Source: Christensenellales bacterium (GTDB lineage Bacteria; Bacillota; Clostridia; Christensenellales; SZUA-584). Taken from it: a stretch of DNA of 64,000 bases. The stretch spans positions 1,299,806-1,363,805 of the forward strand of contig JAXGMA010000001.1 in the NCBI GenBank assembly GCA_040768905.1, in the 5' to 3' direction. Numbering within the stretch: the first letter of the stretch is position 1; the number at the start of each line of letters is the position of its first letter. Below, piece by piece: positions 1 to 64,000 of the stretch. The notes under the pieces are model-generated. The model had not been told where the DNA came from. It made no database searches and saw only the letters and a program-made list of their open reading frames with translations. The translations under genes and the position numbers were made by a program.

Positions 1-113
1 GGTTTGTCACGGCAACGGCAGGTGACAACGTGCTGCGGTTCCTTCCGCCTTATGTGATCGGCCATGCGCATATCGACGCGCTGGCGGATGCGCTTAATTC
101 GGTTTTTGTATAA
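1..113 (+). CDS. argD: 3' end of a class-III aminotransferase, probably acetylornithine aminotransferase (partial, runs off the window)
   Basis: Frame 3 reads [36 protein letters not shown]. The VLRFxPP motif near the C-terminus is typical of ArgD-type enzymes. It lies directly upstream of carB and argF. Confidence 0.45.
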
Positions 114-142
114 ACAATGCAGCATCACAACCGGAGGACTTT

Positions 143-3100
143 ATGCCCAAAAGAGATGACATAAAAAAAATCATGGTGATCGGCTCAGGCCCGATCGTGA
201 TCGGCCAGGCTGCAGAATTTGACTATTCAGGCACGCAGGCGTGTAAAGCGCTGCGCGAAGAAAACTATGAGGTCGTACTCATCAATTCCAATCCCGCGAC
301 GATCATGACAGACGAAGAGATGGCCGACCGCGTGTATATAGAACCCATCACGCTTGAAACAATATCCATAATACTGCGCCAGGAGCGCCCGCAGGGCATC
401 ATCGCAACGCTCGGCGGCCAGACAGGGCTCAACATGGCGGTGGAGCTGGCAGAAAGCGGCATCCTCGATGAGCTCTCTATCGAGCTTCTTGGCACTTCGC
501 TTGAATCCATCAAGCTTGCCGAAGACCGCGAGCTGTTCAAAGCCACGATGGAACGCATCGGCGAAAAAATTGCACGCAGCTGTATTGCGGGCTCGATATC
601 AGAAGCCGAGGCTTTTGCCCGGGAAGCCGGTTTTCCCGTCATCGTGCGTCCTGCATACACGCTTGGCGGCACGGGCGGCGGCGTCGCACATGATACAGAG
701 CAGCTTAAGAACATCACCGCTCAGGGGCTTTCCTTTTCTATGATACACCAGGTTCTTCTGGAGCAAAGCGTGGCAGGCTATAAGGAGATCGAATATGAGG
801 TGATGCGCGACGCCAAGGACAACTGTATCGTGGTGTGCAACATGGAAAACTTCGATCCTGTCGGCATACACACGGGAGACAGCATCGTTGTCGCGCCTTC
901 GCAGACGCTGTCCGATAAAGAATACCAGATGCTCAGAAGCGCGTCGCTCAAGATCATACGCGCGCTTAAGATCAAAGGCGGCTGCAACATACAGTTTGCG
1001 CTTGACCCCGATACGTATGAGTATGTCGTTATTGAAGTCAACCCGCGCGTGTCGCGTTCGTCCGCACTCGCAAGCAAAGCCACGGGTTACCCCATCGCAC
1101 GCGCTGCCGCTAAGATCGCTGTCGGCTACGGGCTTGATGAGATCACCAATCCGATCACGGGCGAAACGTGCGCCTGCTTTGAACCCACGCTCGATTACGT
1201 GGTCACCAAGGTGCCGCGCTGGCCTTTTGACAAATTCGTGACCGCAACACGCACACTGGGCACGCAAATGAAAGCCACAGGCGAAGTGATGGCGATCGGC
1301 CGGAACTTTGAGGAATCGCTGTTAAAAGCCATCGACAGCCTTGATGTCAAGCTTGATTACCAGCTTGGCATGAAGAGCATCGCGTCGTGGAGCGATGAGG
1401 AGTTGGAAAACTCACTTAAGAACCCGGATGATGAGCGCATTTTCGTCGTCTCCGAGGCGCTTGACCGCGGTTACAGCGTCGACGATATTTTTGAAATCAC
1501 AAGAATTGACAAGTTCTTTATCAGCAAACTTAAAAACATCGTGAAGATCGCGGAAGAATTGAAACGCCATACCATCGATACGCTGCCTGTGGATTTGCTC
1601 AAAAAATGCAAAAGGTACGGCTTCGGCGACAGCTATACCGCGAACCTTTTGGGTTCTCAGGAAGCCGCCGTCAAAGCGCTGCGCATGGCGCTTGGGATCC
1701 GCCCCACCTATAAAATGGTCGACACCTGCGCTTGTGAATTCGAGGCCAAAACGCCGTATTACTACTCATGCTACGATACCGCAGACGAAACGCGGGACAG
1801 CGGGAGAAAAAAGGTCGTCGTGCTGGGCTCCGGCCCCATACGCATCGGCCAGGGCATTGAATTTGACTACTGTTCCGTACATGCTGTGATCGCGCTGCGG
1901 CAGCTTGGCCTTGAATCCATCATTATCAACTCGAATCCGGAAACGGTCTCGACCGATTTTGACACCTCCGACAAACTTTATTTTGAACCTTTAACGCGCG
2001 AATGCGTGCTCGACATCATCGAGCGCGAAAAACCCGAGGGCGTCATCGTGCAGTTCGGCGGGCAGACAGCCATCAATCTGGCCGCGCCGCTTGCCAAGGT
2101 GGGCGTGCATATTCTGGGCACGTCCGTTGACGGCATAGACCGCGCCGAAAACCGCGACCGTTTTTTGAAAACACTCGAAAAACTCAGCATTCCCGTGCCG
2201 CCCGGCGCAACCGCATTTTCGCTTGAAGACGCAAAGATCATCGCGCAGCGTATCGGTTTCCCGGTGCTGGTACGTCCTTCATATGTGCTCGGCGGACGCG
2301 CGATGGAAATCGTCTACAATGTGCAGGAACTCACCGAATACATGACTGCTGCAGCAAAAGTATCGCCTGAGCATCCGGTGCTTATCGACAAATACCTGAT
2401 TGGCAAAGAAGTGGAAACAGACGGTATCTGCGACGGCAACGAGGCGCTCATCGTCGGCGTGATGGAACACATCGAACGCGCAGGCGTACATTCGGGTGAC
2501 AGCTTTGCGGTTTATCCCGCGCAGACGCTGGAGGCACAGACGAAAAAGACGATCGTCGATTACGCCGTACGCATCGGCATTGAGCTTGGCATCAAAGGGC
2601 TCTACAACATTCAGTTTGTCGTGGAAGCGGACGGCAAGGTGTATGCTCTTGAGGTCAACCCGCGCGCAAGCCGCACCGTGCCTATACTCTCAAAAGTCAC
2701 GGGAGTCCCCATGGTCGCCGCTGCCACGCACATCATGATGGGCGGTACGCTGCACAGCCTTGCTATCGGCACCGGGCTGCACAAGGAAAGCCGCATGATC
2801 ACAGTCAAGGCGCCTGTGTTTTCGTTTTCAAAAATGACTACGGTGGATATCTTTTTAGGCCCCGAGATGAAATCAACGGGCGAAGTGATGGGCACGGACT
2901 ATACGTACTTAGCGGCGCTGAAAAAAGCCTTTGTCGCTTCGGGTGTGCATCCTCCGCGCGCCGATCTGCCGATCCTTTTCTCCATCACCGACAGAGACAA
3001 GGGTGAAGCAGCCGGCTTTGCGCGTAAACTGCTCAAAATGGGCTATGCGCTTGCCTGTACTGACCATACATATTCGTATTTTTCCTCGCAGGGCATCGCT

Positions 3101-3349
3101 TGCAGCCTTGTTTCCAAAGAAGATGTGATCTTGGCGCTCAAAGACAGGAAAATAGGCATGGTCATCAACACACCGACACGCGGCAAGCTGCAGGATCGCC
3201 TCGGATTCATGCTGCGCCGCACCGCCATGGAATTCAATGTGCCTTGTATCACATCCATGGATACGCTCAGCGCGCTGTTGTCTGTGATGAGCGCTGATGC
3301 CATCGAAGAGCATCACATACCTTTGAATATGTATTTAAAAGGAGAATGA
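143..3349 (+). CDS. carB: carbamoyl-phosphate synthase large subunit
   Basis: 1068-aa ORF with duplicated ATP-grasp halves ([16 protein letters not shown] at the N-terminus, [15 protein letters not shown] near aa 560) and an MGS-like C-terminal domain. GGAGG lies upstream of the ATG. Confidence 0.95.
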
Positions 3350-3351
3350 AG

Positions 3352-4326
3352 ATGGAAGACCTGATCTGCTATAAACCGCAAAAGCCCTTTTCGCAAAAAC
3401 ATCTGCTTACGCTTTTAGATTACACGCCTGACGAAATATTGACCGTTGTAAGCCTTGGTTTGAAGCTGAAAAAGCAGTATAAGGAAGGTCTGCGCCCTCC
3501 CCTTCTTGCGGGCAAAATACTTGCAATGATATTCGCAAAAAGCTCAACACGCACGCGCGTGTCTTTTGAGGCCGGCATATACCAGCTTGGCGGCACGGCG
3601 CAGTTTTTGAGCAGCGCCGATATACAGCTTGGCCGCGGAGAGCCCATCAGCGATACCGCAAAGGTGCTCTCTCGCATGGTCGACGGCATCATGATCCGCA
3701 CCTTTTCGCAAAGCGACTTAGAGCAGCTTGCGGCGCACGGCACCATCCCAGTGATCAACGGCTTGACAGATCTTGTGCATCCTTGCCAGATACTTGCCGA
3801 CTTAATGACGTATTACGAACACAAACGCAGTTTCAAGGGGAAGCTGGCTTTTATCGGCGACGGAAACAATGTGGCCAACTCACTGCTCATCGGCTGCAGC
3901 AAACTCGGGCTGGATATAGCCATCGCCTGCCCGAAAGGTTTTGAGCCAGACCTTGGGATGCTCGCCGCGGCACAGCAGGCGGCGGCTTTATGCGGCAGCA
4001 CCGTCACCGTCACGCATGACCCCGTTGAAGCAGCCAAAGACGCCGATGCCGTGTATACCGATGTGTGGGCCAGTATGGGGCAGGAAAGCGGCGCATCGGA
4101 AAAGTATGCGCACTTTGCCGGTTATCAGGTGAATGACGACCTCACGGCACACTGCAAAAACGATTATATTTTCCTGCACTGCCTGCCGGCACACCGCGGA
4201 GAAGAAGTCAGCGCTGACATCATTGACGGCCCTCACAGCGTGGTTTTTGACGAAGCTGAAAACCGCCTGCACGCTCAAAAGGCGGTTATGGCGCTGCTGT
4301 TGGGAGGCAAACAGTGTGGCCTATGA
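3352..4326 (+). CDS. argF: ornithine carbamoyltransferase
   Basis: Motifs STRTRVSFE, HPCQILAD and HCLPAHRGEEV. The ORF opens at 3346 (ATGA overlap with the carB stop), but the ATG at 3352 has better GGAG spacing. Confidence 0.9.
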   Translation: MEDLICYKPQKPFSQKHLLTLLDYTPDEILTVVSLGLKLKKQYKEGLRPPLLAGKILAMIFAKSSTRTRVSFEAGIYQLGGTAQFLSSADIQLGRGEPISDTAKVLSRMVDGIMIRTFSQSDLEQLAAHGTIPVINGLTDLVHPCQILADLMTYYEHKRSFKGKLAFIGDGNNVANSLLIGCSKLGLDIAIACPKGFEPDLGMLAAAQQAAALCGSTVTVTHDPVEAAKDADAVYTDVWASMGQESGASEKYAHFAGYQVNDDLTAHCKNDYIFLHCLPAHRGEEVSADIIDGPHSVVFDEAENRLHAQKAVMALLLGGKQCGL

Positions 4327-4844
4327 TGGAGAGCATCATTTTCAAAAAAGCCGAGGAAAAAGATACGGCTGTCATCAAAAGCGTGACGCGCAAGGCTTTT
4401 CTGGGCTACGCACAGGAAATACGCAAACAGGATCAGGTGGCCGCGCTGCACGAAACCGACGCGCATATATTGAGCGACATACGCAATAAGCATGTATATA
4501 TCTGCGAGGTGGACGGGCAGGTTGCGGGCGCAGTGCGTTTCGAAGTGCTCGATGAAGACATCGCTTACCTCTCGCGTCTGGCCGTTGATCCTGATTTCCA
4601 GTCTTTGGGTATCGGCGGCCTGCTGCTGGAAAAAGTGCGCCGGGAATGCGCCGCGCTTGGTGTGCGTGCGATCGCTTTGCATACCGCGAGCCGCATACGC
4701 GCTTCCGTGGCTTTTTACTTAAAAAACGGTTATTACATCCATTCTATCACCCGTGACAAGGCCTATATCCGTGCTTTTATGGTCAACGAACTGTGCGAGA
4801 TGGATGAGCTTTTTGACTATGAGTCGATAGTGGGTGACAGATAA
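4314..4844 (+). CDS. GNAT-family N-acetyltransferase
   Basis: 176 aa with an acetyl-CoA-binding-type segment LAVDPDFQSLGIGGLLLEKV. GTG start with GGGAGG 6 nt upstream. Overlaps the argF stop. Confidence 0.7.
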   Translation: MWPMMESIIFKKAEEKDTAVIKSVTRKAFLGYAQEIRKQDQVAALHETDAHILSDIRNKHVYICEVDGQVAGAVRFEVLDEDIAYLSRLAVDPDFQSLGIGGLLLEKVRRECAALGVRAIALHTASRIRASVAFYLKNGYYIHSITRDKAYIRAFMVNELCEMDELFDYESIVGDR

Positions 4845-4877
4845 TACATATTTATATGCCAAAATCAATTAATTTCC

Positions 4878-4907
4878 TTGACTTTGGCAACATTGCATGC
4901 ATATAAT
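4878..4907 (+). promoter_or_regulatory. sigma-A-type promoter of the aro operon (TTGACT-18 nt-TATAAT)
   Basis: TTGACT at 4878-4883 and TATAAT at 4902-4907, read directly. This is the only near-consensus pair in the 285-bp gap before aroF. Confidence 0.5.
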
Positions 4908-4938
4908 AACGCAAAGAAAGAATGACCAGGGAGCACGC

Positions 4939-5052
4939 ATGAACGATCTCTCGTCCGCAAAAAGATATTTTTGGTTTAGCAGCCGGAGCTATTATTATGG
5001 CTTCGGTTACTTTGCGTTGAATAGCGGACACCGGCGAGAGTGGGTTGCTTAA
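4939..5052 (+). CDS. aromatic-rich leader peptide of the aro operon (37 aa, MNDLSSAKRYFWFSSRSYYYGFGYFALNSGHRREWVA)
   Basis: GGGAG lies 5 nt before the ATG at 4939. Ten of 16 consecutive codons (4966-5013) encode Tyr, Phe or Trp. The stop at 5050-5052 lies 25 nt before a terminator hairpin. Too short for the supplied ORF track. Confidence 0.55.
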   Translation: MNDLSSAKRYFWFSSRSYYYGFGYFALNSGHRREWVA

Positions 5053-5076
5053 AAACTGGTAAATGTTGTATACCAA

Positions 5077-5109
5077 GGGGAGCTCATGCCGGGCTCCCCT
5101 TTTGATTTT
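5077..5109 (+). terminator. intrinsic terminator / attenuator in the aro leader
   Basis: GGGGAGCTC (5077-5085) pairs with GGGCTCCCC (5091-5099) around a 5-nt loop, followed by TTTTGATTTT. It lies about 20 nt before the aroF RBS. Confidence 0.75.
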
Positions 5110-5129
5110 CACAACCGGAGGAAAAAACA

Positions 5130-6146
5130 ATGATTGTTATCTTAAAACCCGGCGCGGAGCCGCAAAAGATCAATGAACTGATACAGACCCTTGAGCAGGA
5201 CTACGCCCTCGAGGTTCAGCGCATGGACGGCGTCAATTACTCCATTTTGGGGCTGATCGGCGACACCTCTTCCATCGATATAGAGCCTATCGCGGAGCTG
5301 TCCGCCGTGCGCAAGGTGATGCGCGTACAGGAACCCTATAAAAAGGTCAACCGCGCTTTCCATCCTGACGACACCGTGGTGCACGGCAAAGGCTTTGAGG
5401 TCGGCGGAAAGCAGCTGGCTCTGATGGCCGGCCCGTGCTCGGTCGAAAGCGAAGAGCAGATCGTCTCCATCGCAAAGCAGGTCAAGGCCGCAGGCGCCAA
5501 TTTCCTGCGCGGCGGCGCTTTCAAACCGCGTACCAGCCCGTACCGTTTTCAGGGGCTCGGCAAAGAGGGGCTTGATTTTTTGGAGACGGCGCGCGCGGAA
5601 ACAGGGCTGCCGATCGTCAGTGAAATAACGAGTGTCCAGTATGTTGATTTGTTCGTTGACAGGGTGGATGTGATACAGGTGGGCGCGCGCAACATGCAGA
5701 ACTTCGTACTGTTAAGCGAGCTTGGGCGGTGCAAAACGCCTGTTTTATTAAAACGCGGCCTCTCAGCAACGATCGAAGAATGGCTGATGTCTGCCGAATA
5801 CATCGCGGCAGGCGGCAACCCCAATGTTGTGCTCTGCGAACGCGGTATCCGCACATTTGAAACATCCACGCGCAACACGCTTGACTTAAGCGCAGTGCCT
5901 GTCATCAAGCGCCAGAGCCATCTGCCGATCATCGCTGACCCAAGCCACGCGACAGGGCATTGGTGGGCAGTCGGCCCTCTGTCTTTAGCGGCGATTTGTG
6001 CAGGAGCGGACGGCGTCATGATCGAAGTGCACGCGCAGCCCTCCGAGGCGCTTTCAGACGGCAAACAGTCTTTGCTGCCTGAAAAATTTTCAGATCTGGC
6101 GCAGCAGCTCAAAGGCGCGGCGGCGTTGATGGACAGGACGATATGA
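5130..6146 (+). CDS. aroF: 3-deoxy-7-phosphoheptulonate (DAHP) synthase, type I-beta with N-terminal regulatory domain
   Basis: 338 aa. The core (GPCSVESEEQ, KPRTSPYRFQGLG, ADPSHATG) resembles KDO8P-synthase-like DAHP synthases. About 65 aa of N-terminal ferredoxin-like extension. RBS GGAGG. Confidence 0.9.
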   Translation: MIVILKPGAEPQKINELIQTLEQDYALEVQRMDGVNYSILGLIGDTSSIDIEPIAELSAVRKVMRVQEPYKKVNRAFHPDDTVVHGKGFEVGGKQLALMAGPCSVESEEQIVSIAKQVKAAGANFLRGGAFKPRTSPYRFQGLGKEGLDFLETARAETGLPIVSEITSVQYVDLFVDRVDVIQVGARNMQNFVLLSELGRCKTPVLLKRGLSATIEEWLMSAEYIAAGGNPNVVLCERGIRTFETSTRNTLDLSAVPVIKRQSHLPIIADPSHATGHWWAVGPLSLAAICAGADGVMIEVHAQPSEALSDGKQSLLPEKFSDLAQQLKGAAALMDRTI

Positions 6147-6982
6147 TGGATGTGGATTTTACAGAAAAACGCATACTCTTAGCCGGCCTCGGCCTGATCG
6201 GCGGATCTGCAGCCAAAGCGATGCGCATGGCAGGCTACCGATATATAGACGGCCTTGATACCGATGAACAAACGCTTGAAACGGCGCTCAAAGAGGGCGT
6301 GATCAATGCGGCCTTCTCTGAAGACGCGATGCCGTACGACCTTGTGCTTTGCAGCCTCCCCCACCGGGCCGTTCCTCAGCTATATAAGCAGGTGCAGGGC
6401 GGCCTTGTGCAGGGCGGCGTGTTCGCGGAGCTTTCGGGTCTCAAGTCTGCCCTTATCCGCAAGCTAAGTGCCGTAATGTGCGACAACCACGTGCTGCTTT
6501 GTCTGCATCCCATGGCTGGCAGCGAGAAACAAGGCTATGCCCATTCACACGCAAAGATGTTTGATGGTGCGCCGCTGATACTCACACCGACCGAGAAGAC
6601 AAATGAAACGGCGCTTGAATGGTCGCACTTTATCGCTAAGGCTTTCGGCTGCTGCGGCATGCCCACGCTTTGCGCAAGGCGGCATGATGAAGCCATCGCC
6701 GCTGTGAGCCACCTTCCCCATATCGCGGCGCTCGCGCTGTGCGAGGCGGCATCAGGCAACGAACGTTTTGCGGGCGGCAGTTTTTCTGCGGTGACGCGTG
6801 TCGCGCAGCTCAATGCGCCGCTCTGGGCAGGACTCTTGGCAGACAATGCAGAATATGTTTTAAAAAGCCTTTCCTCGTTCCGTCAAAGCCTTATGGCGAT
6901 CGAGGCTGCGATAAGCACCGGTGACGCGACGGCGCTTGAAGCGTTGCTGCTGCGACTTTCAAAGGAGGATCACAAAAAATGA
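6143..6982 (+). CDS. tyrA: prephenate dehydrogenase
   Basis: 279 aa with Rossmann motif GLGLIGGSAAKA and SHLPH. ATGA overlap with the aroF stop. Confidence 0.85.
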   Translation: MMDVDFTEKRILLAGLGLIGGSAAKAMRMAGYRYIDGLDTDEQTLETALKEGVINAAFSEDAMPYDLVLCSLPHRAVPQLYKQVQGGLVQGGVFAELSGLKSALIRKLSAVMCDNHVLLCLHPMAGSEKQGYAHSHAKMFDGAPLILTPTEKTNETALEWSHFIAKAFGCCGMPTLCARRHDEAIAAVSHLPHIAALALCEAASGNERFAGGSFSAVTRVAQLNAPLWAGLLADNAEYVLKSLSSFRQSLMAIEAAISTGDATALEALLLRLSKEDHKK

Positions 6983-8046
6983 ACATGCTCACCATCCGTG
7001 CCGGCGCAAGCGAGTACCGGGTTTATATCGGCAGGGGCCTTATCGCCTCGCTTGTCGAGCGTGTGGCTGATCTGTTTCCACAAAGCCGTTTCGCCATGAT
7101 CACTGACACAAATGTAGAAGCCTTATACGGCGAAAAAATCATGCAGGATTTTGAAGACTGCGACGCCGAATGCGCTTTATTTTCTATCGAGCCGGGAGAA
7201 GCATCAAAGAGCGCTGAAACTTATGTGCAGCTGCTTTCCGCGCTTACTCAAAACGAGTTCAACCGCGCGGATGTGATCATCGCTCTTGGAGGCGGCGTTG
7301 TCGGAGACCTTGCGGGTTTTGTCGCCGCGACATACTTACGCGGTGTTCGTTATGTCCAGGTGCCGACAACACTGCTCGCGCAGATAGACAGTGCAGTGGG
7401 AGGCAAAACGGCTATCAATCTGCCGGAGGGTAAAAACCTCGCAGGCGCGTTTTACCATCCAAGCGCCGTTTATGCGGATACGGATGTGCTCGACACGCTG
7501 GATGCATCCGATTTTGCGGATGGTATGGCGGAGCTTATCAAATACGCACTGATCAAAGATGAGGCGATGTTTGCCGCACTTGAAGAAAGCGAGGCGGTCA
7601 GAACAAAGTCGGAAAACCTTGATAGCCTTATCATGGCATGCCTTGGCATCAAGCGCGATGTGGTGGCGGCGGACGAGCGCGACCGGGGCGATAGAATGCT
7701 TCTCAATTTCGGGCACACCATCGGACACGGCATAGAGCGGCTCTGCGCCGCTGACGGGCTGCCGATGACGCACGGGCGCGCTGTCGCCATCGGCATGGCG
7801 GCCATCACTGTGGCTTCTGAACGCGCCGGCCTGACACAGCCCGGCACCGCTTCGCGTATCGTTGCGGTGCTAAAAAAGGCAGGCCTGCCCTATGACATCA
7901 GCGGTTATGACAAAGACAGGATTCTTGAAGGCATTTTTATCGATAAAAAAAACGTTGCGGATACGCTGCACCTTGTGCTGGTCAGCGAACCGGGCAAATC
8001 CTTTTTATACCGGATAGACCGCAGCGATATGCGCAATTTTATCTGA
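6979..8046 (+). CDS. aroB: 3-dehydroquinate synthase
   Basis: 355 aa with GGGVVGDLAGFVAATYLRG, the VPTTLLAQIDSAVGGKT motif and metal-binding HxxGH (FGHTIGHGIE). Confidence 0.9.
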   Translation: MNMLTIRAGASEYRVYIGRGLIASLVERVADLFPQSRFAMITDTNVEALYGEKIMQDFEDCDAECALFSIEPGEASKSAETYVQLLSALTQNEFNRADVIIALGGGVVGDLAGFVAATYLRGVRYVQVPTTLLAQIDSAVGGKTAINLPEGKNLAGAFYHPSAVYADTDVLDTLDASDFADGMAELIKYALIKDEAMFAALEESEAVRTKSENLDSLIMACLGIKRDVVAADERDRGDRMLLNFGHTIGHGIERLCAADGLPMTHGRAVAIGMAAITVASERAGLTQPGTASRIVAVLKKAGLPYDISGYDKDRILEGIFIDKKNVADTLHLVLVSEPGKSFLYRIDRSDMRNFI

Positions 8047-8053
8047 GGTGTTT

Positions 8054-9319
8054 ATGGACGTTATTGTTTCACCGTCAGCGCTTGGCGGCATCGTGAACAT
8101 ACCGCCTTCCAAGAGCGCCGCACACCGCGCGATCATTGCGGCGGCAATAGCTGACGGCAAAAGCGTGATCAAAAACGTGGATCTTTCAAACGACATTCGC
8201 GCAAGCATGAATGCATGCATCAGTCTTGGCTGCAATTTTGAGACGGAGCAAAGCGGCAGCCGCTGTATCCTTCATATACAGGGCGGCTTTGAGCGCGGCA
8301 AAAAGGCGGATATCGACTGCTGCGAATCCGGCTCGACGCTGCGTTTTTTTATACCCATTGCATGTGCGCTCGGCGGCGAAAAAAAATTCACTGGCGAAGG
8401 ACGGCTCCCCCGGCGGCCTATTGACGCGTATCTTGATATCTTTGACGCGCAGGGCATCGCATACACCCGTCCGGCGGACTCATATCTGCCGCTCAAAGTC
8501 AGCGGAACGCTTGAAGGCGGCTTTTTTGATATTGACGGGCGCATAAGCTCGCAGTACATCACCGGTCTGCTTTTTGCGCTGCCTCTGATGAACAAGGATT
8601 CTATGATCAACGTGACCGGCGGTTTTGAATCACGCGGTTATGTTGACCTGACTGTGGACATGCTGCGTAAATTCGGCGTGCAGATAAGCGCAGATGAGAA
8701 CAGCTTTTTTGTAGGAGCCCCTCAGGCCTATGCGCCGCAAGACATCACCGTCGAAGGCGATTACTCACAGGCCGCGTTTTTTCTCGTCGGCGGAGCAGTT
8801 ACGGGGGAAGCGCGCTTAAGCGGCCTTTTAGAGCCTTCGCTGCAGCCTGACAGCGTGATCACCGCACTGCTTTTAAAAATGGGTGCCGATATACGGCGCG
8901 AAGGCAGTGTGCTTATAGCGAAAAAATCCAAACTGTACGGAACGGATATCGACGTATCACAATGCCCCGACCTTGTGCCGCCGCTCGCCGTTGCCGCTGC
9001 ATACGCACAAGGCAAAACGCGCATCACCGGCGCCGCAAGGCTGCGCATCAAAGAGAGCGACAGGCTCTCTGCTCTCGCGCAGAACCTTGGCCGGCTCGGT
9101 ATTAAGACGCAGGAAACACACGACGCGCTTGAGATCACAGGCGGGCCTGTTGCGGGCGGCGAAGTCTCATCCTTCGGCGACCACCGCATTGCCATGGCTT
9201 TTTCGATCGCGGCTTTAGGCGCACGCGGCAGCATTCGTATCAGCGGCGCGGAAAGCACAGAAAAATCATACCCTGCGTTTTATGATGACCTAAAAATATT
9301 GGGAGGAAAAATAGAATGA
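8054..9319 (+). CDS. aroA: 3-phosphoshikimate 1-carboxyvinyltransferase (EPSP synthase)
   Basis: About 421 aa with PPSKSAAHRA and the RIKESDR and GDHRIAMAF motifs. The ATG at 8054 follows GAGG; the ORF track start at 8048 is a GTG. Confidence 0.9.
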   Translation: MDVIVSPSALGGIVNIPPSKSAAHRAIIAAAIADGKSVIKNVDLSNDIRASMNACISLGCNFETEQSGSRCILHIQGGFERGKKADIDCCESGSTLRFFIPIACALGGEKKFTGEGRLPRRPIDAYLDIFDAQGIAYTRPADSYLPLKVSGTLEGGFFDIDGRISSQYITGLLFALPLMNKDSMINVTGGFESRGYVDLTVDMLRKFGVQISADENSFFVGAPQAYAPQDITVEGDYSQAAFFLVGGAVTGEARLSGLLEPSLQPDSVITALLLKMGADIRREGSVLIAKKSKLYGTDIDVSQCPDLVPPLAVAAAYAQGKTRITGAARLRIKESDRLSALAQNLGRLGIKTQETHDALEITGGPVAGGEVSSFGDHRIAMAFSIAALGARGSIRISGAESTEKSYPAFYDDLKILGGKIE

Positions 9320-10395
9320 GCAGCATTTGGGGCCGCCGTTTTACCGTGGACATTTTCGGGGAATCCCATGGCGTCAAAATTGGCGCTGTGATACACGGCA
9401 TACCGGCCGGTACGGTTTTTGACTTTCCCGGCATACGTGCCTTTCTTGACAGGCGCAGGCCGGGAGGCGAAGCATGGTCTACAAAGCGCAGCGAAGCCGA
9501 CGATTTTGAGATCGTGAGCGGATACTTCGGCGGCCACGCAACCGGCACTCCGCTCTGCGTGCTGTTTCACAACACCGCGCAGCGTTCTTCCGACTATGAC
9601 GGCGGCCAAAACAGGCCCGGACATGCCGACTTCACCGGACATGTGCGCTACAAAGGTTTTAACGACGCGCGCGGCGGCGGCCATTTTTCCGGGCGCCTCA
9701 CTGCGCCTCTTGTTTTCGCCGGTGCGGCTGCGCAGCAGATCTTGTCGCAAAATGATATTTATTTTGCCACGCACCTCCGCCGCATCGCGGATATCGAGGA
9801 CAAAGGTTTTGATAAAACGCATGTTTCAAAGCAGCTTGCGGACAAGCTATCCGCTTCACGTTTTCCGATTATTGACGAATCCGTGCGTGAGGCGATGGAA
9901 AACGAGGTAAAAACTGCCGCATCCGAGGGCGATTCTGTCGGCGGCATCGTCGAATGCGCTGTTTGCGGCATCCCGGCGGGAGTCGGCAGCCCGCTTTTTG
10001 ATACTGTTGAGAGCGCGCTGTCTTCATTGCTGTTCGCCATTCCGGCCGTCAAGGGCGTAAGCTTCGGTGCAGGTTTTTCTTTCGCACAGATGCGCGGCAG
10101 CCAGGCCAACGACGCTTATACGGTCAAAGGCGGGCGCATCGTCACCACATCCAACAACAACGGCGGGATAATTGGCGGCATCACAAACGGCATGCCTTTG
10201 GTGTTTGAAACGGTGATCAAGCCGACGCCGTCCATATCACGCCCGCAGCAAACGGTCAATCTGCAAACGCAAAAACAGGAAACGATAGAAATCAAGGGCA
10301 GGCATGACGCGTGCATCGTACCGCGCGCAGCTGCGGCCATAGAGGCGGCGGCATCCATCGGTGTGCTTGACCTGCTCATGGAAAGGGGCCTGTAA
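9316..10395 (+). CDS. aroC: chorismate synthase
   Basis: 359 aa with GESHG, RRRPGG, GGGHFSGR and KGRHDACIVPRA signatures. ATGA overlap with aroA. Confidence 0.95.
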   Translation: MSSIWGRRFTVDIFGESHGVKIGAVIHGIPAGTVFDFPGIRAFLDRRRPGGEAWSTKRSEADDFEIVSGYFGGHATGTPLCVLFHNTAQRSSDYDGGQNRPGHADFTGHVRYKGFNDARGGGHFSGRLTAPLVFAGAAAQQILSQNDIYFATHLRRIADIEDKGFDKTHVSKQLADKLSASRFPIIDESVREAMENEVKTAASEGDSVGGIVECAVCGIPAGVGSPLFDTVESALSSLLFAIPAVKGVSFGAGFSFAQMRGSQANDAYTVKGGRIVTTSNNNGGIIGGITNGMPLVFETVIKPTPSISRPQQTVNLQTQKQETIEIKGRHDACIVPRAAAAIEAAASIGVLDLLMERGL

Positions 10396-11514
10396 ATGGG
10401 ATATGAGAAAGAACTGCGTGTCCTGCGCGACAAGATCGACAGTATAGATGCCCGGCTTGTGCCGCTGTTTGAGGCACGCATGCAAGTCTCGGATGAAATC
10501 GCGGATGTCAAGCAGCGCTACGGCCGGCCTGTGTTTGATGCAGACCGGGAGAACAATGTGATGGAACGCGCTCTTTCGCATTTGACGGACTCAAGCAGCG
10601 ATGCAGAAGCGCGCCGCTTTTTTCGCGCGCTGATGGATCTGAGCAAGCAGCGCCAGGGCACACACTTTGAAAAACTTGACGACATCGCGGCCGATGAAAC
10701 GCCGGCTATCGGGCATCTTGGCCTCAAAGGCTCGTTTTCTCATATAGCCGCCTTGGAGGCTTTTGGCACCGACGCGCCGCTCAAAAGCTTTGACACATTC
10801 GAGGCAATGTTTGAAGCCCTGCGCATTGGTGAGATCGGGCGTGCCATACTGCCTGCCGAAAATACGGAAACGGGGAGCATCACAGCGGTCGTTGATCTGC
10901 TCGCACGATATGGCTACTTTATCATAGCAGAACGATTGCTCAAAGTGTCGCACAGCCTTCTTGGCCTCCCGGGTGCAGGCCTTGAGCAGATCAGGGAAGT
11001 ATATTCGCATCCCGAGCCCATTGTCCAATGCAGCCGCTTTTTGTTGAGCCATCCGGGTATCGTCTCGCATCCGGCGCTCAGCACTGCGCAGGCTGCCAGT
11101 CAGGTCGCGCAGATGGGCAATAAGACAGTCGGCTGCATCGCCTCATCGCTGGCAGCGCAAATATACGGGCTTGAGGTGCTTTCAGAGAATATCCAAAACA
11201 GCAGCGGCAACTCCACGCGTTTTGTCGTTGTTGCCAGAAAGCCGAAAATGACGGGCGCCTGCGACAAGACGAGCATCGTATTCAAGCTTGACCATCGGCC
11301 GGGTTCTCTTTTTGAATTGCTGCACCTGTTTTCGAATATCAACATCTTAAAGCTTGAGTCCCGGCCGCTTGCGGGACGCCCTTTTGAATACCTTTTCCAT
11401 CTTGATTTTGAAGGCAGCACAGATGATGAAAAAATCTCACAGGTGCTTGCGGAGGCCAAAAAACATGCCGCCGAGCTTGTGTGGCTTGGCTCGTATCCGC
11501 GCATGACGCTTTAA
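10396..11514 (+). CDS. pheA: bifunctional chorismate mutase / prephenate dehydratase
   Basis: 372 aa. N-terminal AroQ-type chorismate mutase helix (LRDKIDSIDARLVPLFEARM), then a prephenate dehydratase domain (TRF, ESRP motifs) and a C-terminal ACT domain. Confidence 0.9.
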   Translation: MGYEKELRVLRDKIDSIDARLVPLFEARMQVSDEIADVKQRYGRPVFDADRENNVMERALSHLTDSSSDAEARRFFRALMDLSKQRQGTHFEKLDDIAADETPAIGHLGLKGSFSHIAALEAFGTDAPLKSFDTFEAMFEALRIGEIGRAILPAENTETGSITAVVDLLARYGYFIIAERLLKVSHSLLGLPGAGLEQIREVYSHPEPIVQCSRFLLSHPGIVSHPALSTAQAASQVAQMGNKTVGCIASSLAAQIYGLEVLSENIQNSSGNSTRFVVVARKPKMTGACDKTSIVFKLDHRPGSLFELLHLFSNINILKLESRPLAGRPFEYLFHLDFEGSTDDEKISQVLAEAKKHAAELVWLGSYPRMTL

Positions 11515-11525
11515 GGAGAAGACAG

Positions 11526-12827
11526 ATGATAAAAGCAGGCCTTATCGGCGGTAAACTATCGCACAGCCTTTCACCTCAGGTGCATCAAAAATACTGGCAT
11601 CTTATCGGAAAACAGGGGCAATATGCACTCCTGGAAACGCCTGCGGATAAACTTTCTGAACTGCTTGACGCGCTTACTGAGAAAGGATATATAGGAGCCA
11701 ATGTCACGATTCCGCACAAAAAAGCTGTCATGCGGCATCTTGATGTGCTCTCCCCTGAAGCAGACGCCATCGGTGCGGTCAATACCATTCATTTTTCAGA
11801 CGGACGGCGCATTGGCTACAACACAGACTATTTTGGGCTTTTGTCTACGCTGCTGCGCTTTGGGATGCCTCTTTGCAACAAGCGCGTCGTCATTCTCGGG
11901 ACGGGCGGCGCCGCTGTCTGCGCATTTTGCCTTTCCAAAGATCAAGGCGCATCTGAGGTGCTGGTCATAAGCCGCCAGCCGCAAAAGGCCGACAAACGGC
12001 TCGGTGCTTTAGGTTATGACGCGCTCGAAGCACTTGACAGCATCGATGTGCTCATCAACACGACTCCGTCCGGGATGTTTCCTGACATAAAAAGCTGCCC
12101 CGTTTCCGTCGCGGTGATACAAAAATGCAAAGCCGTTGCGGATGTCATTTATAACCCTGAGCAAACACAGCTATTAAAAAAGGCCGCAGAGATGGGCAAG
12201 CCATGCGCAGGCGGCCTTTGGATGTTGTGTGCGCAGGCGCTCAAGGCACAGGAAATCTGGCTTGGGCGCGCTTATGACGCGTCTCTTTGCGCCAGCATAT
12301 TCAATGCGCTGCGGACAAAACCTGACCGCACCAACATCGTGCTGATCGGTATGCCGGGCAGCGGCAAAACCACGGTTGGACACATCCTTTCAAAAAGGCT
12401 CGGCCGCGAATATGCAGATACAGATATGCTTGTTGAAGCGTCCCACGGGCGCATACAGGACATCTTTGCCAAAAGCGGTGAAGCGGCTTTCCGCGCGCTT
12501 GAGCTTACTGCGGCGCGCGGCGCTGCAGCGAAGACACGCGCCGTTATTTCCACAGGCGGCGGCATCGTTCTGACACAAGCGTCAATGGAGGCGCTGCGGG
12601 AAACAGGCATCATCGTATACATCGACCGCCCGATGGAGCTTCTTCTTTGCGAAGTGGATACTGCCGACCGGCCGCTGCTGGCCGGAGGACGCCAGCGTCT
12701 CATTTCACTTTTTTCTCAAAGGCGCATGCTTTATCAAAAATATGCCGATATCACAGTACAAAACGCTGCTGACGCTGCGCAATGTGTAGATGATATCGTC
12801 AAAAAACTTAAGGAGTATAAATCATGA
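11526..12827 (+). CDS. aroE: fused shikimate dehydrogenase / shikimate kinase
   Basis: N-terminal half has SLSPQVH, NVTIPHK and GTGGAA (AroE). C-terminal ~170 aa has the Walker A GMPGSGKTT and STGGG (AroK). The ATG at 11526 has a GGAGAA RBS; the ORF-track start at 11481 overlaps pheA. Confidence 0.85.
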   Translation: MIKAGLIGGKLSHSLSPQVHQKYWHLIGKQGQYALLETPADKLSELLDALTEKGYIGANVTIPHKKAVMRHLDVLSPEADAIGAVNTIHFSDGRRIGYNTDYFGLLSTLLRFGMPLCNKRVVILGTGGAAVCAFCLSKDQGASEVLVISRQPQKADKRLGALGYDALEALDSIDVLINTTPSGMFPDIKSCPVSVAVIQKCKAVADVIYNPEQTQLLKKAAEMGKPCAGGLWMLCAQALKAQEIWLGRAYDASLCASIFNALRTKPDRTNIVLIGMPGSGKTTVGHILSKRLGREYADTDMLVEASHGRIQDIFAKSGEAAFRALELTAARGAAAKTRAVISTGGGIVLTQASMEALRETGIIVYIDRPMELLLCEVDTADRPLLAGGRQRLISLFSQRRMLYQKYADITVQNAADAAQCVDDIVKKLKEYKS

Positions 12828-13267
12828 AAATACTCGTCATCAACGGCCCGAATATCAATCTGCTTGGCGCGCGCGAACCGGATATATACGGCAAACTTGA
12901 TTATGCAGCGCTGCAGAGTGCGCTTTTGGAATTCGCACAAGCCAACGGCATCACGCTTGATATGTTCCAGTCAAATATTGAAGGCGTTTTGATCGATAAA
13001 ATCCAGCAGGCCTTTGGCAGTTATGACGGCATTGTCATCAACCCGGGCGCGTACACACATTACAGCATCGCGATACTCGATGCCTTAAAAGCATGCCCTG
13101 TACCCGCCATCGAAGTGCATTTGAGCCACATTGCGTCAAGGGAGGATTTTCGGCATAAATCCGTGACCGCGGGCGGCTGCATCGGCCAGATCAGCGGCCT
13201 TGGGTTTGATTCTTATCTGCTTGCCATCAAAGCGCATGTAAACCGCATCAGCGAACGCAATCAATAA
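12824..13267 (+). CDS. aroQ: type II 3-dehydroquinate dehydratase
   Basis: 147 aa with LVINGPNINLLGAREPDIYG, INPGAYTHYS and EVHLS(H/N)I motifs. Confidence 0.9.
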   Translation: MKILVINGPNINLLGAREPDIYGKLDYAALQSALLEFAQANGITLDMFQSNIEGVLIDKIQQAFGSYDGIVINPGAYTHYSIAILDALKACPVPAIEVHLSHIASREDFRHKSVTAGGCIGQISGLGFDSYLLAIKAHVNRISERNQ

Positions 13268-13294
13268 TATAAAGAATCCTTTTCCAGCTTGAGC

Positions 13295-13462
13295 GTGGAA
13301 AAGAATGTTGATAAGGCGGGCGCTTCATTCGCCGCCATTGAAACGGTGTTCACCGGTGAAGCCGCCGACAGCGATTCCGGCACCGTGATGACTATCGTGG
13401 GCATAGCTGAAAGCATTTTAAAAGTGATCCTCAACTATTTTTCCAGCAAGGAAAAAGAATAG
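13295..13462 (+). CDS. hypothetical small protein (55 aa, GTG start), uncertain
   Basis: Open frame VEKNVDKAGASFAAIETVFTGEAADSDSGTVMTIVGIAESILKVILNYFSSKEKE* lies between the aroQ stop and a strong + strand terminator. No convincing RBS and no recognisable family. Confidence 0.25.
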   Translation: MEKNVDKAGASFAAIETVFTGEAADSDSGTVMTIVGIAESILKVILNYFSSKEKE

Positions 13463-13477
13463 GTCACAGACGATAAA

Positions 13478-13507
13478 GGGTGCCGAATACGGCATCCTTT
13501 TTTTGTT
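13478..13507 (+). terminator. intrinsic terminator ending the aro transcription unit
   Basis: GGGTGCCG-AATA-CGGCATCC (8 bp with one G.U pair) followed by TTTTTTT. Confidence 0.75.
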
Positions 13508-13572
13508 ATAGATTGACCTTGGGCAGGCTGAATCAAACAGATCCATTGTGCCAACCAAGAATGCAATGTATT

Positions 13573-14556
13573 TTATAAATCCAGCTGAGAGAGCGTGGCC
13601 GGCATTTCATGTTTGGTGTTGACCTTGTCAGGGCCGGTCACCAGATCAAAACAGGAAATAACCAGCATCCCCCGCCATACGCACGGCTCGCCGGGTTGGT
13701 CGAGTTCTCCGTTGAATCCGTCTGAATCGGGGCTCTGCGCAATACGTGTTACTTCCCCGTTTGGATTGACTTTTGCTATCGCATTGGCTGAAAAATCAGC
13801 GATATACAAATTGCCGTCTTCGTCAAACATCATGCCGTCGGTGGTTTGAAGTTCTTTTGGATTCTTTGCCCACACTTTGTTTTCCCGCACGCTTCCGTCT
13901 TCATTGAACGTGATCTTATGCACCGCTCCGTCACCGAAGTTGCCGACATAGAGATTGCCGTCCCTGTCAAATGCGATGCCGTCCGCACCGTACTGGCACT
14001 CCGTGTTTTGTGTGATGAATGTTGTTAAGATATTTGTGTCATCGAGCGTATTGTCGATCTGTATATTTTCATCGTCCAGACGGAATTTGTACACACAGCT
14101 GACCAGCAGTCCGGAAGGGTCTTTGACTTTCGACATCAGGCTCTGCGTTACATATAAATGATCCCCGAGTATGCGCACGCCGTTTGGATGCTCCATGCCG
14201 TCAGCGATGACCGTCGTTTTGACCACTTTATTGTCTTTGATTTTTATGCGCAGCATGCGCCCCTTGTAAAGCAGCTCCTCCGCGCCTGACCATCCCTGGT
14301 TGTCACATATATAAATGTCCCCGTCCTCACCAATGGCTATGCCCATCGGCCTTGAGACTCCGGTTTGCGGGTGAACAGGCACGTCGACCCATTTGGTGAT
14401 ATTTTTTTCCTTATCTATCCGCACAAGGCAGCCGGACATCTTCACATCCGCAAAATTCGGGCAGGAAAGTATTAGATCCCCGTCCTTGTCCACGGCCATA
14501 CCGTCCGGAGTGCAAATGTAATCCGGCAATAATGCGAAAAGTTTTGGTTCCTGCAT
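13573..14556 (-). CDS. SMP-30/gluconolactonase/LRE-like beta-propeller protein (putative lactonase)
   Basis: 327 aa with repeated blade motifs (PDGMAVDKDGDL, GIAIGEDGDIYI, NGVRI, ADGIAFDRDGNLYV, TDGMMFDEDGNLYI) typical of six-bladed lactonases. RBS AGGAGA. Confidence 0.65.
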   Translation of the reverse strand: MQEPKLFALLPDYICTPDGMAVDKDGDLILSCPNFADVKMSGCLVRIDKEKNITKWVDVPVHPQTGVSRPMGIAIGEDGDIYICDNQGWSGAEELLYKGRMLRIKIKDNKVVKTTVIADGMEHPNGVRILGDHLYVTQSLMSKVKDPSGLLVSCVYKFRLDDENIQIDNTLDDTNILTTFITQNTECQYGADGIAFDRDGNLYVGNFGDGAVHKITFNEDGSVRENKVWAKNPKELQTTDGMMFDEDGNLYIADFSANAIAKVNPNGEVTRIAQSPDSDGFNGELDQPGEPCVWRGMLVISCFDLVTGPDKVNTKHEMPATLSQLDL

Positions 14557-14575
14557 TTTTCATTCTCCTTTTATT

Positions 14576-16093
14576 CTAAATTTTTGCCAATTCGCTGTAG
14601 ACCTCTTCCAGCGCGGTGTATGCCTTTTCAAAGACGGCTTTGAGCTTAGCATATTTCTCAGTGTTTTCGCTTTTCGGCGCAACGGTCTTGACTGCATAGT
14701 TGAATCTTTCAGCTTCATGGAACCCTGAAAGCTCTCCGATGGCAACACCGGCAGTGATGGCGGCCCCCATCGAAGTGGCTTCCTCAAGGCTTTTCATCTT
14801 CAGAATGTTCATGCCGAATACGTCCGCAAGTATCTGCCTTTGTATGCTCCCCTTAGCCATTCCTCCGATCACGAGCATTTCCGAAATTGCGATATCTTTT
14901 TTGAGAATACTGAGTATGATATCAAGGTTCATGGCGATGCCCTCGATCACGCTTCTGAGCAAGTCGCTGCGTTTGTGCTCCATCTTGAGGCCGATAAAAG
15001 CACCGCGCGCATCCGGGTTCCATCTTGGGCTTCTCTCCCCCAGCAGATACGGCAAAAACAGAAGCGCGTTCGAGCCCGCTTCCGCCTTCTCAATTTCCAT
15101 GTTGATGAACTCATACGGGCTTTTACCCTCTTCTTTTGCTCTTTGCTGCTCATATTTACAGATCTCATTCTTCACCCAGTTGAACGCAGCGCCTGCTGTC
15201 TGCATCGTTCCGCACGGCGCCACATAGCCAGGCACTATATGCGCCCAGTTGAATGTACGCATCTTTGCATCAAATACCGGTTCTTTGCTTGTTGTGCATA
15301 TCCATGATGAAGACCCAAGACAGCTGTAGGTTTTTCCTTCCGACACAGACCCGGCACCCACCGATGCGCACATACCGTCGCCGCCGCCGACAACGACTTT
15401 GGTACCCGGCGCAAGCCCGCATTCCTGTGCGATGACGGGCTGTACTTCGCCGGCAATGTATGTCGACTCTACCGCTTTTGGCATTTTGTCCCCGTCAACA
15501 CCTGCGGCATCCAATATTTTTTCAGACCATGCAAATCTATTTAAATCAAAGGCATTTGTGCTTGAAGCGTCTGAATAATCCGTTAAAAACTTTCCGGTCA
15601 GTTTATACACGATATAGTCTTTCGCATTGAGCATCTTATATGTGTTTTTATAAACTTGCGGCTCATTGTCTTTTATCCACATCAGTTTTTCGATACCGTA
15701 TGAACAGCTGATCCTGTGCCCGACTGTCTTGTAGAAATCCCAAGGATCGATTTTTTCTTTAATATGATTCTCTTGCTTTGTTGATCTCATGTCTGCCCAT
15801 ATGATCGATGGGTACAAAGGCTTTCCGTTTTTATCAACGCACAAACAACCCATCATCTGGCCGGAAAAAGATACAGCCAGCACATCTTTTTTTTCAATGC
15901 CGCTTAAAAGCTGCTTTGTGCTTAAACAGATGGCCTTCCACCAGTCGTCAGGGTTCTGCTCAGCCCAGTTCGCGTTGTAGTACCGGGTATCATAAGAGCT
16001 GGTGACGCTGCCGATAAGCTCTCCTTCCACCGAAAAAAGCGTGGCTTTGTTTCCTGAAGTTCCAACATCATGGGCCAGCAGATACTTTTTCAT
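14576..16093 (-). CDS. FGGY-family carbohydrate kinase (xylulokinase-like)
   Basis: 505 aa with N-terminal HDVGTSGNKA and GGGDGMCA, and the C-terminal GGMAKG motif of FGGY kinases. Confidence 0.85.
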   Translation of the reverse strand: MKKYLLAHDVGTSGNKATLFSVEGELIGSVTSSYDTRYYNANWAEQNPDDWWKAICLSTKQLLSGIEKKDVLAVSFSGQMMGCLCVDKNGKPLYPSIIWADMRSTKQENHIKEKIDPWDFYKTVGHRISCSYGIEKLMWIKDNEPQVYKNTYKMLNAKDYIVYKLTGKFLTDYSDASSTNAFDLNRFAWSEKILDAAGVDGDKMPKAVESTYIAGEVQPVIAQECGLAPGTKVVVGGGDGMCASVGAGSVSEGKTYSCLGSSSWICTTSKEPVFDAKMRTFNWAHIVPGYVAPCGTMQTAGAAFNWVKNEICKYEQQRAKEEGKSPYEFINMEIEKAEAGSNALLFLPYLLGERSPRWNPDARGAFIGLKMEHKRSDLLRSVIEGIAMNLDIILSILKKDIAISEMLVIGGMAKGSIQRQILADVFGMNILKMKSLEEATSMGAAITAGVAIGELSGFHEAERFNYAVKTVAPKSENTEKYAKLKAVFEKAYTALEEVYSELAKI

Positions 16094-16142
16094 TTTTTAC
16101 TCTCCTTAAAAGCAAAGTGACTTTTTATTGATAAAGTTTGGG

Positions 16143-17189
16143 CTAATATTTGATCACGATCTTTTTACACGGTTCTTTTCTTGCGATGATATCAAAAGCG
16201 TCCTTGATGTCCTTGAATTCTATCACATGCGAAATAAAATCTCTTGGTTTTAACAGCCCAAGCTCGATCCAGTTCATGATTTGGCTGTGTGCAGCAGCCT
16301 CTTGCGCTTTATCCGGAAATTGCTGGAATTTTAAATTCCAGTTGTACGGCGCTTTGCTCCAATCGAGTTTCATGGACAGATCGGGAGAAATCCCGTAAGT
16401 GCAGATCGCCCCTCCGTCTTTGATAAGACGCATGCCTTCTTTGATGAGCGCATTCATACCGACGGCATCCAGCGAAAAATCTACCCCGTCTTTGCAGATG
16501 CCGCGCACGATTTCATAAGGATCGGCCATTCTGCTGTTGTATGCATAATCTGCCCCGGCTTTTTTTGCTTCTTCGATCTTTTCATCCATGATGTCGAAGA
16601 CGATGATGGGCGCCAGCCCCAATATTTTTGCAAATCTCACAAAAGAAAGCCCGACCGGCCCTGCGCCGAAAACAACAAGGCTCTTGTTCGCGGCAAACCC
16701 AAACTTCTTCGTCGCCGCAAGCACCTCCCTGAATGTGATGATCACGACTGCTTCTAAAGGGTCAATGTCTTTTGGAAGCTTTGTCTGTGTGTAATAAAAC
16801 TCGCCGAAACCGTCAGCCCCCGGCCCCTGGCCGTTGTTCGCCATGGCCTTCCAGTCGCCGCAAATCGCATACTCTGAAAATGCGCCCCAATATGATGCGT
16901 ATCCGTCCAAATTGCCTTCAACAAACGGAAGCATGACGATATCGCCGATTTGGAAGCTGGTCACGTTTTTCCCGACCTCCACGACCTGTCCTATCCCCTC
17001 GTGCCCCAAAAGGCAGGGGTAGTCTGAGGCTGGTATGTTTTTGAATTCACCGTGCAATATTTTGGTGTCGGTCCCATTGCATACGCCGCAAGCCAGCGTT
17101 TTCACCAATACTTTGTTTTCTGAGCATCGGGGGGTAGCCAACTCCACGATCTCAAGCTTTAAATCCTTTGTTACTGCCAAGCTTTTCAT
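16143..17189 (-). CDS. zinc-dependent alcohol/polyol dehydrogenase (MDR family)
   Basis: 348 aa with CGVCNGTD and GHEGIG zinc motifs and the GAGPVG Rossmann motif. Confidence 0.85.
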   Translation of the reverse strand: MKSLAVTKDLKLEIVELATPRCSENKVLVKTLACGVCNGTDTKILHGEFKNIPASDYPCLLGHEGIGQVVEVGKNVTSFQIGDIVMLPFVEGNLDGYASYWGAFSEYAICGDWKAMANNGQGPGADGFGEFYYTQTKLPKDIDPLEAVVIITFREVLAATKKFGFAANKSLVVFGAGPVGLSFVRFAKILGLAPIIVFDIMDEKIEEAKKAGADYAYNSRMADPYEIVRGICKDGVDFSLDAVGMNALIKEGMRLIKDGGAICTYGISPDLSMKLDWSKAPYNWNLKFQQFPDKAQEAAAHSQIMNWIELGLLKPRDFISHVIEFKDIKDAFDIIARKEPCKKIVIKY

Positions 17190-17370
17190 TTGTTACTCTC
17201 TCCCTGCGATTGAATAATAATAGCCTGTCCGGCTTTTTTAACTGTGTTCTCTTTAATGACCAGTGTACCATGAATGTGCGCCTGAAAACTAACTTTTTTT
17301 AAAAATAAAACTCTTATTGATCAAACAATATTGGCATGATCGAAAGAGTTGTTGATAAGTCAGAAATGCT

Positions 17371-17402
17371 CAGCAGGCCCGGATAAAAATCCGGACCTGC
17401 TG
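17371..17402 (-). terminator. hairpin between the thiolase and Zn-ADH genes (possible weak terminator or RNA-processing site)
   Basis: CAGCAGGCCCGG / CCGGACCTGCTG is an inverted repeat (11 of 12 bp) with an 8-nt loop. The minus-strand tail is only weakly U-rich. Confidence 0.4.
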
Positions 17403-17426
17403 ATTGATCTCTATTTTTCTTTTGTT

Positions 17427-18689
17427 CTACTTGCCGACCACATACACATAGTTGGTGGTGGCTGAGCCGCCGATGTTGAGCATCAGGCCGTTTTTGGCGT
17501 CCTTCACCTGATAATCTCCGGCTTTTCCGGCAACCTGCTTATAGAGGTCAAGCATCATCCGAACACCGCTGCCGCCGACAGGATGCCCGCAGCCGATAAG
17601 CCCGCCGCTCGGGTTGATGGGCTTGTCTCCCGTCAGTTCGGTGCGTCCGGCCTCGATCGCCTCGTACTCTTTGCCAGGCTCCGTGATACCGAAAGCGGAA
17701 ACAGCCGCATATTCGCTTGAAGTAAAGCAGTCATGCGTTTCAAAGAAATCCATGTCTTCGACGCCCATCCCTGCTCTCGCATATGCTTCCTCGACCGCTT
17801 TGCGCGTCCACGGCAGCACATACTTTTCATCCTTGGCTTCCTCGACCTTTTTGGCATAGGTGATCGGCGCAACCCTGTGCCCCCATCCTTTGATGTACGG
17901 CAAATCGCTTAAGCTAAGGCCGTTCTTCTTTGCATATTCTTTGGCATACGCTTCCGTGGCAAGGAACAGCACAGCTGCACCGTCCGTCACCTGCGAGCAG
18001 TCGGAAATGGCCAGCAGCCCGCCGACCTGTGCATTGTTGGCCGTTCCTCTGTCGTTGGCCTGCGCTTCGTCCATAAACCAGTTTCTTGCCTGCGCTTTCG
18101 GGTTTTTCTTGGCGTTTGAATAGTTCTTCGTGGAAATTTTTGCAAGCGCGCGCATGAACCTTTCCTTGTCCGGCTTGTATTTTTCAAGGATGGTGTCAGC
18201 CAGCTTGCCGAAAAGCTTCGGGAACGGGAAATCCACGCCCTTTGCTTCCTGCTCGTAGTTGGCGGCTCTTCCTAAGTAATCGCCGCAGACCTTTGCATTG
18301 ACCGTCTTCATCATTTCAAAACCGAGCACCATCGCCACGTCGTAATCACCGGCGCGCAGTTTGGCAAACGCCGCGTCGATAGCGACAGAACCTGAAGCAC
18401 AAGCCGACTCATACCGTGCGCTCGGCACGCCGTAAAACGCCGGGCTGACCTCTGTCAAAAACGCGCCCCAGTGGCTCTGGTCACAATAATATTCACCCAC
18501 AAAGTTGCCGATGCACGCAACGATGCGGTTTTGCTTGTTAAGTTCAATCACATCCTGCTCCGTCATGCCTACAGAAGAAAGGCCGTCTTCAACGGCTTCT
18601 TTGAGCATAGCCAAAAAGTTTTTGCCTTCTTTTGTCCAGTTCCTGCTATAATCAGTCTGGTCGCCTCCCAGTATATATACCTTCTCCAT
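17427..18689 (-). CDS. thiolase-family acetyl-CoA C-acyltransferase (SCP-x/archaeal-like type)
   Basis: 420 aa. Active-site-like CASGS in the N-terminal half and [10 protein letters not shown] near the C-terminus. RBS AGGAGA. Confidence 0.75.
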
Positions 18690-18703
18690 GAATATTCTCC
18701 TTT

Positions 18704-20020
18704 CTACAGATTCGCCCGGAATGATTTGCGGTAATCAAACGGCGGTGTGATCGCTTTTTTGTTCTCTTCGCGGATACCGCTCAGCTGTTTTGCAAGTATG
18801 CCCGACTCATCCACCTGCTTTGCGAGTTTGAGCACTTCTTCAAAACCGCCGAGTGCCTGCATCAGCGCGACCGGCCCCACCCAGTTGAACCCTGTCGTCA
18901 TGGCGATGTCTGCGTCCGTCACTTTTTTGGATACCTGCTCTGCCGTCACGATGCCGTATGTCACATAGCTGACAAGGAAGTACTTGCACAGCATGGCTTC
19001 TTTAGAAGTATCGGCTTTGAGCGCACCTATGGCCTCTGCATAGCGCCCGGCTTTTAAGTTATCCACCATGGCTTTGGCGAACGCATGCGTATATTTTTTG
19101 GCCGGCCGCAGCTGGCCCGATGCGATATCATACACCAGATACTGCTTTGAGCCGTCTTGTGCTTTTTCCATCTTGAACAGGCCGTCTTTGGCTTTGCGTC
19201 CGAGCTTGCCCTGCGCTATGAGTGTTTCCACAAATTCAGGCAGAACAAAGGCTTCGTTGTCGTAGTCGTTTGATTTGGCGTGAATATTATCTACGATGGC
19301 TTTATGCACATCCAGGCCGACAAAATCCACAGTGACCAGCGGCGTCATGCCCCGGCCGGTAAAAGGCCCGATGATCGAATCAATATAATCAATGCCGCCT
19401 TCTGCCTTGTATTTGACTGCATACTGCAGCGCCTTGTTCAAGAAATGGAAACCAATGCGGTTGCCGAGGAATGCAGGCGTATCCGTGGTCTCGATGACAT
19501 CCCTGATCAGCACATCTTGAAGGTAGGCTCTCATCGCGTCAAACAGCGCCGCATCCGTATACTTTGAGCGTATCACTTCGCACAGCGTGAGGCTATACGG
19601 CGGGTTGAAAAAGTGGGTGCCGAAATAACGGCTCTTTAAGCTGTCGCCGAAATTTTCAACAAGCTCATTGATCGAAAACCCGGATGTGCCCGTCGTCACA
19701 ATAAGCTCCGGCTTGGCACAATCAGCTATCCTTTTGTATATCTGCGATTTGATGCCGGTGTCTTCCGCAACGCTCTCAAACACCCAGTCAGACTGCGCCA
19801 CACAGTCTTCAAAATCATCATATGTCTTTGGGATCAGCCTTGCGCGCACCGAATCCGCCTTGACCGAGTTCGCAGCCACATCAACGGCCTGCTGCGCCGC
19901 TTCCATCTTGCGGCAGATCAAAAACACTTTGGCGTTTCCGAAAGCCGCAACCAGCCCGGCCACCGTCGCGCCCATCGTTCCGTTTGCTCCCACAACCGAA
20001 ACTGTCTTAATGTTCAGCAT
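18704..20020 (-). CDS. 3-hydroxyacyl-CoA dehydrogenase (long form)
   Basis: N-terminal [11 protein letters not shown] Rossmann motif, a HFFNPP motif and a C-terminal HADH dimerisation domain. The ATG at 20020 is preceded by AGGAGG; the ORF-track start at 20110 overlaps the crotonase gene. Confidence 0.85.
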
Positions 20021-20049
20021 TTTTTGTCCTCCTGTATTAAACTTTTTAA

Positions 20050-20778
20050 TTACTTTCTTTTTTCGAGAAATGCGCGCATGGCGTCTTTTTGCTCCTGAGT
20101 CGAAAAGCACTCAGCAAACAGCACGCTTTCCAGGTCTTCATCTTCCCGGCCGCGCACAGCCTCTTTGGCAAGCATGACTGCCTGCGGCGAGAGTTTCGCG
20201 ATCTTGCCCGCAAGCGCCTTGGCTTCTTCCAAAGCATCGCCGTCACAGAGCCTGTCAGCAAGCCCTGCTTCCAGCGCGCGCGCGGCATTGACGTACTCGC
20301 CCGTCAATATCATCAGCATCGCACGCGACTGCCCGATCTTGCGTGCAAGGCGGCGTGTTCCGCCGAACCCCGGTATCACGCCGAGTTTGACTTCCGGCTG
20401 TGCGAAAACGGCGCTTTGCGCAGCGATGATGACGTCACAGCAAAGCGCGAGCTCGCAGCCGCCGCCCAGCGCATATCCGTTCACAGCAGCGATCACAGGG
20501 ATGCGCAGATCCTCGATTTTGGAAAACACGGCGCTGCCGGCCTTAGAAAACGCTTTGGCCTGCTCTGCATCCATATCCGCCATCTCAGAAATATCAGCGC
20601 CGCCTACAAATGCCTTTTGGCCTTCTCCTGTCACAACCAAACAGCGTATATTGCCTAAACCCTCAAGCGCCTCTTTAAGCTCATCAAGCGTCTGTTTGTT
20701 GAGCGCATTAAGCTGTTTGGCGCGCGTGATGGTGAGTATACCTACGCCGCCGTCTGCTTCATAACGAATATTATCCAT
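20050..20778 (-). CDS. enoyl-CoA hydratase (crotonase)
   Basis: 242 aa with FVGGADI and GYALGGGCELAL oxyanion-hole motifs. Confidence 0.9.
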   Translation of the reverse strand: MDNIRYEADGGVGILTITRAKQLNALNKQTLDELKEALEGLGNIRCLVVTGEGQKAFVGGADISEMADMDAEQAKAFSKAGSAVFSKIEDLRIPVIAAVNGYALGGGCELALCCDVIIAAQSAVFAQPEVKLGVIPGFGGTRRLARKIGQSRAMLMILTGEYVNAARALEAGLADRLCDGDALEEAKALAGKIAKLSPQAVMLAKEAVRGREDEDLESVLFAECFSTQEQKDAMRAFLEKRK

Positions 20779-20779
20779 C

Positions 20780-21739
20780 TTATTTCCCCAGCAGCTTCAA
20801 TGCCGCCGCCGTGATATCCTCTCCGCGCAATCCGAACCTTTCCTTTAAGTAGTCCACAGGCCCGACTTCACCGAACTCCTCCTTGATGCCGACACGCCCA
20901 AGTTTTGCAGGCGCACGTTCAGCGATCACTTCGGCGACCGCACTGCCAAGACCGCTTAGGTAATTATGGTTCTCACATGTCAGTATGATACCTGTCCGTT
21001 TGGCCTCTTGTTCCACAGTTTCTGCGTCAAAAGGCTTGAGGGTGAACATATCGATGACGCTTGCGGATATCCCTTTTTGTTTGAGCATATCGTGTGCGCG
21101 CAGCGCTTCGTAGACGCATATGCCGTTCGCGATGAGCGAAATGTCATTCCCGTCCCGGAGTTTGACGGCCTTGCCGATCTTAAACTTTGAGCCATCCTCA
21201 TACACCTTGATGGCATTTTTGCGCAGCAGCCGAAAATAGAATATCCCGGGCAGATCCTTTGACTGCCTGACCACATCCGCCAGCATCACCGAATCCGTAG
21301 GTTCGATCACAGTTGCACCCGGCAACATACGCATAATGCCCAGGTCTTCAAAGCTCATGTGCGTGCCGCCGTTGAGTGCTGCCGTCACGCCCGGGTCGCT
21401 TCCGATGATTTTGACGTTTGTCTTGGCATAGGCGCACGAAAGCCATATCTGGTCAAGTGCCCTGCGCGTCGAGAACGGCGCGAACGTATGCATAAAGGGT
21501 ATGAATCCCTCAACGGCAAGGCCTGCCGCAACGCCCGCCATATTGGCTTCCTGCACGCCGCAGTTGACCGTCCTCTCAGGAAATTTTACCGCAAAAGGTT
21601 TTGTACCCATGGCCGCCATCAGATCAGCGTCCATAAGGACGACCTTATCGTCCTTTTCGGCCAGCTCTATCATCGTGCTGCAGAACACTTTTCTCATTTC
21701 AAGTTCTTCTAATTTGTTTTCCTTTACAGGTATAATCAT
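20780..21739 (-). CDS. transketolase, C-terminal (pyrimidine-binding) subunit
   Basis: 319 aa with FPERTVNCGVQEANMAGVAAGLA and a GGTHMSFEDLGIMR-like motif. The start is ambiguous (21739 or 21697). Confidence 0.85.
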   Translation of the reverse strand: MIIPVKENKLEELEMRKVFCSTMIELAEKDDKVVLMDADLMAAMGTKPFAVKFPERTVNCGVQEANMAGVAAGLAVEGFIPFMHTFAPFSTRRALDQIWLSCAYAKTNVKIIGSDPGVTAALNGGTHMSFEDLGIMRMLPGATVIEPTDSVMLADVVRQSKDLPGIFYFRLLRKNAIKVYEDGSKFKIGKAVKLRDGNDISLIANGICVYEALRAHDMLKQKGISASVIDMFTLKPFDAETVEQEAKRTGIILTCENHNYLSGLGSAVAEVIAERAPAKLGRVGIKEEFGEVGPVDYLKERFGLRGEDITAAALKLLGK

Positions 21740-21753
21740 ATTCTATTTACACC

Positions 21754-22602
21754 TCATTCCTTCCAGGCTTTTTTGCTTGCTTCAAGTTCTTGCACCGCTT
21801 TTTCCATGTCTTCCTTGGACACGGGCGCATTGTGGTTGCTCGGGCTTCCTGCCCAGAAACTTACGCCATAGCCTTTGATGGTATTCATCACGATCATGGA
21901 CGGTTTGTCATTCTGCGCCTGCGCATTCTTGATTGCGGTGTAAATCTGGCCGATATCGTTGCCGTCTATCAGCTGTGTGTACCACCCGAACTCGGAAAAC
22001 TTTTTGTCAAGTTCGCCAAGATCACAGATCTCCTCTGTGGTTCCGTCGAGGCATTGCCTGTTGTAATCCGCGAAAACGATCAGATTGGACAGGTTCCTAT
22101 GGCCCGCAAACAGCGCCGCTTCCCAGACCTGGCCTTCCTGGCTCTCTCCGTCTCCTATGACCGCGTACACATAGTTTTTCAGGCCTTTCATCCGGCATGC
22201 CAGCGCAATGCCGCACGCAGCCGATATTCCCTGCCCGAGTGAGCCCGTCGTCATGTCGATGCCCGGTGTTCTGTTCCTGTCGCAGTGGCTTGGCAGGCTT
22301 GTACCCGGCCGGTTGAGCGTATCGAGGACTGCCATCGGGAAGTAGCCTTTCATGGCAAGCGCCGCATAAAGCGCCGGCCCAGCATGGCCTTTTGACAGCA
22401 CAAATCTGTCACGTTCTTCCCAACTGGGGTCATCTGGCCTTATGTTCATGACCTCCCAGTACAGCACCGCCAGCAGATCTGGTATCGACAGTGCCCCGCC
22501 GATATGCCCAACGCCGAGGCTGCCAATTTCTTTGACCGTCTCAATGCGTATGTCTGCGGCTTTTGTTTTTAATTCCATCTGCCTTGTTTTTGCTAATATC
22601 AT
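21754..22602 (-). CDS. transketolase, N-terminal (TPP-binding) subunit
   Basis: 282 aa with GHIGGALS, SKGHAGPALY and the GDGESQEG TPP-binding motif. ATGA overlap with the upstream gene, AGGAGG RBS. Confidence 0.9.
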   Translation of the reverse strand: MILAKTRQMELKTKAADIRIETVKEIGSLGVGHIGGALSIPDLLAVLYWEVMNIRPDDPSWEERDRFVLSKGHAGPALYAALAMKGYFPMAVLDTLNRPGTSLPSHCDRNRTPGIDMTTGSLGQGISAACGIALACRMKGLKNYVYAVIGDGESQEGQVWEAALFAGHRNLSNLIVFADYNRQCLDGTTEEICDLGELDKKFSEFGWYTQLIDGNDIGQIYTAIKNAQAQNDKPSMIVMNTIKGYGVSFWAGSPSNHNAPVSKEDMEKAVQELEASKKAWKE

Positions 22603-23903
22603 TCAAAAAGCCTCCTAAATCTTTTTTCGTAACATTCCTTAAGCGCCGGCCGAAAATCAGGGTGTGCGATTTCTATCAGCGCCTTTGCACGCTCCCTAAG
22701 CGTTCTTCCCTTCAGCTTTGCCACACCGTATTCCGTGACGATATAATTGACATCATTGCGGTTTGTTGTCACGGCTGCCCCTTCATCCAGCTGGGCGACG
22801 ATCTTTGAGATCCTGCCACCTGCTGCCGTCGACGGCATCGCGATGATGCTCTTGCCGCCTTTAGACATATTGGCGCCGCGCACAAAATCTACCTGGCCTC
22901 CCACAGCGCTGATCTGCTTTAATCCCACGCTCTCCGAGCACACCTGGCCGTATAAGTCGACCTGCACGCATGAGTTGATGGAGATCATGTTGTCGTTTTT
23001 CCGGATCACATACGGATCGTTGGTGTACTCAACGGGCGCCATGTAGACCATGGGGTTGTCATGAACAAAATCGTAGAGCCTAGGAGTCCCCATCAGGAAC
23101 GACACAACGATCTTGCCCTGATGCAGCGTTTTCCTGCTGCAGTTGATCACGCCTGAATCCACAAGCTCCACCACACCGTCGGAGATCATCTCCGAGTGTA
23201 TGCCAAGGTCTTTTTTGTCTTTGAGCGCATGCAGCACCGCATCGGGAAGTGACCCGATCCCAAGCTGCAGCGTATCGCCGTCAGCGATCAGCGCCGCGCA
23301 GTTATCGCCGATTTTTTGTTCAACCTCCGTGATGGACGGCGGCTTGAGCTCGATAAGCGGCGCGTTATGCTCCACAAACGCATGTATCTCGCTGACATGC
23401 AGGAAGCTGTCGCCCAAAGTGCGCGGCATGCTGCTGTTGACCTGCGCGATCACCGTTTTTGCGTGTTTTGCGGCTGTCATCGTATAGTCCACAGAAACGC
23501 CGAGGCTGCAATAGCCAGAATGATCGGGCGGGCTTACCTGTATCAAAGCCACATCGACCGGCAGCGAACCATTGGTGAACAGCGAGGGTATCTCCGAAAA
23601 ATAACACGGTGTATAGTCTGCCCTGCCTTCGAAACAGGCTTCGCGCGCCGGCCCGCCTACAAACAGTGAATTGTGGCGGAAGTACGGCTCCATGCCGCTC
23701 GCGCAGTAATCTCCTTTACCCATGAATACCATGTGCACGATCTCGACATCCCGGTAAGCCTCGCGGTTTTTTACCATTGCGTCGATCAAAAAGCTCGGTT
23801 CGCCCACCGCATGGCCGATAACCACACGGTTTCCGCTTTTGATCAGCGACACAGCATCCTGTGCATTCATTTTTCTTTTATCGTACCAGTTCTTCCATTC
23901 CAT
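22599..23903 (-). CDS. acetyl-CoA hydrolase/transferase family, 4-hydroxybutyrate CoA-transferase-like
   Basis: 434 aa with SGNRVVIGHAVGEP at the N-terminus and GGQVDF in the C-terminal half. Adjacent to abfD, as in known 4-hydroxybutyrate clusters. Confidence 0.8.
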   Translation of the reverse strand: MEWKNWYDKRKMNAQDAVSLIKSGNRVVIGHAVGEPSFLIDAMVKNREAYRDVEIVHMVFMGKGDYCASGMEPYFRHNSLFVGGPAREACFEGRADYTPCYFSEIPSLFTNGSLPVDVALIQVSPPDHSGYCSLGVSVDYTMTAAKHAKTVIAQVNSSMPRTLGDSFLHVSEIHAFVEHNAPLIELKPPSITEVEQKIGDNCAALIADGDTLQLGIGSLPDAVLHALKDKKDLGIHSEMISDGVVELVDSGVINCSRKTLHQGKIVVSFLMGTPRLYDFVHDNPMVYMAPVEYTNDPYVIRKNDNMISINSCVQVDLYGQVCSESVGLKQISAVGGQVDFVRGANMSKGGKSIIAMPSTAAGGRISKIVAQLDEGAAVTTNRNDVNYIVTEYGVAKLKGRTLRERAKALIEIAHPDFRPALKECYEKRFRRLFE

Positions 23904-23908
23904 ATCGT

Positions 23909-25354
23909 TTATTCCTTTATATGCGCGATGTCTTTGGCGAGTTTCTTTTTGGCTTCGATATTGCCCTGACGCGCAATCATGATCCTCTGGGCCTGCGGCG
24001 AGCCCGCGCCGTGCAGCGATTCCGTACGGTAACCGACCGCGGCTGTGCCAAGCGTAATGTTCTCAATCAGCCGAAGTATGCGCATGCGGTTTTCGGTCGG
24101 CACGCTGTCAACACCACGCAGATATTTATCTATGTATGGCTTTAATTCCGGGTTGCGGAAATCCTTCTCGGACGGCATCGTCACCATCAGCCCGCCTGCG
24201 ATATCTTCGGCCAGCCGCGACATCTCATACGGGAATCTTGTGACGTTCTGTTTGCACACGTTGGCCAGCAGCAGATCAATCTCATAGTTGCCGGCGCATG
24301 TTTTGCACCCTTCACAGCTGCTTGCTATCGAGCAGGCATACATCGTTTCATTCAAATGGGTCATCTCTATGAGTTTGTCTTTGATATGGCTTGCCTTGGG
24401 GACGCCGTTGTAATCGGCGGCCAGCGCGGCTGCACCGATCAGCACATCGCCGACGCCTGTTTTGCATGCGTAGCTCGTGCGGTGGTATCCCGCAAACCTT
24501 TCCACGAGCGTGCCCACAAACTCTGTTTCGCCGTCCATGAATATACGCTCATTGGGTACAAACACATCTTCGAATATGACGAGCGTTTCATGGCCGCCAA
24601 AGCTTCTGTTGCCAAGATCGATGTCCGGATTTTCCTCGAGTTTTCTCAAGTCACAGCTTTGCCTGCCATAGATCATGAAAATCCCTTTTGTATCGCTGGG
24701 AACCGCAAAAGTGACAGCATAGTCTTTGTCTTCAGGGCGCATGGATATGGTCGGCATCACGAGCACTTCATGAGAGTTGATCATGCCGGTCTGATGGGCT
24801 TTGGCACCGCGCACCACGATACCGTCTTCTCTGCGTTCCACAACTCTTAAATACATGTCGGGATCAGCTTGTCCAGAAGGTGAAAGCCCTCTGTTGCCCT
24901 TTGGATCCGTCATGGCGCCATCTACAACGAGGTCGTTTTTCTGGATGTATTTCCAGTATTCGATAAAACGTTCGTGATAGTTTGTGCCTTTGGCGTCATC
25001 GATTTCTTTTGTTGATGTGTACACCGCATTACCTGCGTCCATACCCACACAACGTTGAAAGCATGCCGATGTTTTCTGTCCCAGCAGCCTGCACATCTTC
25101 ACCTTTTTCACCAGGTCTTCTGTGCTTTGGTGAAGGTGCGTAAACCTGTTGATCTTCTCGCCCGTCAGATTGGATACGGTCGTCATGATGTCGGCATATT
25201 CTTCCTGCTGTGCAAGCGCATATGTCATCGTCACCGAATTGAGCGAAGGCTTGATCATCGGGTGTTCCGTAGGCTCTTTCACCTGTTCGCCCAGAAGATA
25301 CACTTTTAAGTCAAGTTTCTTTAAGCTCTCTACGTACTCTTTTGCAGTTTTCAT
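23909..25354 (-). CDS. abfD: 4-hydroxybutyryl-CoA dehydratase / vinylacetyl-CoA delta-isomerase
   Basis: 481 aa. The CFQRCVGMD cluster-ligand motif and overall HpaB-like length match AbfD. Confidence 0.85.
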   Translation of the reverse strand: MKTAKEYVESLKKLDLKVYLLGEQVKEPTEHPMIKPSLNSVTMTYALAQQEEYADIMTTVSNLTGEKINRFTHLHQSTEDLVKKVKMCRLLGQKTSACFQRCVGMDAGNAVYTSTKEIDDAKGTNYHERFIEYWKYIQKNDLVVDGAMTDPKGNRGLSPSGQADPDMYLRVVERREDGIVVRGAKAHQTGMINSHEVLVMPTISMRPEDKDYAVTFAVPSDTKGIFMIYGRQSCDLRKLEENPDIDLGNRSFGGHETLVIFEDVFVPNERIFMDGETEFVGTLVERFAGYHRTSYACKTGVGDVLIGAAALAADYNGVPKASHIKDKLIEMTHLNETMYACSIASSCEGCKTCAGNYEIDLLLANVCKQNVTRFPYEMSRLAEDIAGGLMVTMPSEKDFRNPELKPYIDKYLRGVDSVPTENRMRILRLIENITLGTAAVGYRTESLHGAGSPQAQRIMIARQGNIEAKKKLAKDIAHIKE

Positions 25355-25373
25355 TAAAATTTCACTCCCTTAA

Positions 25374-26495
25374 TTAATATCTGTTCCCATATATCTTGCG
25401 CGCGTGCTGAATCGTGAAAGGAATGTGGCTGTTCACAAGCAGCCTCTGCTGATTGTCTATCACGCTTTGCGAGAAGAGTTCGATTTCTTCCTGTTTCATG
25501 CCGTATTCGCGCAGCCTTTTGATGGGCTGCAGCTTTAATAGCATATCGAACAAGCCGTCAAACGGTGTGTCATACTCAATACCAAGCCTCTTTAAGCTTT
25601 TTTCCACCGTACTGGCCAGAGCTGTCAGTTTCTCAGTCGGCCTCTCGGTGAAATAAAGGTTGAAGACTTCAGAAAAGAACTGACAGTTCGCTTCGCCGTG
25701 AGGCACATGGTAGTTGCCTCCGAGCGGATACGCAAGCGCGTGCACCGAGCCGACGCCCGCGTTGCCAAAAGCGATGCCTGCCATACAGCTGGCTGTAAGA
25801 AAAGCGCCGGCAAGATCTTTTTTGGCCGACTCCCCCTGCTCAATCATTTGCGCAAATCCATTGAGTATCATCTCGCAGGCCGCAAGGCTGAAAGTCTCTG
25901 TAAATGCATTGGCTTTGGGAGAAATGTAGGATTCTGAAGCGTGTACCAGCGCGTCTATCGCACTGAACACGAAGAACTTCTGAGGAAGCCCTTCCACAAG
26001 CGCTGGGATCATTACCGCGTGGTCTGCAAACAACGCATCGTCCCCGAGCCCCATCTTTGTGCCCTTGGACACGATGTGCACGATGCTCAGGTTGGTCATC
26101 TCGCTGCCCGTGCCGCACGTTGTCGGCACGATGATCAGTTCCTTCTCTTTGACCGACGCTGTTTCTTTCGCAAACAGGCTGCGGGTCGGCGCACTTTTCA
26201 GCACAAGTATCTTGGCAATATCGATGACGCTGCCGCCGCCGACCGCCACAATGCGCCTGCACCCGAAATCTTTTGCCTTTTCGGCGATACCGTCTATCAT
26301 TTCATCGTCCGGCTCGCCCATGCCGAATTCGTCTCGCAGCAGCACCTTACACTCAAGGCCAAGTTTGCTTATGAATGTGTCATGCAAAAACGCCTCGGTA
26401 AAAATAAGGTCGTCACCACCAAGGCCGAATTCCTCTGCAAACGCACCGAACTTGTCAAACGCATGTATCTGCGGTTTGACGATCAATTGTCTCAT
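25374..26495 (-). CDS. iron-containing alcohol dehydrogenase (4-hydroxybutyrate dehydrogenase-like)
   Basis: About 373 aa with GGGSVIDIAK and metal-binding histidines (HASESY, GSVHALAYPLGGNYHVPHG). The ATG at 26495 has a GGAGGG RBS. Confidence 0.8.
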   Translation of the reverse strand: MRQLIVKPQIHAFDKFGAFAEEFGLGGDDLIFTEAFLHDTFISKLGLECKVLLRDEFGMGEPDDEMIDGIAEKAKDFGCRRIVAVGGGSVIDIAKILVLKSAPTRSLFAKETASVKEKELIIVPTTCGTGSEMTNLSIVHIVSKGTKMGLGDDALFADHAVMIPALVEGLPQKFFVFSAIDALVHASESYISPKANAFTETFSLAACEMILNGFAQMIEQGESAKKDLAGAFLTASCMAGIAFGNAGVGSVHALAYPLGGNYHVPHGEANCQFFSEVFNLYFTERPTEKLTALASTVEKSLKRLGIEYDTPFDGLFDMLLKLQPIKRLREYGMKQEEIELFSQSVIDNQQRLLVNSHIPFTIQHARKIYGNRY

Positions 26496-26566
26496 TTTTC
26501 TACCCTCCATATGGTTTAGCCGCTTGGCACTGATACTGTCAAACGTGCTTTTATTTTAGATAGCGA

Positions 26567-26929
26567 TCACTCATCATGCAATACGATGGCTATGAGTTTA
26601 AGCGGTTCTTCGCTGATGCACTTGATGTAATGGGAGCCGCCGCCTCCGGTAAGCATGACGTCCCCCTCGCGCAGGGTTTGTTTTTCCCCGCCGTCGTCGG
26701 AAGTCTCGCCTTCTCCGCTGACCACACAGTAGAACTCTGTATTCCCGTCATGCACATGCGGGCCGATCGAGCAGCCTGTCTCAAGCGTCAACAGCGTTGC
26801 CAGCTTGCACTTTGAAGGCAGATCGCCCTCTTCGCAGAAGTCAGTAAAATGTGCTTTGCCATATCCATCGCATAAGTTTTCTTTTACTCTTTCCGGCCTG
26901 TCCTTATTTTTTATGATCACGTTTATCAC
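26567..26929 (-). CDS. cupin-domain protein
   Basis: 120 aa with cupin motifs GCSIGPHVHDGNTEFYCVVSGEG and GDVMLTGGGGSH. GTG start. Confidence 0.6.
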   Translation of the reverse strand: MINVIIKNKDRPERVKENLCDGYGKAHFTDFCEEGDLPSKCKLATLLTLETGCSIGPHVHDGNTEFYCVVSGEGETSDDGGEKQTLREGDVMLTGGGGSHYIKCISEEPLKLIAIVLHDE

Positions 26930-26953
26930 CTTAACCTTTTTATCAAATAAGAT

Positions 26954-28798
26954 CTACGCGATCCCGAGCATATCAATCAGCTCTTTTTTGGGGATGCCGT
27001 ATTCATCCCAGCCGCGCACTTCATAGTACTCATCGATCATGCCGTCTATATCCGCAATGTTCTCTGCCGCTCCGCCGGTGCCTCTTCTTTTGCGCATCTT
27101 GGGCGGCAGTATATCGTCTTTTCTCGACTGGCCGTCACGCACCTGGTACATCCTCTTTAAGTTGAAGATCCTCTCGCCGCATGCAAGCAGCTCCTCATGT
27201 GTCATATCCCAGCCCGTCACCATATTGATCCACTTGACAAAGGTGCTGAAGGTTTCCCCTTCCATACCGAAGATGATGAACTTACAGCATGTCAGCGAAT
27301 CGCACAGCGCCTGGAAATCCTGCGACACTTTGATGTATTCAGGCTTTCCCTCGGTCGAGAACCTGTCCATGTCCATGCTCTTGTAAAAACCGAACCCGGG
27401 GTAATTCCCTCCCACTTCAAAATCGTGTGTAAACGAGTTTAAGTGGCATGCACCGCGTGTGCTTGTGGCGTACTGAAGCCCGGTGCTGTCGGCTGCGCGC
27501 GGGTCATGCGCGGGAAACTCAAGGCCTCTGACGTGCACCGCGAACTCGGGTGCCAATCCGCCGATTTGCTCTGCTGCTCTTTTTGTCCCCTCGGCAAGGA
27601 TATCGCCGATGCCTTCACGGAAGGCCACCATTTTGATGATGCCGATGAGCGCATCAGCATCGCCCCATTTGGCTTCTATACCGCCCAGCATCTCTTTGGT
27701 GATCACGTTGTTCTCATACGCTTCCATGACAAACGAGACCACGCTGCCTGCGGAGATCGTATCAAGGCCGTAGCGGTTGCACAGCTCGTTGCCGTAGGAT
27801 ATCGCCGCAAGATCGTTGATCATGCAGTTGGCGCCCAACATGCCAAGCGTTTCATATTCGGGCCCGCCGCCTTTGACGCATTTGTACTTGCCTTCTTTGA
27901 TCTCTATCGTCCTGCCGCAGCCGATGGCGCATTGAGCGCAGTTATATGGCTTCACAAGTATTGTTTTGGCAAGCGTTTGTCCGGTGATGGGCTCTACGTC
28001 AAAATTGCCGGCCGTCCAGTTTTTGACGGGCAGGTCTCCCGACGATTCGACCGTTTCCATGCCGCAGGCCGTTCCGTAATTCCTCAGGTAGCTTTTTGTG
28101 TTGTCGTTTATTTTGGGCGCCCATTCTTTGACGCTTTGCTTTAACGCATCCGGCTCGGCAACCTCCGGCGCCATGTTTCCGTTAAGGCTGATGGCTTTAA
28201 GGTTCTTAGAGCCCATCACTGCACCAAGGCCGCAGCGCGCCGTCGTTCTTCCCTCATAACCGTCGTTCATGATGGCTGCGATGCGCACCAGTTTCTCGCC
28301 GGCCGGGCCGATGCTGGCCGTCACCGTCTTTTTGCCGTGCGCTTCTTTCAATATGTCATCGACTTCATAGGTGTCTTTTCCCCAAAGATGCGATGCGTCG
28401 AGAATTTCCGCTTTTCCTTCTTCAATGTTGATATACACCGGTTTTTCTGCTTTGCCTTTGACCACGATGCCGTCATAGCCTGCACGCTTCAATTTGTATC
28501 CCCATGAGCCGCCGGAATTGCCTTCTCCGAAAGAACCCGTGAGCGGGGAACGCGTGATCGCCTGATGCCTTCCGAAATTCGGGACATTTGTGCCGACTAG
28601 AGGACCTGTCATAAAGATAAGCAGGTTATCAGGGCCAAGAGGGTCTGTGTTGCTGTCCGTTTCGTCATATAATATCTTCGCGCCAAGGCCGCTTCCGCCA
28701 AGGTATTTCCTGAGTATCTCCTCAGGGATCACCTCGTCTTTCATGCTGCCGCTCGAAAGGTCCACCCTTAAGATTTTTCCCGTATAGCCATATGGCAT
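26954..28798 (-). CDS. aor: aldehyde:ferredoxin oxidoreductase (tungstopterin AOR family), copy 1
   Basis: About 614 aa. N-terminal YGYTGKILRVDLS, the AOR_N domain, and CAQCAIGC [4Fe-4S]/pterin-region cysteines. AGGAGG lies 8 nt before the ATG at 28798. Confidence 0.9.
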   Translation of the reverse strand: MPYGYTGKILRVDLSSGSMKDEVIPEEILRKYLGGSGLGAKILYDETDSNTDPLGPDNLLIFMTGPLVGTNVPNFGRHQAITRSPLTGSFGEGNSGGSWGYKLKRAGYDGIVVKGKAEKPVYINIEEGKAEILDASHLWGKDTYEVDDILKEAHGKKTVTASIGPAGEKLVRIAAIMNDGYEGRTTARCGLGAVMGSKNLKAISLNGNMAPEVAEPDALKQSVKEWAPKINDNTKSYLRNYGTACGMETVESSGDLPVKNWTAGNFDVEPITGQTLAKTILVKPYNCAQCAIGCGRTIEIKEGKYKCVKGGGPEYETLGMLGANCMINDLAAISYGNELCNRYGLDTISAGSVVSFVMEAYENNVITKEMLGGIEAKWGDADALIGIIKMVAFREGIGDILAEGTKRAAEQIGGLAPEFAVHVRGLEFPAHDPRAADSTGLQYATSTRGACHLNSFTHDFEVGGNYPGFGFYKSMDMDRFSTEGKPEYIKVSQDFQALCDSLTCCKFIIFGMEGETFSTFVKWINMVTGWDMTHEELLACGERIFNLKRMYQVRDGQSRKDDILPPKMRKRRGTGGAAENIADIDGMIDEYYEVRGWDEYGIPKKELIDMLGIA

Positions 28799-28821
28799 TT
28801 TTTTGTCCTCCTTCTTCTTTT

Positions 28822-29100
28822 TCATCCTCCGGCAATGGGAGGCAGTATTTTTAAAACCGTATCGTTTTTTATCATGGAGTCGGGCTTTACGATCGCGTTA
28901 TCCACAACGAAGATCGCGTTTAAGATAGATCCGCGTATCAGTTGAGCGCCCCTGAGCTTTTCTTCAAGCCCCTCTTCGCTCTCAAGCAGCAAGCCGGCCG
29001 CTTCTGCAACTGTAACCGCGTCCTTATCGCAATGTAATTCGACCTCTCTTTTTCCGACGATATCGCTGAGCATCGCGCCTAATATAACCTTGATCTGCAT
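28822..29100 (-). CDS. MoaD/ThiS-family beta-grasp protein with C-terminal Gly-Gly
   Basis: 92 aa ending ...ILPPIAGG. Size and the diglycine terminus are typical of sulfur-carrier proteins. Lies immediately upstream of AOR copy 1. Confidence 0.7.
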   Translation of the reverse strand: MQIKVILGAMLSDIVGKREVELHCDKDAVTVAEAAGLLLESEEGLEEKLRGAQLIRGSILNAIFVVDNAIVKPDSMIKNDTVLKILPPIAGG

Positions 29101-29111
29101 GTACCTTTTTC

Positions 29112-30134
29112 CTATATCTCAATAACGACTTTGTAATGGCTGCCGTCTTTATAGCTGAAAGCCATGGCTTCTTTCACCTCATCCAACGGGAAAACATTTG
29201 TCACAAGGCTAAGCAGCTCACTGTTGATGGTGCCTTTTTCCATTGCTTCGATCGCAGCGTAAAAATTCACCTGCGAATGAATCCTGACACCGCGGATATT
29301 GATTTCTTTTAATACAATTTCTATCACGTTCATCAGCACCGGTTTCGACGGAAGCCCCACAAAAACGATGCTGCCGCCGATTTTGCATGCTTTGGATGAT
29401 GCCAGTATGGACGGTTCTAAGCCTGTCACTTCAAAAACAACATCGAACCCTTTATTTTTAGTGATCTTTAGCGCTTTATCCATATAATCCGGTTCAAAGG
29501 GATTCACCGCTTTGAACCCAAGTTTATTGATAGTACTGAGCCTGTATTCATTGACCTCGCTGATGACCACATCGGCCGCGCCGGCCATTCTTGCAACCAA
29601 TGCAATAAGGACGCCAATGGGGCCGCCGCCGATCACCAGCGCCCTGTCCCCAACTTTTAAGCCGCTGTTGCGTACGTCATGCATAGCGACTGCCAAAGGT
29701 TCGGTCATCGCGGCAAGTTTCAAATCTATACTTTTGGGTATTTTATAGACTTTATTCAGCGGCACTTTTACATACTCGGCAAAACTTCCAAATTCATGAA
29801 CGCCGAGCAGCTTTAACTGTGCACAGATATTGTCTCTTCCGGATAAACACGCTTCGCAGCTGCCGCAGCTGTGATAAGGCTGGATCACGACGTTGTCTCC
29901 GGGTTTCAGATCCGTGTCTTTATCTGTTTTGACATCTTCAATGATCCCGGAAATCTCGTGTCCCAGAATCAAAGGCAACACAGCAGTCGGATGATGGCCG
30001 TTGAAAACATGAAGATCCGTTCCGCATATTCCGGCGTATTTAACTTTTACCAGTGCTTCGCCGTGAGTTATTTTTGGTATTTCGATGTCTTTCAGGCTCA
30101 TTTCGCCCCATTTTTCAATATATGCTGCTTTCAT
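29112..30134 (-). CDS. zinc-dependent alcohol/polyol dehydrogenase (MDR family)
   Basis: 340 aa with GICGTDLH, GHEISG, structural-zinc cysteines (CGSCEACLSGRDNIC) and GGGPIG. Confidence 0.85.
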   Translation of the reverse strand: MKAAYIEKWGEMSLKDIEIPKITHGEALVKVKYAGICGTDLHVFNGHHPTAVLPLILGHEISGIIEDVKTDKDTDLKPGDNVVIQPYHSCGSCEACLSGRDNICAQLKLLGVHEFGSFAEYVKVPLNKVYKIPKSIDLKLAAMTEPLAVAMHDVRNSGLKVGDRALVIGGGPIGVLIALVARMAGAADVVISEVNEYRLSTINKLGFKAVNPFEPDYMDKALKITKNKGFDVVFEVTGLEPSILASSKACKIGGSIVFVGLPSKPVLMNVIEIVLKEINIRGVRIHSQVNFYAAIEAMEKGTINSELLSLVTNVFPLDEVKEAMAFSYKDGSHYKVVIEI

Positions 30135-30190
30135 CGTATCGTGACCTCCAAGTGTTTATTTGACTGCAATCGAACAGCTGTTCACATCTT

Positions 30191-30889
30191 TTAGCGCCAA
30201 TCCTCCATGCTGTACAGCTTCAAACCATCCAAATTGATACCGTAAAAAGACGAAAGGTGCGAAACGATGTGTTTCAATACTTTTCCTGTGTTTCTCTCAA
30301 AAAGTGCTTCAACGATCAGATCATGATGTTCTATCTTTTTGAGGCTGTCTTGAACATCCAGATATTTTGTTGCCTGCAAAAGCTGAATTTTCAGGTACAG
30401 CTCTTTTTGCATTTTGAGCAGAAAATCATTATTACCGATCTTCGTCAGCTCTATATGAAAATCACAATCTTTTTTGATCCTGTTGAACATATCGCCCTGC
30501 ATGGCTGCCTCTTTGCACTCTTCTGCAATATTTCTTAGATTTAGAAAATCCGCATTGCTGCCATACTGGACGGCGTACTGGGCGGCCAGACAATCCATGT
30601 TGATTCTGAGCAGGCCAAGATCTTTGATTTCTTTATCCGAAAATGAGATGACTTCTGCATGCCTGTTGGGATAAATATTGACAAGCCCCTGCATGGACAG
30701 CTTTCTCAGAGCTTCACGGATCGGTGTTCTGCTGACACCCAGCTGCAGCGCTATTTTCTCCTCCTGCAGTTTCTCTCCGCATTGAATTTGCTTATCTAAA
30801 ATCATGCTTTTGATATACTCATGCACCAAGACCGACAAATTCTTTCCGACAAACTTTGGATCGCTCTGAATCTCTTTTAGTCCTTCCAT
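30191..30889 (-). CDS. GntR-family transcriptional regulator, FadR/FCD subfamily
   Basis: 232 aa with an N-terminal winged HTH (EEKIALQLGVSRTPIREALRKL) and a helical FCD-type C-terminal domain. Confidence 0.85.
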   Translation of the reverse strand: MEGLKEIQSDPKFVGKNLSVLVHEYIKSMILDKQIQCGEKLQEEKIALQLGVSRTPIREALRKLSMQGLVNIYPNRHAEVISFSDKEIKDLGLLRINMDCLAAQYAVQYGSNADFLNLRNIAEECKEAAMQGDMFNRIKKDCDFHIELTKIGNNDFLLKMQKELYLKIQLLQATKYLDVQDSLKKIEHHDLIVEALFERNTGKVLKHIVSHLSSFYGINLDGLKLYSMEDWR

Positions 30890-30953
30890 GCCTATAACCT
30901 CATCTCTGCAGTTAAGCTTGATCCTTCGCTTAGCCGCATATTATTTTCTCTGC

Positions 30954-31882
30954 TCAATCCTGAACAAACCCTGACCCGCCAATGCTGACTCTGAGCCCCG
31001 CGTTTTCTGCAAGCTTTTTGCATTGCTGCGCTTTTTCGGTGCTTTGTTCCGGCCAGTCATGCATCTCGTACATGCTGCCTGTCATCTCATACTTTGATGA
31101 TCCGATCTGATGGAAAGGCAGTATATGCATCTCGCTCACGCCGTCAAGCCCCGCAGCAAACCGCACAATTTTCCCGAACTCATTCTCATCATCGTTCACA
31201 TCGGTGATCAGCGGCACGCGTATGATCATCTTCGCACCCATACCGGCCAGCCTTTGCGCGTTTTCAAGTATTAAACTGTTGTCAACGCCCGTCCACTTCA
31301 TGTGGAGCTTTGCATCTACCGCCTTGATGTCATAAAGAAAAAGATCAGTATACGCGGCAATTTCCTTTAAATTTTCCCATTTGGCATAGCCGCACGTCTC
31401 TACCGCTGTGTGTATCCTTTCATGCCGCAAGCGCTTGAGCAGTTCAACACAGAATTCTTTATGCTGCGTCGGTTCGCCTCCGCTCAGCGTGACCCCTCCG
31501 CCAGATGTCCTGAACACGACCTCATCCTTCATGACTTCCTTGAAGAGCGTGCTCACTGTATACAGCTTGCCTGAAGGGTTCCGCGCATTGAAATAGCATT
31601 CTTCAACGCATTTGAAGCAGTGTGTGCACTTGTCAAAGTCCGTCAGTACATTTGCGTCTGCGTCTGCATGAATGGCGCCTTCCGGACAAACGGGTATACA
31701 CGCCATACATTTGCTGCAGTTGTATTCATTGAACATCAGCCGGGGCTTGTTGGGTATGGCCTCCGGATTCTGACACCACTTGCACCTAAGCGGGCATCCT
31801 AAAAAAAAACTATGGTGCGCAAACCCGGCCCGTCATGCAATGAACACCTCTGGATATTTGAAACATATACATTATACTCCAT
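30954..31882 (-). CDS. glycyl-radical-enzyme activating enzyme (radical SAM), interrupted by a 1-nt frameshift in a homopolymer
   Basis: The ATG at 31882 (2 nt after the GRE stop) gives MEYNVYVSNIQRCSLHDGPGLRTIVFF*, stopping at 31799. One frame over, the reading continues (L)GCPLRCKWCQNPE... (CX3CX2C motif) into the 260-aa tracked ORF, which has ferredoxin-like CxxCxxCxxxCP clusters and GGEP. The break is the A9 run at 31801-31809. Confidence 0.85.
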
Positions 31883-31884
31883 TT

Positions 31885-34230
31885 TTACAAACCTTTCTCA
31901 AATCTTTTTATGATGTTATCCTGCTGCACGGGAGCCATCGCTATAAAGTAAGCGGAAAGCCCCCCCATTCTCACTCTTAAATCCTGATGCTTCTCCGGAT
32001 TGACTTTGGCATCCTTTAGATCTTCCGCATTGGTGCTGGTGATCGTCAGGATCTGCCCGCCGAGATTACAGAAAGATTTTATAAGATTTTTGAGCCTGTC
32101 AAGCCCGGCTTCATCTGCATAATCATTGGAGTTCTCGGCAATATCGACAGGCGTTCCGCAGTAATACTTGATCAAAGAAGGCTTGCTGATGGTCTTGAAT
32201 ATCGCGGTTGCCCCGTTCACATCTGCGCCTGCTACCGGCGAATAGTTGGGTGCGAGCGGTCCGCCGAACTCACGTCCGTCTGCCGATGCGCCGATATCAC
32301 GGCCAAGCACAGCATAATTTTCAAATGTGCCGATCCCGACAGGGAACATCATGACATTTTGCTTCCTGCGCCAGATCTCGACACGGTCTTCAAAATCTTT
32401 AAGCAGCCGAACCGCTAAATCATCCACGTAGTCATCATCATTCCCGAATTTGGGAACCATGTTTTTGGCCATTGCGCGCAGGCGCTCATGCCCTTTCCAG
32501 CCGTCTTTGAGGGCCTGTACAATCTCTGACATCTTGACCTTTTTTTCTTCAAAGACCAGCTTTTTGATCACAGCCAGAGAATCGACCGTATTGGCAAGGC
32601 CGGTCACAAGGATCAGATGGAAGATGTATTTGGCGCCGTCTTGCGAAATATCCCTGCCTTTTTCGATGCAGTTGTCGATCATTGTTGAGAACAACGGGTC
32701 CGGCGCGATCATAAACGACAAACCGAAATTTTCGAGCCTGCGTTTGCACTGAAAATCGATCGCTTCGAACATTTGCTTCTTATAGGCGGCATAGAACATC
32801 TCAAAATTGTCAAACTCACAAGGATCGCCCGTGTCAAGCCCTTCACGCACGTTGTTGTTGAGCGATACGCCCCTGTGGAGCACCCATTCCAGACAGCGCA
32901 GGTTCATCACATGCGCATAGCTGAAATGGCTCTTTCCGGCAACAAGCGTCTCCCAGCAGCCATCATTGCTGTAATCACGCGCGTCCTCGACCGGTATGCC
33001 GATATCCACGAAACCCGGAATGATGGTGTCGTCATTATATATCATCGGTTCGCCCTGGCCGTACCTTAACGCATTGGCGATGGTTTTATAGAATGCATCA
33101 GGGGTATCCTTATGGACCCTTGCTGCCAGCGTCGGCATAAGCAGCGACATTTCGTGCATCAGATCGATAAAGAGGTAAGAAACCTCGTTCGTCGCATCTT
33201 TTCCGTCTCTACCGAGACCGCCGACGATACAGTTCATCAGCCAGTCATTGCCCGACTGCCCGTAGTTAAAGTTGGCTTCGCTGTCATCGGGTTCGTTTTC
33301 CTGCCATGTGAGCCCTCTTTGCTCAAAGCCGCCTGTGATCGTCTTTGCAAGGGCTTCGTCGGGCACGAGCCCCTGGGAAAATAAACCGAAGCTGTAGTGG
33401 TTCTCAGCCTGTTTGGTATCGATGATGATGCGCTCGTTGCATTTGATGAGAAAACTGCCGATAAGATCAAGCGCACGCTCTTTCGTGATGCGTTTTTCAT
33501 CAAGGTCTTTTTTGTAATAAGGATAAATATACTGGTCTGCCCTGCCGAGAGGTACATATTCGCCGCCGCTGTTGACCATACAGTAAATAAACCAGAAGGA
33601 TTGCAGCGCTTCATGCAGGGTACGGGCAGGCTTTTGCGGCACATGAGAACATGCCTCATAAATCTCCAGCAATTCCCTCTTGCGAATGACATCTTCACAG
33701 GCAAGAGACTGTTTGAGTGCTTCCTGTGCATGCCTTTTTGCAAAATCCACAACGCCGTCAAGCGCAATGATCATCGCCCGGTATTCAATAAGCGCCGCTT
33801 CATCCGGATGGGATGCGCGCATCTGGCGTTCTATCGCCGCGCCTATCTCCTGTTTTAATCCATCGATGCCGATCTCGATGACCTTATCGTACTGCGGCGG
33901 ATGGTGCCCCCATATCGAGGCTTCGTTCAGCTGGTACTTCGCCGCTTCTTCGCCCTCTTCTTTGGTATAATAAATGGGCATCACCGTTCCCCAGCCGACG
34001 CTGTTCTGGTTGGGGTTGCCGACAATAAGCTCATCCGGTTTGATGATCGCCGGCAGGTGATTTCCGATATAGGCCTGCGCCATCGCCTTGCGCACAACAA
34101 GCGGTTCGCTTACAAGATGCTCGTTTCCGTCGAGAATATTGGTATCGACAAAATGCCACACGCCTTTGTCTTTATATTCGACGTTGAACAACCTATCTTT
34201 TAATTTTTCAAGCCTGCTTGTCAGTTCCAT
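31885..34230 (-). CDS. glycyl radical enzyme, PFL2/dehydratase-like but divergent
   Basis: 781 aa. DELIVGN N-terminal motif, Cys-loop NDGCWE (GCxE type), FGNDDDYVD, GASADGR, and C-terminal radical-domain motif RVRMGGLSAYF in place of the usual RVAGYSAxF. RBS AAGGAGG. Confidence 0.9.
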   Translation of the reverse strand: MELTSRLEKLKDRLFNVEYKDKGVWHFVDTNILDGNEHLVSEPLVVRKAMAQAYIGNHLPAIIKPDELIVGNPNQNSVGWGTVMPIYYTKEEGEEAAKYQLNEASIWGHHPPQYDKVIEIGIDGLKQEIGAAIERQMRASHPDEAALIEYRAMIIALDGVVDFAKRHAQEALKQSLACEDVIRKRELLEIYEACSHVPQKPARTLHEALQSFWFIYCMVNSGGEYVPLGRADQYIYPYYKKDLDEKRITKERALDLIGSFLIKCNERIIIDTKQAENHYSFGLFSQGLVPDEALAKTITGGFEQRGLTWQENEPDDSEANFNYGQSGNDWLMNCIVGGLGRDGKDATNEVSYLFIDLMHEMSLLMPTLAARVHKDTPDAFYKTIANALRYGQGEPMIYNDDTIIPGFVDIGIPVEDARDYSNDGCWETLVAGKSHFSYAHVMNLRCLEWVLHRGVSLNNNVREGLDTGDPCEFDNFEMFYAAYKKQMFEAIDFQCKRRLENFGLSFMIAPDPLFSTMIDNCIEKGRDISQDGAKYIFHLILVTGLANTVDSLAVIKKLVFEEKKVKMSEIVQALKDGWKGHERLRAMAKNMVPKFGNDDDYVDDLAVRLLKDFEDRVEIWRRKQNVMMFPVGIGTFENYAVLGRDIGASADGREFGGPLAPNYSPVAGADVNGATAIFKTISKPSLIKYYCGTPVDIAENSNDYADEAGLDRLKNLIKSFCNLGGQILTITSTNAEDLKDAKVNPEKHQDLRVRMGGLSAYFIAMAPVQQDNIIKRFEKGL

Positions 34231-34251
34231 TTATATTACCTCCTTAGCCGG

Positions 34252-35232
34252 TCATTTTATAATGATGTTTCTTGAGCTCCTGTCTGCCGTGATAAAGATC
34301 GCGATCAGCAGCAGCAATCCGAAAACGATCTGCTGATAAAATGAATCGAGCCCGACAGCTGAGATGCCATTCTGGATGATCGCCACAACCGCGCAGCCGA
34401 CCGTCATCCAGAGCGCGTTGCCTCTGCCGCCTGACAGCGATACACCGCCCAATACAGCTGCGGCAATGCACATCAGGGTGAGCGGGTCTCCGACGTACGG
34501 CGAAGCGCTTTTAAGTTTTGCGACCAATAGAATGCCCATCATACTGCTCAAAAACGCGCTCACCACATAGGCGAACATTTTTGTCTTGCGGATCGGGACA
34601 CCCGCCATGCGCGCCGCTTTTTCATTTGCGCCGATAGCATATATGTATTTCCCGAGGCTCGTTTTTTTCAGCAGGATATAGGCGATTATAACGACCGCTA
34701 CACCGATGAGGAAGTAAACAGTGAATATATCGATGACCGTGATCTTGGTAAAATCAAAGATTTCCCCTTGTGCACGCGGCACCGATACGGATCCGGAACC
34801 GGAAACGACAAGCGCAAGGCTGTTCCATATGCTCATGGTCCCGAGTGTCGCGATAAACGAGGGTATCTTCACAAACGTAAACAAAAATCCGTTTAACAGC
34901 CCCGCCAGTATGCCGAACAGCAATGGCAGCAGGATGCCGCCTGCGCCGCCTAAAGCTCCGAGCAGCGTGGCGCACAGCACTGCAGAGAACGAGCAGACGC
35001 CGCCCAAAGATAAGTCAATGGAGCCGATAATCAAAACAAACGTGATGCCTGCGCCCATAACCAGAAAAGTCGTCATGTCGGTGAGCAGGTTCTTGATGTT
35101 GAGCGGCCGCAAAAAATTCGGATTGATCGAAGTGATCACAACGACAAGCACCACGATGACAAGCAAGCTGATGTATCTTGTGATGTTGGCTCCGCTCGTG
35201 TTGATTTTTAATCTGTTCATTAAAGGTTTCAT
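34252..35232 (-). CDS. ABC sugar transporter permease (RbsC/CUT2 type)
   Basis: 326 aa, multi-pass hydrophobic protein with the branched-chain/ribose-type permease pattern (GSIDLSLGG). Confidence 0.85.
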   Translation of the reverse strand: MKPLMNRLKINTSGANITRYISLLVIVVLVVVITSINPNFLRPLNIKNLLTDMTTFLVMGAGITFVLIIGSIDLSLGGVCSFSAVLCATLLGALGGAGGILLPLLFGILAGLLNGFLFTFVKIPSFIATLGTMSIWNSLALVVSGSGSVSVPRAQGEIFDFTKITVIDIFTVYFLIGVAVVIIAYILLKKTSLGKYIYAIGANEKAARMAGVPIRKTKMFAYVVSAFLSSMMGILLVAKLKSASPYVGDPLTLMCIAAAVLGGVSLSGGRGNALWMTVGCAVVAIIQNGISAVGLDSFYQQIVFGLLLLIAIFITADRSSRNIIIK

Positions 35233-35244
35233 GTTTGTCTCCCC

Positions 35245-36771
35245 CTACATCATCAATTTAACGATATCGACTTGTTCGGGCTTGTTTTCGCGCCCCGCTT
35301 CAAACTCTCCGGTAATAAGGCCGTCTTTCATGGTCAGTACCCGGTTTCCAATCCCGATGCATTCGGCCAATGTGTCTCCCAAAAGTATGACCGCAAGGCC
35401 TGTTTTTGTGGCTTCTCTGATGATCGAATATATTTCTTCCTTCGCGCCGACATCAACGCCTCTTGTGGGGTGGTTGAGTATCAACACCTTGGCTTCAGAA
35501 GCCAGAACTCTCGAAAAAACGACCTTCTGCGCATTGCCGCCGCTCAGTGACTCGACAAGCTCTTGCTCACTGCTGCATTTGATATTTAATTTGCCGATCC
35601 ACTCCTTGGACTTTTTGAGCTGCTTGCCTTTTGAGATGAAAAGGCCGGAGCTGACGTTCTTGTAATTGGAAAGGCAGATGTTTTCGTAAACAGGCAGGAT
35701 GCCGAGTATACCTTCTTCCCGCCGTTCCTTGGGTATAGAAAGTATGCCTTTTCTCAATGCCGCGGACGGCTCTGCGTTGGATATTTTTTTGCCGAAAAGC
35801 TCGATGACGCCCGAGGTTGCTTTATCGTCACCTGCGATGACTTCGCAGACCTCCTCTTTGCCGGAACCCACAACGCCCGCGATACTGATGACTTCGCCCT
35901 CATGCAGGTCAAAGCTCACATCACGGAAAGCGCCCTTTTTACTCAAGTTTTTCAAACTGAGCACCACATTGTCTTTGGGGTCAGTCTGTTTGTCGATCTT
36001 GTAGTATTCGCCTGTTCCGCTCCTGCCGACCATCAGCTCGTAGATCTTATCTTCGTTGGCCTCTGATGTCTTGATTTCACCGACGTTTTGTCCGTCCTTG
36101 AAGACATAAATACGATCCGTAATCTCAAGAACCTCGTCAAGACGGTGCGAGACAAAGATGACGGCATTGCCCTCTTCTTTAAGTTTTTTCATCTCGGTAT
36201 ACAACTGCTTTATTTCTGCGTCGCCGAGCACAGATGTCGGCTCGTCAAGCAATATGATCGCCCTGTCTGATTTTGAGCTTCTTGCCGTGTTGAGCACCTT
36301 GGCGATCTCCACCATCTGCCTTTTTGCAAAAGTCAGCTCTCCCGCTTTCTTTTCCGGCGGGATGTCCTCGTTATCGATTTCTTTTAATATGTCGGCGGCC
36401 GCTGTGTACATTTTGCGCCAGTTGATAAAGCCGAATGTCTTAAACTCCTTTTCCTTGCCGAAGAAGATATTCTGGCCGACTGTCAGATTGGAAACGATAG
36501 ATTGTTCCTGAAAAACCATGCCTACGCCCAGCGCATTGGCTTCCCGCGGGTTCCGCGGCGCATACTTTTTGCCGCGTATCAGCATTTCGCCTTTATCAGC
36601 GCGTTCCACACCGTTGATGATCCTGAACAGCGTCGTCTTGCCGGCGCCGTTCTCGCCGACCAACCCAAGGATCTCGCCTTCATATATGTTGAGGTTAACG
36701 CTCTTTAACGCCTGCACCCCCGGATATGTTTTGTTTATGTCTTTAGCTTCAAATAACAGCTTCTTTTCCAT
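35245..36771 (-). CDS. ABC sugar transporter ATP-binding protein (duplicated ATPase, RbsA type)
   Basis: 508 aa with Walker A GENGAGKTT, LSGGNAQK signature-like motifs and two nucleotide-binding halves. Confidence 0.9.
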   Translation of the reverse strand: MEKKLLFEAKDINKTYPGVQALKSVNLNIYEGEILGLVGENGAGKTTLFRIINGVERADKGEMLIRGKKYAPRNPREANALGVGMVFQEQSIVSNLTVGQNIFFGKEKEFKTFGFINWRKMYTAAADILKEIDNEDIPPEKKAGELTFAKRQMVEIAKVLNTARSSKSDRAIILLDEPTSVLGDAEIKQLYTEMKKLKEEGNAVIFVSHRLDEVLEITDRIYVFKDGQNVGEIKTSEANEDKIYELMVGRSGTGEYYKIDKQTDPKDNVVLSLKNLSKKGAFRDVSFDLHEGEVISIAGVVGSGKEEVCEVIAGDDKATSGVIELFGKKISNAEPSAALRKGILSIPKERREEGILGILPVYENICLSNYKNVSSGLFISKGKQLKKSKEWIGKLNIKCSSEQELVESLSGGNAQKVVFSRVLASEAKVLILNHPTRGVDVGAKEEIYSIIREATKTGLAVILLGDTLAECIGIGNRVLTMKDGLITGEFEAGRENKPEQVDIVKLMM

Positions 36772-36801
36772 AAATACACCGCTCCTTTGTTTCTGGGTTG
36801 A

Positions 36802-37818
36802 TTATTTGTTGACAAGTTTACGGCCTCTGGTCACCGAAACCGCGACAGCGGCCAGTATGATGGCTCCCTGTATTCCCGTTTGTATCGTGGCATCGACGCC
36901 TGACATGATAAGGCCGTTTTGCAGCACGGTGACGATGGCAGCGCCCAACAGCGTATTGACCACGCCGCCTTTGCCGCCGCTCAGCGCAGTGCCGCCGACA
37001 ACGACCGCAGTCAAAGCCGGAAACAGCTGGTTTTGCCCGGAGAGTATCGTTCCCCTCCCTAATTTGCCCGCACTGAGAACGCCCGCAACACCGACGCACA
37101 GCCCGGCCAGCACAAATGATATGATCTTGACCTTGTCGATGCTGATGCCGGAGACTTTGGGTATCGTCTCGTTATCGCCGATAGAATAGATATACCTGCC
37201 GTAAGCCGTGTAGCGCTGTATGACGAACATGATGAGGAAAACAACTATGCCGACCAAAAACGTATACGGTACCATGCCGGCGATGTCTCCGTTCACGAGC
37301 GTCTTTAAGAAATCATATTGAAGGAATGCGGGTATGCCCTGATAGGAGAGCATCCCGGCGCCGGCCGCCACGCTTGACATCGCCAGGGTGACCATGAAAG
37401 AAGGCAGCTTGGCTTTGACGTGTATATAACCGTTTATAAAGCCGATCGCGCCGCAGCACAGTACAGAAAGAATCAGGCCGAAAATCCCTAGGTCAAGGGG
37501 GAACTTATCGCTGATTACAAAGATGCTGATGATAGAAGCGGAAAACCCCATCACGCCCTCAAGTGAAAGGTCAATACTGCCCATGATGACGACAAATGTC
37601 AAACCGAGAGAGAGAATTAGCGGTATCGCCAGTTGGTTGAGTAATGCCCTTATGTTCATGGGCGCCAAAAAGGATGGCTGTGCGATCATAAAGACCACGA
37701 TGAGCAAAAAGAGAATGATGACCGGTGCGATCCTGATAATCTTCGCCTTGGTGTTCTGCGCTTTGACCTGTTGCGCGAACTCTTCACCCACGGTAAGCTT
37801 TTTATTGTTTTCTGCCAT
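36802..37818 (-). CDS. ABC sugar transporter permease (RbsC/CUT2 type)
   Basis: 338 aa hydrophobic protein with GSIDLSLEG. Second permease of the same system. Confidence 0.85.
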   Translation of the reverse strand: MAENNKKLTVGEEFAQQVKAQNTKAKIIRIAPVIILFLLIVVFMIAQPSFLAPMNIRALLNQLAIPLILSLGLTFVVIMGSIDLSLEGVMGFSASIISIFVISDKFPLDLGIFGLILSVLCCGAIGFINGYIHVKAKLPSFMVTLAMSSVAAGAGMLSYQGIPAFLQYDFLKTLVNGDIAGMVPYTFLVGIVVFLIMFVIQRYTAYGRYIYSIGDNETIPKVSGISIDKVKIISFVLAGLCVGVAGVLSAGKLGRGTILSGQNQLFPALTAVVVGGTALSGGKGGVVNTLLGAAIVTVLQNGLIMSGVDATIQTGIQGAIILAAVAVSVTRGRKLVNK

Positions 37819-37994
37819 AGTGTTTCCTCCCGGTTAATGATATAAGTTAAATAACACCGACAACTATATAGACCATTCCAATTATATCATACGCCCCGAG
37901 ATGTTACGCCTCGAGGCGTTAGTTTTCAAGCTTTTTATAAGTACAGTCCTCTATTTTTTTAGGGGCATTTTTTATGATAATGCCTGATTTTTAT

Positions 37995-38020
37995 GAAGGG
38001 AAGCGCAAGCGCTTCCCTTC
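37995..38020 (-). other. perfect 12-bp hairpin just downstream of the binding-protein gene (RNA stabiliser or partial terminator)
   Basis: GAAGGGAAGCGC-AA-GCGCTTCCCTTC is a perfect inverted repeat with no strong U-tract. An extended -10-like TGATATAAT follows on the minus strand before the permease gene. Confidence 0.5.
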
Positions 38021-38035
38021 ACATTTTCTAAAGTA

Positions 38036-39196
38036 TTAGTCTTGGATCAACGGGATATCCCACGGTGCATAGATCATGCTGGAAATGTCCGTGAAGTCGA
38101 ACGACGGCGTGCTAGCTAAGAATTCGTCAACTGTGTCAGCCGTAACAAGAACACCGGATGTCAGGAAGCTTCTCTGATCAAGCGGAAGCTCTGAAGGCAC
38201 GATGTTTCCTGCCCATGCCTGATACAGGTATGCGAGGCCCATGCCGCCCTGTTTGTAAGGATCGCTGAACACTGACGCTGTCATCTTTCCGGCTTTGATA
38301 GCCTGAACAGCGCCGTCGATGCCGTCAACGCCAACGACCTTGATCTTGCCGATGAGGTCTTTTGCCTCAAGCAGCTCTACGACCGAGAGAGCCATACTGT
38401 CATTCGCGCACCAGATGCCGTCGATATCGCTGTACTTCGCCAGCCATGTCTCAGCAATTGTGTAAGCCTGCTGCGGATCCCAGTCAGCCGGCAGATCTTC
38501 GAGCAGCTCTACGCCCGGATATTCCGCCAAAGCTTTCTTCAAGCCTTCGAAACGGTTGATCGCCGCGCTGTTGGCAAGCATGCCCTGGATCGCAAGGACC
38601 TTGCCTTCGCCCGGTGTGTCGAAACTCTCAAACATGGCTTTTGAGATGTTGTAACCGGAGCCGTTGTCATCGAGAGTCTGGTGGAACACATAGTATTCGT
38701 AGTCTTTGATCTTGAGCTCATCAGCTGTGCTCCATGTTGTGCTCCAATATACCTTATTTTCTTCGCAGTATTCCGCGATCGGGACAGCATTCGGAGCATT
38801 GTTAGGATCAACAGTGACTATGCAGTTCGGTGCATAAGACGCGATAAAGTCTCTAACAACCGTCAGCTGCTTTTCATCGCTTCCATCGCTGACCAACATG
38901 ACAACTTCACAGTCTTGTCCCTGACTCTTGAGCCAATCTGCAAACATCTGGCCGCCTTCCTGCAGCTGGATGTAATACGGATTTGTCAAAGATCTGATCG
39001 CCATGCCGAGGTAGAGTTTTTCTCCCGCAGCGGGTGCTGGTGCATCAGGCTCTTGAGCATCAGGCTCTTGAGCAGCCGGCTTTTCAACAGCAGGGGCCTC
39101 CGTGTCAGGTGTTTGGGTTTGCGGCTGGCAACCTGCCATCACGATGCTCAGCGCGAAAACCAGAGCGAGAATCATTACTACTGCTTTTTTCAACAT
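38036..39196 (-). CDS. ABC sugar/polyol-binding lipoprotein (periplasmic-binding-protein type I)
   Basis: Signal peptide plus lipobox (LSIVMAGC), a Pro/Glu/Ala-rich linker, then a PBP-type fold. The ATG at 39196 has AGGAGG 5 nt upstream. Confidence 0.85.
   Translation of the reverse strand: MLKKAVVMILALVFALSIVMAGCQPQTQTPDTEAPAVEKPAAQEPDAQEPDAPAPAAGEKLYLGMAIRSLTNPYYIQLQEGGQMFADWLKSQGQDCEVVMLVSDGSDEKQLTVVRDFIASYAPNCIVTVDPNNAPNAVPIAEYCEENKVYWSTTWSTADELKIKDYEYYVFHQTLDDNGSGYNISKAMFESFDTPGEGKVLAIQGMLANSAAINRFEGLKKALAEYPGVELLEDLPADWDPQQAYTIAETWLAKYSDIDGIWCANDSMALSVVELLEAKDLIGKIKVVGVDGIDGAVQAIKAGKMTASVFSDPYKQGGMGLAYLYQAWAGNIVPSELPLDQRSFLTSGVLVTADTVDEFLASTPSFDFTDISSMIYAPWDIPLIQD
39042..39071. repeat. 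perfect 15-bp tandem duplication inside the lipoprotein linker
   Basis: GCATCAGGCTCTTGA occurs twice in tandem. It encodes the repeated AQEPD motif of the linker. Confidence 0.9.
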
Positions 39197-39388
39197 ACTT
39201 TCCTCCTTGTTTATTATCACCGAAGGGCTGGGTATATAATAATACTGCGCACCTTCAGAATGAAAAACGGTTATTGATAGCGATTATTTTCTGTTTGCTT
39301 TGTTTCCCCTTAAGACAGTTTTGAAATAACTGGTGCGTTCTGTCACATAATGGTATTCTATCATATTTCTTTGTACTTTATATGCGTT

Positions 39389-39417
39389 ATTGTATACAAT
39401 CATTGGCTGCAAGTCAA
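39389..39417 (-). promoter_or_regulatory. promoter of the ABC/GRE cluster (TTGACT-17 nt-TACAAT) overlapped by the palindrome ATTGTATACAAT
   Basis: On the minus strand, TTGACT is at 39417-39412 and TACAAT at 39394-39389. The perfect 12-bp palindrome at 39389-39400 covers the -10 element. Confidence 0.5.
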
Positions 39418-39495
39418 GCCTGTTTTTTGATTGTTTGCAATTTCATACGGTTTATCTAATGGCTCTTTCTTATTGAGGGCTGGCTTGGCCCATTA

Positions 39496-40266
39496 TTATT
39501 GTCTTGGCTGTCCGGTATGTGCGGTCATGCCGCCGTCAGCGGTTATGCAAGTGCCGGTGATAAACCCGGACTCATCAGAGGCAAGGAAATACATGATGTT
39601 GGCGATATCCTCTGGCTTTGCGATCCTTTTCATCGGAAAAGCGTTTTCAAACATGCTGACAACCTCTGGCGGATTGCTCAGGAACATAGGCGTACCTGTA
39701 GCACCGGGGCAGATCGCATTAACACGGATACCTTTATCCGCATAATCGAGCGCCATGGCTTTTGTCAGCGTCACGACCGCGCCTTTTGATGCGTTGTAAG
39801 CTGCCGCGCCATAGTCTCCGTACAGGCCGGAAACTGAAGCGACATTGATGATTACGCCGCTTTTTCTTTCCAGCATCTGAGGCACAAAATGCTTTGACAG
39901 CAGATAAATGGCTTTGACATTGACGTTGAACACAGCATCCCAATCCGCTTCTTTGACCTCATGGATCATCCCGCCTCGGAAAATGCCGGCATTATTGACT
40001 AAAACGTCACATCCCCCTATTTTTTCATTTGTATATTTGACAAGATTGATCACATCTTGTTCATCGCTGATGTTGCCATGAAAATAATGCAGCCGGCCCT
40101 GTGCTGCCTGCGCCTTGTGTTCGGCGAGCAGCTCATTGGCCATCGGCTCATTGACATCAACAAAAACAACGGAACACCCGTTCAGTAAAAATTTTTCTAC
40201 CGCAGCTTTTCCCATCCCTGAACTTCCGCCCGTGATGAGAACTCTTTGACTGTCCATATTGATCAT
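39496..40266 (-). CDS. short-chain dehydrogenase/reductase (SDR)
   Basis: 256 aa with TGGSSGMG, NNAG and the YxxxK motif (YNASK). Confidence 0.85.
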   Translation of the reverse strand: MINMDSQRVLITGGSSGMGKAAVEKFLLNGCSVVFVDVNEPMANELLAEHKAQAAQGRLHYFHGNISDEQDVINLVKYTNEKIGGCDVLVNNAGIFRGGMIHEVKEADWDAVFNVNVKAIYLLSKHFVPQMLERKSGVIINVASVSGLYGDYGAAAYNASKGAVVTLTKAMALDYADKGIRVNAICPGATGTPMFLSNPPEVVSMFENAFPMKRIAKPEDIANIMYFLASDESGFITGTCITADGGMTAHTGQPRQ

Positions 40267-40356
40267 CCTCCTTAAGTTTTGAAAAAACAGCCGTCAAAAT
40301 CTATTTTGCCGGGTCGACGAACAAAATAGCCAAAATACTGTTTCTGTAAATACATG

Positions 40357-40388
40357 TTGACAAAAAACGAATGCGGATTGTATACTAT
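40357..40388 (+). promoter_or_regulatory. promoter (TTGACA-18 nt-TATACT) overlapped by the near-palindrome ATTGTATACTAT
   Basis: TTGACA at 40357-40362 and TATACT at 40381-40386. The site at 40377-40388 matches the 39389-39400 palindrome at 11 of 12 positions. Confidence 0.45.
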
Positions 40389-40480
40389 ATTATAAATTGA
40401 TATACCAACGTATGCACTATACACAATTTATCTCGTCCTGTCAATATGGCAACATAAAAAAATAAAAGGATAATATACCT

Positions 40481-40951
40481 ATGGAAAACTTTGATGGCCT
40501 TTTGCTGCAGCTGCTCGAAGAAGAGAAAAGCCTGCAATTCACTGAATTCAGCAATCAGACTGCGCTCCAGATCGGTTTGATTTTGGTTGATCTTGCTAAA
40601 GCGCGCGGCCTAAGCGTGGCTATAGACATCACAAGAAACGGGCATCAGCTTTTTCATTATGCTTTTGCCGGCACTTCACCCGATAATGACCGCTGGATCA
40701 AAGGCAAAACCAAGATCGCTAATATGGTGGGGCACAGCTCCTACTACTGCGAAATGTTTTTCAAGAACAGAGGCACCACAGTCGAGCCGGATTTTCACCT
40801 GTCCCATCTTGAGTATCTGCCTTACGGCGGCAGCTTTCCGATTATCATTGCAAACACAGGCATGATCGGTACGATCACCGTTTCGGGCTTGCCTTCGGAA
40901 GACGACCATAAACTTGTTGTCGAGGCCATAAAAAAATATTTGGGGAAATAA
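40481..40951 (+). CDS. UPF0303 / heme-degrading-domain (GlcG-like) protein
   Basis: 156 aa. The pattern (LQFTEFSNQTALQIG ... NDRWIKGKTKIA) is recalled from the UPF0303 family. Confidence 0.6.
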   Translation: MENFDGLLLQLLEEEKSLQFTEFSNQTALQIGLILVDLAKARGLSVAIDITRNGHQLFHYAFAGTSPDNDRWIKGKTKIANMVGHSSYYCEMFFKNRGTTVEPDFHLSHLEYLPYGGSFPIIIANTGMIGTITVSGLPSEDDHKLVVEAIKKYLGK

Positions 40952-40974
40952 TAATCATTAAGGAAGGTGTGAAG

Positions 40975-41994
40975 ATGAAACACAAGATTTTATTGTTGGG
41001 CCTTGGTTTCTGGGGCCGCAGATGGATAGGCATCATCATGGATTCGCAAAGAGTCGAATTGTCCGGTTTTTGCGGCACAAAAGAAGAGACCGAAAGCATT
41101 TGCGCGCAGTACGGCATTTCAAGGGACCTGGCTTATACCGATTATAAAGAGGCCATTGAAAAAACAGATTCTCAGATTGCCGTCAACGTACTGCCGGGGG
41201 TCCTCCATTTTGATGCGGACAAACTTGCTCTTGAAAAAGGCCTGCATATCATCACAGAGAAACCTCTCGCGATGAGCATGGATGAAGCAAACGCTCTTTT
41301 AAAGATCAAAGCGGCCAATCCCCGCCTCAAGTTTATGACCTGCCAGAACTACCGTTGGCGCCCGCATAATCAAGCGATCAAAAATGCCATCCAGACGGGC
41401 CTGATCGGAGACATAGAATCATTGCTGGTCGAGTTCCGCAAACAGGAGGATCTGCAGGGGTACCGCGCCGGGCTGGAACAGCCGCTGCTCCAGGATGTCT
41501 CTATCCATCATTTTGACCTTGTCAGATTTTTTACCGGGGCCAGATTCAAAAGCATTTACTGCCATTCGTACAGGCCATCATGGTCACTTTTTAACGGACG
41601 CCCCAACACCGATGCTTTGATCAAGATGGACAATAACATCCGCGTTGTGTATAACGGCAGCTGGGCAGCCCGCGGCAAAGAAAGCTCCTGGGACGGCAAC
41701 TTCACGATCACGGGCAGCAAAGGCTGTTTGACACTTGACGCCGATAATAATGTGTATTTCTTCAAGTACGAAAAAGATGAAGCCGTTGTGATGGAGGCCG
41801 GAGCCGAACAGGGCATGCTCTTGACGCTGCCTGACATGGCCGTATCAGAAACGGAATACGGCTTGACCCATATACTTGACTGTATCGAAAAAGATTTGGT
41901 GCCGGAAACCACGCTCGAGGACAACGTGTACAGCCTTGAAATGGTTTGCGCCGCACTTGATTCTGTAAAACAGCAAAAACTTATCGAGAGATAG
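40975..41994 (+). CDS. Gfo/Idh/MocA-family oxidoreductase
   Basis: About 339 aa with an N-terminal ILLLGLGFWG Rossmann motif and an EKP motif (ITEKPLA). AGGAAGG RBS before the ATG at 40975. Confidence 0.8.
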   Translation: MKHKILLLGLGFWGRRWIGIIMDSQRVELSGFCGTKEETESICAQYGISRDLAYTDYKEAIEKTDSQIAVNVLPGVLHFDADKLALEKGLHIITEKPLAMSMDEANALLKIKAANPRLKFMTCQNYRWRPHNQAIKNAIQTGLIGDIESLLVEFRKQEDLQGYRAGLEQPLLQDVSIHHFDLVRFFTGARFKSIYCHSYRPSWSLFNGRPNTDALIKMDNNIRVVYNGSWAARGKESSWDGNFTITGSKGCLTLDADNNVYFFKYEKDEAVVMEAGAEQGMLLTLPDMAVSETEYGLTHILDCIEKDLVPETTLEDNVYSLEMVCAALDSVKQQKLIER

Positions 41995-42011
41995 CAATAC
42001 ATCATCATTTT

Positions 42012-42039
42012 GGCTGTGCGGTCATGCGCAGCCTTTTTT
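42012..42039 (+). terminator. intrinsic terminator
   Basis: GGCTGTGC-GGTCAT-GCGCAGCC followed by TTTTTT. Confidence 0.8.
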
Positions 42040-42054
42040 CTTGCGTCAGCCATC

Positions 42055-42103
42055 AAAAAAGCGCCTAGACTCTTCATCAAAAAGAGCTCTGGCGCTTTTT
42101 TTG
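42055..42103. terminator. bidirectional terminator-like hairpin between convergent genes
   Basis: An A6 run, AGCGCC...CTCTT / AAGAG...GGCGCT arms with an internal loop, then a T7 run. Confidence 0.6.
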
Positions 42104-42150
42104 TCTTAACGGCGGCTGGCTCTAAGTAAAATCCAGCCGTCAAAAACAAT

Positions 42151-42942
42151 TTAAATAGACCTGATCACACCGCCTTCAACACGTATTGACGCACCATTAG
42201 TCGCCGCTGAAAGGCTTGAACAATAATAGGTCACCGTATTGGCCACTTCTTCGACTGTCGCGAAACGCTGCAGCAGCGATGTGGGGTCATACTCTTTGAA
42301 ATAATCCTTGACATGCTGCTCCATCGTTTTGTTCTGCGAGGCGGCGATACCGCATTGATATTCGGCCGTGCTTTCGGTATATGTGAGCCCCGGCAGTATG
42401 GAATTGACAGTCACACACGTTCCTTTGGTCAGCTCTGCGAGCGAACGTGTCAGCCCGAGCATGGCTGTTTTTGTCACCGAGTAATGGATAAGCAAAGGCA
42501 GGGGCTTGAATCCGCACTCGCTTGATACATTGATGATCCTTCCGTAATTTGCTTTGAGCATTTTCGGCAGATAATGCCGGGCAGTGCGTACGGCGCTCAT
42601 CACATTCACGTTGAAAAAGTACATCCAATCCTCATCGGGGGTTTCGTCAAAAGGTTTTGACTCATATTGCCCCAGATTGTTGACCAGTATCTGCACTTCT
42701 CCCGCGGAATCCGCCGTCTTGATCAGTTCATTGGCACCTTCAAGAGTGCTCAGATCGCCAGGGCCGGGTATCGTCTCCCCGAATGGCCTTAACTCATCTG
42801 ACACCGCTTTTACTTTGTCCTTATCCCTTCCATTGATCACGACACGAGCGCCCTCCGCCAATAGGGATTTTGCAATGGCTTTACCGATACCTGCCGTCGA
42901 TCCTGTGACGATCGCAAGCTGACCTTTCAGTTTTAAATCCAT
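42151..42942 (-). CDS. short-chain dehydrogenase/reductase (SDR)
   Basis: 263 aa with TGSTAGIG, NNLG and YSVTK motifs. Confidence 0.85.
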   Translation of the reverse strand: MDLKLKGQLAIVTGSTAGIGKAIAKSLLAEGARVVINGRDKDKVKAVSDELRPFGETIPGPGDLSTLEGANELIKTADSAGEVQILVNNLGQYESKPFDETPDEDWMYFFNVNVMSAVRTARHYLPKMLKANYGRIINVSSECGFKPLPLLIHYSVTKTAMLGLTRSLAELTKGTCVTVNSILPGLTYTESTAEYQCGIAASQNKTMEQHVKDYFKEYDPTSLLQRFATVEEVANTVTYYCSSLSAATNGASIRVEGGVIRSI

Positions 42943-43057
42943 TTGATTACCTCCATGTGTTTACTTTGGCCTTATTTTAAACAATATTTTAATTATTCCA
43001 TGCAAGGGCAGCGGAACCGTATCTTAATGCGCCGCCGCTCAACGTTTGACTTTGCCG

Positions 43058-43462
43058 TTATAACACTTCGTTGATCTCGAGATGCTCATTGTCCGGCCTT
43101 CTGAAAAGGATCCATTTTGACCCGTTTTCCCAGACACTTGGTGCATGTGTGATCGTTTCTTCTTCGAACACTATGCCTCTTTGCTCAAGCTTTTGCTTGA
43201 TAGCCTCGATGTTTTTCACTTTGATCGCGATATGATCAAACCACCCATCGCTGCGCTTTTGCGCGTTCGGCAGCTGGACAGCCTCAATACAAAGATCGCC
43301 CAGGCTTAAAAAACAAATCTTGACTTCACCGTTTTCACTTTGCAAGGCCGTTTCATGTGCGACCTTAAACCCCAGTATCTTTGAGTAGAAGCTCTTTGTC
43401 TTTTCGATATCGGTGATAAACAAGCCTATATGCGCAAGACCTTCCATTTTTGCTTCAGACAT
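43058..43462 (-). CDS. VOC-family (glyoxalase/bleomycin-resistance/dioxygenase fold) protein
   Basis: 134 aa with a paired beta-alpha-beta-beta-beta pattern (HIGLFITDIEKTKSFY ... DHIAIKVKNIE). Confidence 0.7.
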   Translation of the reverse strand: MSEAKMEGLAHIGLFITDIEKTKSFYSKILGFKVAHETALQSENGEVKICFLSLGDLCIEAVQLPNAQKRSDGWFDHIAIKVKNIEAIKQKLEQRGIVFEEETITHAPSVWENGSKWILFRRPDNEHLEINEVL

Positions 43463-43492
43463 TTTTCTATCCTCCTCATTAGTGTTGATTTA

Positions 43493-43909
43493 TCAAGAAG
43501 ATGTTTCCGCAGTATACGCATCAAGCAGCACCTTAGGCGTTGTGGTCGGCCTGTTTTTTTCGATATCAAAAAAGCAGCCCGTTTGCCTGCCGGTGCAGCA
43601 GAGGGTATCCCCCGAAAAGATCTCGATCATCATTTCCCATTTGACTTTGCCCAGCCGCGAGATCCAGCTGCGCGCGAAAGGGCTGTCCGTGATCGTGAGC
43701 GGATGTTTGTACTGCGCTTCAGTTCTCACAAGAATGGGCGAAATCTTTTGCTTCATCATTTCTTTGTATGGATAATATTTGTTCAGGAAAGCGTGCCTTA
43801 GATCCTCGAACCATTTGATGTACACAATATTGCTGACGATCCCCATAGAATCAATCTCATATGCTTTTACCATGATCTGCTCTTCTATCATCATTGGTCT
43901 GCCAGTCAT
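43493..43909 (-). CDS. hotdog-fold acyl-CoA thioesterase (YbgC/4HBT-like)
   Basis: 138 aa. The YEIDSMGIVSNIVYIKWFEDLR pattern is typical of 4HBT-type thioesterases. Confidence 0.65.
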   Translation of the reverse strand: MTGRPMMIEEQIMVKAYEIDSMGIVSNIVYIKWFEDLRHAFLNKYYPYKEMMKQKISPILVRTEAQYKHPLTITDSPFARSWISRLGKVKWEMMIEIFSGDTLCCTGRQTGCFFDIEKNRPTTTPKVLLDAYTAETSS

Positions 43910-43957
43910 AGGGTCCTCCGTCTTTTGTTTGGCTTGCTTGTTTGATCTTAGCTGCCT

Positions 43958-44953
43958 TTATTCACTTAACTGCGCCTGCACCGCGGTCATGGCCACCGTA
44001 TTGAATATGTCCTCTGCATTGCATCCGCGGGACAGATCATTGACGGGTCTGTTAAGGCCCTGTATGACCGACCCAATAAGCTTTCCGCCGCCCACGCGCT
44101 CAACAATTTTATACCCGATATTGCCGCTCTGCAGATCAGGAAAAACAAGAACATTAGCCCGCCCCGCGACGAGGCTGTCAGGGCATTTGAACCTGCCGAC
44201 ACTTTCAATGACCGCTGCATCAAACTGAAGCTCACCGTCGATGAGCAGCTCCGGTGCAGACTGTTTAGCCAGCGCTGCCGCCGCCGCGACCTTATCCACA
44301 AGCGCGTGATGGGCGCTGCCTTTGGTCGAAAATGAAAGCATGGCCACTTTGGGTTCGTCTTCTATCAGCTGCCTGTATGTATGCGCTGCCGCAACGGCGA
44401 TACCGGCAAGCTGTTCCGCAGTGGGACTGACGTTGACAACACAATCGGCCAAAGCCCATACTTTTGCTTCAATAAAGGGGCTGTGTGTCAAGTCCATGAG
44501 CTGGCAGTTTGATGCCATGGAAACGTCCGGGCGGCATTTGATGATCTGGAAAGCGGCTCTTAACACCTCGGCAGACGCTGTGGCGGCGCCTGTAACCATA
44601 CCGTCTGCATCGCCGTTCGCTACCATCACCATTGAAAAGTAAAGCGGATTTCTGATAAGCCTGTCCGCTTCTTCTCTGGACACGCCCTTATGCTTTCGCA
44701 GCTCGTATAGTTTTTGTGCATAAACAGCGGTCTTGCTGTATAAATCAGGATCGATAACGGTCAGACCGGCTGATGCAAAGCCATGCAGCCGTTCCTTTAC
44801 TGCCTGTTCATTCCCAGCCATAATGATATGCGCGATGCCGCTTTCTGCTGCCTGTTTTGCAGCCTGCAGTACTCTTGGGTCAGAGCTTTCGTTCAAAACG
44901 ATGGTTTTTTTAGAGGTCCCGGCTTTTTTTATGATCCTGCCAATCGCGCTCAA
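43958..44953 (-). CDS. pta: phosphate acetyltransferase
   Basis: 331 aa with N-terminal KTIVLNESSDPRVL, and the DGELQFDAA and VLVFPDLQSGNIGYK motifs. TTG start with GGAGGAG 6 nt upstream. Confidence 0.85.
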   Translation of the reverse strand: MSAIGRIIKKAGTSKKTIVLNESSDPRVLQAAKQAAESGIAHIIMAGNEQAVKERLHGFASAGLTVIDPDLYSKTAVYAQKLYELRKHKGVSREEADRLIRNPLYFSMVMVANGDADGMVTGAATASAEVLRAAFQIIKCRPDVSMASNCQLMDLTHSPFIEAKVWALADCVVNVSPTAEQLAGIAVAAAHTYRQLIEDEPKVAMLSFSTKGSAHHALVDKVAAAAALAKQSAPELLIDGELQFDAAVIESVGRFKCPDSLVAGRANVLVFPDLQSGNIGYKIVERVGGGKLIGSVIQGLNRPVNDLSRGCNAEDIFNTVAMTAVQAQLSE

Positions 44954-45244
44954 TGAAAGCTCCTCCGCAGCCTGTTCTAAAAACGGTATCTATGTGGGTA
45001 TCTGGTTAAGGCTGCACTCTGTGCTGTCCGCCTGATCTCACAGACTGCAGCGCCCTGATACCCTCATGATCCATGTTTCTTTAGTCTATTGTATCTGATT
45101 TTCTGATTTTCGCAATGGCTTATCAAAAAAACCGACCTAAAAGATAGACCGGGATCCAGCCTCGTACTGTCCAAACATTCTGCGGTGTTTACTGAAAGCT
45201 CATGTTTTTTAGCTTTGTCAGCCTTTTTACGGTTTTACAGTCAG

Positions 45245-46729
45245 TCAGAATAGCGGACGCTGCTTTTCTGCCAGCTGCTCAACAGCGATGACAAACCGGT
45301 CTATCTCCTCTGCCGTGTTATATACGCCAAGCGAGGCGCGCAAAGTGCTGTTCAAACCGAAGCGATGGATCAGCGGCTGTGCACAATGGTGCCCGGCCCG
45401 CACAGCAAACCCAAGCCGGTCCAAGTGTTTGGCGATAGTCTCCGACGGTATGCTGTCTATCACAAAAGAGACCACACCTGTCTTGCCCGGAACCGTCCCA
45501 ATAAGACGCATGCCGGCAATATTTTTAAGCTGCCCAAAAAGCCTTTGGGTGAGCCGCGCTTCGTGCCGCATGATATTTAGCATACCAATATTTTGCATAT
45601 AATCGACGGCTGCGCCAAGCCCGACAGCATCTGCGATGTTTGCTGTGCCTGCTTCAAATTTCTGCGGCGGCTGCGAGAACAGCGTCTGGTCAAAACGCAC
45701 TGATTTGATCATCCCTCCGCCGGTTTGATACGGCGGCATACGGCAGAGCAGTTCCTTGCGCGCGTAAAGCACCCCGATACCTGTCGGCCCGTACATTTTA
45801 TGGCCGGAGAACGCGAAAAAATCTGCACCCAGCGCCAAAACGTCTGAATGTAAATGCGCCACCGCCTGCGCCGCGTCCACAAAAATAAGCGCGCCATGCC
45901 GGTGCGCGATATCGGCCATCTGCCGGACTGGGTTGACGGTACCCAAAACATTGGATACGTACGCCGTTGATACGATCCGCGTTTTTGGTGAAAAAAGCCT
46001 TTCGTACTGGTCAATATCCAGTGCACCGGCCTCATCAACGGGCACTTTTTTAATATAAGCGCCAGTATTTTGGGCGGTAATCTGCCACGGCACGATGTTG
46101 GAATGATGCTCCATTTCCGTAAGGATGATCTCATCGCCCGCTTTTAAGTTCTGCTGCCCCCAGCTGCCAGCGACGAGATTGACAGCTTCTGTCGTGCCTC
46201 GCACAAACACGATCTCATCCTTTGATGCCGCGCCGATAAACCTTTGCAGCTTCGCGCGCGCCGCCTCATAGCTTTCAGTCGCCCGCCTTGCGAGGCTGTG
46301 CGCGCCTCTGTGGATGTTTGAGTTGTATCCGCTGTAATAACAGTCAAGCGCATCTATCACACACTGCGGTTTCTGTGTTGTGGCTGCGTTGTCAAGCCAG
46401 ACAAGCGGATGGCCGTTGATTGATTGACGGAGGATCGGGAAGTCACTTTGCAGGGCTTGCGCATCTAAAAACGTTTGACCGTTATGACGCGTTGTGGGAA
46501 AAGACGGCATAAAATAATACAGGCTGGCTGCTTTAGGCCTTACCGCTGCTGGTTCTGTTTGCATGACAGGCTTGATATGCTGTGCCCCGGAAGAAATATT
46601 TTGATCAGCGTATTCTCCCCAACCGCCTGTCTCCCTCAACATCCGGTTCGCAGTCTCTTTGATCATTTCGGTCAAACCATCTTTAGAACAGCTATTAAGT
46701 GCTAGCCCATACGGGTCATTGATAATCAT
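45245..46729 (-). CDS. SufS-type cysteine desulfurase with ~115-aa N-terminal extension (putative encapsulin cargo)
   Basis: The core starts at DFPILRQSINGHPLVWLDNAATTQKP and has the PLP-lysine region (FSGHKMYGPTG) and the RAGHHCAQP active-site loop. The extension is low-complexity. The start at 46729 overlaps the shell-gene stop by 14 nt. Confidence 0.8.
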   Translation of the reverse strand: MIINDPYGLALNSCSKDGLTEMIKETANRMLRETGGWGEYADQNISSGAQHIKPVMQTEPAAVRPKAASLYYFMPSFPTTRHNGQTFLDAQALQSDFPILRQSINGHPLVWLDNAATTQKPQCVIDALDCYYSGYNSNIHRGAHSLARRATESYEAARAKLQRFIGAASKDEIVFVRGTTEAVNLVAGSWGQQNLKAGDEIILTEMEHHSNIVPWQITAQNTGAYIKKVPVDEAGALDIDQYERLFSPKTRIVSTAYVSNVLGTVNPVRQMADIAHRHGALIFVDAAQAVAHLHSDVLALGADFFAFSGHKMYGPTGIGVLYARKELLCRMPPYQTGGGMIKSVRFDQTLFSQPPQKFEAGTANIADAVGLGAAVDYMQNIGMLNIMRHEARLTQRLFGQLKNIAGMRLIGTVPGKTGVVSFVIDSIPSETIAKHLDRLGFAVRAGHHCAQPLIHRFGLNSTLRASLGVYNTAEEIDRFVIAVEQLAEKQRPLF

Positions 46730-47699
46730 AGTAGCTTCCCACCTCGACATCCTCGAGCACCCCGAGCGCGTCGTCTGCAAGAACGGCAATTGAGAAATAC
46801 AAACTCAGTATGTACGACGCGATACCCCTGTTGTCTATGCTCCCAAGCCGCACAGAAAGGCTGGGTGTATTGACTTCATCCGGCACCCCGGGCTGATGCA
46901 GCCCGATCACACCCTGCTCGCTTTCACCAACACGCAGCAGGATCATGTTCGTTTTCCCCCCCATACCGTTCGCATAGGAGCCTTTGATTTGGAGTTTGTC
47001 ACACGGTAAAAGCGGCACGCCGCGCCAGGTGATAAACGGCGATCCAAAGAAATTGACTGCCACCGGCGGTACCCCTCTTTTGGTGCACTCCCTGCCGAAC
47101 GCTGCAATCGCTCTTGGATGTGCCAGAAAAAAAGCAGGCTTCTTCCATACTTTTGCAAGCAATTCATCCAGATCATCGGGCGTGGGCGTGCCTCTTCTTG
47201 AAAGCACTCTCATATGCGGCGAAGCGGCATTCAGCAGTCCGAATTCTAAATTGTTGATCAGTTCATGTTCCTGTTTTTCCTTCATCGCTTCGATGGTCAG
47301 CCGCATCTGTTCATCCTTCTGACCGATCGGTTTATTAAAGATATCCGTCACGTTGGTGTTCAGGCGAAGTATCGTCTGTATGAGGCTGAGTGTGTACTCT
47401 TTCGGTTTGTCGTCAAGGTCGGCATATGTCTCCGAGATCGCATCTTCATTGATGTGCCTGTAGTTTGACTCGATACGTTTTTCACCGTATTCGTTATAAA
47501 GATCGTCTGCCTGCCTGGCTTTTTTTATATGGTTGACACGGTAAGTGCCGGCTTCAACGGGAACCCACGGCAAAAACTTGAGCAGCCACCGCGGTGTAAT
47601 GCTCTCCATCATCGGCACTGACTTTGTGGTATCAGAAAGACGCCTTGCAGCATCCGGAAGCAAGCTCATATGCCGCATTGTGTAATCGGTCTTATCCAT
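46716..47699 (-). CDS. family 2A encapsulin nanocompartment shell protein
   Basis: 327 aa. Segments ITPRWLLKFLPWVPVEAGTYRVN, TPTPDDLDELLAKVWKKPAFFLAHPRAIAAFGRECTKRGVPP and ITWRGVPLLP closely match my recollection of SrpI-type family 2A shells. It is paired with a cysteine desulfurase. The ATG at 47699 has an AAGAGGTG RBS. Confidence 0.75.
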   Translation of the reverse strand: MDKTDYTMRHMSLLPDAARRLSDTTKSVPMMESITPRWLLKFLPWVPVEAGTYRVNHIKKARQADDLYNEYGEKRIESNYRHINEDAISETYADLDDKPKEYTLSLIQTILRLNTNVTDIFNKPIGQKDEQMRLTIEAMKEKQEHELINNLEFGLLNAASPHMRVLSRRGTPTPDDLDELLAKVWKKPAFFLAHPRAIAAFGRECTKRGVPPVAVNFFGSPFITWRGVPLLPCDKLQIKGSYANGMGGKTNMILLRVGESEQGVIGLHQPGVPDEVNTPSLSVRLGSIDNRGIASYILSLYFSIAVLADDALGVLEDVEVGSYYDYQ

Positions 47700-47853
47700 T
47701 TTTGCACCTCTTATCAACATTCTGAGGACTGTTTACATCCTCATTCACTATATGTACAGCTGTTAAGAAGCGTGTCGGGCGGAAGAAAAACGCAGAAAAA
47801 GAATAAAGCCACGTTAAAAAACGGGCTTGCCATAAAAACACCGGCATATTTTT

Positions 47854-48762
47854 TTAAAAATGAAAATTACTGAAATTCACGCAATTGCGTCCCTTTTTTT
47901 TGGCTTTGTAAAGTGCGCTGTCCGCAGCAAAAAGCAATTCATCAACTGTAGCATTGCCCTGGCAGCTGGCGACGCCGATACTCAGCGTCACAGACAAAGC
48001 CCCCGACCGCGTTTGGATCTTTGCTTTTGCTGCCTGGCTGCGGCACATTTCAAAAAGCGGCTTTGCACATTCATATTTTGCCGATGTAATAATTAGAAAC
48101 TCCTCGCCGCCAATGCGCCCCAGATGGGCAGATTCCCCCAATTTTTCTTTGAGTATTTGTGCCAGCCCGGTCAACACTTCATCTCCTGTCTGATGTCCGA
48201 AAGTATCGTTGATCAGTTTGAAATTGTCTATATCACACATGCCCAAAGAAAGCTCGCTGTTCTGTGCATTCGCAATCACAAACTCCCTTTTAAGGATATC
48301 AAGTATCGAGCTTCGGTTATAAATGCCTGTCAGAGAATCATATGCCGCCTGATGGGCCAGCATTTCTCTGCTTTTGATCAAGGCTTCCTGCATATCGATC
48401 ATACGGCAGCCCACCTGTACGCGCGCCTGCAGCTCCGCCTGTTTGAAAGGTTTGACAAGATAATCATTGGCACCCGCATCAAGCGCAGTGACTATATCGT
48501 TTGTTTCGCCTCTTGAAGTCAGCATGATAATATACGGCGGGTGCTGTGTATTTATGTTTCGAATCCGGGCAACAAGTTCCAGCCCGTCAAGCTTCGGCAT
48601 CACCCAATCAAAAATCGCCAGTTTAGGCGCATCAGGGCTTTTCATTATATCCCAAGCCTGCTTACCGTCAACAGCTTCAGCAACCTCATGCCCTTTTTGC
48701 GTCAGCGCCGCTGTTGTAATCATGCGGCACATTTCGCTGTCATCAGCAATCAAAATCCGCAT
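47854..48762 (-). CDS. response regulator receiver domain fused to a GGDEF diguanylate cyclase
   Basis: ILIADD...D...MPKLDG receiver motifs, then a GGDEF domain with an intact GGEEF. The ATG at 48762 is 8 nt after GGAG. Confidence 0.85.
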   Translation of the reverse strand: MRILIADDSEMCRMITTAALTQKGHEVAEAVDGKQAWDIMKSPDAPKLAIFDWVMPKLDGLELVARIRNINTQHPPYIIMLTSRGETNDIVTALDAGANDYLVKPFKQAELQARVQVGCRMIDMQEALIKSREMLAHQAAYDSLTGIYNRSSILDILKREFVIANAQNSELSLGMCDIDNFKLINDTFGHQTGDEVLTGLAQILKEKLGESAHLGRIGGEEFLIITSAKYECAKPLFEMCRSQAAKAKIQTRSGALSVTLSIGVASCQGNATVDELLFAADSALYKAKKKGRNCVNFSNFHF

Positions 48763-48825
48763 CAGGTTCACTCCTTTGCATCTTTGAGCTGTCCCGTTAA
48801 AAATATTATGAATATCATAGTATTT

Positions 48826-48849
48826 ATACCTGCCCTGATACCTGCCCTC
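48826..48849. repeat. 12-bp tandem direct repeat upstream of the GGDEF regulator gene
   Basis: ATACCTGCCCTG followed by ATACCTGCCCTC (11 of 12 identical), about 64-87 nt upstream of the start codon. Confidence 0.8.
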
Positions 48850-49021
48850 GGAACAGCTATCCCGAAGACACTCTTTTCGTTAATAATGCCTGCAAATAAT
48901 CCAAAATCTCGTTTTTTGCGATACCACCGGGTTCCATTTACCGTTTATTGAGTATTTCTTTGTCAATAAAGTAACATGAAAGCATGTATACGTCAATGAA
49001 AGTCTTTTTATGTTTGGAAGG

Positions 49022-49067
49022 CAAAAACAAAAACAAAAAGCCGGTTCAGCTGTTATTGCTGAAGGCT
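49022..49067 (-). terminator. intrinsic terminator after the aldolase gene
   Basis: The minus strand has AGCCTTCAGC-AATAACA-GCTGAACCGGCT (10 bp with a 2-nt bulge), followed by TTTTTGTTTTTGTTTTT. Confidence 0.75.
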
Positions 49068-49103
49068 CTTTGTACCCGGTCATACTTTAAATTTTGTCAC
49101 GTT

Positions 49104-49742
49104 TCAGGAATTTCGCCGCGCCACTAACTCTACCGCTTCTTTGACCAGATCGCGGATAGTATCGAACTTTCCTTCTGATATGAGTTCCGGCTTGACCATC
49201 CAGCTGCCTCCGCAAGCGGCAACCTTCTTAAACGCAAGGTAGTCAAGCACGTTCTTTGCATTGATGCCGCCTGTGGGCATAAACTGCATCTGAGGGAAAG
49301 GTGCAGAAAGCGCTTTGATCATCGGCAAGCCGCCCGCCTGCTCTGCGGGAAAAAACTTGACCACATCAAGGCCGTACTCAATCAAATACTGTATTTCGGT
49401 GGGCGTGACTGCGCCCGGTGTAAGCGCAATATCTTTTTTAACGCAGTATTCGACGACTTTGCGGCTGAATCCCGGAGATATGATATACGCGGCACCGGCA
49501 TTGACAGCACGTTTCGCCTGCTCCACATCAAGTATCGTTCCCGCACCCAAAAGAATGTCCGGAAACGCTTTGGCCACACGCTTTATGGATTCTTCCGCTG
49601 CATCGGTGCGAAAAGTGATCTCCGCAACGGGCAAGCCGCCTTCCATTAAGGCTCTGCACAACGGAACCGCATCATCAGCGCGGTCGATCTTAATGACGGG
49701 GACAAGACCGTAACCGGAGATTTTTTTCAAAGTTTCGTTCAT
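49104..49742 (-). CDS. eda: 2-dehydro-3-deoxy-(phospho)gluconate / 4-hydroxy-2-oxoglutarate aldolase
   Basis: About 212 aa with VPVIKIDRADDAVPL, EITFRT, GAGTILD and FFPAEQAGG motifs of class I KDPG aldolases. Confidence 0.85.
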   Translation of the reverse strand: MNETLKKISGYGLVPVIKIDRADDAVPLCRALMEGGLPVAEITFRTDAAEESIKRVAKAFPDILLGAGTILDVEQAKRAVNAGAAYIISPGFSRKVVEYCVKKDIALTPGAVTPTEIQYLIEYGLDVVKFFPAEQAGGLPMIKALSAPFPQMQFMPTGGINAKNVLDYLAFKKVAACGGSWMVKPELISEGKFDTIRDLVKEAVELVARRNS

Positions 49743-49846
49743 TTTGTTTCTCCTTTTATCATAATTTTTAAACAACAGCTGCGCAGCATACTATGGAGGA
49801 TCATGAAGGCATGCTGCGCAGCCAGAAAGCTATTAACGTGTATCGT

Positions 49847-50800
49847 TCAAACAATTGTGCAGCTGCATGTCCTGCCCTCGAGCACATCGATCAAGTTTCC
49901 AACAGCCATCAGGCCCATCGCCGCGATCGCTTCATTGGTATGCGCACCCGTATGAGGCGTCATGACCACATTGTCAAGCCCCAGCAGCGGCGAATCAGTG
50001 ACCGGTTCTTCTTCGTAAGCATCAAGCCCGATACCTCCGAGGTGGCCGCTTTCTATCGCTTGGGCAGCTGCCGCCTCATCGATGAGTCCTCCCCTTGCCG
50101 TGTTGATCAGAAATGCACCCTTTTTCATGCTGGCAATCGCTTTTTTGTCGATAATGTGCTTTGTTGCACTGCTCAGCGGCAAATGGAGCGAGACAAAATC
50201 CGCCTGAGCCAAAACATCATCAAGGTTTTTTTGTTCAACGCCGTGCTGCCCTGCATAAGCTTTGTCAAAATACGGATCATATGCGATAACGCACATTTCA
50301 AAAGCTTTGGCTCTAACTGCGAGATTTTTGCCGATCGCACCGAAACCGATGATCCCCAGCGTTTTGCCTTTCAGTTCAGTTCCGTTGTTGCGCGGCCATT
50401 CGCCTCTTTTTACGGCTTCGTTCAAACGCGGGAGCGCCCGTGCAAGCGCAAGCATATGCGCGAACGCCAGCTCGCAGACCGCCGTCGCATTTGTTCCCGG
50501 CGTGTTGGTCACACAGATGCCTTTCTTCTTCGCAGCTTCTAAGTCCACCCTGTCGACGCCAGCACCATAGCGTGAAATCACTTTTAAGCTCTCAGGCGCT
50601 TTTGCTATCACTTCCGCTGTGATATAGTCAAGCCCGGCAATAAAGCCGTCAACGCCTTTGAGCAGCGGAACGATCTCGTCGGGTTCAAGCGGCCGCACAT
50701 GCGGGTTGTACACGACCTGATCGGCAAAGGCTTCGATCATCGCTTTGGCCTGCGCATTCTGCGGCTTTGTAAATGAAGTGGGCGTAATCAATATCTTCAT
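49847..50800 (-). CDS. D-isomer-specific 2-hydroxyacid dehydrogenase
   Basis: 317 aa with a GIIGFGAIG NAD motif and the catalytic R/E/H pattern (NTARGGLIDE ... TPHTGA). Confidence 0.85.
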   Translation of the reverse strand: MKILITPTSFTKPQNAQAKAMIEAFADQVVYNPHVRPLEPDEIVPLLKGVDGFIAGLDYITAEVIAKAPESLKVISRYGAGVDRVDLEAAKKKGICVTNTPGTNATAVCELAFAHMLALARALPRLNEAVKRGEWPRNNGTELKGKTLGIIGFGAIGKNLAVRAKAFEMCVIAYDPYFDKAYAGQHGVEQKNLDDVLAQADFVSLHLPLSSATKHIIDKKAIASMKKGAFLINTARGGLIDEAAAAQAIESGHLGGIGLDAYEEEPVTDSPLLGLDNVVMTPHTGAHTNEAIAAMGLMAVGNLIDVLEGRTCSCTIV

Positions 50801-50804
50801 TGTC

Positions 50805-51404
50805 TTACTTCCATTTCGGATTGTCTATGATCTCTGTTTTGCCGTCTTTTTCGACCAGCAGCTTGCGGTATCCTTTTGACTCAATAGTGCCGTAATCATG
50901 GCCGGCATCACCACGGAAGCAGAAGAAAGTGACCATCGGCACTGATCCGGTATTGATGCTTCTGTGCGCGTATCTCGGCGGCACATATACCATCACGCCG
51001 GGCGAAAGCTTCTGCGCGCTCCAGTCACCTTCCGGGCTTTCCATCAGCATATACCCATCACCGCTGAGGCAATAATACACTTCCGCCGTTTCAAGTATTG
51101 AATGAAAATGGCCTTTGGTCATAAAGTACTCGTTCCCCACTTTGCCCGGATAGGTGATGCTTGCGCCGAAAGCCAGATGCGCATCCGTTTCAGGAGAGCC
51201 CATTTCGTAAAATTCATAAACGAGCGGGTCGCCTTCCGCGATGAGTTTTTCTGTTGCGGCTTCGTCCGCATACATGCCGCGCATGTTCGACACACGGCGT
51301 TTGCTCGACTCTGCCCCGCTTTTTGACAATCCCGTCTTTAAATCAAAATCAACGGTGAAACCTTGTATCCAGTTGAACTTTTCAGCGTTGCTGTTGCTGC
51401 TCAT
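50805..51404 (-). CDS. cupin-type (archaeal-type) glucose-6-phosphate isomerase family protein
   Basis: 199 aa. YPGKVGNEYFMTKGHFH, YVPPRYAHRSINTG and AGHDYGTIESKGY align closely with my recollection of Pyrococcus-type cPGI. Confidence 0.8.
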   Translation of the reverse strand: MSSNSNAEKFNWIQGFTVDFDLKTGLSKSGAESSKRRVSNMRGMYADEAATEKLIAEGDPLVYEFYEMGSPETDAHLAFGASITYPGKVGNEYFMTKGHFHSILETAEVYYCLSGDGYMLMESPEGDWSAQKLSPGVMVYVPPRYAHRSINTGSVPMVTFFCFRGDAGHDYGTIESKGYRKLLVEKDGKTEIIDNPKWK

Positions 51405-51429
51405 TATCCTTCATCTCCTTCGTTTTTTT

Positions 51430-51684
51430 TCAACCACCGCTCAATACCGGCATGATCCATAGCGCATCCCCTTCATGAAGAGGAGTCTGCGCGGCTTTGC
51501 CGATATCAAGCGCTTTGCCGTTGAGAATGAGCATGATGCCTTTTTCAGGCAAGCTCTTGCCGGCGATCTGCTCGGCGCTTCTTAACAGCTCTTCAGCGGT
51601 CGCGCCTTCCCTTAAATCGACATCGAGCAGGCGCGACTTGTCATTCATCCCTGACACAGGGAAAAGCTTAAGCTTGACGGTCAT
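51430..51684 (-). CDS. MoaD/ThiS-family beta-grasp protein with C-terminal Gly-Gly
   Basis: 84 aa ending ...MPVLSGG. ATGA overlap with the stop of AOR copy 2. Confidence 0.7.
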   Translation of the reverse strand: MTVKLKLFPVSGMNDKSRLLDVDLREGATAEELLRSAEQIAGKSLPEKGIMLILNGKALDIGKAAQTPLHEGDALWIMPVLSGG

Positions 51685-53510
51685 GATACCAGCGTGCTGA
51701 GTTTCTGCTTTTCAAACGCAGTTTGCGTCGGGTTCCCGTTTTCGTCCCAAAGCCTGAGCTTGTAATACTCATCAAGCATGATGTCATACATCTCTTTCGT
51801 CAGCACCTTGCCTTTGGCCATACCGGAAGGAAGTTTTTCCGTCATTGTGCGCTCTGCAAGATAGTCATCTTTCCGCGACACGCCTTCACGCTGCAGGATG
51901 GCCCTTTCAAGCGTATATATCCTCTCCCCGATGTCCATGAACTCAGGTGAAAAATCATAGCCCGTGACGTACTCAAGCACCTTGTCTTTGGGCTGATCAG
52001 AAAAGCCCATCGCGCTGCGGACCACTGTACAAATCCCCAGCGAGTCCACATAAGCTCTCGTGTCCTGAATGTCTTTGACCATCTTGCCTTTGCCTTCCAA
52101 TGCAAAACGATCAAACTTGCCGCTGGTCAGCTCATCGCGGATCGTCCATCCGCCAACGTTGTGGCACGCGCCCCTTGAGGATGTTCCATAAGAAAGCCCC
52201 ATGCCGTAAAAACCTCTCGGCTCATATGCGGCATACGCCATGCCTTTCACATGCATCATGTATTTGGCAAGTTCCGGACGCTCTCTTTGTATTTCGTAGA
52301 AGGATTTTGCAAGCATGTCACCGAGGCCCTGCCGGTTTGCGATCATCTTCACCAGCGCGACCATCGCTTCGCCGTTTCCAAAATTCAGCTCAAGCCCGCC
52401 TGTGTCCTCTTTTGTCAGTATGCCTCTCTCATAGAGTTCCATCGCGAATGCTATCATCGTGCCTGTCTGCATGGTATCTATGCCAAGTTCATCGCATGCT
52501 TCATTGGCTGCAATGATGGCCGCCATATCAAGCACGGCGCACTGGCCTCCAAACGCACCGATTGTCTCGTACTCGGGGTCGCTCTTGGCACCCTTGAACG
52601 GGCCATCCTTCACCTCGCAGAACTGCGCACAGGCCACCGGGCACCGGAAGCAGGCCACGTTTTTCACCTTGTATTTGTTCACGAGCTCTTCGGCATAGAT
52701 GCTTTCCGCATTCTCCAAAACAGCTGTCTGGAAATTCTTGACTGAGTAGCACCCTAAGTCATTCAACACTTCGGTGTATTGTGCTGTGCCGTATTTCGTA
52801 TGGTTCGCTTTTCCGTCCCGGCATGCTTTCATGTTTGCCGAAATATATTGCTTCAATGCCTGCTCATCATGCATCTTGAGCTGTCCAGTTCCGCGTGCCG
52901 CTATGCATTTGACGTTTTTCGATCCCATCACGGCGCCGGCGCCGCCTCTTCCGAAGCTGCGTGTATCGACCTGGATACATGCGTATGAAACCAGTTTTTC
53001 GCCGCCGATGCCGATTGACATCACGCCGTACTGTTTGTCGTCTAGTGTTGTCTTGATGTATTCATCCACCTCTAATGTCGTTTTTCCCATGATGCCGGAT
53101 GCGTCATGAAACTCGACACTGTCATCCTTGATGGTGATATAGGTCGGATTCTTTGCCTTGCCCTCAAGTATGATGCCGTCATAGCCGGCTCTCCTCAGCT
53201 GCGGCCCAAAATACCCGCTCGAATTGCTGCAGATATATTTCTCTGTGAGCGGCGATTTTGTGGCAAGCTGAAATTTTGTGCCTGAGTATACAGGCATTCC
53301 TGTGAGCGGCCCGTTCATGAAAATGATCTTGTTCTCTTCTGAAAGCGGCGCAACATCCGGGCCGATCTCGTCGTAGTAATACTTGGCGGCAACGCCCCTG
53401 CCCCCAAGAAGCAGTTTGTAGTATTCCTCCGGTATGCTCTCCACCTTATACGACAGATCATTTAAGTTGATTCTTATGAGCTGCTGCGTATAGCCTCCTG
53501 TAAACATCAT
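51681..53510 (-). CDS. aor: aldehyde:ferredoxin oxidoreductase (tungstopterin AOR family), copy 2
   Basis: 609 aa with the AOR_N domain and the CFRCPVAC cysteine motif. A diverged paralogue of copy 1. AGGAGG RBS. Confidence 0.9.
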   Translation of the reverse strand: MMFTGGYTQQLIRINLNDLSYKVESIPEEYYKLLLGGRGVAAKYYYDEIGPDVAPLSEENKIIFMNGPLTGMPVYSGTKFQLATKSPLTEKYICSNSSGYFGPQLRRAGYDGIILEGKAKNPTYITIKDDSVEFHDASGIMGKTTLEVDEYIKTTLDDKQYGVMSIGIGGEKLVSYACIQVDTRSFGRGGAGAVMGSKNVKCIAARGTGQLKMHDEQALKQYISANMKACRDGKANHTKYGTAQYTEVLNDLGCYSVKNFQTAVLENAESIYAEELVNKYKVKNVACFRCPVACAQFCEVKDGPFKGAKSDPEYETIGAFGGQCAVLDMAAIIAANEACDELGIDTMQTGTMIAFAMELYERGILTKEDTGGLELNFGNGEAMVALVKMIANRQGLGDMLAKSFYEIQRERPELAKYMMHVKGMAYAAYEPRGFYGMGLSYGTSSRGACHNVGGWTIRDELTSGKFDRFALEGKGKMVKDIQDTRAYVDSLGICTVVRSAMGFSDQPKDKVLEYVTGYDFSPEFMDIGERIYTLERAILQREGVSRKDDYLAERTMTEKLPSGMAKGKVLTKEMYDIMLDEYYKLRLWDENGNPTQTAFEKQKLSTLVS

Positions 53511-53555
53511 GTATCCTCCTAAAAATATGTTTTCGGGTCCAAGACCCGCGATTTT

Positions 53556-54596
53556 TTACTGAAACACCACCACGTGCTTGATGCCTTTGGCCTGCTTTGC
53601 GCTCTCGAATCCGGAAAGGATATCTTCAAGCGCATAATGGTGCGTGATAATACTTTTGACATCCACAAGCCCTTCGGATACAAATTCCAGCGTTTTGCGG
53701 AATTGAGCGATGCTCGAACGCGTTGATCCCGTCAGATATAGCTCTTTGTAATGCACGATGTTGGTATCTATCGGCACAGGCTGTTTATCAGCGGGTATGC
53801 CGCCGAAGAAGTTGACCCGTCCGCCATAATTCATAAGCGGCAGCATGGCTGTCTGGACCTGCGGCACCGGGCATGCCGTAATAGCCACGTCAAGCCCGCG
53901 CTGCCTTGTGTTCTGCTTGACAAAGCCTGCAAGATCATCTCCATGGTATGTGGTGACAAATGGAAATCTTTTTTTGCACTCTGCAAGGCGTTCCTGCGAA
54001 ATGTCATTCAAAAACACGACTGCACCTGCCATGTGCAGCAGCTGTATGTGCATCAGGCCGATCGGCCCCGCGCCTACAACCAAAGCATAGTCACCCGGCT
54101 CGACGCAGCATTTGGTAAAGCCGTTGTAAGCGCATGAAAGCGGTTCGGTCACAGCGGCTTCCTCGGCGGAAACGCCTGGGGGCAGCTGCATCAGATTGCC
54201 TCTTGCAATGGCATCGGCGGGGATACGGATATATTCTGCAAAAGCACCGTCCATGTTGATTCCAAAAGCACGGTAATCGTCGCACAGATGAAACCTCCCG
54301 CTTACACAGCGGTCGCACAGGCCGCAGCCGACGTTGGGCTGAACCGCCACCTTCATACCTTTTTTGTACAGCGGTACGCCGACGCCGACCTCGGCGATGG
54401 TTCCCGAAAATTCGTGGCCGAGAGTCAGCGGGTTTTTTTCATCCACACCTTTGTATCCGTTCTGCCACATGCGTATATCCGTGCCGCAAATGGATGCAGC
54501 GTCTGTTTTGAGAAGGATCTCGTTGTCATTGATGACGGGCACTTGAGTATCCACAAGACGGATGTCTCCCGGGCCAAACAGTTTTAAACTTTTCAT
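53556..54596 (-). CDS. zinc-dependent alcohol/polyol dehydrogenase (MDR family)
   Basis: 346 aa with ICGTDI, GHEFSG, CGLCDRCVSGRFHLC and GAGPIG. Confidence 0.85.
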   Translation of the reverse strand: MKSLKLFGPGDIRLVDTQVPVINDNEILLKTDAASICGTDIRMWQNGYKGVDEKNPLTLGHEFSGTIAEVGVGVPLYKKGMKVAVQPNVGCGLCDRCVSGRFHLCDDYRAFGINMDGAFAEYIRIPADAIARGNLMQLPPGVSAEEAAVTEPLSCAYNGFTKCCVEPGDYALVVGAGPIGLMHIQLLHMAGAVVFLNDISQERLAECKKRFPFVTTYHGDDLAGFVKQNTRQRGLDVAITACPVPQVQTAMLPLMNYGGRVNFFGGIPADKQPVPIDTNIVHYKELYLTGSTRSSIAQFRKTLEFVSEGLVDVKSIITHHYALEDILSGFESAKQAKGIKHVVVFQ

Positions 54597-54611
54597 GGCA
54601 TGATTCTCCTT

Positions 54612-55631
54612 TTATAGATGGACAATGCTCTTCTTCTCGATCGATCTGTTGCCTGCCTCCACAATGCGTACCGCCATCATGCCGTCCGTCCCCGTCACGG
54701 GCGGCATTTTGTCGTTTTGGATGCAGTCGATAAATGCGATATCTTCGGCACGGTAGGCATCAAGAAACAATGTCATCCAGCTGTTGATAAAAGGCGTGCA
54801 CGTTCCGTTTTCCACCGTTGTGCATGTGACAAAACTGCCTTCTTTGCGTCCGACATGCAAAATGCCCTTTGTGCCGATAAGCTCGACCTGTGCATCATAG
54901 CCGTATTGTACATAAGCGGCTCCGTCGAATATAAACTGCACCCCGTTTTCAAATACCCCGTTGACGATCACGCTGTCATAATAATCGGGGTATTGCTGTG
55001 CCACTTCCTTGTTGCGGTAATTGCCGCCAATGGCATAAAGTTCTTTAACTTCGCTTCCTGCAAACCAGCGAATGCTGTCTATATCATGGCTGTTGACCTC
55101 TGCGAGTATCCCGTTTGATTTTTTAAGGTCGTACATCCATGGCTGCGGCTTGCTTGGTGCACGCGTGCATGAGCGTACCATCACCAGATCTCCGATGGCG
55201 CCGCTGTCCAGCATCTTTTTTGCCTGCTGGAAACTTGTATCGTGCCTGCGCATAAAGCCAATCTGAAGCTTGACTTTGTTTTTTTCACATGCTTCGATCA
55301 TTTCCTGGCATTCCTGCGAATCCATCGCCATAGGTTTTTCACAAAACACATGCTTTTTTGCGTTTGCGGCGTTGATCACGATCTCTTTGTGCAGGTTGGT
55401 GGGCGCGACCACCACCACCGCATCGACTTGTGGGTTTATAAGCGCTTCGCGGTAATCCGTATACCATGCATCGATCCCCAGTTCCTCTGCCGCCGCTTTG
55501 GCAGCCCCTTCCATCACATCCACAGCAGCGGCCATCCTAGCACCAGGAACCTGCGTGTTGAAATTCCTCGCATGGATCATTCCGGCCCTTCCGCAGCCTA
55601 TCAGGCAAACGCCTGTTTTGTCGTTTTTCAT
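54612..55631 (-). CDS. Gfo/Idh/MocA-family oxidoreductase
   Basis: 339 aa with CLIGCGRAG and EKP motifs. Confidence 0.85.
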   Translation of the reverse strand: MKNDKTGVCLIGCGRAGMIHARNFNTQVPGARMAAAVDVMEGAAKAAAEELGIDAWYTDYREALINPQVDAVVVVAPTNLHKEIVINAANAKKHVFCEKPMAMDSQECQEMIEACEKNKVKLQIGFMRRHDTSFQQAKKMLDSGAIGDLVMVRSCTRAPSKPQPWMYDLKKSNGILAEVNSHDIDSIRWFAGSEVKELYAIGGNYRNKEVAQQYPDYYDSVIVNGVFENGVQFIFDGAAYVQYGYDAQVELIGTKGILHVGRKEGSFVTCTTVENGTCTPFINSWMTLFLDAYRAEDIAFIDCIQNDKMPPVTGTDGMMAVRIVEAGNRSIEKKSIVHL

Positions 55632-55678
55632 CTCTTTAACCTTTCATTCAAAACTCAATATCATAATATTTCATGACG

Positions 55679-57004
55679 TTAATCAATGTCTTCGATCCCA
55701 AGCCCCAGCAGCCTGCAAACGGTATTGAGCTCATCTTTTTTATTGCCTTTGATGATGCTCAGATGGTGTGAATACAGTTTGTCAACCAGCTTATGCCCGT
55801 CCTTGACGCGTATCAGGCCGCCGTTTCTGCAATCGCTGCCCGGATACTGCACATACTTTTCAAGCTCTGCACCGCATACGAAGAACCTGTCAAGGCTGCT
55901 GTGGATCTTTGCGAGCGTGAAGCTGCCCGTACCCATCTCAGCATCAAACATATGGGCATTCTCATCAACGATGCCGAGTACCTTATCTTTCATTTCCCAT
56001 TTCGTGGCCATCGGCTCGGGCACCAGCCCGAAATAGCCGCAGTGCACCAGCAGCGCATGGTCGTCAGGATCCGGCACGTTGGGGAATTCTTTGATCTTCT
56101 CATGCGCCAGGGCCGCCATGCCCACAAGGAACGGGTAGATATTCGTCATGATCACCGGCGCTTTGATTGTTTTTTCAAGGATGTATTGCGTCAGCATGGA
56201 CACCGTATCGCCTTCGCATGCCCAAACGATGCCCTGTTTCTTGTAGAAAAGGTTGATGGCCAGGCAAGGCGTCGTATCGGTCAAAAATGATTCGTTCAGG
56301 CAGTTCGTCCCCACGCCCGTCACGTTGCCCGTCTTTTCAACCTCTTCCTTCATCGCAAGATACAGCTTATAGGCCGAGAGTACTTTCTTTTCAGTACTCA
56401 GTGAGCATTTTTGCACCGGGCTTCTTTTGACCTCTTCCCGCGCGATCTCGTCCGGTATCGCTTTGGCTTTGTCTCCGAGCTCTTTATAGCTTTTTATGAC
56501 GATGTCGATCCCGAATTTTTCTTTGATCAACTGCGTGCATTCTTTCTCCCACCAGTAAAAACGCTTGAAAATGTCGGCCTGCATGCCGTCTCCCGGCGTA
56601 TCCTGGAACACGAGGAATTTTGCCGTCTTCATCTCCTGTTTGAGCGCTATACTGCGGAAAACGACTCGCGCAAGATCCGGATTGTAGGGCGCAAATACGT
56701 TAAGCCCAAGCTCTTTGAAGACGGTGAGTATCTCCCAGTCCCACATGGCCATTGTGCCGTACGACGACGTGATGATGACCATGGGCAGTTTAATCGTTTG
56801 AAGGAACTCAAGCTTTTTGTAAGCTTCGCCCACCAGCACCGGAAACACGACTGCCTGTGCCTCTGAAGGTATGGCATCCCCCACTGCCACCGAAGGCAAA
56901 AACTCCACCTCATCCGCGAACATCTTTGTGATGATCTCAAGCTGCTGCTCATACTCGTTTTCTATCACGCTGCTAAATTTCAATGGCACCGCTTTAATCT
57001 TCAT
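55679..57004 (-). CDS. putative sugar isomerase, L-fucose/L-arabinose-isomerase-like (uncertain)
   Basis: 441 aa. The WACEGD motif and domain lengths recall COG2407-type isomerases. No firm family assignment is possible by eye. Confidence 0.4.
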   Translation of the reverse strand: MKIKAVPLKFSSVIENEYEQQLEIITKMFADEVEFLPSVAVGDAIPSEAQAVVFPVLVGEAYKKLEFLQTIKLPMVIITSSYGTMAMWDWEILTVFKELGLNVFAPYNPDLARVVFRSIALKQEMKTAKFLVFQDTPGDGMQADIFKRFYWWEKECTQLIKEKFGIDIVIKSYKELGDKAKAIPDEIAREEVKRSPVQKCSLSTEKKVLSAYKLYLAMKEEVEKTGNVTGVGTNCLNESFLTDTTPCLAINLFYKKQGIVWACEGDTVSMLTQYILEKTIKAPVIMTNIYPFLVGMAALAHEKIKEFPNVPDPDDHALLVHCGYFGLVPEPMATKWEMKDKVLGIVDENAHMFDAEMGTGSFTLAKIHSSLDRFFVCGAELEKYVQYPGSDCRNGGLIRVKDGHKLVDKLYSHHLSIIKGNKKDELNTVCRLLGLGIEDID

Positions 57005-57062
57005 GGCTTCTTCCTCCGCTTTTTTTATTTTGACCTACAGCCTGGTTAAACATAAGTGTTGC

Positions 57063-57803
57063 TTACCTAATGAGTTTAAAACAAAATTTATTTGTGTCTC
57101 CTCTGTACTTTGCCAGCGAAAACTCTATCGGCGTATTGTCTTCTAAGTAAGCGATACTTTCAAAGTACTGCAGAGGCGCTCCTTTATTAATGTCCAAAAG
57201 CGAAGCCTCATAATCTCCTGCGAGTATGGCCTCCATACTTCTTGATACCCAGGCGACATTGTAACCATATTTGGATTCGAGCATTGCGTAAAGCGAATTA
57301 TTGATGAAATCCTCGGGAACAAAATCCGAGCATTTATGATACGGCAAATAGGTAATGTTGATAACGACGGGGACCGCGTCGGCATAACGAAGTCTCCAAA
57401 GTTCCCAGACGGGTTCTCCCTTTTTCAGACCAAGCGCAGCAGCAATTTTTTCATCTGCGATCGTTTTGCTGAATTCTATCACTCTCGTTTCGGGAATCAT
57501 CCCTTTGTTGCGTATTTCACTCTCAAAGCTTTCTATACGCATGGTAAAATCCTGATTGATCTTTGGCTTTGATACAAAAGTGCCTTTCCCTTTGAGTCTG
57601 TATAGCTTGCCTTCTACAACCAGTTCGTTGATCGCCTGGCGCACGGTAGGCCTGCTGATGCTAAAATGCGCGCTTAAATACTCTTCAGTGGGAATCGGCT
57701 CAGTCAAATCCTTCACTTTTTTGATATATTCTTCAAGTATCAGTTTTAATTGATAATAATAGGGGACCGAGTTGTTTTTATCGATTTTTTCATTAACCAG
57801 CAT
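57063..57803 (-). CDS. GntR-family transcriptional regulator, HutC subfamily (UTRA effector domain)
   Basis: 246 aa with an N-terminal wHTH (PTEEYLSAHFSISRPTVRQAINELV) and a UTRA-type C-terminal domain. Confidence 0.85.
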   Translation of the reverse strand: MLVNEKIDKNNSVPYYYQLKLILEEYIKKVKDLTEPIPTEEYLSAHFSISRPTVRQAINELVVEGKLYRLKGKGTFVSKPKINQDFTMRIESFESEIRNKGMIPETRVIEFSKTIADEKIAAALGLKKGEPVWELWRLRYADAVPVVINITYLPYHKCSDFVPEDFINNSLYAMLESKYGYNVAWVSRSMEAILAGDYEASLLDINKGAPLQYFESIAYLEDNTPIEFSLAKYRGDTNKFCFKLIR

Positions 57804-58309
57804 AGCAAACCACCTTTTTAAGATTGTACGCCTGCGTGCCCAACGGACTCTATCAAAAATAAATAAAGAATAAACTTATGTATGTTTTCAATATAGTGTA
57901 TGGCTTTGTTTTTGTCAATATGTTTTATGTTATTGTTGTCTTATTGTCTTTACATATTACTCGCTTTATAATGGGTGTATGAGAACAAGCCGCGTGCATC
58001 TCCCTCAAGGATAAATCTATATATATTTTATGTTGCCTAATCACAGACCGTCTAACAAGTGGTCATTTTTTAACAGCGCAATGATAGGTTTTTAAGCATG
58101 CAGATGAATGTCAAATAGTTCTTGTTTATTAATGGCATAAAGAGTAAACTGTAAGCGTGGCAAAAAGATCTTGTTGAGACGAAGCTGAAGATTTTTAAAA
58201 GACTTCTTGGCATCAATCGTTCTAAGATACTATCATGACAAGCCAATATCACAATGAACAAAACACGATGTTCCCATTGATGATGAAAAGGCTATGGAGG
58301 AATGCTTCA

Positions 58310-59407
58310 ATGAAAAAAACGCCGTTATTTGAGACTCACTGCAAACTTGGAGGCAAGATAATCGATTTTGGCGGCTGGGCACTGCCTGTGCAGTATACGG
58401 GTGTGATCAAGGAACATGAACAAGTGAGAAGTGCAGCAGGCCTTTTTGATGTGTCTCATATGGGAGAGATCACGGTCAGAGGAAGTGATGCCCAAATGTT
58501 CCTGCAAAATGTTCTGTCTAATGACATATTAAAAACAAGAAAGCATCAGGCTGTCTATTCCCCCATGTGTTATCCAGATGGCGGTGTGGTCGACGACCTG
58601 CTCGTTTATAAGTTCGATACGGACGATTACCTTTTGGTCGTTAATGCTTCGAATACGCAAAAAGATGATGAATGGCTTAAAAAACAAGCTTATGGCCAGG
58701 TTGAAATTGAGAACGTGACGAACAGCTACGCACAACTTGCGATCCAGGGCCCAAAGGCGCAGCAAATCCTTCAAACGCTGTGTGATTTTGATCTTCATGA
58801 AATCAAGTTCTTTTGTTTCAAGCCTGATGTGCGCATCGGCGGTATACCGGCCATGGTATCACGCACCGGGTATACGGGAGAAGACGGGTTTGAGATTTAC
58901 ATTGCCTCCGGCGATGCACCGCTTTTATGGGACGCACTGCTGGCGGCCGGCGGAGGCTATGGCCTTGTTCCCGTCGGACTTGGCGCAAGAGACACGTTGC
59001 GGCTCGAAGCCGCACTGCCGCTGTACGGGCAGGATATATCAGAGCATATCACGCCGTTCGAAGCTGGCCTTGGTTTGTTCGTGCGCACCGAAAAACAAAG
59101 TTTTATCGGCAGGGAAGCCTTGATCGCACAAGAGCAAAAAGGGCTTTTAAGGATGCGTATAGGGTTTGAGATGATCGACCCCGGCATTCCAAGAAGCCAT
59201 TATGAAGTGTTTTCGGACGGAAAAGTGATCGGTTTTGTGACATCAGGCACTTTTTCCCCCACATTAAAAAAAAGCATCGGGCTTGCCATCGTGCAGAGCG
59301 AATATACGCCCTTAGGCACTAAGATCGATATTGGTATCAGAAACAAACCGGTCAAAGCCAAGGTTGTCAAACTGCCGTTCTATTCAAAAAAATATAGAAA
59401 AGATTAG
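58310..59407 (+). CDS. gcvT: aminomethyltransferase (glycine cleavage T protein)
   Basis: 365 aa from MKKTPLFETH, with GLFDVSHMGE and RTGYTGEDGFEI. GGAGGAA RBS. The ORF-track start at 58235 is an upstream extension. Confidence 0.9.
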   Translation: MKKTPLFETHCKLGGKIIDFGGWALPVQYTGVIKEHEQVRSAAGLFDVSHMGEITVRGSDAQMFLQNVLSNDILKTRKHQAVYSPMCYPDGGVVDDLLVYKFDTDDYLLVVNASNTQKDDEWLKKQAYGQVEIENVTNSYAQLAIQGPKAQQILQTLCDFDLHEIKFFCFKPDVRIGGIPAMVSRTGYTGEDGFEIYIASGDAPLLWDALLAAGGGYGLVPVGLGARDTLRLEAALPLYGQDISEHITPFEAGLGLFVRTEKQSFIGREALIAQEQKGLLRMRIGFEMIDPGIPRSHYEVFSDGKVIGFVTSGTFSPTLKKSIGLAIVQSEYTPLGTKIDIGIRNKPVKAKVVKLPFYSKKYRKD

Positions 59408-59490
59408 TACTTTCATATTAAAATATAAGAGGTAAACGCAAGAAGGGAGCGCATGGGAAGGCACAGCCGTGTTGACATGCAAAAAAGCAA

Positions 59491-59874
59491 ATGAATGTTT
59501 TAGACGGAATGAAGTACTCAAAAGATCACGAATGGGTAAAAGCCGAGGGAAAACAAGCCTTTATCGGCATCACCGATTACGCACAGCATCAACTTGGGGA
59601 TATCGTGTTTGTCGAGCTTCCGAAGGTGGGCGCGGATTTGGCCGCAGGTGATGCTATCGGTGTCGTCGAATCGGTGAAATCGGCATCGGACATTTTTACG
59701 CCTGTTTCAGGCAAAGTGGTGCAGGTCAACGAAACTCTGCCTGACTCGCCCGAAAAGCTCAACAAAGAGCCGTACGCGCAATGGATAGCCGTATTGGAGT
59801 TACATGATGCCGCCGAGCTTGAATCGCTGATGAGCGCCGACGAATACAGCCAGTTCTGCGGAGCAGAGGCATGA
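59491..59874 (+). CDS. gcvH: glycine cleavage system H protein
   Basis: 127 aa with YSKDHEWV and the lipoyl-lysine motif VESVKSASD. Confidence 0.9.
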   Translation: MNVLDGMKYSKDHEWVKAEGKQAFIGITDYAQHQLGDIVFVELPKVGADLAAGDAIGVVESVKSASDIFTPVSGKVVQVNETLPDSPEKLNKEPYAQWIAVLELHDAAELESLMSADEYSQFCGAEA

Positions 59875-61211
59875 GCAGATACATACCCGGTACGCACACA
59901 CAGCGGCAGGCGATGCTGCATGACATCGAGCTTGACAGCATGGAGGCTCTGTTTGCTTCCGTGCCGCAGTCCGTGCGGCTGAGCCGCGCGCTCGATCTGC
60001 CGGAAGCGATGTCAGAAATGGAAGCGGCGGCACATCTGCGTTCTATCGCAGCCACAAATGCCAATACGGAAGAAAACACCTGTTTTCTCGGGGCGGGCGT
60101 TTATGACCACTACATACCTTCCGTTATCGGGTATCTGCTGCAGCGGCAGGAATTTTATACGGCATACACGCCGTATCAGGCCGAGTTGAGCCAGGGCTCT
60201 CTCCAGGCAATTTATGAGTACCAGTCGATGATATGCATGCTGACCGGCATGGACGTCGCGAATGCGTCGATGTATGACGGCGCAAGCGCACTGGCAGAGG
60301 CCGCGATGATGGCCTGCCGCTCTGTATCCAAAAATGAGATACTTGTCGCGCACAGCGTCCATCCCGAATACCGCGAGGTCATCAAAACTTACGGACGCTT
60401 CAATGGATTTGATGTCGTGGAATATCGTTATGCTGACGGAGTGATCGATCTTGCCGATCTTGAAGGTAACATATCAGATGATACCGCCGCTGTGATCGTA
60501 CAGACTCCCAACTTTTTTGGCATCATTGAGGATTTAAGAGAGGCGGCTGTCCTCGCGCACCGCAAAGGCGCGCTGCTGATCGCCAGTTGTGACCCTCTCT
60601 CGCTTGGTCTCCTTGCATGCCCGGGTGATATGGGCGCAGATATCGTTGTCGGGGAAGGCCAGCCGCTGGGGCTGCCATTAAGCTATGGCGGGCCGCATTT
60701 CGGGTTTTTTGCCTCCAAGGATGCGCTGCTGCGGAAAATGCCCGGCCGAATCGTCGGACAGACGCTTGATACAAAGGGGCGGCGCGGCTTTGTGCTGACC
60801 ATACAGGCAAGGGAGCAGCACATAAGAAGAGAAAAAGCAACATCGAACATCTGCACAAACCAGGCTTTGTGCGCACTCGCGGCAACGGTCTATTTAACGG
60901 TGATGGGCAAGCAGGGCCTTGGCGATGTCGCCAGTCAATGTGTATGCAAGGCGCATTATGCCTGTGAAAAGCTGGTGGAGACAGGCCTTTTTAGTCCTGC
61001 TTTTCAAAAGCCTTTTTTCAAAGAGTTCGCGCTTAAATACAAGGGGAATATCAAAACATTGAATGAGAAGCTGCTTGAACACCGCATCATCGGCGGTGCC
61101 GACCTTGGCCAATATTACCCCGAACTTGAGAATACATGGCTCGTCGCGGTGACGGAAAAACGTACAAAGGCGCAGATCGACCGGCTGGCGGAAAAGGCGG
61201 TGGCGGTATGA
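59871..61211 (+). CDS. gcvPA: glycine dehydrogenase (decarboxylating) subunit 1
   Basis: 446 aa with [11 protein letters not shown] and [20 protein letters not shown] motifs. Confidence 0.9.
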
Positions 61212-62659
61212 ATCAAAAAGCGCTTATTTTTGAAATGAGCCGTCCCGGCAGCACAGCCTATGCGCTTCCGAAGCTGGATGTGCCTGAAAAGGATATGAAA
61301 AAGCTGATACCTGAGAATCTGCTCCGAGCAACGCCCGCGCCTCTGCCCGAGGTCAGCGAGCCTGAAGCGGTACGGCATTTTACGCAGCTCTCAATGCGCA
61401 ACCACGGCGTGGACGCAGGGTTTTATCCGCTTGGTTCGTGCACTATGAAATACAACCCCAAGATCAACGAAGACATGGCGCGGCTTGATGGATTTGCGGG
61501 CATGCATCCGCTTGCACCGCCCAAAACCGCACAAGGCTGTTTAAAACTGCTCCATGAAACGGACAAAATGCTGAGTGAGTTAACCGGCATGGCGCGGGTA
61601 TCTCTGCAGCCGGCGGCCGGCGCGCACGGCGAGCTGTGCGGGCTGATGATCATCCGCGCCTATCATGAGCACAACGGTGATATGCAAAGAAGGACGATCG
61701 TTGTGCCCGATTCGGCACACGGCACCAATCCGGCTTCGGCGGCAGCGGCGGGCTTTAAGGTCGTCGAAGTCAAATCCGATTCTCGCGGGATGGTCGATCT
61801 GGAAGCGCTGTCTGATTTGATGGGCAACGAGACCGCAGGGCTGATGCTGACCAATCCAAACACACTGGGGCTTTTTGAAGAAAATATCTCAGCTGTCGCG
61901 GATATCGTGCACAAGGCCGGCGGCCTGCTCTACTACGACGGCGCGAATGCCAATGCCATACTGGGGATATCCCGGCCGGGCGACATGGGTTTTGATGTCG
62001 TGCATTTGAACCTGCACAAAACGTTTGGTACACCGCACGGCGGCGGCGGCCCGGGAGCTGGGCCTGTCGGAGTCAGTGCCAAGCTGGTGCCTTTTTTGCC
62101 AAAACCCGTGATAGAAAAAACCAAAGACGGCTATATACTCGATGAGGAAAGGCCGCTTTCTATCGGGCGCGTCAGATCCTTTTACGGCAACTTTACCGTT
62201 GTCGTCAAGGCATATACATATATTCTTTCGATGGGCGCAGACGGACTGAAAAAGGTGTCTGAAACAGCCGTTCTCAACGCAAACTACATCAAGGAAAAAC
62301 TTAAAACGGATTTTGCGCTGCCTTACGATACACCTTGTATGCATGAGGTGATACTCTCGGCAATCAAACAAAATGCGCATGGTGTCTCGGCCTTGGATAT
62401 CGCCAAGCGGCTCATGGATTTTGGCTTTCATCCGCCGACAGTCTATTTTCCGCTGATCGTCAAAGAAGCGATGATGATCGAGCCGACCGAAACGGAAAAC
62501 AGGGAAACGCTTGATGCGTTTATCGGCGCGATGAAAAAGATAGCCAGAGAAGCCAAAGAGGAGCCGGATACCGTCAAAAATGCGCCGCATTCCACGATCG
62601 TATCAAGGCTTGACGAAAAAACCGCCGTGACAAAAAGAATACTTAAATACACACCATAA
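61208..62659 (+). CDS. gcvPB: glycine dehydrogenase (decarboxylating) subunit 2
   Basis: About 483 aa from MNQKALIFE, with the PLP-lysine region [20 protein letters not shown] overlap with gcvPA. Confidence 0.9.
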
Positions 62660-62710
62660 AGCCACAATTTTATCTGCTTTTTAAGGATTGCGTTCTTCTT
62701 AGGCGAAGAT

Positions 62711-62908
62711 TTGATGCGCTTTTGGACACACGCCCTTAAGGTGGCGCGGCTGCTTAAAAACCTGCGTCAGCTGTTTGACAACAGGGGCGAAGACAAGACC
62801 GCGTTCAACTGTCAAGACAAGGCGTGGCGCGAGCGGCTCAAACCGGGCATCATTACACAAGAAAACTATATTGCCCGGCTGAAATCGCATTATAAAAAGA
62901 AAATGTAA
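62711..62908 (+). CDS. hypothetical small basic protein (65 aa), uncertain
   Basis: The ORF is followed 4 nt later by an intrinsic terminator. The sequence looks helical and charged. The RBS is weak (AGGCGAAG). Confidence 0.3.
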   Translation: MMRFWTHALKVARLLKNLRQLFDNRGEDKTAFNCQDKAWRERLKPGIITQENYIARLKSHYKKKM

Positions 62909-62911
62909 ATA

Positions 62912-62935
62912 GGTGATGGCTTCATCATCTTTTTT
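62912..62935 (+). terminator. intrinsic terminator
   Basis: GGTGATG-GCTT-CATCATC followed by TTTTTT. Confidence 0.75.
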
Positions 62936-62969
62936 GTATGTACCCGCTCCTTGACTTATGCATTGCGCG

Positions 62970-63263
62970 TTAATCAATGACCTTGATGGATGTGATGATA
63001 GGTTGGTCTTCTTTCTTTACCGTGCCGTTATTATCCACTACTGGCGTATCCGCGCATATCCTGTCGACGATATCTATTCCATCAGTAACATAACCGAAAG
63101 CCGCATATTGCCCGTCAAGATACGTGCTGTCTTCGTGAACAATAAAAAACTGAGAGCTTGCGCTGTCATATTCATTAGAACGCGCCATCGAGATTGCGCC
63201 CCTGGTGTGAGACAGGGGATTCTTCACGCCATTTAAAGAAAACTCACCCTTTATCGTTTTGCT
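62970..63263 (-). pseudogene. cyclophilin-type peptidyl-prolyl isomerase, 5'-truncated (C-terminal ~97 codons only)
   Basis: The frame reads (SKT)[26 protein letters not shown]...SQFFIVH...YAAFG..., which is the C-terminal two-thirds of a cyclophilin. An in-frame TGA at 63264-63266 precedes it, the upstream sequence is unrelated, and the N-terminal ~65 aa are absent. Confidence 0.7.
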
Positions 63264-63970
63264 TCACCTTCGCCACATTTGTTTCGATGCGTGCTTGTGA
63301 GCAGGTAAGAACAGACGTTTGTTATAATAGCCTTCCGGTTCGTTTCCTCGGTAACAATGCAGGCTACAGCGCCGGAACGATGGGGGCAACACACTGCGCT
63401 CTTGAGGATGTTGGGATCATGACCTCAATCGGCAACATGGCAGTTGTTGAGCCTGGCGACCCGCTTCAGATTGCAAAAATTATTGAGGCCTCTCTTACAT
63501 GGGAAGCGCCTATCTATATCCGTATGGGCAGAGAATCGCAGACGGCCATCTATGAAAAAGACTATAAATATGAGATCGGCAAAGCCATCACCGTCAAGGA
63601 AGGCGCAGACGGCGCATTTATTTGCAGCGGATCTATTGTACATTTTGCGCTGGATGCTGCGAAGAAGCTCAAGGACGATATCGGCGCTGATGTTCGCGTG
63701 ATTGATATGCATACGATTAAGCCTCTCGACAAGGATGCTGTTATTACTGCAGCGAAGACAGGCCGGATCGTTTGTGCTCAGGATGGGAATATCATTGGCG
63801 GTCTTGGCCACCACGTAGCCGCAGCGCTTATGGAAGCCGGTGCATCCTGCAAATACAAAATGTTCGGTTGCCCGGATCATTTCGTGCCGGTCGCTACGAC
63901 GGAGTACTTATACAGAAAAAATGAATATGATACACAGGGCTTATATGACCACATGAAGAAATTATTGTAA
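63260..63970 (+). pseudogene. transketolase C-terminal-subunit paralogue, 5'-truncated
   Basis: Homology starts at about [16 protein letters not shown] and runs through GATHCALEDVGIM to the C-terminus. The first ~90 aa (including the FPER...EQNM region) and any N-terminal-subunit gene are missing. It is diverged from the intact copy at 20780-21739. Confidence 0.7.
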
Positions 63971-64000
63971 AAGGCAGGTGTTCCTCCATCCAAGCTGACC

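Follow-up and report, generated by a model that had tools for sequence, protein, structure and literature searches.

A glycyl radical enzyme of the uncharacterized NDGCWE clade, encoded near a split transketolase: a candidate terminal-diol dehydratase

Introduction

Glycyl radical enzymes (GREs) perform chemically difficult anaerobic reactions, and the earlier assignments of GRE clades each gave a new route (TMA from choline, hydroxyproline metabolism, H2S from sulfonates, anhydroglycolysis). Whole GRE clades are still without experimental validation (PMC13450708). The locus studied here raises the question of which reaction is carried out by a GRE with unusual signature motifs and an unusual set of neighboring genes. 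We analyzed it within a window of 64,000 nucleotides from a Christensenellales bacterium (contig JAXGMA010000001.1), and all coordinates below are positions in this window.

Gene, fold and signature motifs

The protein is a glycyl radical enzyme with a PFL-like barrel and a C-terminal glycyl radical domain. Its open reading frame starts with ATG, has AAGGAGG as its ribosome-binding site and lies on the minus strand, which the original prediction had left unstated. The Pfam families PF02901 (PFL-like) and PF01228 (Gly_radical) match with 475.7 and 52.4 bits. The AF2 model (pLDDT 90.4, pTM 0.91) gives Foldseek matches with probability 1.00 and a TM of about 0.83 to many GREs including propanediol (PD) dehydratase, glycerol dehydratase (GDH) and CutC, of which the first two are the nearest structural neighbors. 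The features of the gene, with the basis of each assignment, are:

31885-34230, minus strand: GRE of the NDGCWE clade, 781 aa (open reading frame, PF02901/PF01228, AF2 model, Foldseek)
33895-33912, minus strand: WGHHPP motif with His109 at 33904-33906 (alignment; His109 corresponds to GDH His164, PD dehydratase His166 and CutC Asp216)
33247-33399, minus strand: clade-specific insertion, aa 278-328 (FGLFSQG...NFNYGQSGNDWLMN; MAFFT; absent from GDH, PD dehydratase, YbiW and PflD)
32950-32967, minus strand: Cys loop NDGCWE, with the Cys425 codon at 32956-32958 (invariant in the family; aligns with GDH C433/E435 and YbiW C441/E443)
31945-31977, minus strand: Gly loop RVRMGGLSAYF, with the radical Gly757 codon at 31960-31962 (ungapped alignment to RVAGY of CutC, GDH, PD dehydratase, YbiW and PflD)

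The PFL2/dehydratase-type architecture that was originally proposed is borne out by the open reading frame, the Pfam domains and the fold, and all the motifs quoted for it are present: DELIVGN (aa 66-72), NDGCWE (422-427), FGNDDDYVD (595-603), GASADGR (647-653), GGQILTITSTNAEDL (724-738) and RVRMGGLSAYF (752-762). The strand before the Gly loop is atypical as claimed, with TIT where GDH and PD dehydratase have QFNV. The Cys loop likewise has the Trp at the variable position and the retained Glu that had been described, and G-C425-W-E427 is invariant in the family. In the AF2 model both loops are hairpin tips, the Cys loop between strands 420-422 and 428-430 and the Gly loop between strands 752-755 and 758-761.

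The Gly loop was also called atypical and is so, but its register has to be corrected. In HMMER and MAFFT alignments with CutC, GDH, PD dehydratase, YbiW and PflD, DLRV-RMGGL-SAYF aligns ungapped with DLVV-RVAGY-SAFF. There is therefore no two-residue insertion; RVxG[FWY] reads RMGGL, with Met for Val, Gly at x and Leu for the aromatic residue, and the radical glycine is G757. The published fingerprint around this glycine is RVxG[FWY]x6-8[FL]x4Qx2[IV]x2R (PMC13450708), and our protein, reading RMGGL-SAYFIAMAPVQQDNIIKR, departs from its strict form at the Val and the aromatic residue while keeping the Gly, Q, I and R. Since RVRMGGLSAYF (or a one-residue variant) and NDGCWE are found in nearly all of 120 homologues with 58-79% identity, the odd motifs are neither chance nor error. 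This deviation belongs to the clade, whose aligned sequences read R[MLV]GG[LWFS]; the fingerprint is relaxed and the glycine retained.

Family membership

The family forms one cluster at 50% identity inside a large uncharacterized superclade, marked by the Cys loop NDGCWE and the Gly loop R[M/L/V]GG[L/W/F]. The family proper holds more than 120 clusters at 90% identity and the superclade about 25-30 clusters at 50%; one metagenome scan gave 354 confirmed relatives. Clostridia, Lachnospiraceae, Epulopiscium and Spirochaetes all have members, and human-gut metagenome is the label on some of the contigs.

The GRE reaches no NCBIfam equivalog cut-off. For the glycerol/propanediol dehydratase family it scores 404 bits with TIGR01774 (PFL2-3 subfamily; cut-off 678.2), and the binding residues are replaced. 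For CutC the score is 382.8 bits with TIGR04394 (cut-off 1050), and CutC Asp216, Thr502 and Tyr506 become His109, F436 and H440. For HypD it is 391.7 bits with NF043068 (cut-off 1100); the GDH S282 position, an Asp in HypD, is Y225 here, and identity is 25-26% to 6VXC, 8ID1 and 8IOF, the structures used for comparison with HypD and N-methyl-Hyp dehydratase. The models of the sulfonate GREs (IslA/IseG, HpsG and HpfG) gave 374.8 and 315.8 bits against a cut-off of 1000. A close relationship to YbiW and PflD is rejected by 29% identity, by 243-272 bits to their structures and by an ABC transporter rather than a PTS at the locus. In AAREs the radical glycine gives way to Thr, Ser or Ala (PMC13450708), and no such replacement is seen here, where Gly757 is invariant.

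Identity to any solved or characterized GRE is at most about 33%; the original prediction would have dropped its claim of an uncharacterized subfamily on high identity (for example above 60%) together with matching active-site residues. It had also allowed that the motifs might be common in a known family; they are common, but in the uncharacterized clade. No GRE corresponding to the NDGCWE protein is found among the enzymes of the June 2026 superfamily review (PMC13450708). The claim of an uncharacterized subfamily holds, and the placement of the GRE in a large clade that lacks experimental characterization is supported.

Activase

The next gene starts 2 nt after the GRE:

30954-31882, minus strand: GRE-activating radical SAM enzyme, 309 aa once a -1 break is bridged (TIGR02494; frame analysis)

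It scores 253.9 bits with TIGR02494 (cut-off 174), has a ferredoxin domain and carries the CX3CX2C motif as CPLRCKWC. As sequenced the gene is out of frame; it is broken in a run of nine T (31801-31809), reads MEYNV...IVFF and then stops, and a -1 shift in this run is needed to reach the CX3CX2C motif. One could thus regard the activase as a frameshifted pseudogene and the GRE as a relic of an inactive system, and the same T9 run is present in a second strain on an independent contig (L080). Against this, the two strains, which are about 3% apart, differ in the activase by 3 synonymous and no non-synonymous changes upstream of the break and by 17 and 3 downstream, and in the GRE by 65 and 10. 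Purifying selection in both activase frames argues that the activase is functional. The break site also matches the slippery heptamer U UUU UUU perfectly and has a stop codon after it, T runs of nine or more cause transcriptional slippage, and a T10 miscalled as T9 is another possible source of the apparent break. We consider an inactive system extremely improbable.

Genomic context

The genes around the GRE were annotated as follows, the transporter being assigned by Pfam and NCBIfam:

40969-41994, plus strand: GFO/IDH/MocA oxidoreductase
40481-40951, plus strand: HbpS/GlcG-like protein, divergent
39496-40266, minus strand: SDR
34252-39220, minus strand: CUT2-type sugar ABC transporter, with binding protein (38036-39220), permease (36802-37818), ATPase (35245-36771) and permease (34252-35232), gaps to the GRE of at most 30 nt
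30191-30889, minus strand: GntR/FCD transcriptional regulator, which recurs beside family GREs
29112-30134, minus strand: Zn-ADH1, a Zn-dependent dehydrogenase of polyol, threonine or butanediol type
26954-29100, minus strand: tungsten-type AOR (26954-28825) and MoaD/ThiS-like small protein (28822-29100)
22599-26929, minus strand: cupin (26567-26929), Fe-ADH (25374-26510), 4-hydroxybutyryl-CoA dehydratase AbfD (23909-25354; 761 bits to 1U8V, Fe-S ligands kept) and 4-hydroxybutyrate CoA-transferase AbfT (22599-23903; 510 bits to 3GK7)
20780-22602, minus strand: split transketolase, N subunit (21754-22602) and C subunit (20780-21739)
14576-20778, minus strand: crotonase (20050-20778), 3-hydroxyacyl-CoA dehydrogenase (18704-20110), thiolase-like protein (17427-18689), second Zn-ADH (16143-17189) and xylulokinase (14576-16093)

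The spacing is operon-like from the transporter to the β-oxidation-type genes, and a gap of 237 nt follows the thiolase-like gene. The binding protein is nearest to allose- and ribose-type proteins, the xylulokinase passes the XylB cut-off (391.8 against 380.25), and the split transketolase keeps its cofactor residues and has H461 changed to S and D469 to N. By their sequence matches, AbfD and AbfT are genuine 4-hydroxybutyrate enzymes. There are no microcompartment shell, P5C reductase or sulfite-reduction genes among the annotated neighbors in the window, and with the transporter, AOR, Zn-ADH, split transketolase and 4-hydroxybutyrate enzymes all present, the context is as unusual as was originally claimed.

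The genes that accompany the GRE from genome to genome are those for a transporter of sugar type, an aldehyde-oxidizing enzyme (AOR or AldDH), a polyol-type Zn-ADH and the split transketolase. The transketolase is found in 8 of the 13 well-flanked family loci, and loci with a GRE of only 42% identity have it too. An AOR or AldDH adjoins the GRE in most well-flanked loci; one of the two stands beside the GRE and its activase in the window and in L006, L009, L010, L014, L017, L021, L025 and L073, and also in L044, L045 and L057. Homologues of Zn-ADH1 with 45-52% identity are beside the GRE in L006, L009, L010, L011, L017, L018, L021 and L073, while homologues of the GFO/IDH/MocA oxidoreductase (58-63%) and the SDR (44-56%) are next to it in L005, L008, L009, L016 and L021. 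The transporter beside the clade GREs is of the ABC, MFS or SSF type, and RpiB, Rpe and PFK adjoin the family member of Clostridium pasteurianum. Of about 13 well-flanked loci, only 3-4 have the 4-hydroxybutyrate genes adjoining the GRE. Fe-ADH, AbfT and AbfD share a block with the GRE in the window and in some other genomes, and in L009 and L010 the AbfD/AbfT genes are interleaved between the GRE and the transketolase.

Catalytic residues and substrate pocket

None of Cys425, Glu427, His109 and Gly757 varies among 38 family members; their GDH counterparts are C433, E435, H164 and G763. The CXE motif is retained in all GRE eliminases and isomerases (PMC13450708), and on alignment our protein has it, with Glu427 as its glutamate. 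His109 takes the position of the leaving-group histidine of GDH and PD dehydratase in both HMMER and MAFFT alignments. YbiW and PflD, which are isomerases, also have this histidine, which makes it a nonspecific marker. The residues support the elimination-type enzyme of the original prediction, although they would equally fit a ring-opening variant, all three of Cys, Glu and His being present in YbiW and PflD.

Mapped by alignment and not from coordinates, the substrate pocket differs from that of every characterized GRE. Both pocket tyrosines of GDH are lost (Y339 to L331 and Y640 to G634), H281/S282 become E224/Y225, and the segment with D447 is deleted in the MAFFT alignment; at the GDH/PD dehydratase binding positions S282, Y339/F344, D447, Y640 and S642/V696 we find Y225, L331, the deletion, G634 and F636. 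In each of the GREs that act on sugars one of these tyrosine sites is smaller: YbiW has S662 at the Y640 site and PflD has G325 at the Y339 site. The clade-specific insertion is about 50 residues long and conserved, with N320, Q325, N328 and W330 conserved and residues 293-304 of low confidence in the AF2 model. About 40 residues before β1 are missing relative to GDH and PD dehydratase. There is no Arg or Lys at the mapped pocket positions, and E224 and E637 are invariant in the family, and for these two reasons the pocket does not favor a hydroxy-acid substrate.

On balance we lean toward a functional 1,2-eliminase that acts as a terminal-diol dehydratase in a transketolase-dependent fermentation of sugars or polyols, with a substrate that can only be predicted. 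The enzyme could instead dehydrate a small diol (ethylene glycol, 1,2-propanediol or glycerol) downstream of the transketolase, which would release glycolaldehyde or glyceraldehyde for reduction to the diol by Fe-ADH, with AldDH oxidizing the aldehyde that the GRE forms. The closeness in structure to PD dehydratase and GDH and the shared Cys/Glu/His set are as expected for such an enzyme. Fe-ADH and the partner AldDHs match best to lactaldehyde- and glycolaldehyde-type enzymes, all below cut-off, and a GlcG/HbpS-like gene is near the GRE. However, none of the glycerol-binding residues S282, D447, Y339 and Y640 is retained, each being replaced or deleted, with both tyrosines going to smaller residues, the identity of about 33% goes with a score below the PFL2-3 cut-off, and there are no microcompartment genes among the annotated neighbors. 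This route would also leave the interleaving of AbfD/AbfT with the GRE and transketolase (L009, L010 and the window) unexplained, and we hold it to be quite unlikely.

The enlarged pocket at the tyrosine positions bears on the ring-opening variant as well, as YbiW and PflD share it together with the catalytic residues (PMC13450708). An isomerase of this kind would act on an unphosphorylated cyclic or anhydro sugar, forming the radical at the carbinol carbon and cutting the ring C-O bond by β-scission to give a deoxy-ketose for the Zn-ADH and transketolase. Sugar-type transporters adjoin the GRE, and GFO/IDH/MocA oxidoreductases and AP_endonuc_2 proteins, which are typical of pathways for anhydro-sugars, inositol and C-glycosides, lie near several family or clade GREs. 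But the protein is only 29% identical to YbiW and PflD, no nearer to them than to the dehydratases, and there is no PTS or sugar-phosphate context. A 1-deoxy-ketose moreover has no C1 hydroxyl, which is required of a transketolase donor, and an aldehyde product is the simpler explanation for the near-constant AldDH/AOR partner. Ring opening is therefore rather unlikely in our judgment.

A last alternative keeps the elimination and changes the leaving group, so that C-N, C-S, C-P or an ether C-O bond would be cleaved in a substituted sugar-derived alcohol, as in CutC or in the isethionate lyase that ends the transketolase pathway of sulfoquinovose. A split transketolase acting ahead of a GRE is how the sulfo-TK route to isethionate is laid out, and a cationic group could be bound by the invariant acidic E224 and E637. 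Yet the counterpart of CutC Asp216 is His109, the residue type that the dehydratases have there, and no locus examined has sulfite reductase, amine-handling or phosphonate genes. IslA and HpsG anchor the sulfonate by two Arg and one Gln (PMC13450708), and no counterparts are seen at L101-A104 or F636/E637, positions that were matched by numbering offsets and not by direct alignment to IslA. This makes such an eliminase very unlikely.

Discussion

If the GRE is a terminal-diol dehydratase, the activase would generate the Gly757 radical, and Cys425 would abstract H from a carbinol carbon of a vicinal diol. This diol would be part of a sugar alcohol taken up by the cell, or of a hydroxy-acid that derives from a sugar and exceeds glycerol in size. 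Glu427 would deprotonate the carbinol hydroxyl and His109 would protonate the neighboring one, which would leave as water, and return of the H atom would give a 2-deoxy-aldehyde to be oxidized by AOR or AldDH or reduced by Fe-ADH. In one candidate order of steps, Zn-ADH would make a ketol whose C2 unit the transketolase would transfer to the pentose-phosphate pool, and the residual C4 would pass through succinic semialdehyde or 4-hydroxybutyrate to 4-hydroxybutyryl-CoA and crotonyl-CoA. Candidate substrates are a tetritol, pentitol, hexitol, 1,2,4-butanetriol and 3,4-dihydroxybutyrate, none of them uniquely deducible. One point against the scheme is that going from a tetrose or hexitol to 4-hydroxybutyrate needs two dehydrations, which calls for one promiscuous GRE or an already deoxygenated substrate. 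Additionally, the aldehyde-oxidizing partner could serve the transketolase product and not that of the GRE.

A more specific reading is possible, and we offer it tentatively, as something short of probable. The clade would carry out an undescribed GRE dehydration, of a sugar alcohol to a 2-deoxy-aldose or of a dihydroxy-acid such as 3,4-dihydroxybutyrate to succinic semialdehyde, within a new anaerobic and largely non-phosphorylative pathway that includes a specialized split transketolase (H461S, D469N), the polyol dehydrogenase and the aldehyde oxidizer. It would split sugars or polyols into a C2 fragment that feeds the pentose-phosphate pool and the semialdehyde of a C3 or C4 acid. In the present lineage that semialdehyde would go by way of 4-hydroxybutyryl-CoA and crotonyl-CoA to butyrate, and the activase would be made by a conserved -1 frameshift or by transcriptional slippage at the U9 run.

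The association of a transketolase, an aldehyde oxidizer and 4-hydroxybutyrate enzymes gives a concrete hypothesis of a new sugar or polyol fermentation toward butyrate, and the cultivable clade member in C. pasteurianum is a tractable host. The relaxed fingerprint, with Met for Val and Leu for the aromatic residue, matters for motif-based mining of GREs and for the recognition of the Gly loop by the activase.

Among the known systems, GDH of C. butyricum (1R8W) and PD dehydratase of R. inulinivorans (5I2G) share with our protein the fold, the Cys-x-Glu, the leaving-group His and radical Gly, the RxDQY and G(N)DxD motifs, a dedicated activase with a ferredoxin domain and probably an aldehyde product. 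They differ at 32-33% identity, in RVAGY, the Cys-loop V and the QFNV strand, where ours has RMGGL, W and TIT, and in that our GRE lacks a microcompartment or dha-type context. Of the solved structures, CutC scores highest by sequence (367 and 320 bits), and it has the same fold and CXE loop, but is about 28% identical. Beyond the residues already given, its Phe395 and L698 become L331 and G634, and the locus is without cut-type microcompartment genes.

HpfG, the (2S)-3-sulfopropanediol dehydratase, and HpfD convert DHPS to 3-sulfopropionaldehyde and then 3-hydroxypropanesulfonate (PMC13450708, PMC11489063). The chemistry we propose would be alike, from a terminal vicinal diol to an ω-aldehyde and an ω-alcohol. 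3,4-Dihydroxybutyrate would be the carboxylate analogue of DHPS, and by this analogy, which is inferred only, it could pass through succinic semialdehyde to 4-hydroxybutyrate. In contrast to HpfG, our protein scores 315.8 bits with the HpfG model and has no sulfonate-binding arginines.

YbiW and PflD, the 1,5-anhydrohexitol-6-phosphate ring-opening isomerases of anhydroglycolysis, are the sole characterized GREs on sugar-sized substrates. They resemble our protein in the Cys, Glu and His, in the loss of a pocket tyrosine (PMC13450708) and in passing the product to C-C cleaving sugar enzymes, but they have the canonical RVAGY, GC[IV]E and QFNV. They also use PTS-delivered sugar phosphates and an aldolase, where loci of the clade carry a transketolase and an aldehyde oxidizer along with a transporter of the ABC, MFS or SSF class. 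In the sulfo-TK pathway a split transketolase likewise strips C2 from an aldolase-resistant sugar and a GRE handles the leftover fragment. Our locus differs in having no sulfonate site and no sulfoquinovosidase, sulfite or isethionate genes, and while the GRE of that pathway is usually in another organism or operon, here the GRE and transketolase share one operon.

The enzyme and its Gly loop

The glycyl radical enzyme (GRE) is encoded by a single ORF of 781 aa, with an ATG start and an AAGGAGG ribosome-binding site upstream.

31885-34230, minus strand, GRE

The product matches Pfam PF02901 with 475.7 bits and PF01228 with 52.4 bits, and all the motif strings quoted in the original prediction are found in it. 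What needs correction is the register of the Gly loop, the letters of which had been quoted correctly. When aligned by HMMER to CutC and by MAFFT to glycerol dehydratase (GDH, 1R8W), 1,2-propanediol dehydratase (PD, 5I2G), YbiW and PflD, the stretch DLRV-RMGGL-SAYF pairs with DLVV-RVAGY-SAFF without gaps, which rules out a two-residue insertion in the loop. RMGGL is therefore the counterpart of the textbook fingerprint RVxG[FWY] (PMC13450708), with Val changed to Met and the aromatic residue to Leu, which makes G757 the radical glycine. An AlphaFold2 model, for which 38 family sequences (close relatives of the window GRE) were the input, has a pLDDT of 90.4 and a pTM of 0.91 with disorder confined to residues 293-304, and it places G756/G757 and D423-E427 at two hairpin tips.

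Position among the glycyl radical enzymes

The GRE falls under every NCBIfam cut-off, scoring 404 bits against 678 for the PFL2-3 subfamily model, 392 against 1100 for HypD, 383 against 1050 for CutC, 375 against 1000 for HpsG and 316 against 1000 for HpfG. Among solved chains CutC, PD, GDH and HypD score best by HMMER (367 and about 320 bits), and Foldseek finds PD, GDH and CutC equally close (TM about 0.83, 25-28% identity). Alignment identity by MAFFT is 33% to GDH, 32% to PD and 29% to both YbiW and PflD. A June 2026 review describes the dehydratases and lyases GD, PD, HpfG, HypD, HpyG, HpzG, CutC, IslA/IseG and HpsG, covers the isomerases HplG/YbiW/PflD and the aminoacyl radical enzymes as well, and states that whole GRE clades are still unvalidated (PMC13450708). 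With at most about 33% identity to characterised GREs, scores below all NCBIfam cut-offs and no entry in this review, the enzyme belongs to an uncharacterised subfamily, as had been predicted. Our literature searches on GREs with links to aldehyde:ferredoxin oxidoreductase (AOR), transketolase, 4-hydroxybutyrate, erythritol, inositol and semialdehydes, and on dihydroxybutyrate, butanetriol and related topics, found no description of this family.

A word-indexed search with the GRE gave at least 120 clusters at 58-79% identity. Those listed all carry the generic name 'pyruvate formate-lyase'; where a source is named, it is one of Lachnospiraceae, Epulopiscium, Spirochaetes, Clostridium pasteurianum and C. 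algifaecis. RVRMGGLSAYF is present in 81 of the 120 listed clusters, with one-residue variants in most of the others, and [ST/C][ND]DGCWE is present in nearly all. The boundary of the family becomes apparent when 1.84 billion representatives are searched exhaustively with HMMER: the family proper forms a single 50%-identity cluster (1190 bits), the scores next drop to 754 bits, and from there they fall off gradually to 310-350 bits, the background level of GREs in general. The NDGCWE Cys loop is common to about 25-30 of the top representatives, which have a GG.I.TIT strand where other GREs have GG.H.QFNV and Gly loops that fit the pattern R[M/L/V]GG[L/W/F/S]. Some of these members retain the canonical loops RVGGF and RVGGW, so that RMGGL is derived within a coherent superclade. 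A scan of one metagenome with two clade patterns confirmed 354 relatives; patterns back-translated from the window GRE alone were too specific, and a scan of a genome collection with them returned two distant GREs only.

The motifs called atypical in the original prediction do differ from those of the characterised families, but they are traits of the clade and not a one-off oddity. The GRE is a member of a distinct, sizeable and uncharacterised clade in which the Gly-loop fingerprint is relaxed, the pocket is rebuilt and the pathway context is both conserved and unusual. Two GRE genes lie side by side in several distant NDGCWE loci (L029, L044, L052/L053 and L059, among the loci fetched from other genomes). 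In L029 one of the pair is about 46% identical to the window GRE and the other is a paralogue, both being of NDGCWE type with Gly loops RVRLGGLTAYF and IVRVGGFQAYF. Such pairs suggest paralogous specialisation inside the clade.

The activase and its frame break

The gene of the radical SAM activase starts with an ATG at 31882, 2 nt past the GRE stop. Its frame 0 reads MEYNVYVSNIQRCSLHDGPGLRTIVFF and then TAG, and the remainder, from LGCPLRCKWCQNPE, lies in the -1 frame. The break falls within a T9 run (31809-31801, in the minus-strand segment 31799-31882), which is the sole homopolymer of 9 or more in the 64-kb window of 50% GC. There GTT TTT TTT TAG contains a slippery heptamer that fits X XXY YYZ perfectly and lies directly before the stop. 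The same T9 occurs in an independent metagenome contig that is about 3% divergent (L019/L080; L080 785-870).

Table. Substitutions between the window and the L019/L080 strain
Region; synonymous; non-synonymous
Activase, before the break; 3; 0
Activase, after the break; 17; 3
GRE; 65; 10
GntR; 14; 4

Over both frames the activase has thus 20 synonymous against 3 non-synonymous changes between the two strains, which is purifying selection. In forty other clade activases the frame is unbroken and the T-run at these codons is 7 or shorter; one of the forty encodes an identical VFFLGCPLRC. The selection on both frames argues that the gene is kept functional. The run may in truth be a T10 miscalled as T9; otherwise -1 frameshifting or transcriptional slippage is a candidate route by which the activase is expressed. 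The GRE itself is intact, with eliminase-type residues and its own activase. A broken activase frame is what an inactive relic might have, but we regard a relic as very improbable.

The operon and its conservation

All the genes from 40266 down to about 14576 are on the minus strand, and from the first permease through the 3-hydroxyacyl-CoA dehydrogenase the gaps are at most 64 nt. The order is as follows.

SDR; CUT2 sugar ABC transporter (binding protein, permease, ATPase, permease); GRE; activase
GntR/FCD regulator; Zn-ADH (polyol/threonine/butanediol type); MoaD-like protein
tungsten-type AOR; cupin; Fe-ADH; HpaB-family protein; CoA-transferase
split transketolase (TK; 20780-22602, minus strand); crotonase; 3-hydroxyacyl-CoA dehydrogenase; thiolase-like protein
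second Zn-ADH; xylulokinase (over its cut-off)

The HpaB-family protein matches 1U8V over its full length (761 bits) and retains the CFQRC and His/Cys cluster ligands; judged on these features, it is a genuine 4-hydroxybutyryl-CoA dehydratase (AbfD). The CoA-transferase matches the 4-hydroxybutyrate CoA-transferase 3GK7 (AbfT) with 510 bits. Against solved structures the matches are generic, of allose/ribose type for the ABC binding protein and of polyol/threonine/butanediol type for the Zn-ADH. The operon combines sugar import, aldehyde oxidation/reduction, polyol oxidation, TK and a branch from 4-hydroxybutyrate to crotonyl-CoA, and the unusual context noted at the outset is borne out by the presence of sugar import, AOR, Zn-ADH, split TK and 4-hydroxybutyrate genes in one operon. 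A scan for promoters and terminators gave counts no higher than the shuffled expectation, which is weak support for long transcripts. Between the genes of the ABC binding protein and the first permease there is a perfect 12-bp hairpin (37994-38021), which may stabilise the mRNA or act as an attenuator, as intercistronic elements after binding-protein genes often do.

The neighbourhoods were compared by exact-protein look-ups and by a tblastn search of 89 fetched loci with every window protein. Of the 13 well-flanked family loci, 8 have a split TK (50-58% identical), and most have a homologue of the first Zn-ADH (Zn-ADH1; 45-52% identity). An aldehyde dehydrogenase (AldDH, PF00171) or an AOR adjoins the GRE-activase (AE) pair in L006, L009, L010, L014, L017, L021, L025 and L073. 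Compact operons are seen in L021 (ABC-cupin-TK-ZnADH-SDR-GFO-GRE-AE-AldDH) and in L010 (AldDH-GRE-AE-FeADH-AbfD-AbfT-TK-Hbd-ZnADH-GntR-VOC-ACAD), and L009 has the parts of L010 interleaved, with an AOR. The C. pasteurianum locus holds TK, Zn-ADH, Rpe, two AldDH genes, MFS, GRE, AE, RpiB and PFK, and this species offers a tractable test organism for the clade. The transporter type differs between family loci (CUT2 ABC, MFS or SSF). The link to TK and AldDH holds down to about 42% GRE identity (L038, L044, L045 and L057). The nearest curated families of the partner AldDHs are lactaldehyde-, AldA- and SSADH-like, all under cut-off. The sole exception is in the distant clade, where the second AldDH passes as a CoA-acylating malonate/methylmalonate-semialdehyde dehydrogenase (MMSDH; TIGR01722).

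L044 14692-16209, CoA-acylating MMSDH directly after the transketolase, over the TIGR01722 cut-off
L045 15614-17125, CoA-acylating MMSDH directly after the transketolase, over the TIGR01722 cut-off

A C3 acid semialdehyde as the TK product would fit these two loci. Some loci have GFO/IolG-like, KduI/IolB-family, AP_endonuc_2, PfkB and class II aldolase genes nearby. These prompted us to consider an inositol-derived substrate, which we set aside: IolB, IolD and IolE are absent from the window and IolD from every examined locus, and we treat an inositol-type origin as a possibility only.

The C. pasteurianum locus (L006, CP112872.1) also carries a second, canonical GRE at 16742-19162, 4 kb from the family member, with 690 bits to 1R8W and no adjacent activase. 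Beyond RVAGYS its C-terminus reads CYASNYLILKKSNYFSLKLVIMW, where a helix is usual. Mu-transposase- and integrase-like genes come after it, and it looks truncated by a mobile element.

Other genes in the window

A second module (49847-57803, minus strand) includes a regulator of the GntR/UTRA type, a GFO oxidoreductase, a Zn-ADH, a cupin-type GPI, a D-2-hydroxyacid dehydrogenase and the first two features below. As a conserved core it is ruled out, being shared with L010 only among the loci; there, counterparts of the 441-aa protein, the cupin-GPI and the 2-hydroxyacid dehydrogenase (53-68% identical) lie just upstream of the GRE operon.

51681-53510, minus strand, second AOR
55679-57004, minus strand, 441-aa protein without a Pfam match
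46716-47720, minus strand, type 2A encapsulin shell protein, SrpI-like
45245-46789, minus strand, cysteine desulfurase with an N-terminal extension of about 130 residues, adjoining the encapsulin

The last two look like an encapsulin-cargo pair and seem to have no relation to the GRE. The region 143-12827 (plus strand) is an ordinary biosynthetic block, with carbamoyl-phosphate synthase large subunit, an aspartate/ornithine carbamoyltransferase-family protein (OTCace) and a GNAT acetyltransferase first, then a complete shikimate/chorismate/prephenate operon whose last gene is a fused shikimate dehydrogenase-kinase.

The linked transketolase

We compared the window TK with those of L005, L009, L010, L021 and L045. 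All the cofactor and donor histidines, R358 and R520 are retained (an apparent MAFFT gap at R358/S385 is an alignment artefact, the register having been set by eye), and H461 is changed to Ser or Trp and D469 to Asn in all six. From yeast and E. coli TK we take these two positions to serve phosphate binding and recognition of the 2-hydroxyl of the aldehyde partner. Their changes hint at an altered specificity, for a partner that may be unphosphorylated and/or 2-deoxy.

The active site and the possible reaction

The GDH and PD sequences were rebuilt from HMMER output, their lengths fitting the PDB numbering with His164/His166 at the literature positions; YbiW and PflD are those of E. coli K-12, and C441/E443 of YbiW agree with the review (PMC13450708). 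Invariant in the family are Cys425 (GDH C433), Glu427 (E435), His109 (H164; Asp216 at this site in CutC), Gly757 (G763) and the RxDQY motif. The elimination-type assignment of the original prediction stands insofar as the residue set of a C-O cleaving CXE enzyme is kept. It is not specific, since YbiW and PflD, which open anhydrohexitol-phosphate rings, also keep the His matching His109, and the set therefore does not separate a dehydratase from a ring-opening isomerase. We consider such an isomerase unlikely.

The rest of the pocket differs from that of GDH. H281/S282 are replaced by E224/Y225, Y339 by L331, V434 by W426, Y640 by G634, S642 (V696 in PD) by F636 and I644 by N638, and the D447 segment is missing. 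Compared with both GDH and PD, about 40 residues ahead of β1 are missing and there is an insertion of about 50 residues (278-328) with conserved N320, Q325, N328 and W330. The sugar-acting enzymes each have one pocket tyrosine shrunk (S662 at the Y640 site in YbiW, G325 at the Y339 site in PflD), and in the window GRE family both sites are. Because of this we read the pocket as probably suited to a substrate bigger than glycerol. A dehydratase of small diols would share the residues common to GDH and the GRE, though the shrinkage at both tyrosine sites speaks against it; we rate it as unlikely, somewhat below the isomerase.

IslA and HpsG hold the sulfonate by an Arg/Gln/Arg anchor (PMC13450708). 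We found no counterpart of this anchor in the alignment of the window GRE, where the mapped positions are polar uncharged or acidic; as none of these positions is Arg or Lys, we reject an anionic-substrate site like that of the sulfonate lyases. An eliminase with some other leaving group we find improbable.

The interpretation given in the original prediction is essentially right, and we lean, by a modest degree, toward a terminal-diol dehydratase that is part of a TK-linked pathway and whose substrate derives from sugar and is larger than glycerol. That the clade performs a truly new reaction and pathway we suggest with more reserve, as a tentative prospect. In such a dehydratase Cys425 would take the hydrogen from a carbinol carbon, Glu427 and His109 would help the adjacent hydroxyl to leave as water, and the product would be a 2-deoxy-aldehyde. 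Three schemes each fit most of the operon parts. In scheme (a) the GRE would convert an alditol to a 2-deoxy-aldose, AldDH or AOR would give the 2-deoxy-aldonate, the Zn-ADH would make the penultimate ketone, and TK would split this into a C2 unit for the pentose-phosphate pool and an acid semialdehyde, which from a pentitol would be malonate semialdehyde, matching the MMSDH of the distant clade. In scheme (c) a tetritol or 1,2,4-butanetriol would give 4-hydroxybutanal and then 4-hydroxybutyrate. On ordinary sugars, schemes (a) and (c) need two dehydrations to get to 4-hydroxybutyrate. In scheme (b) a C4 fragment from TK would be oxidised to 3,4-dihydroxybutyrate, which the GRE would turn into succinic semialdehyde for Fe-ADH, AbfT and AbfD. 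Scheme (b), disfavoured because the GRE is without a cationic site, would be the exact carboxylate analogue of the known dehydratase/reductase pair HpfG/HpfD acting on DHPS.
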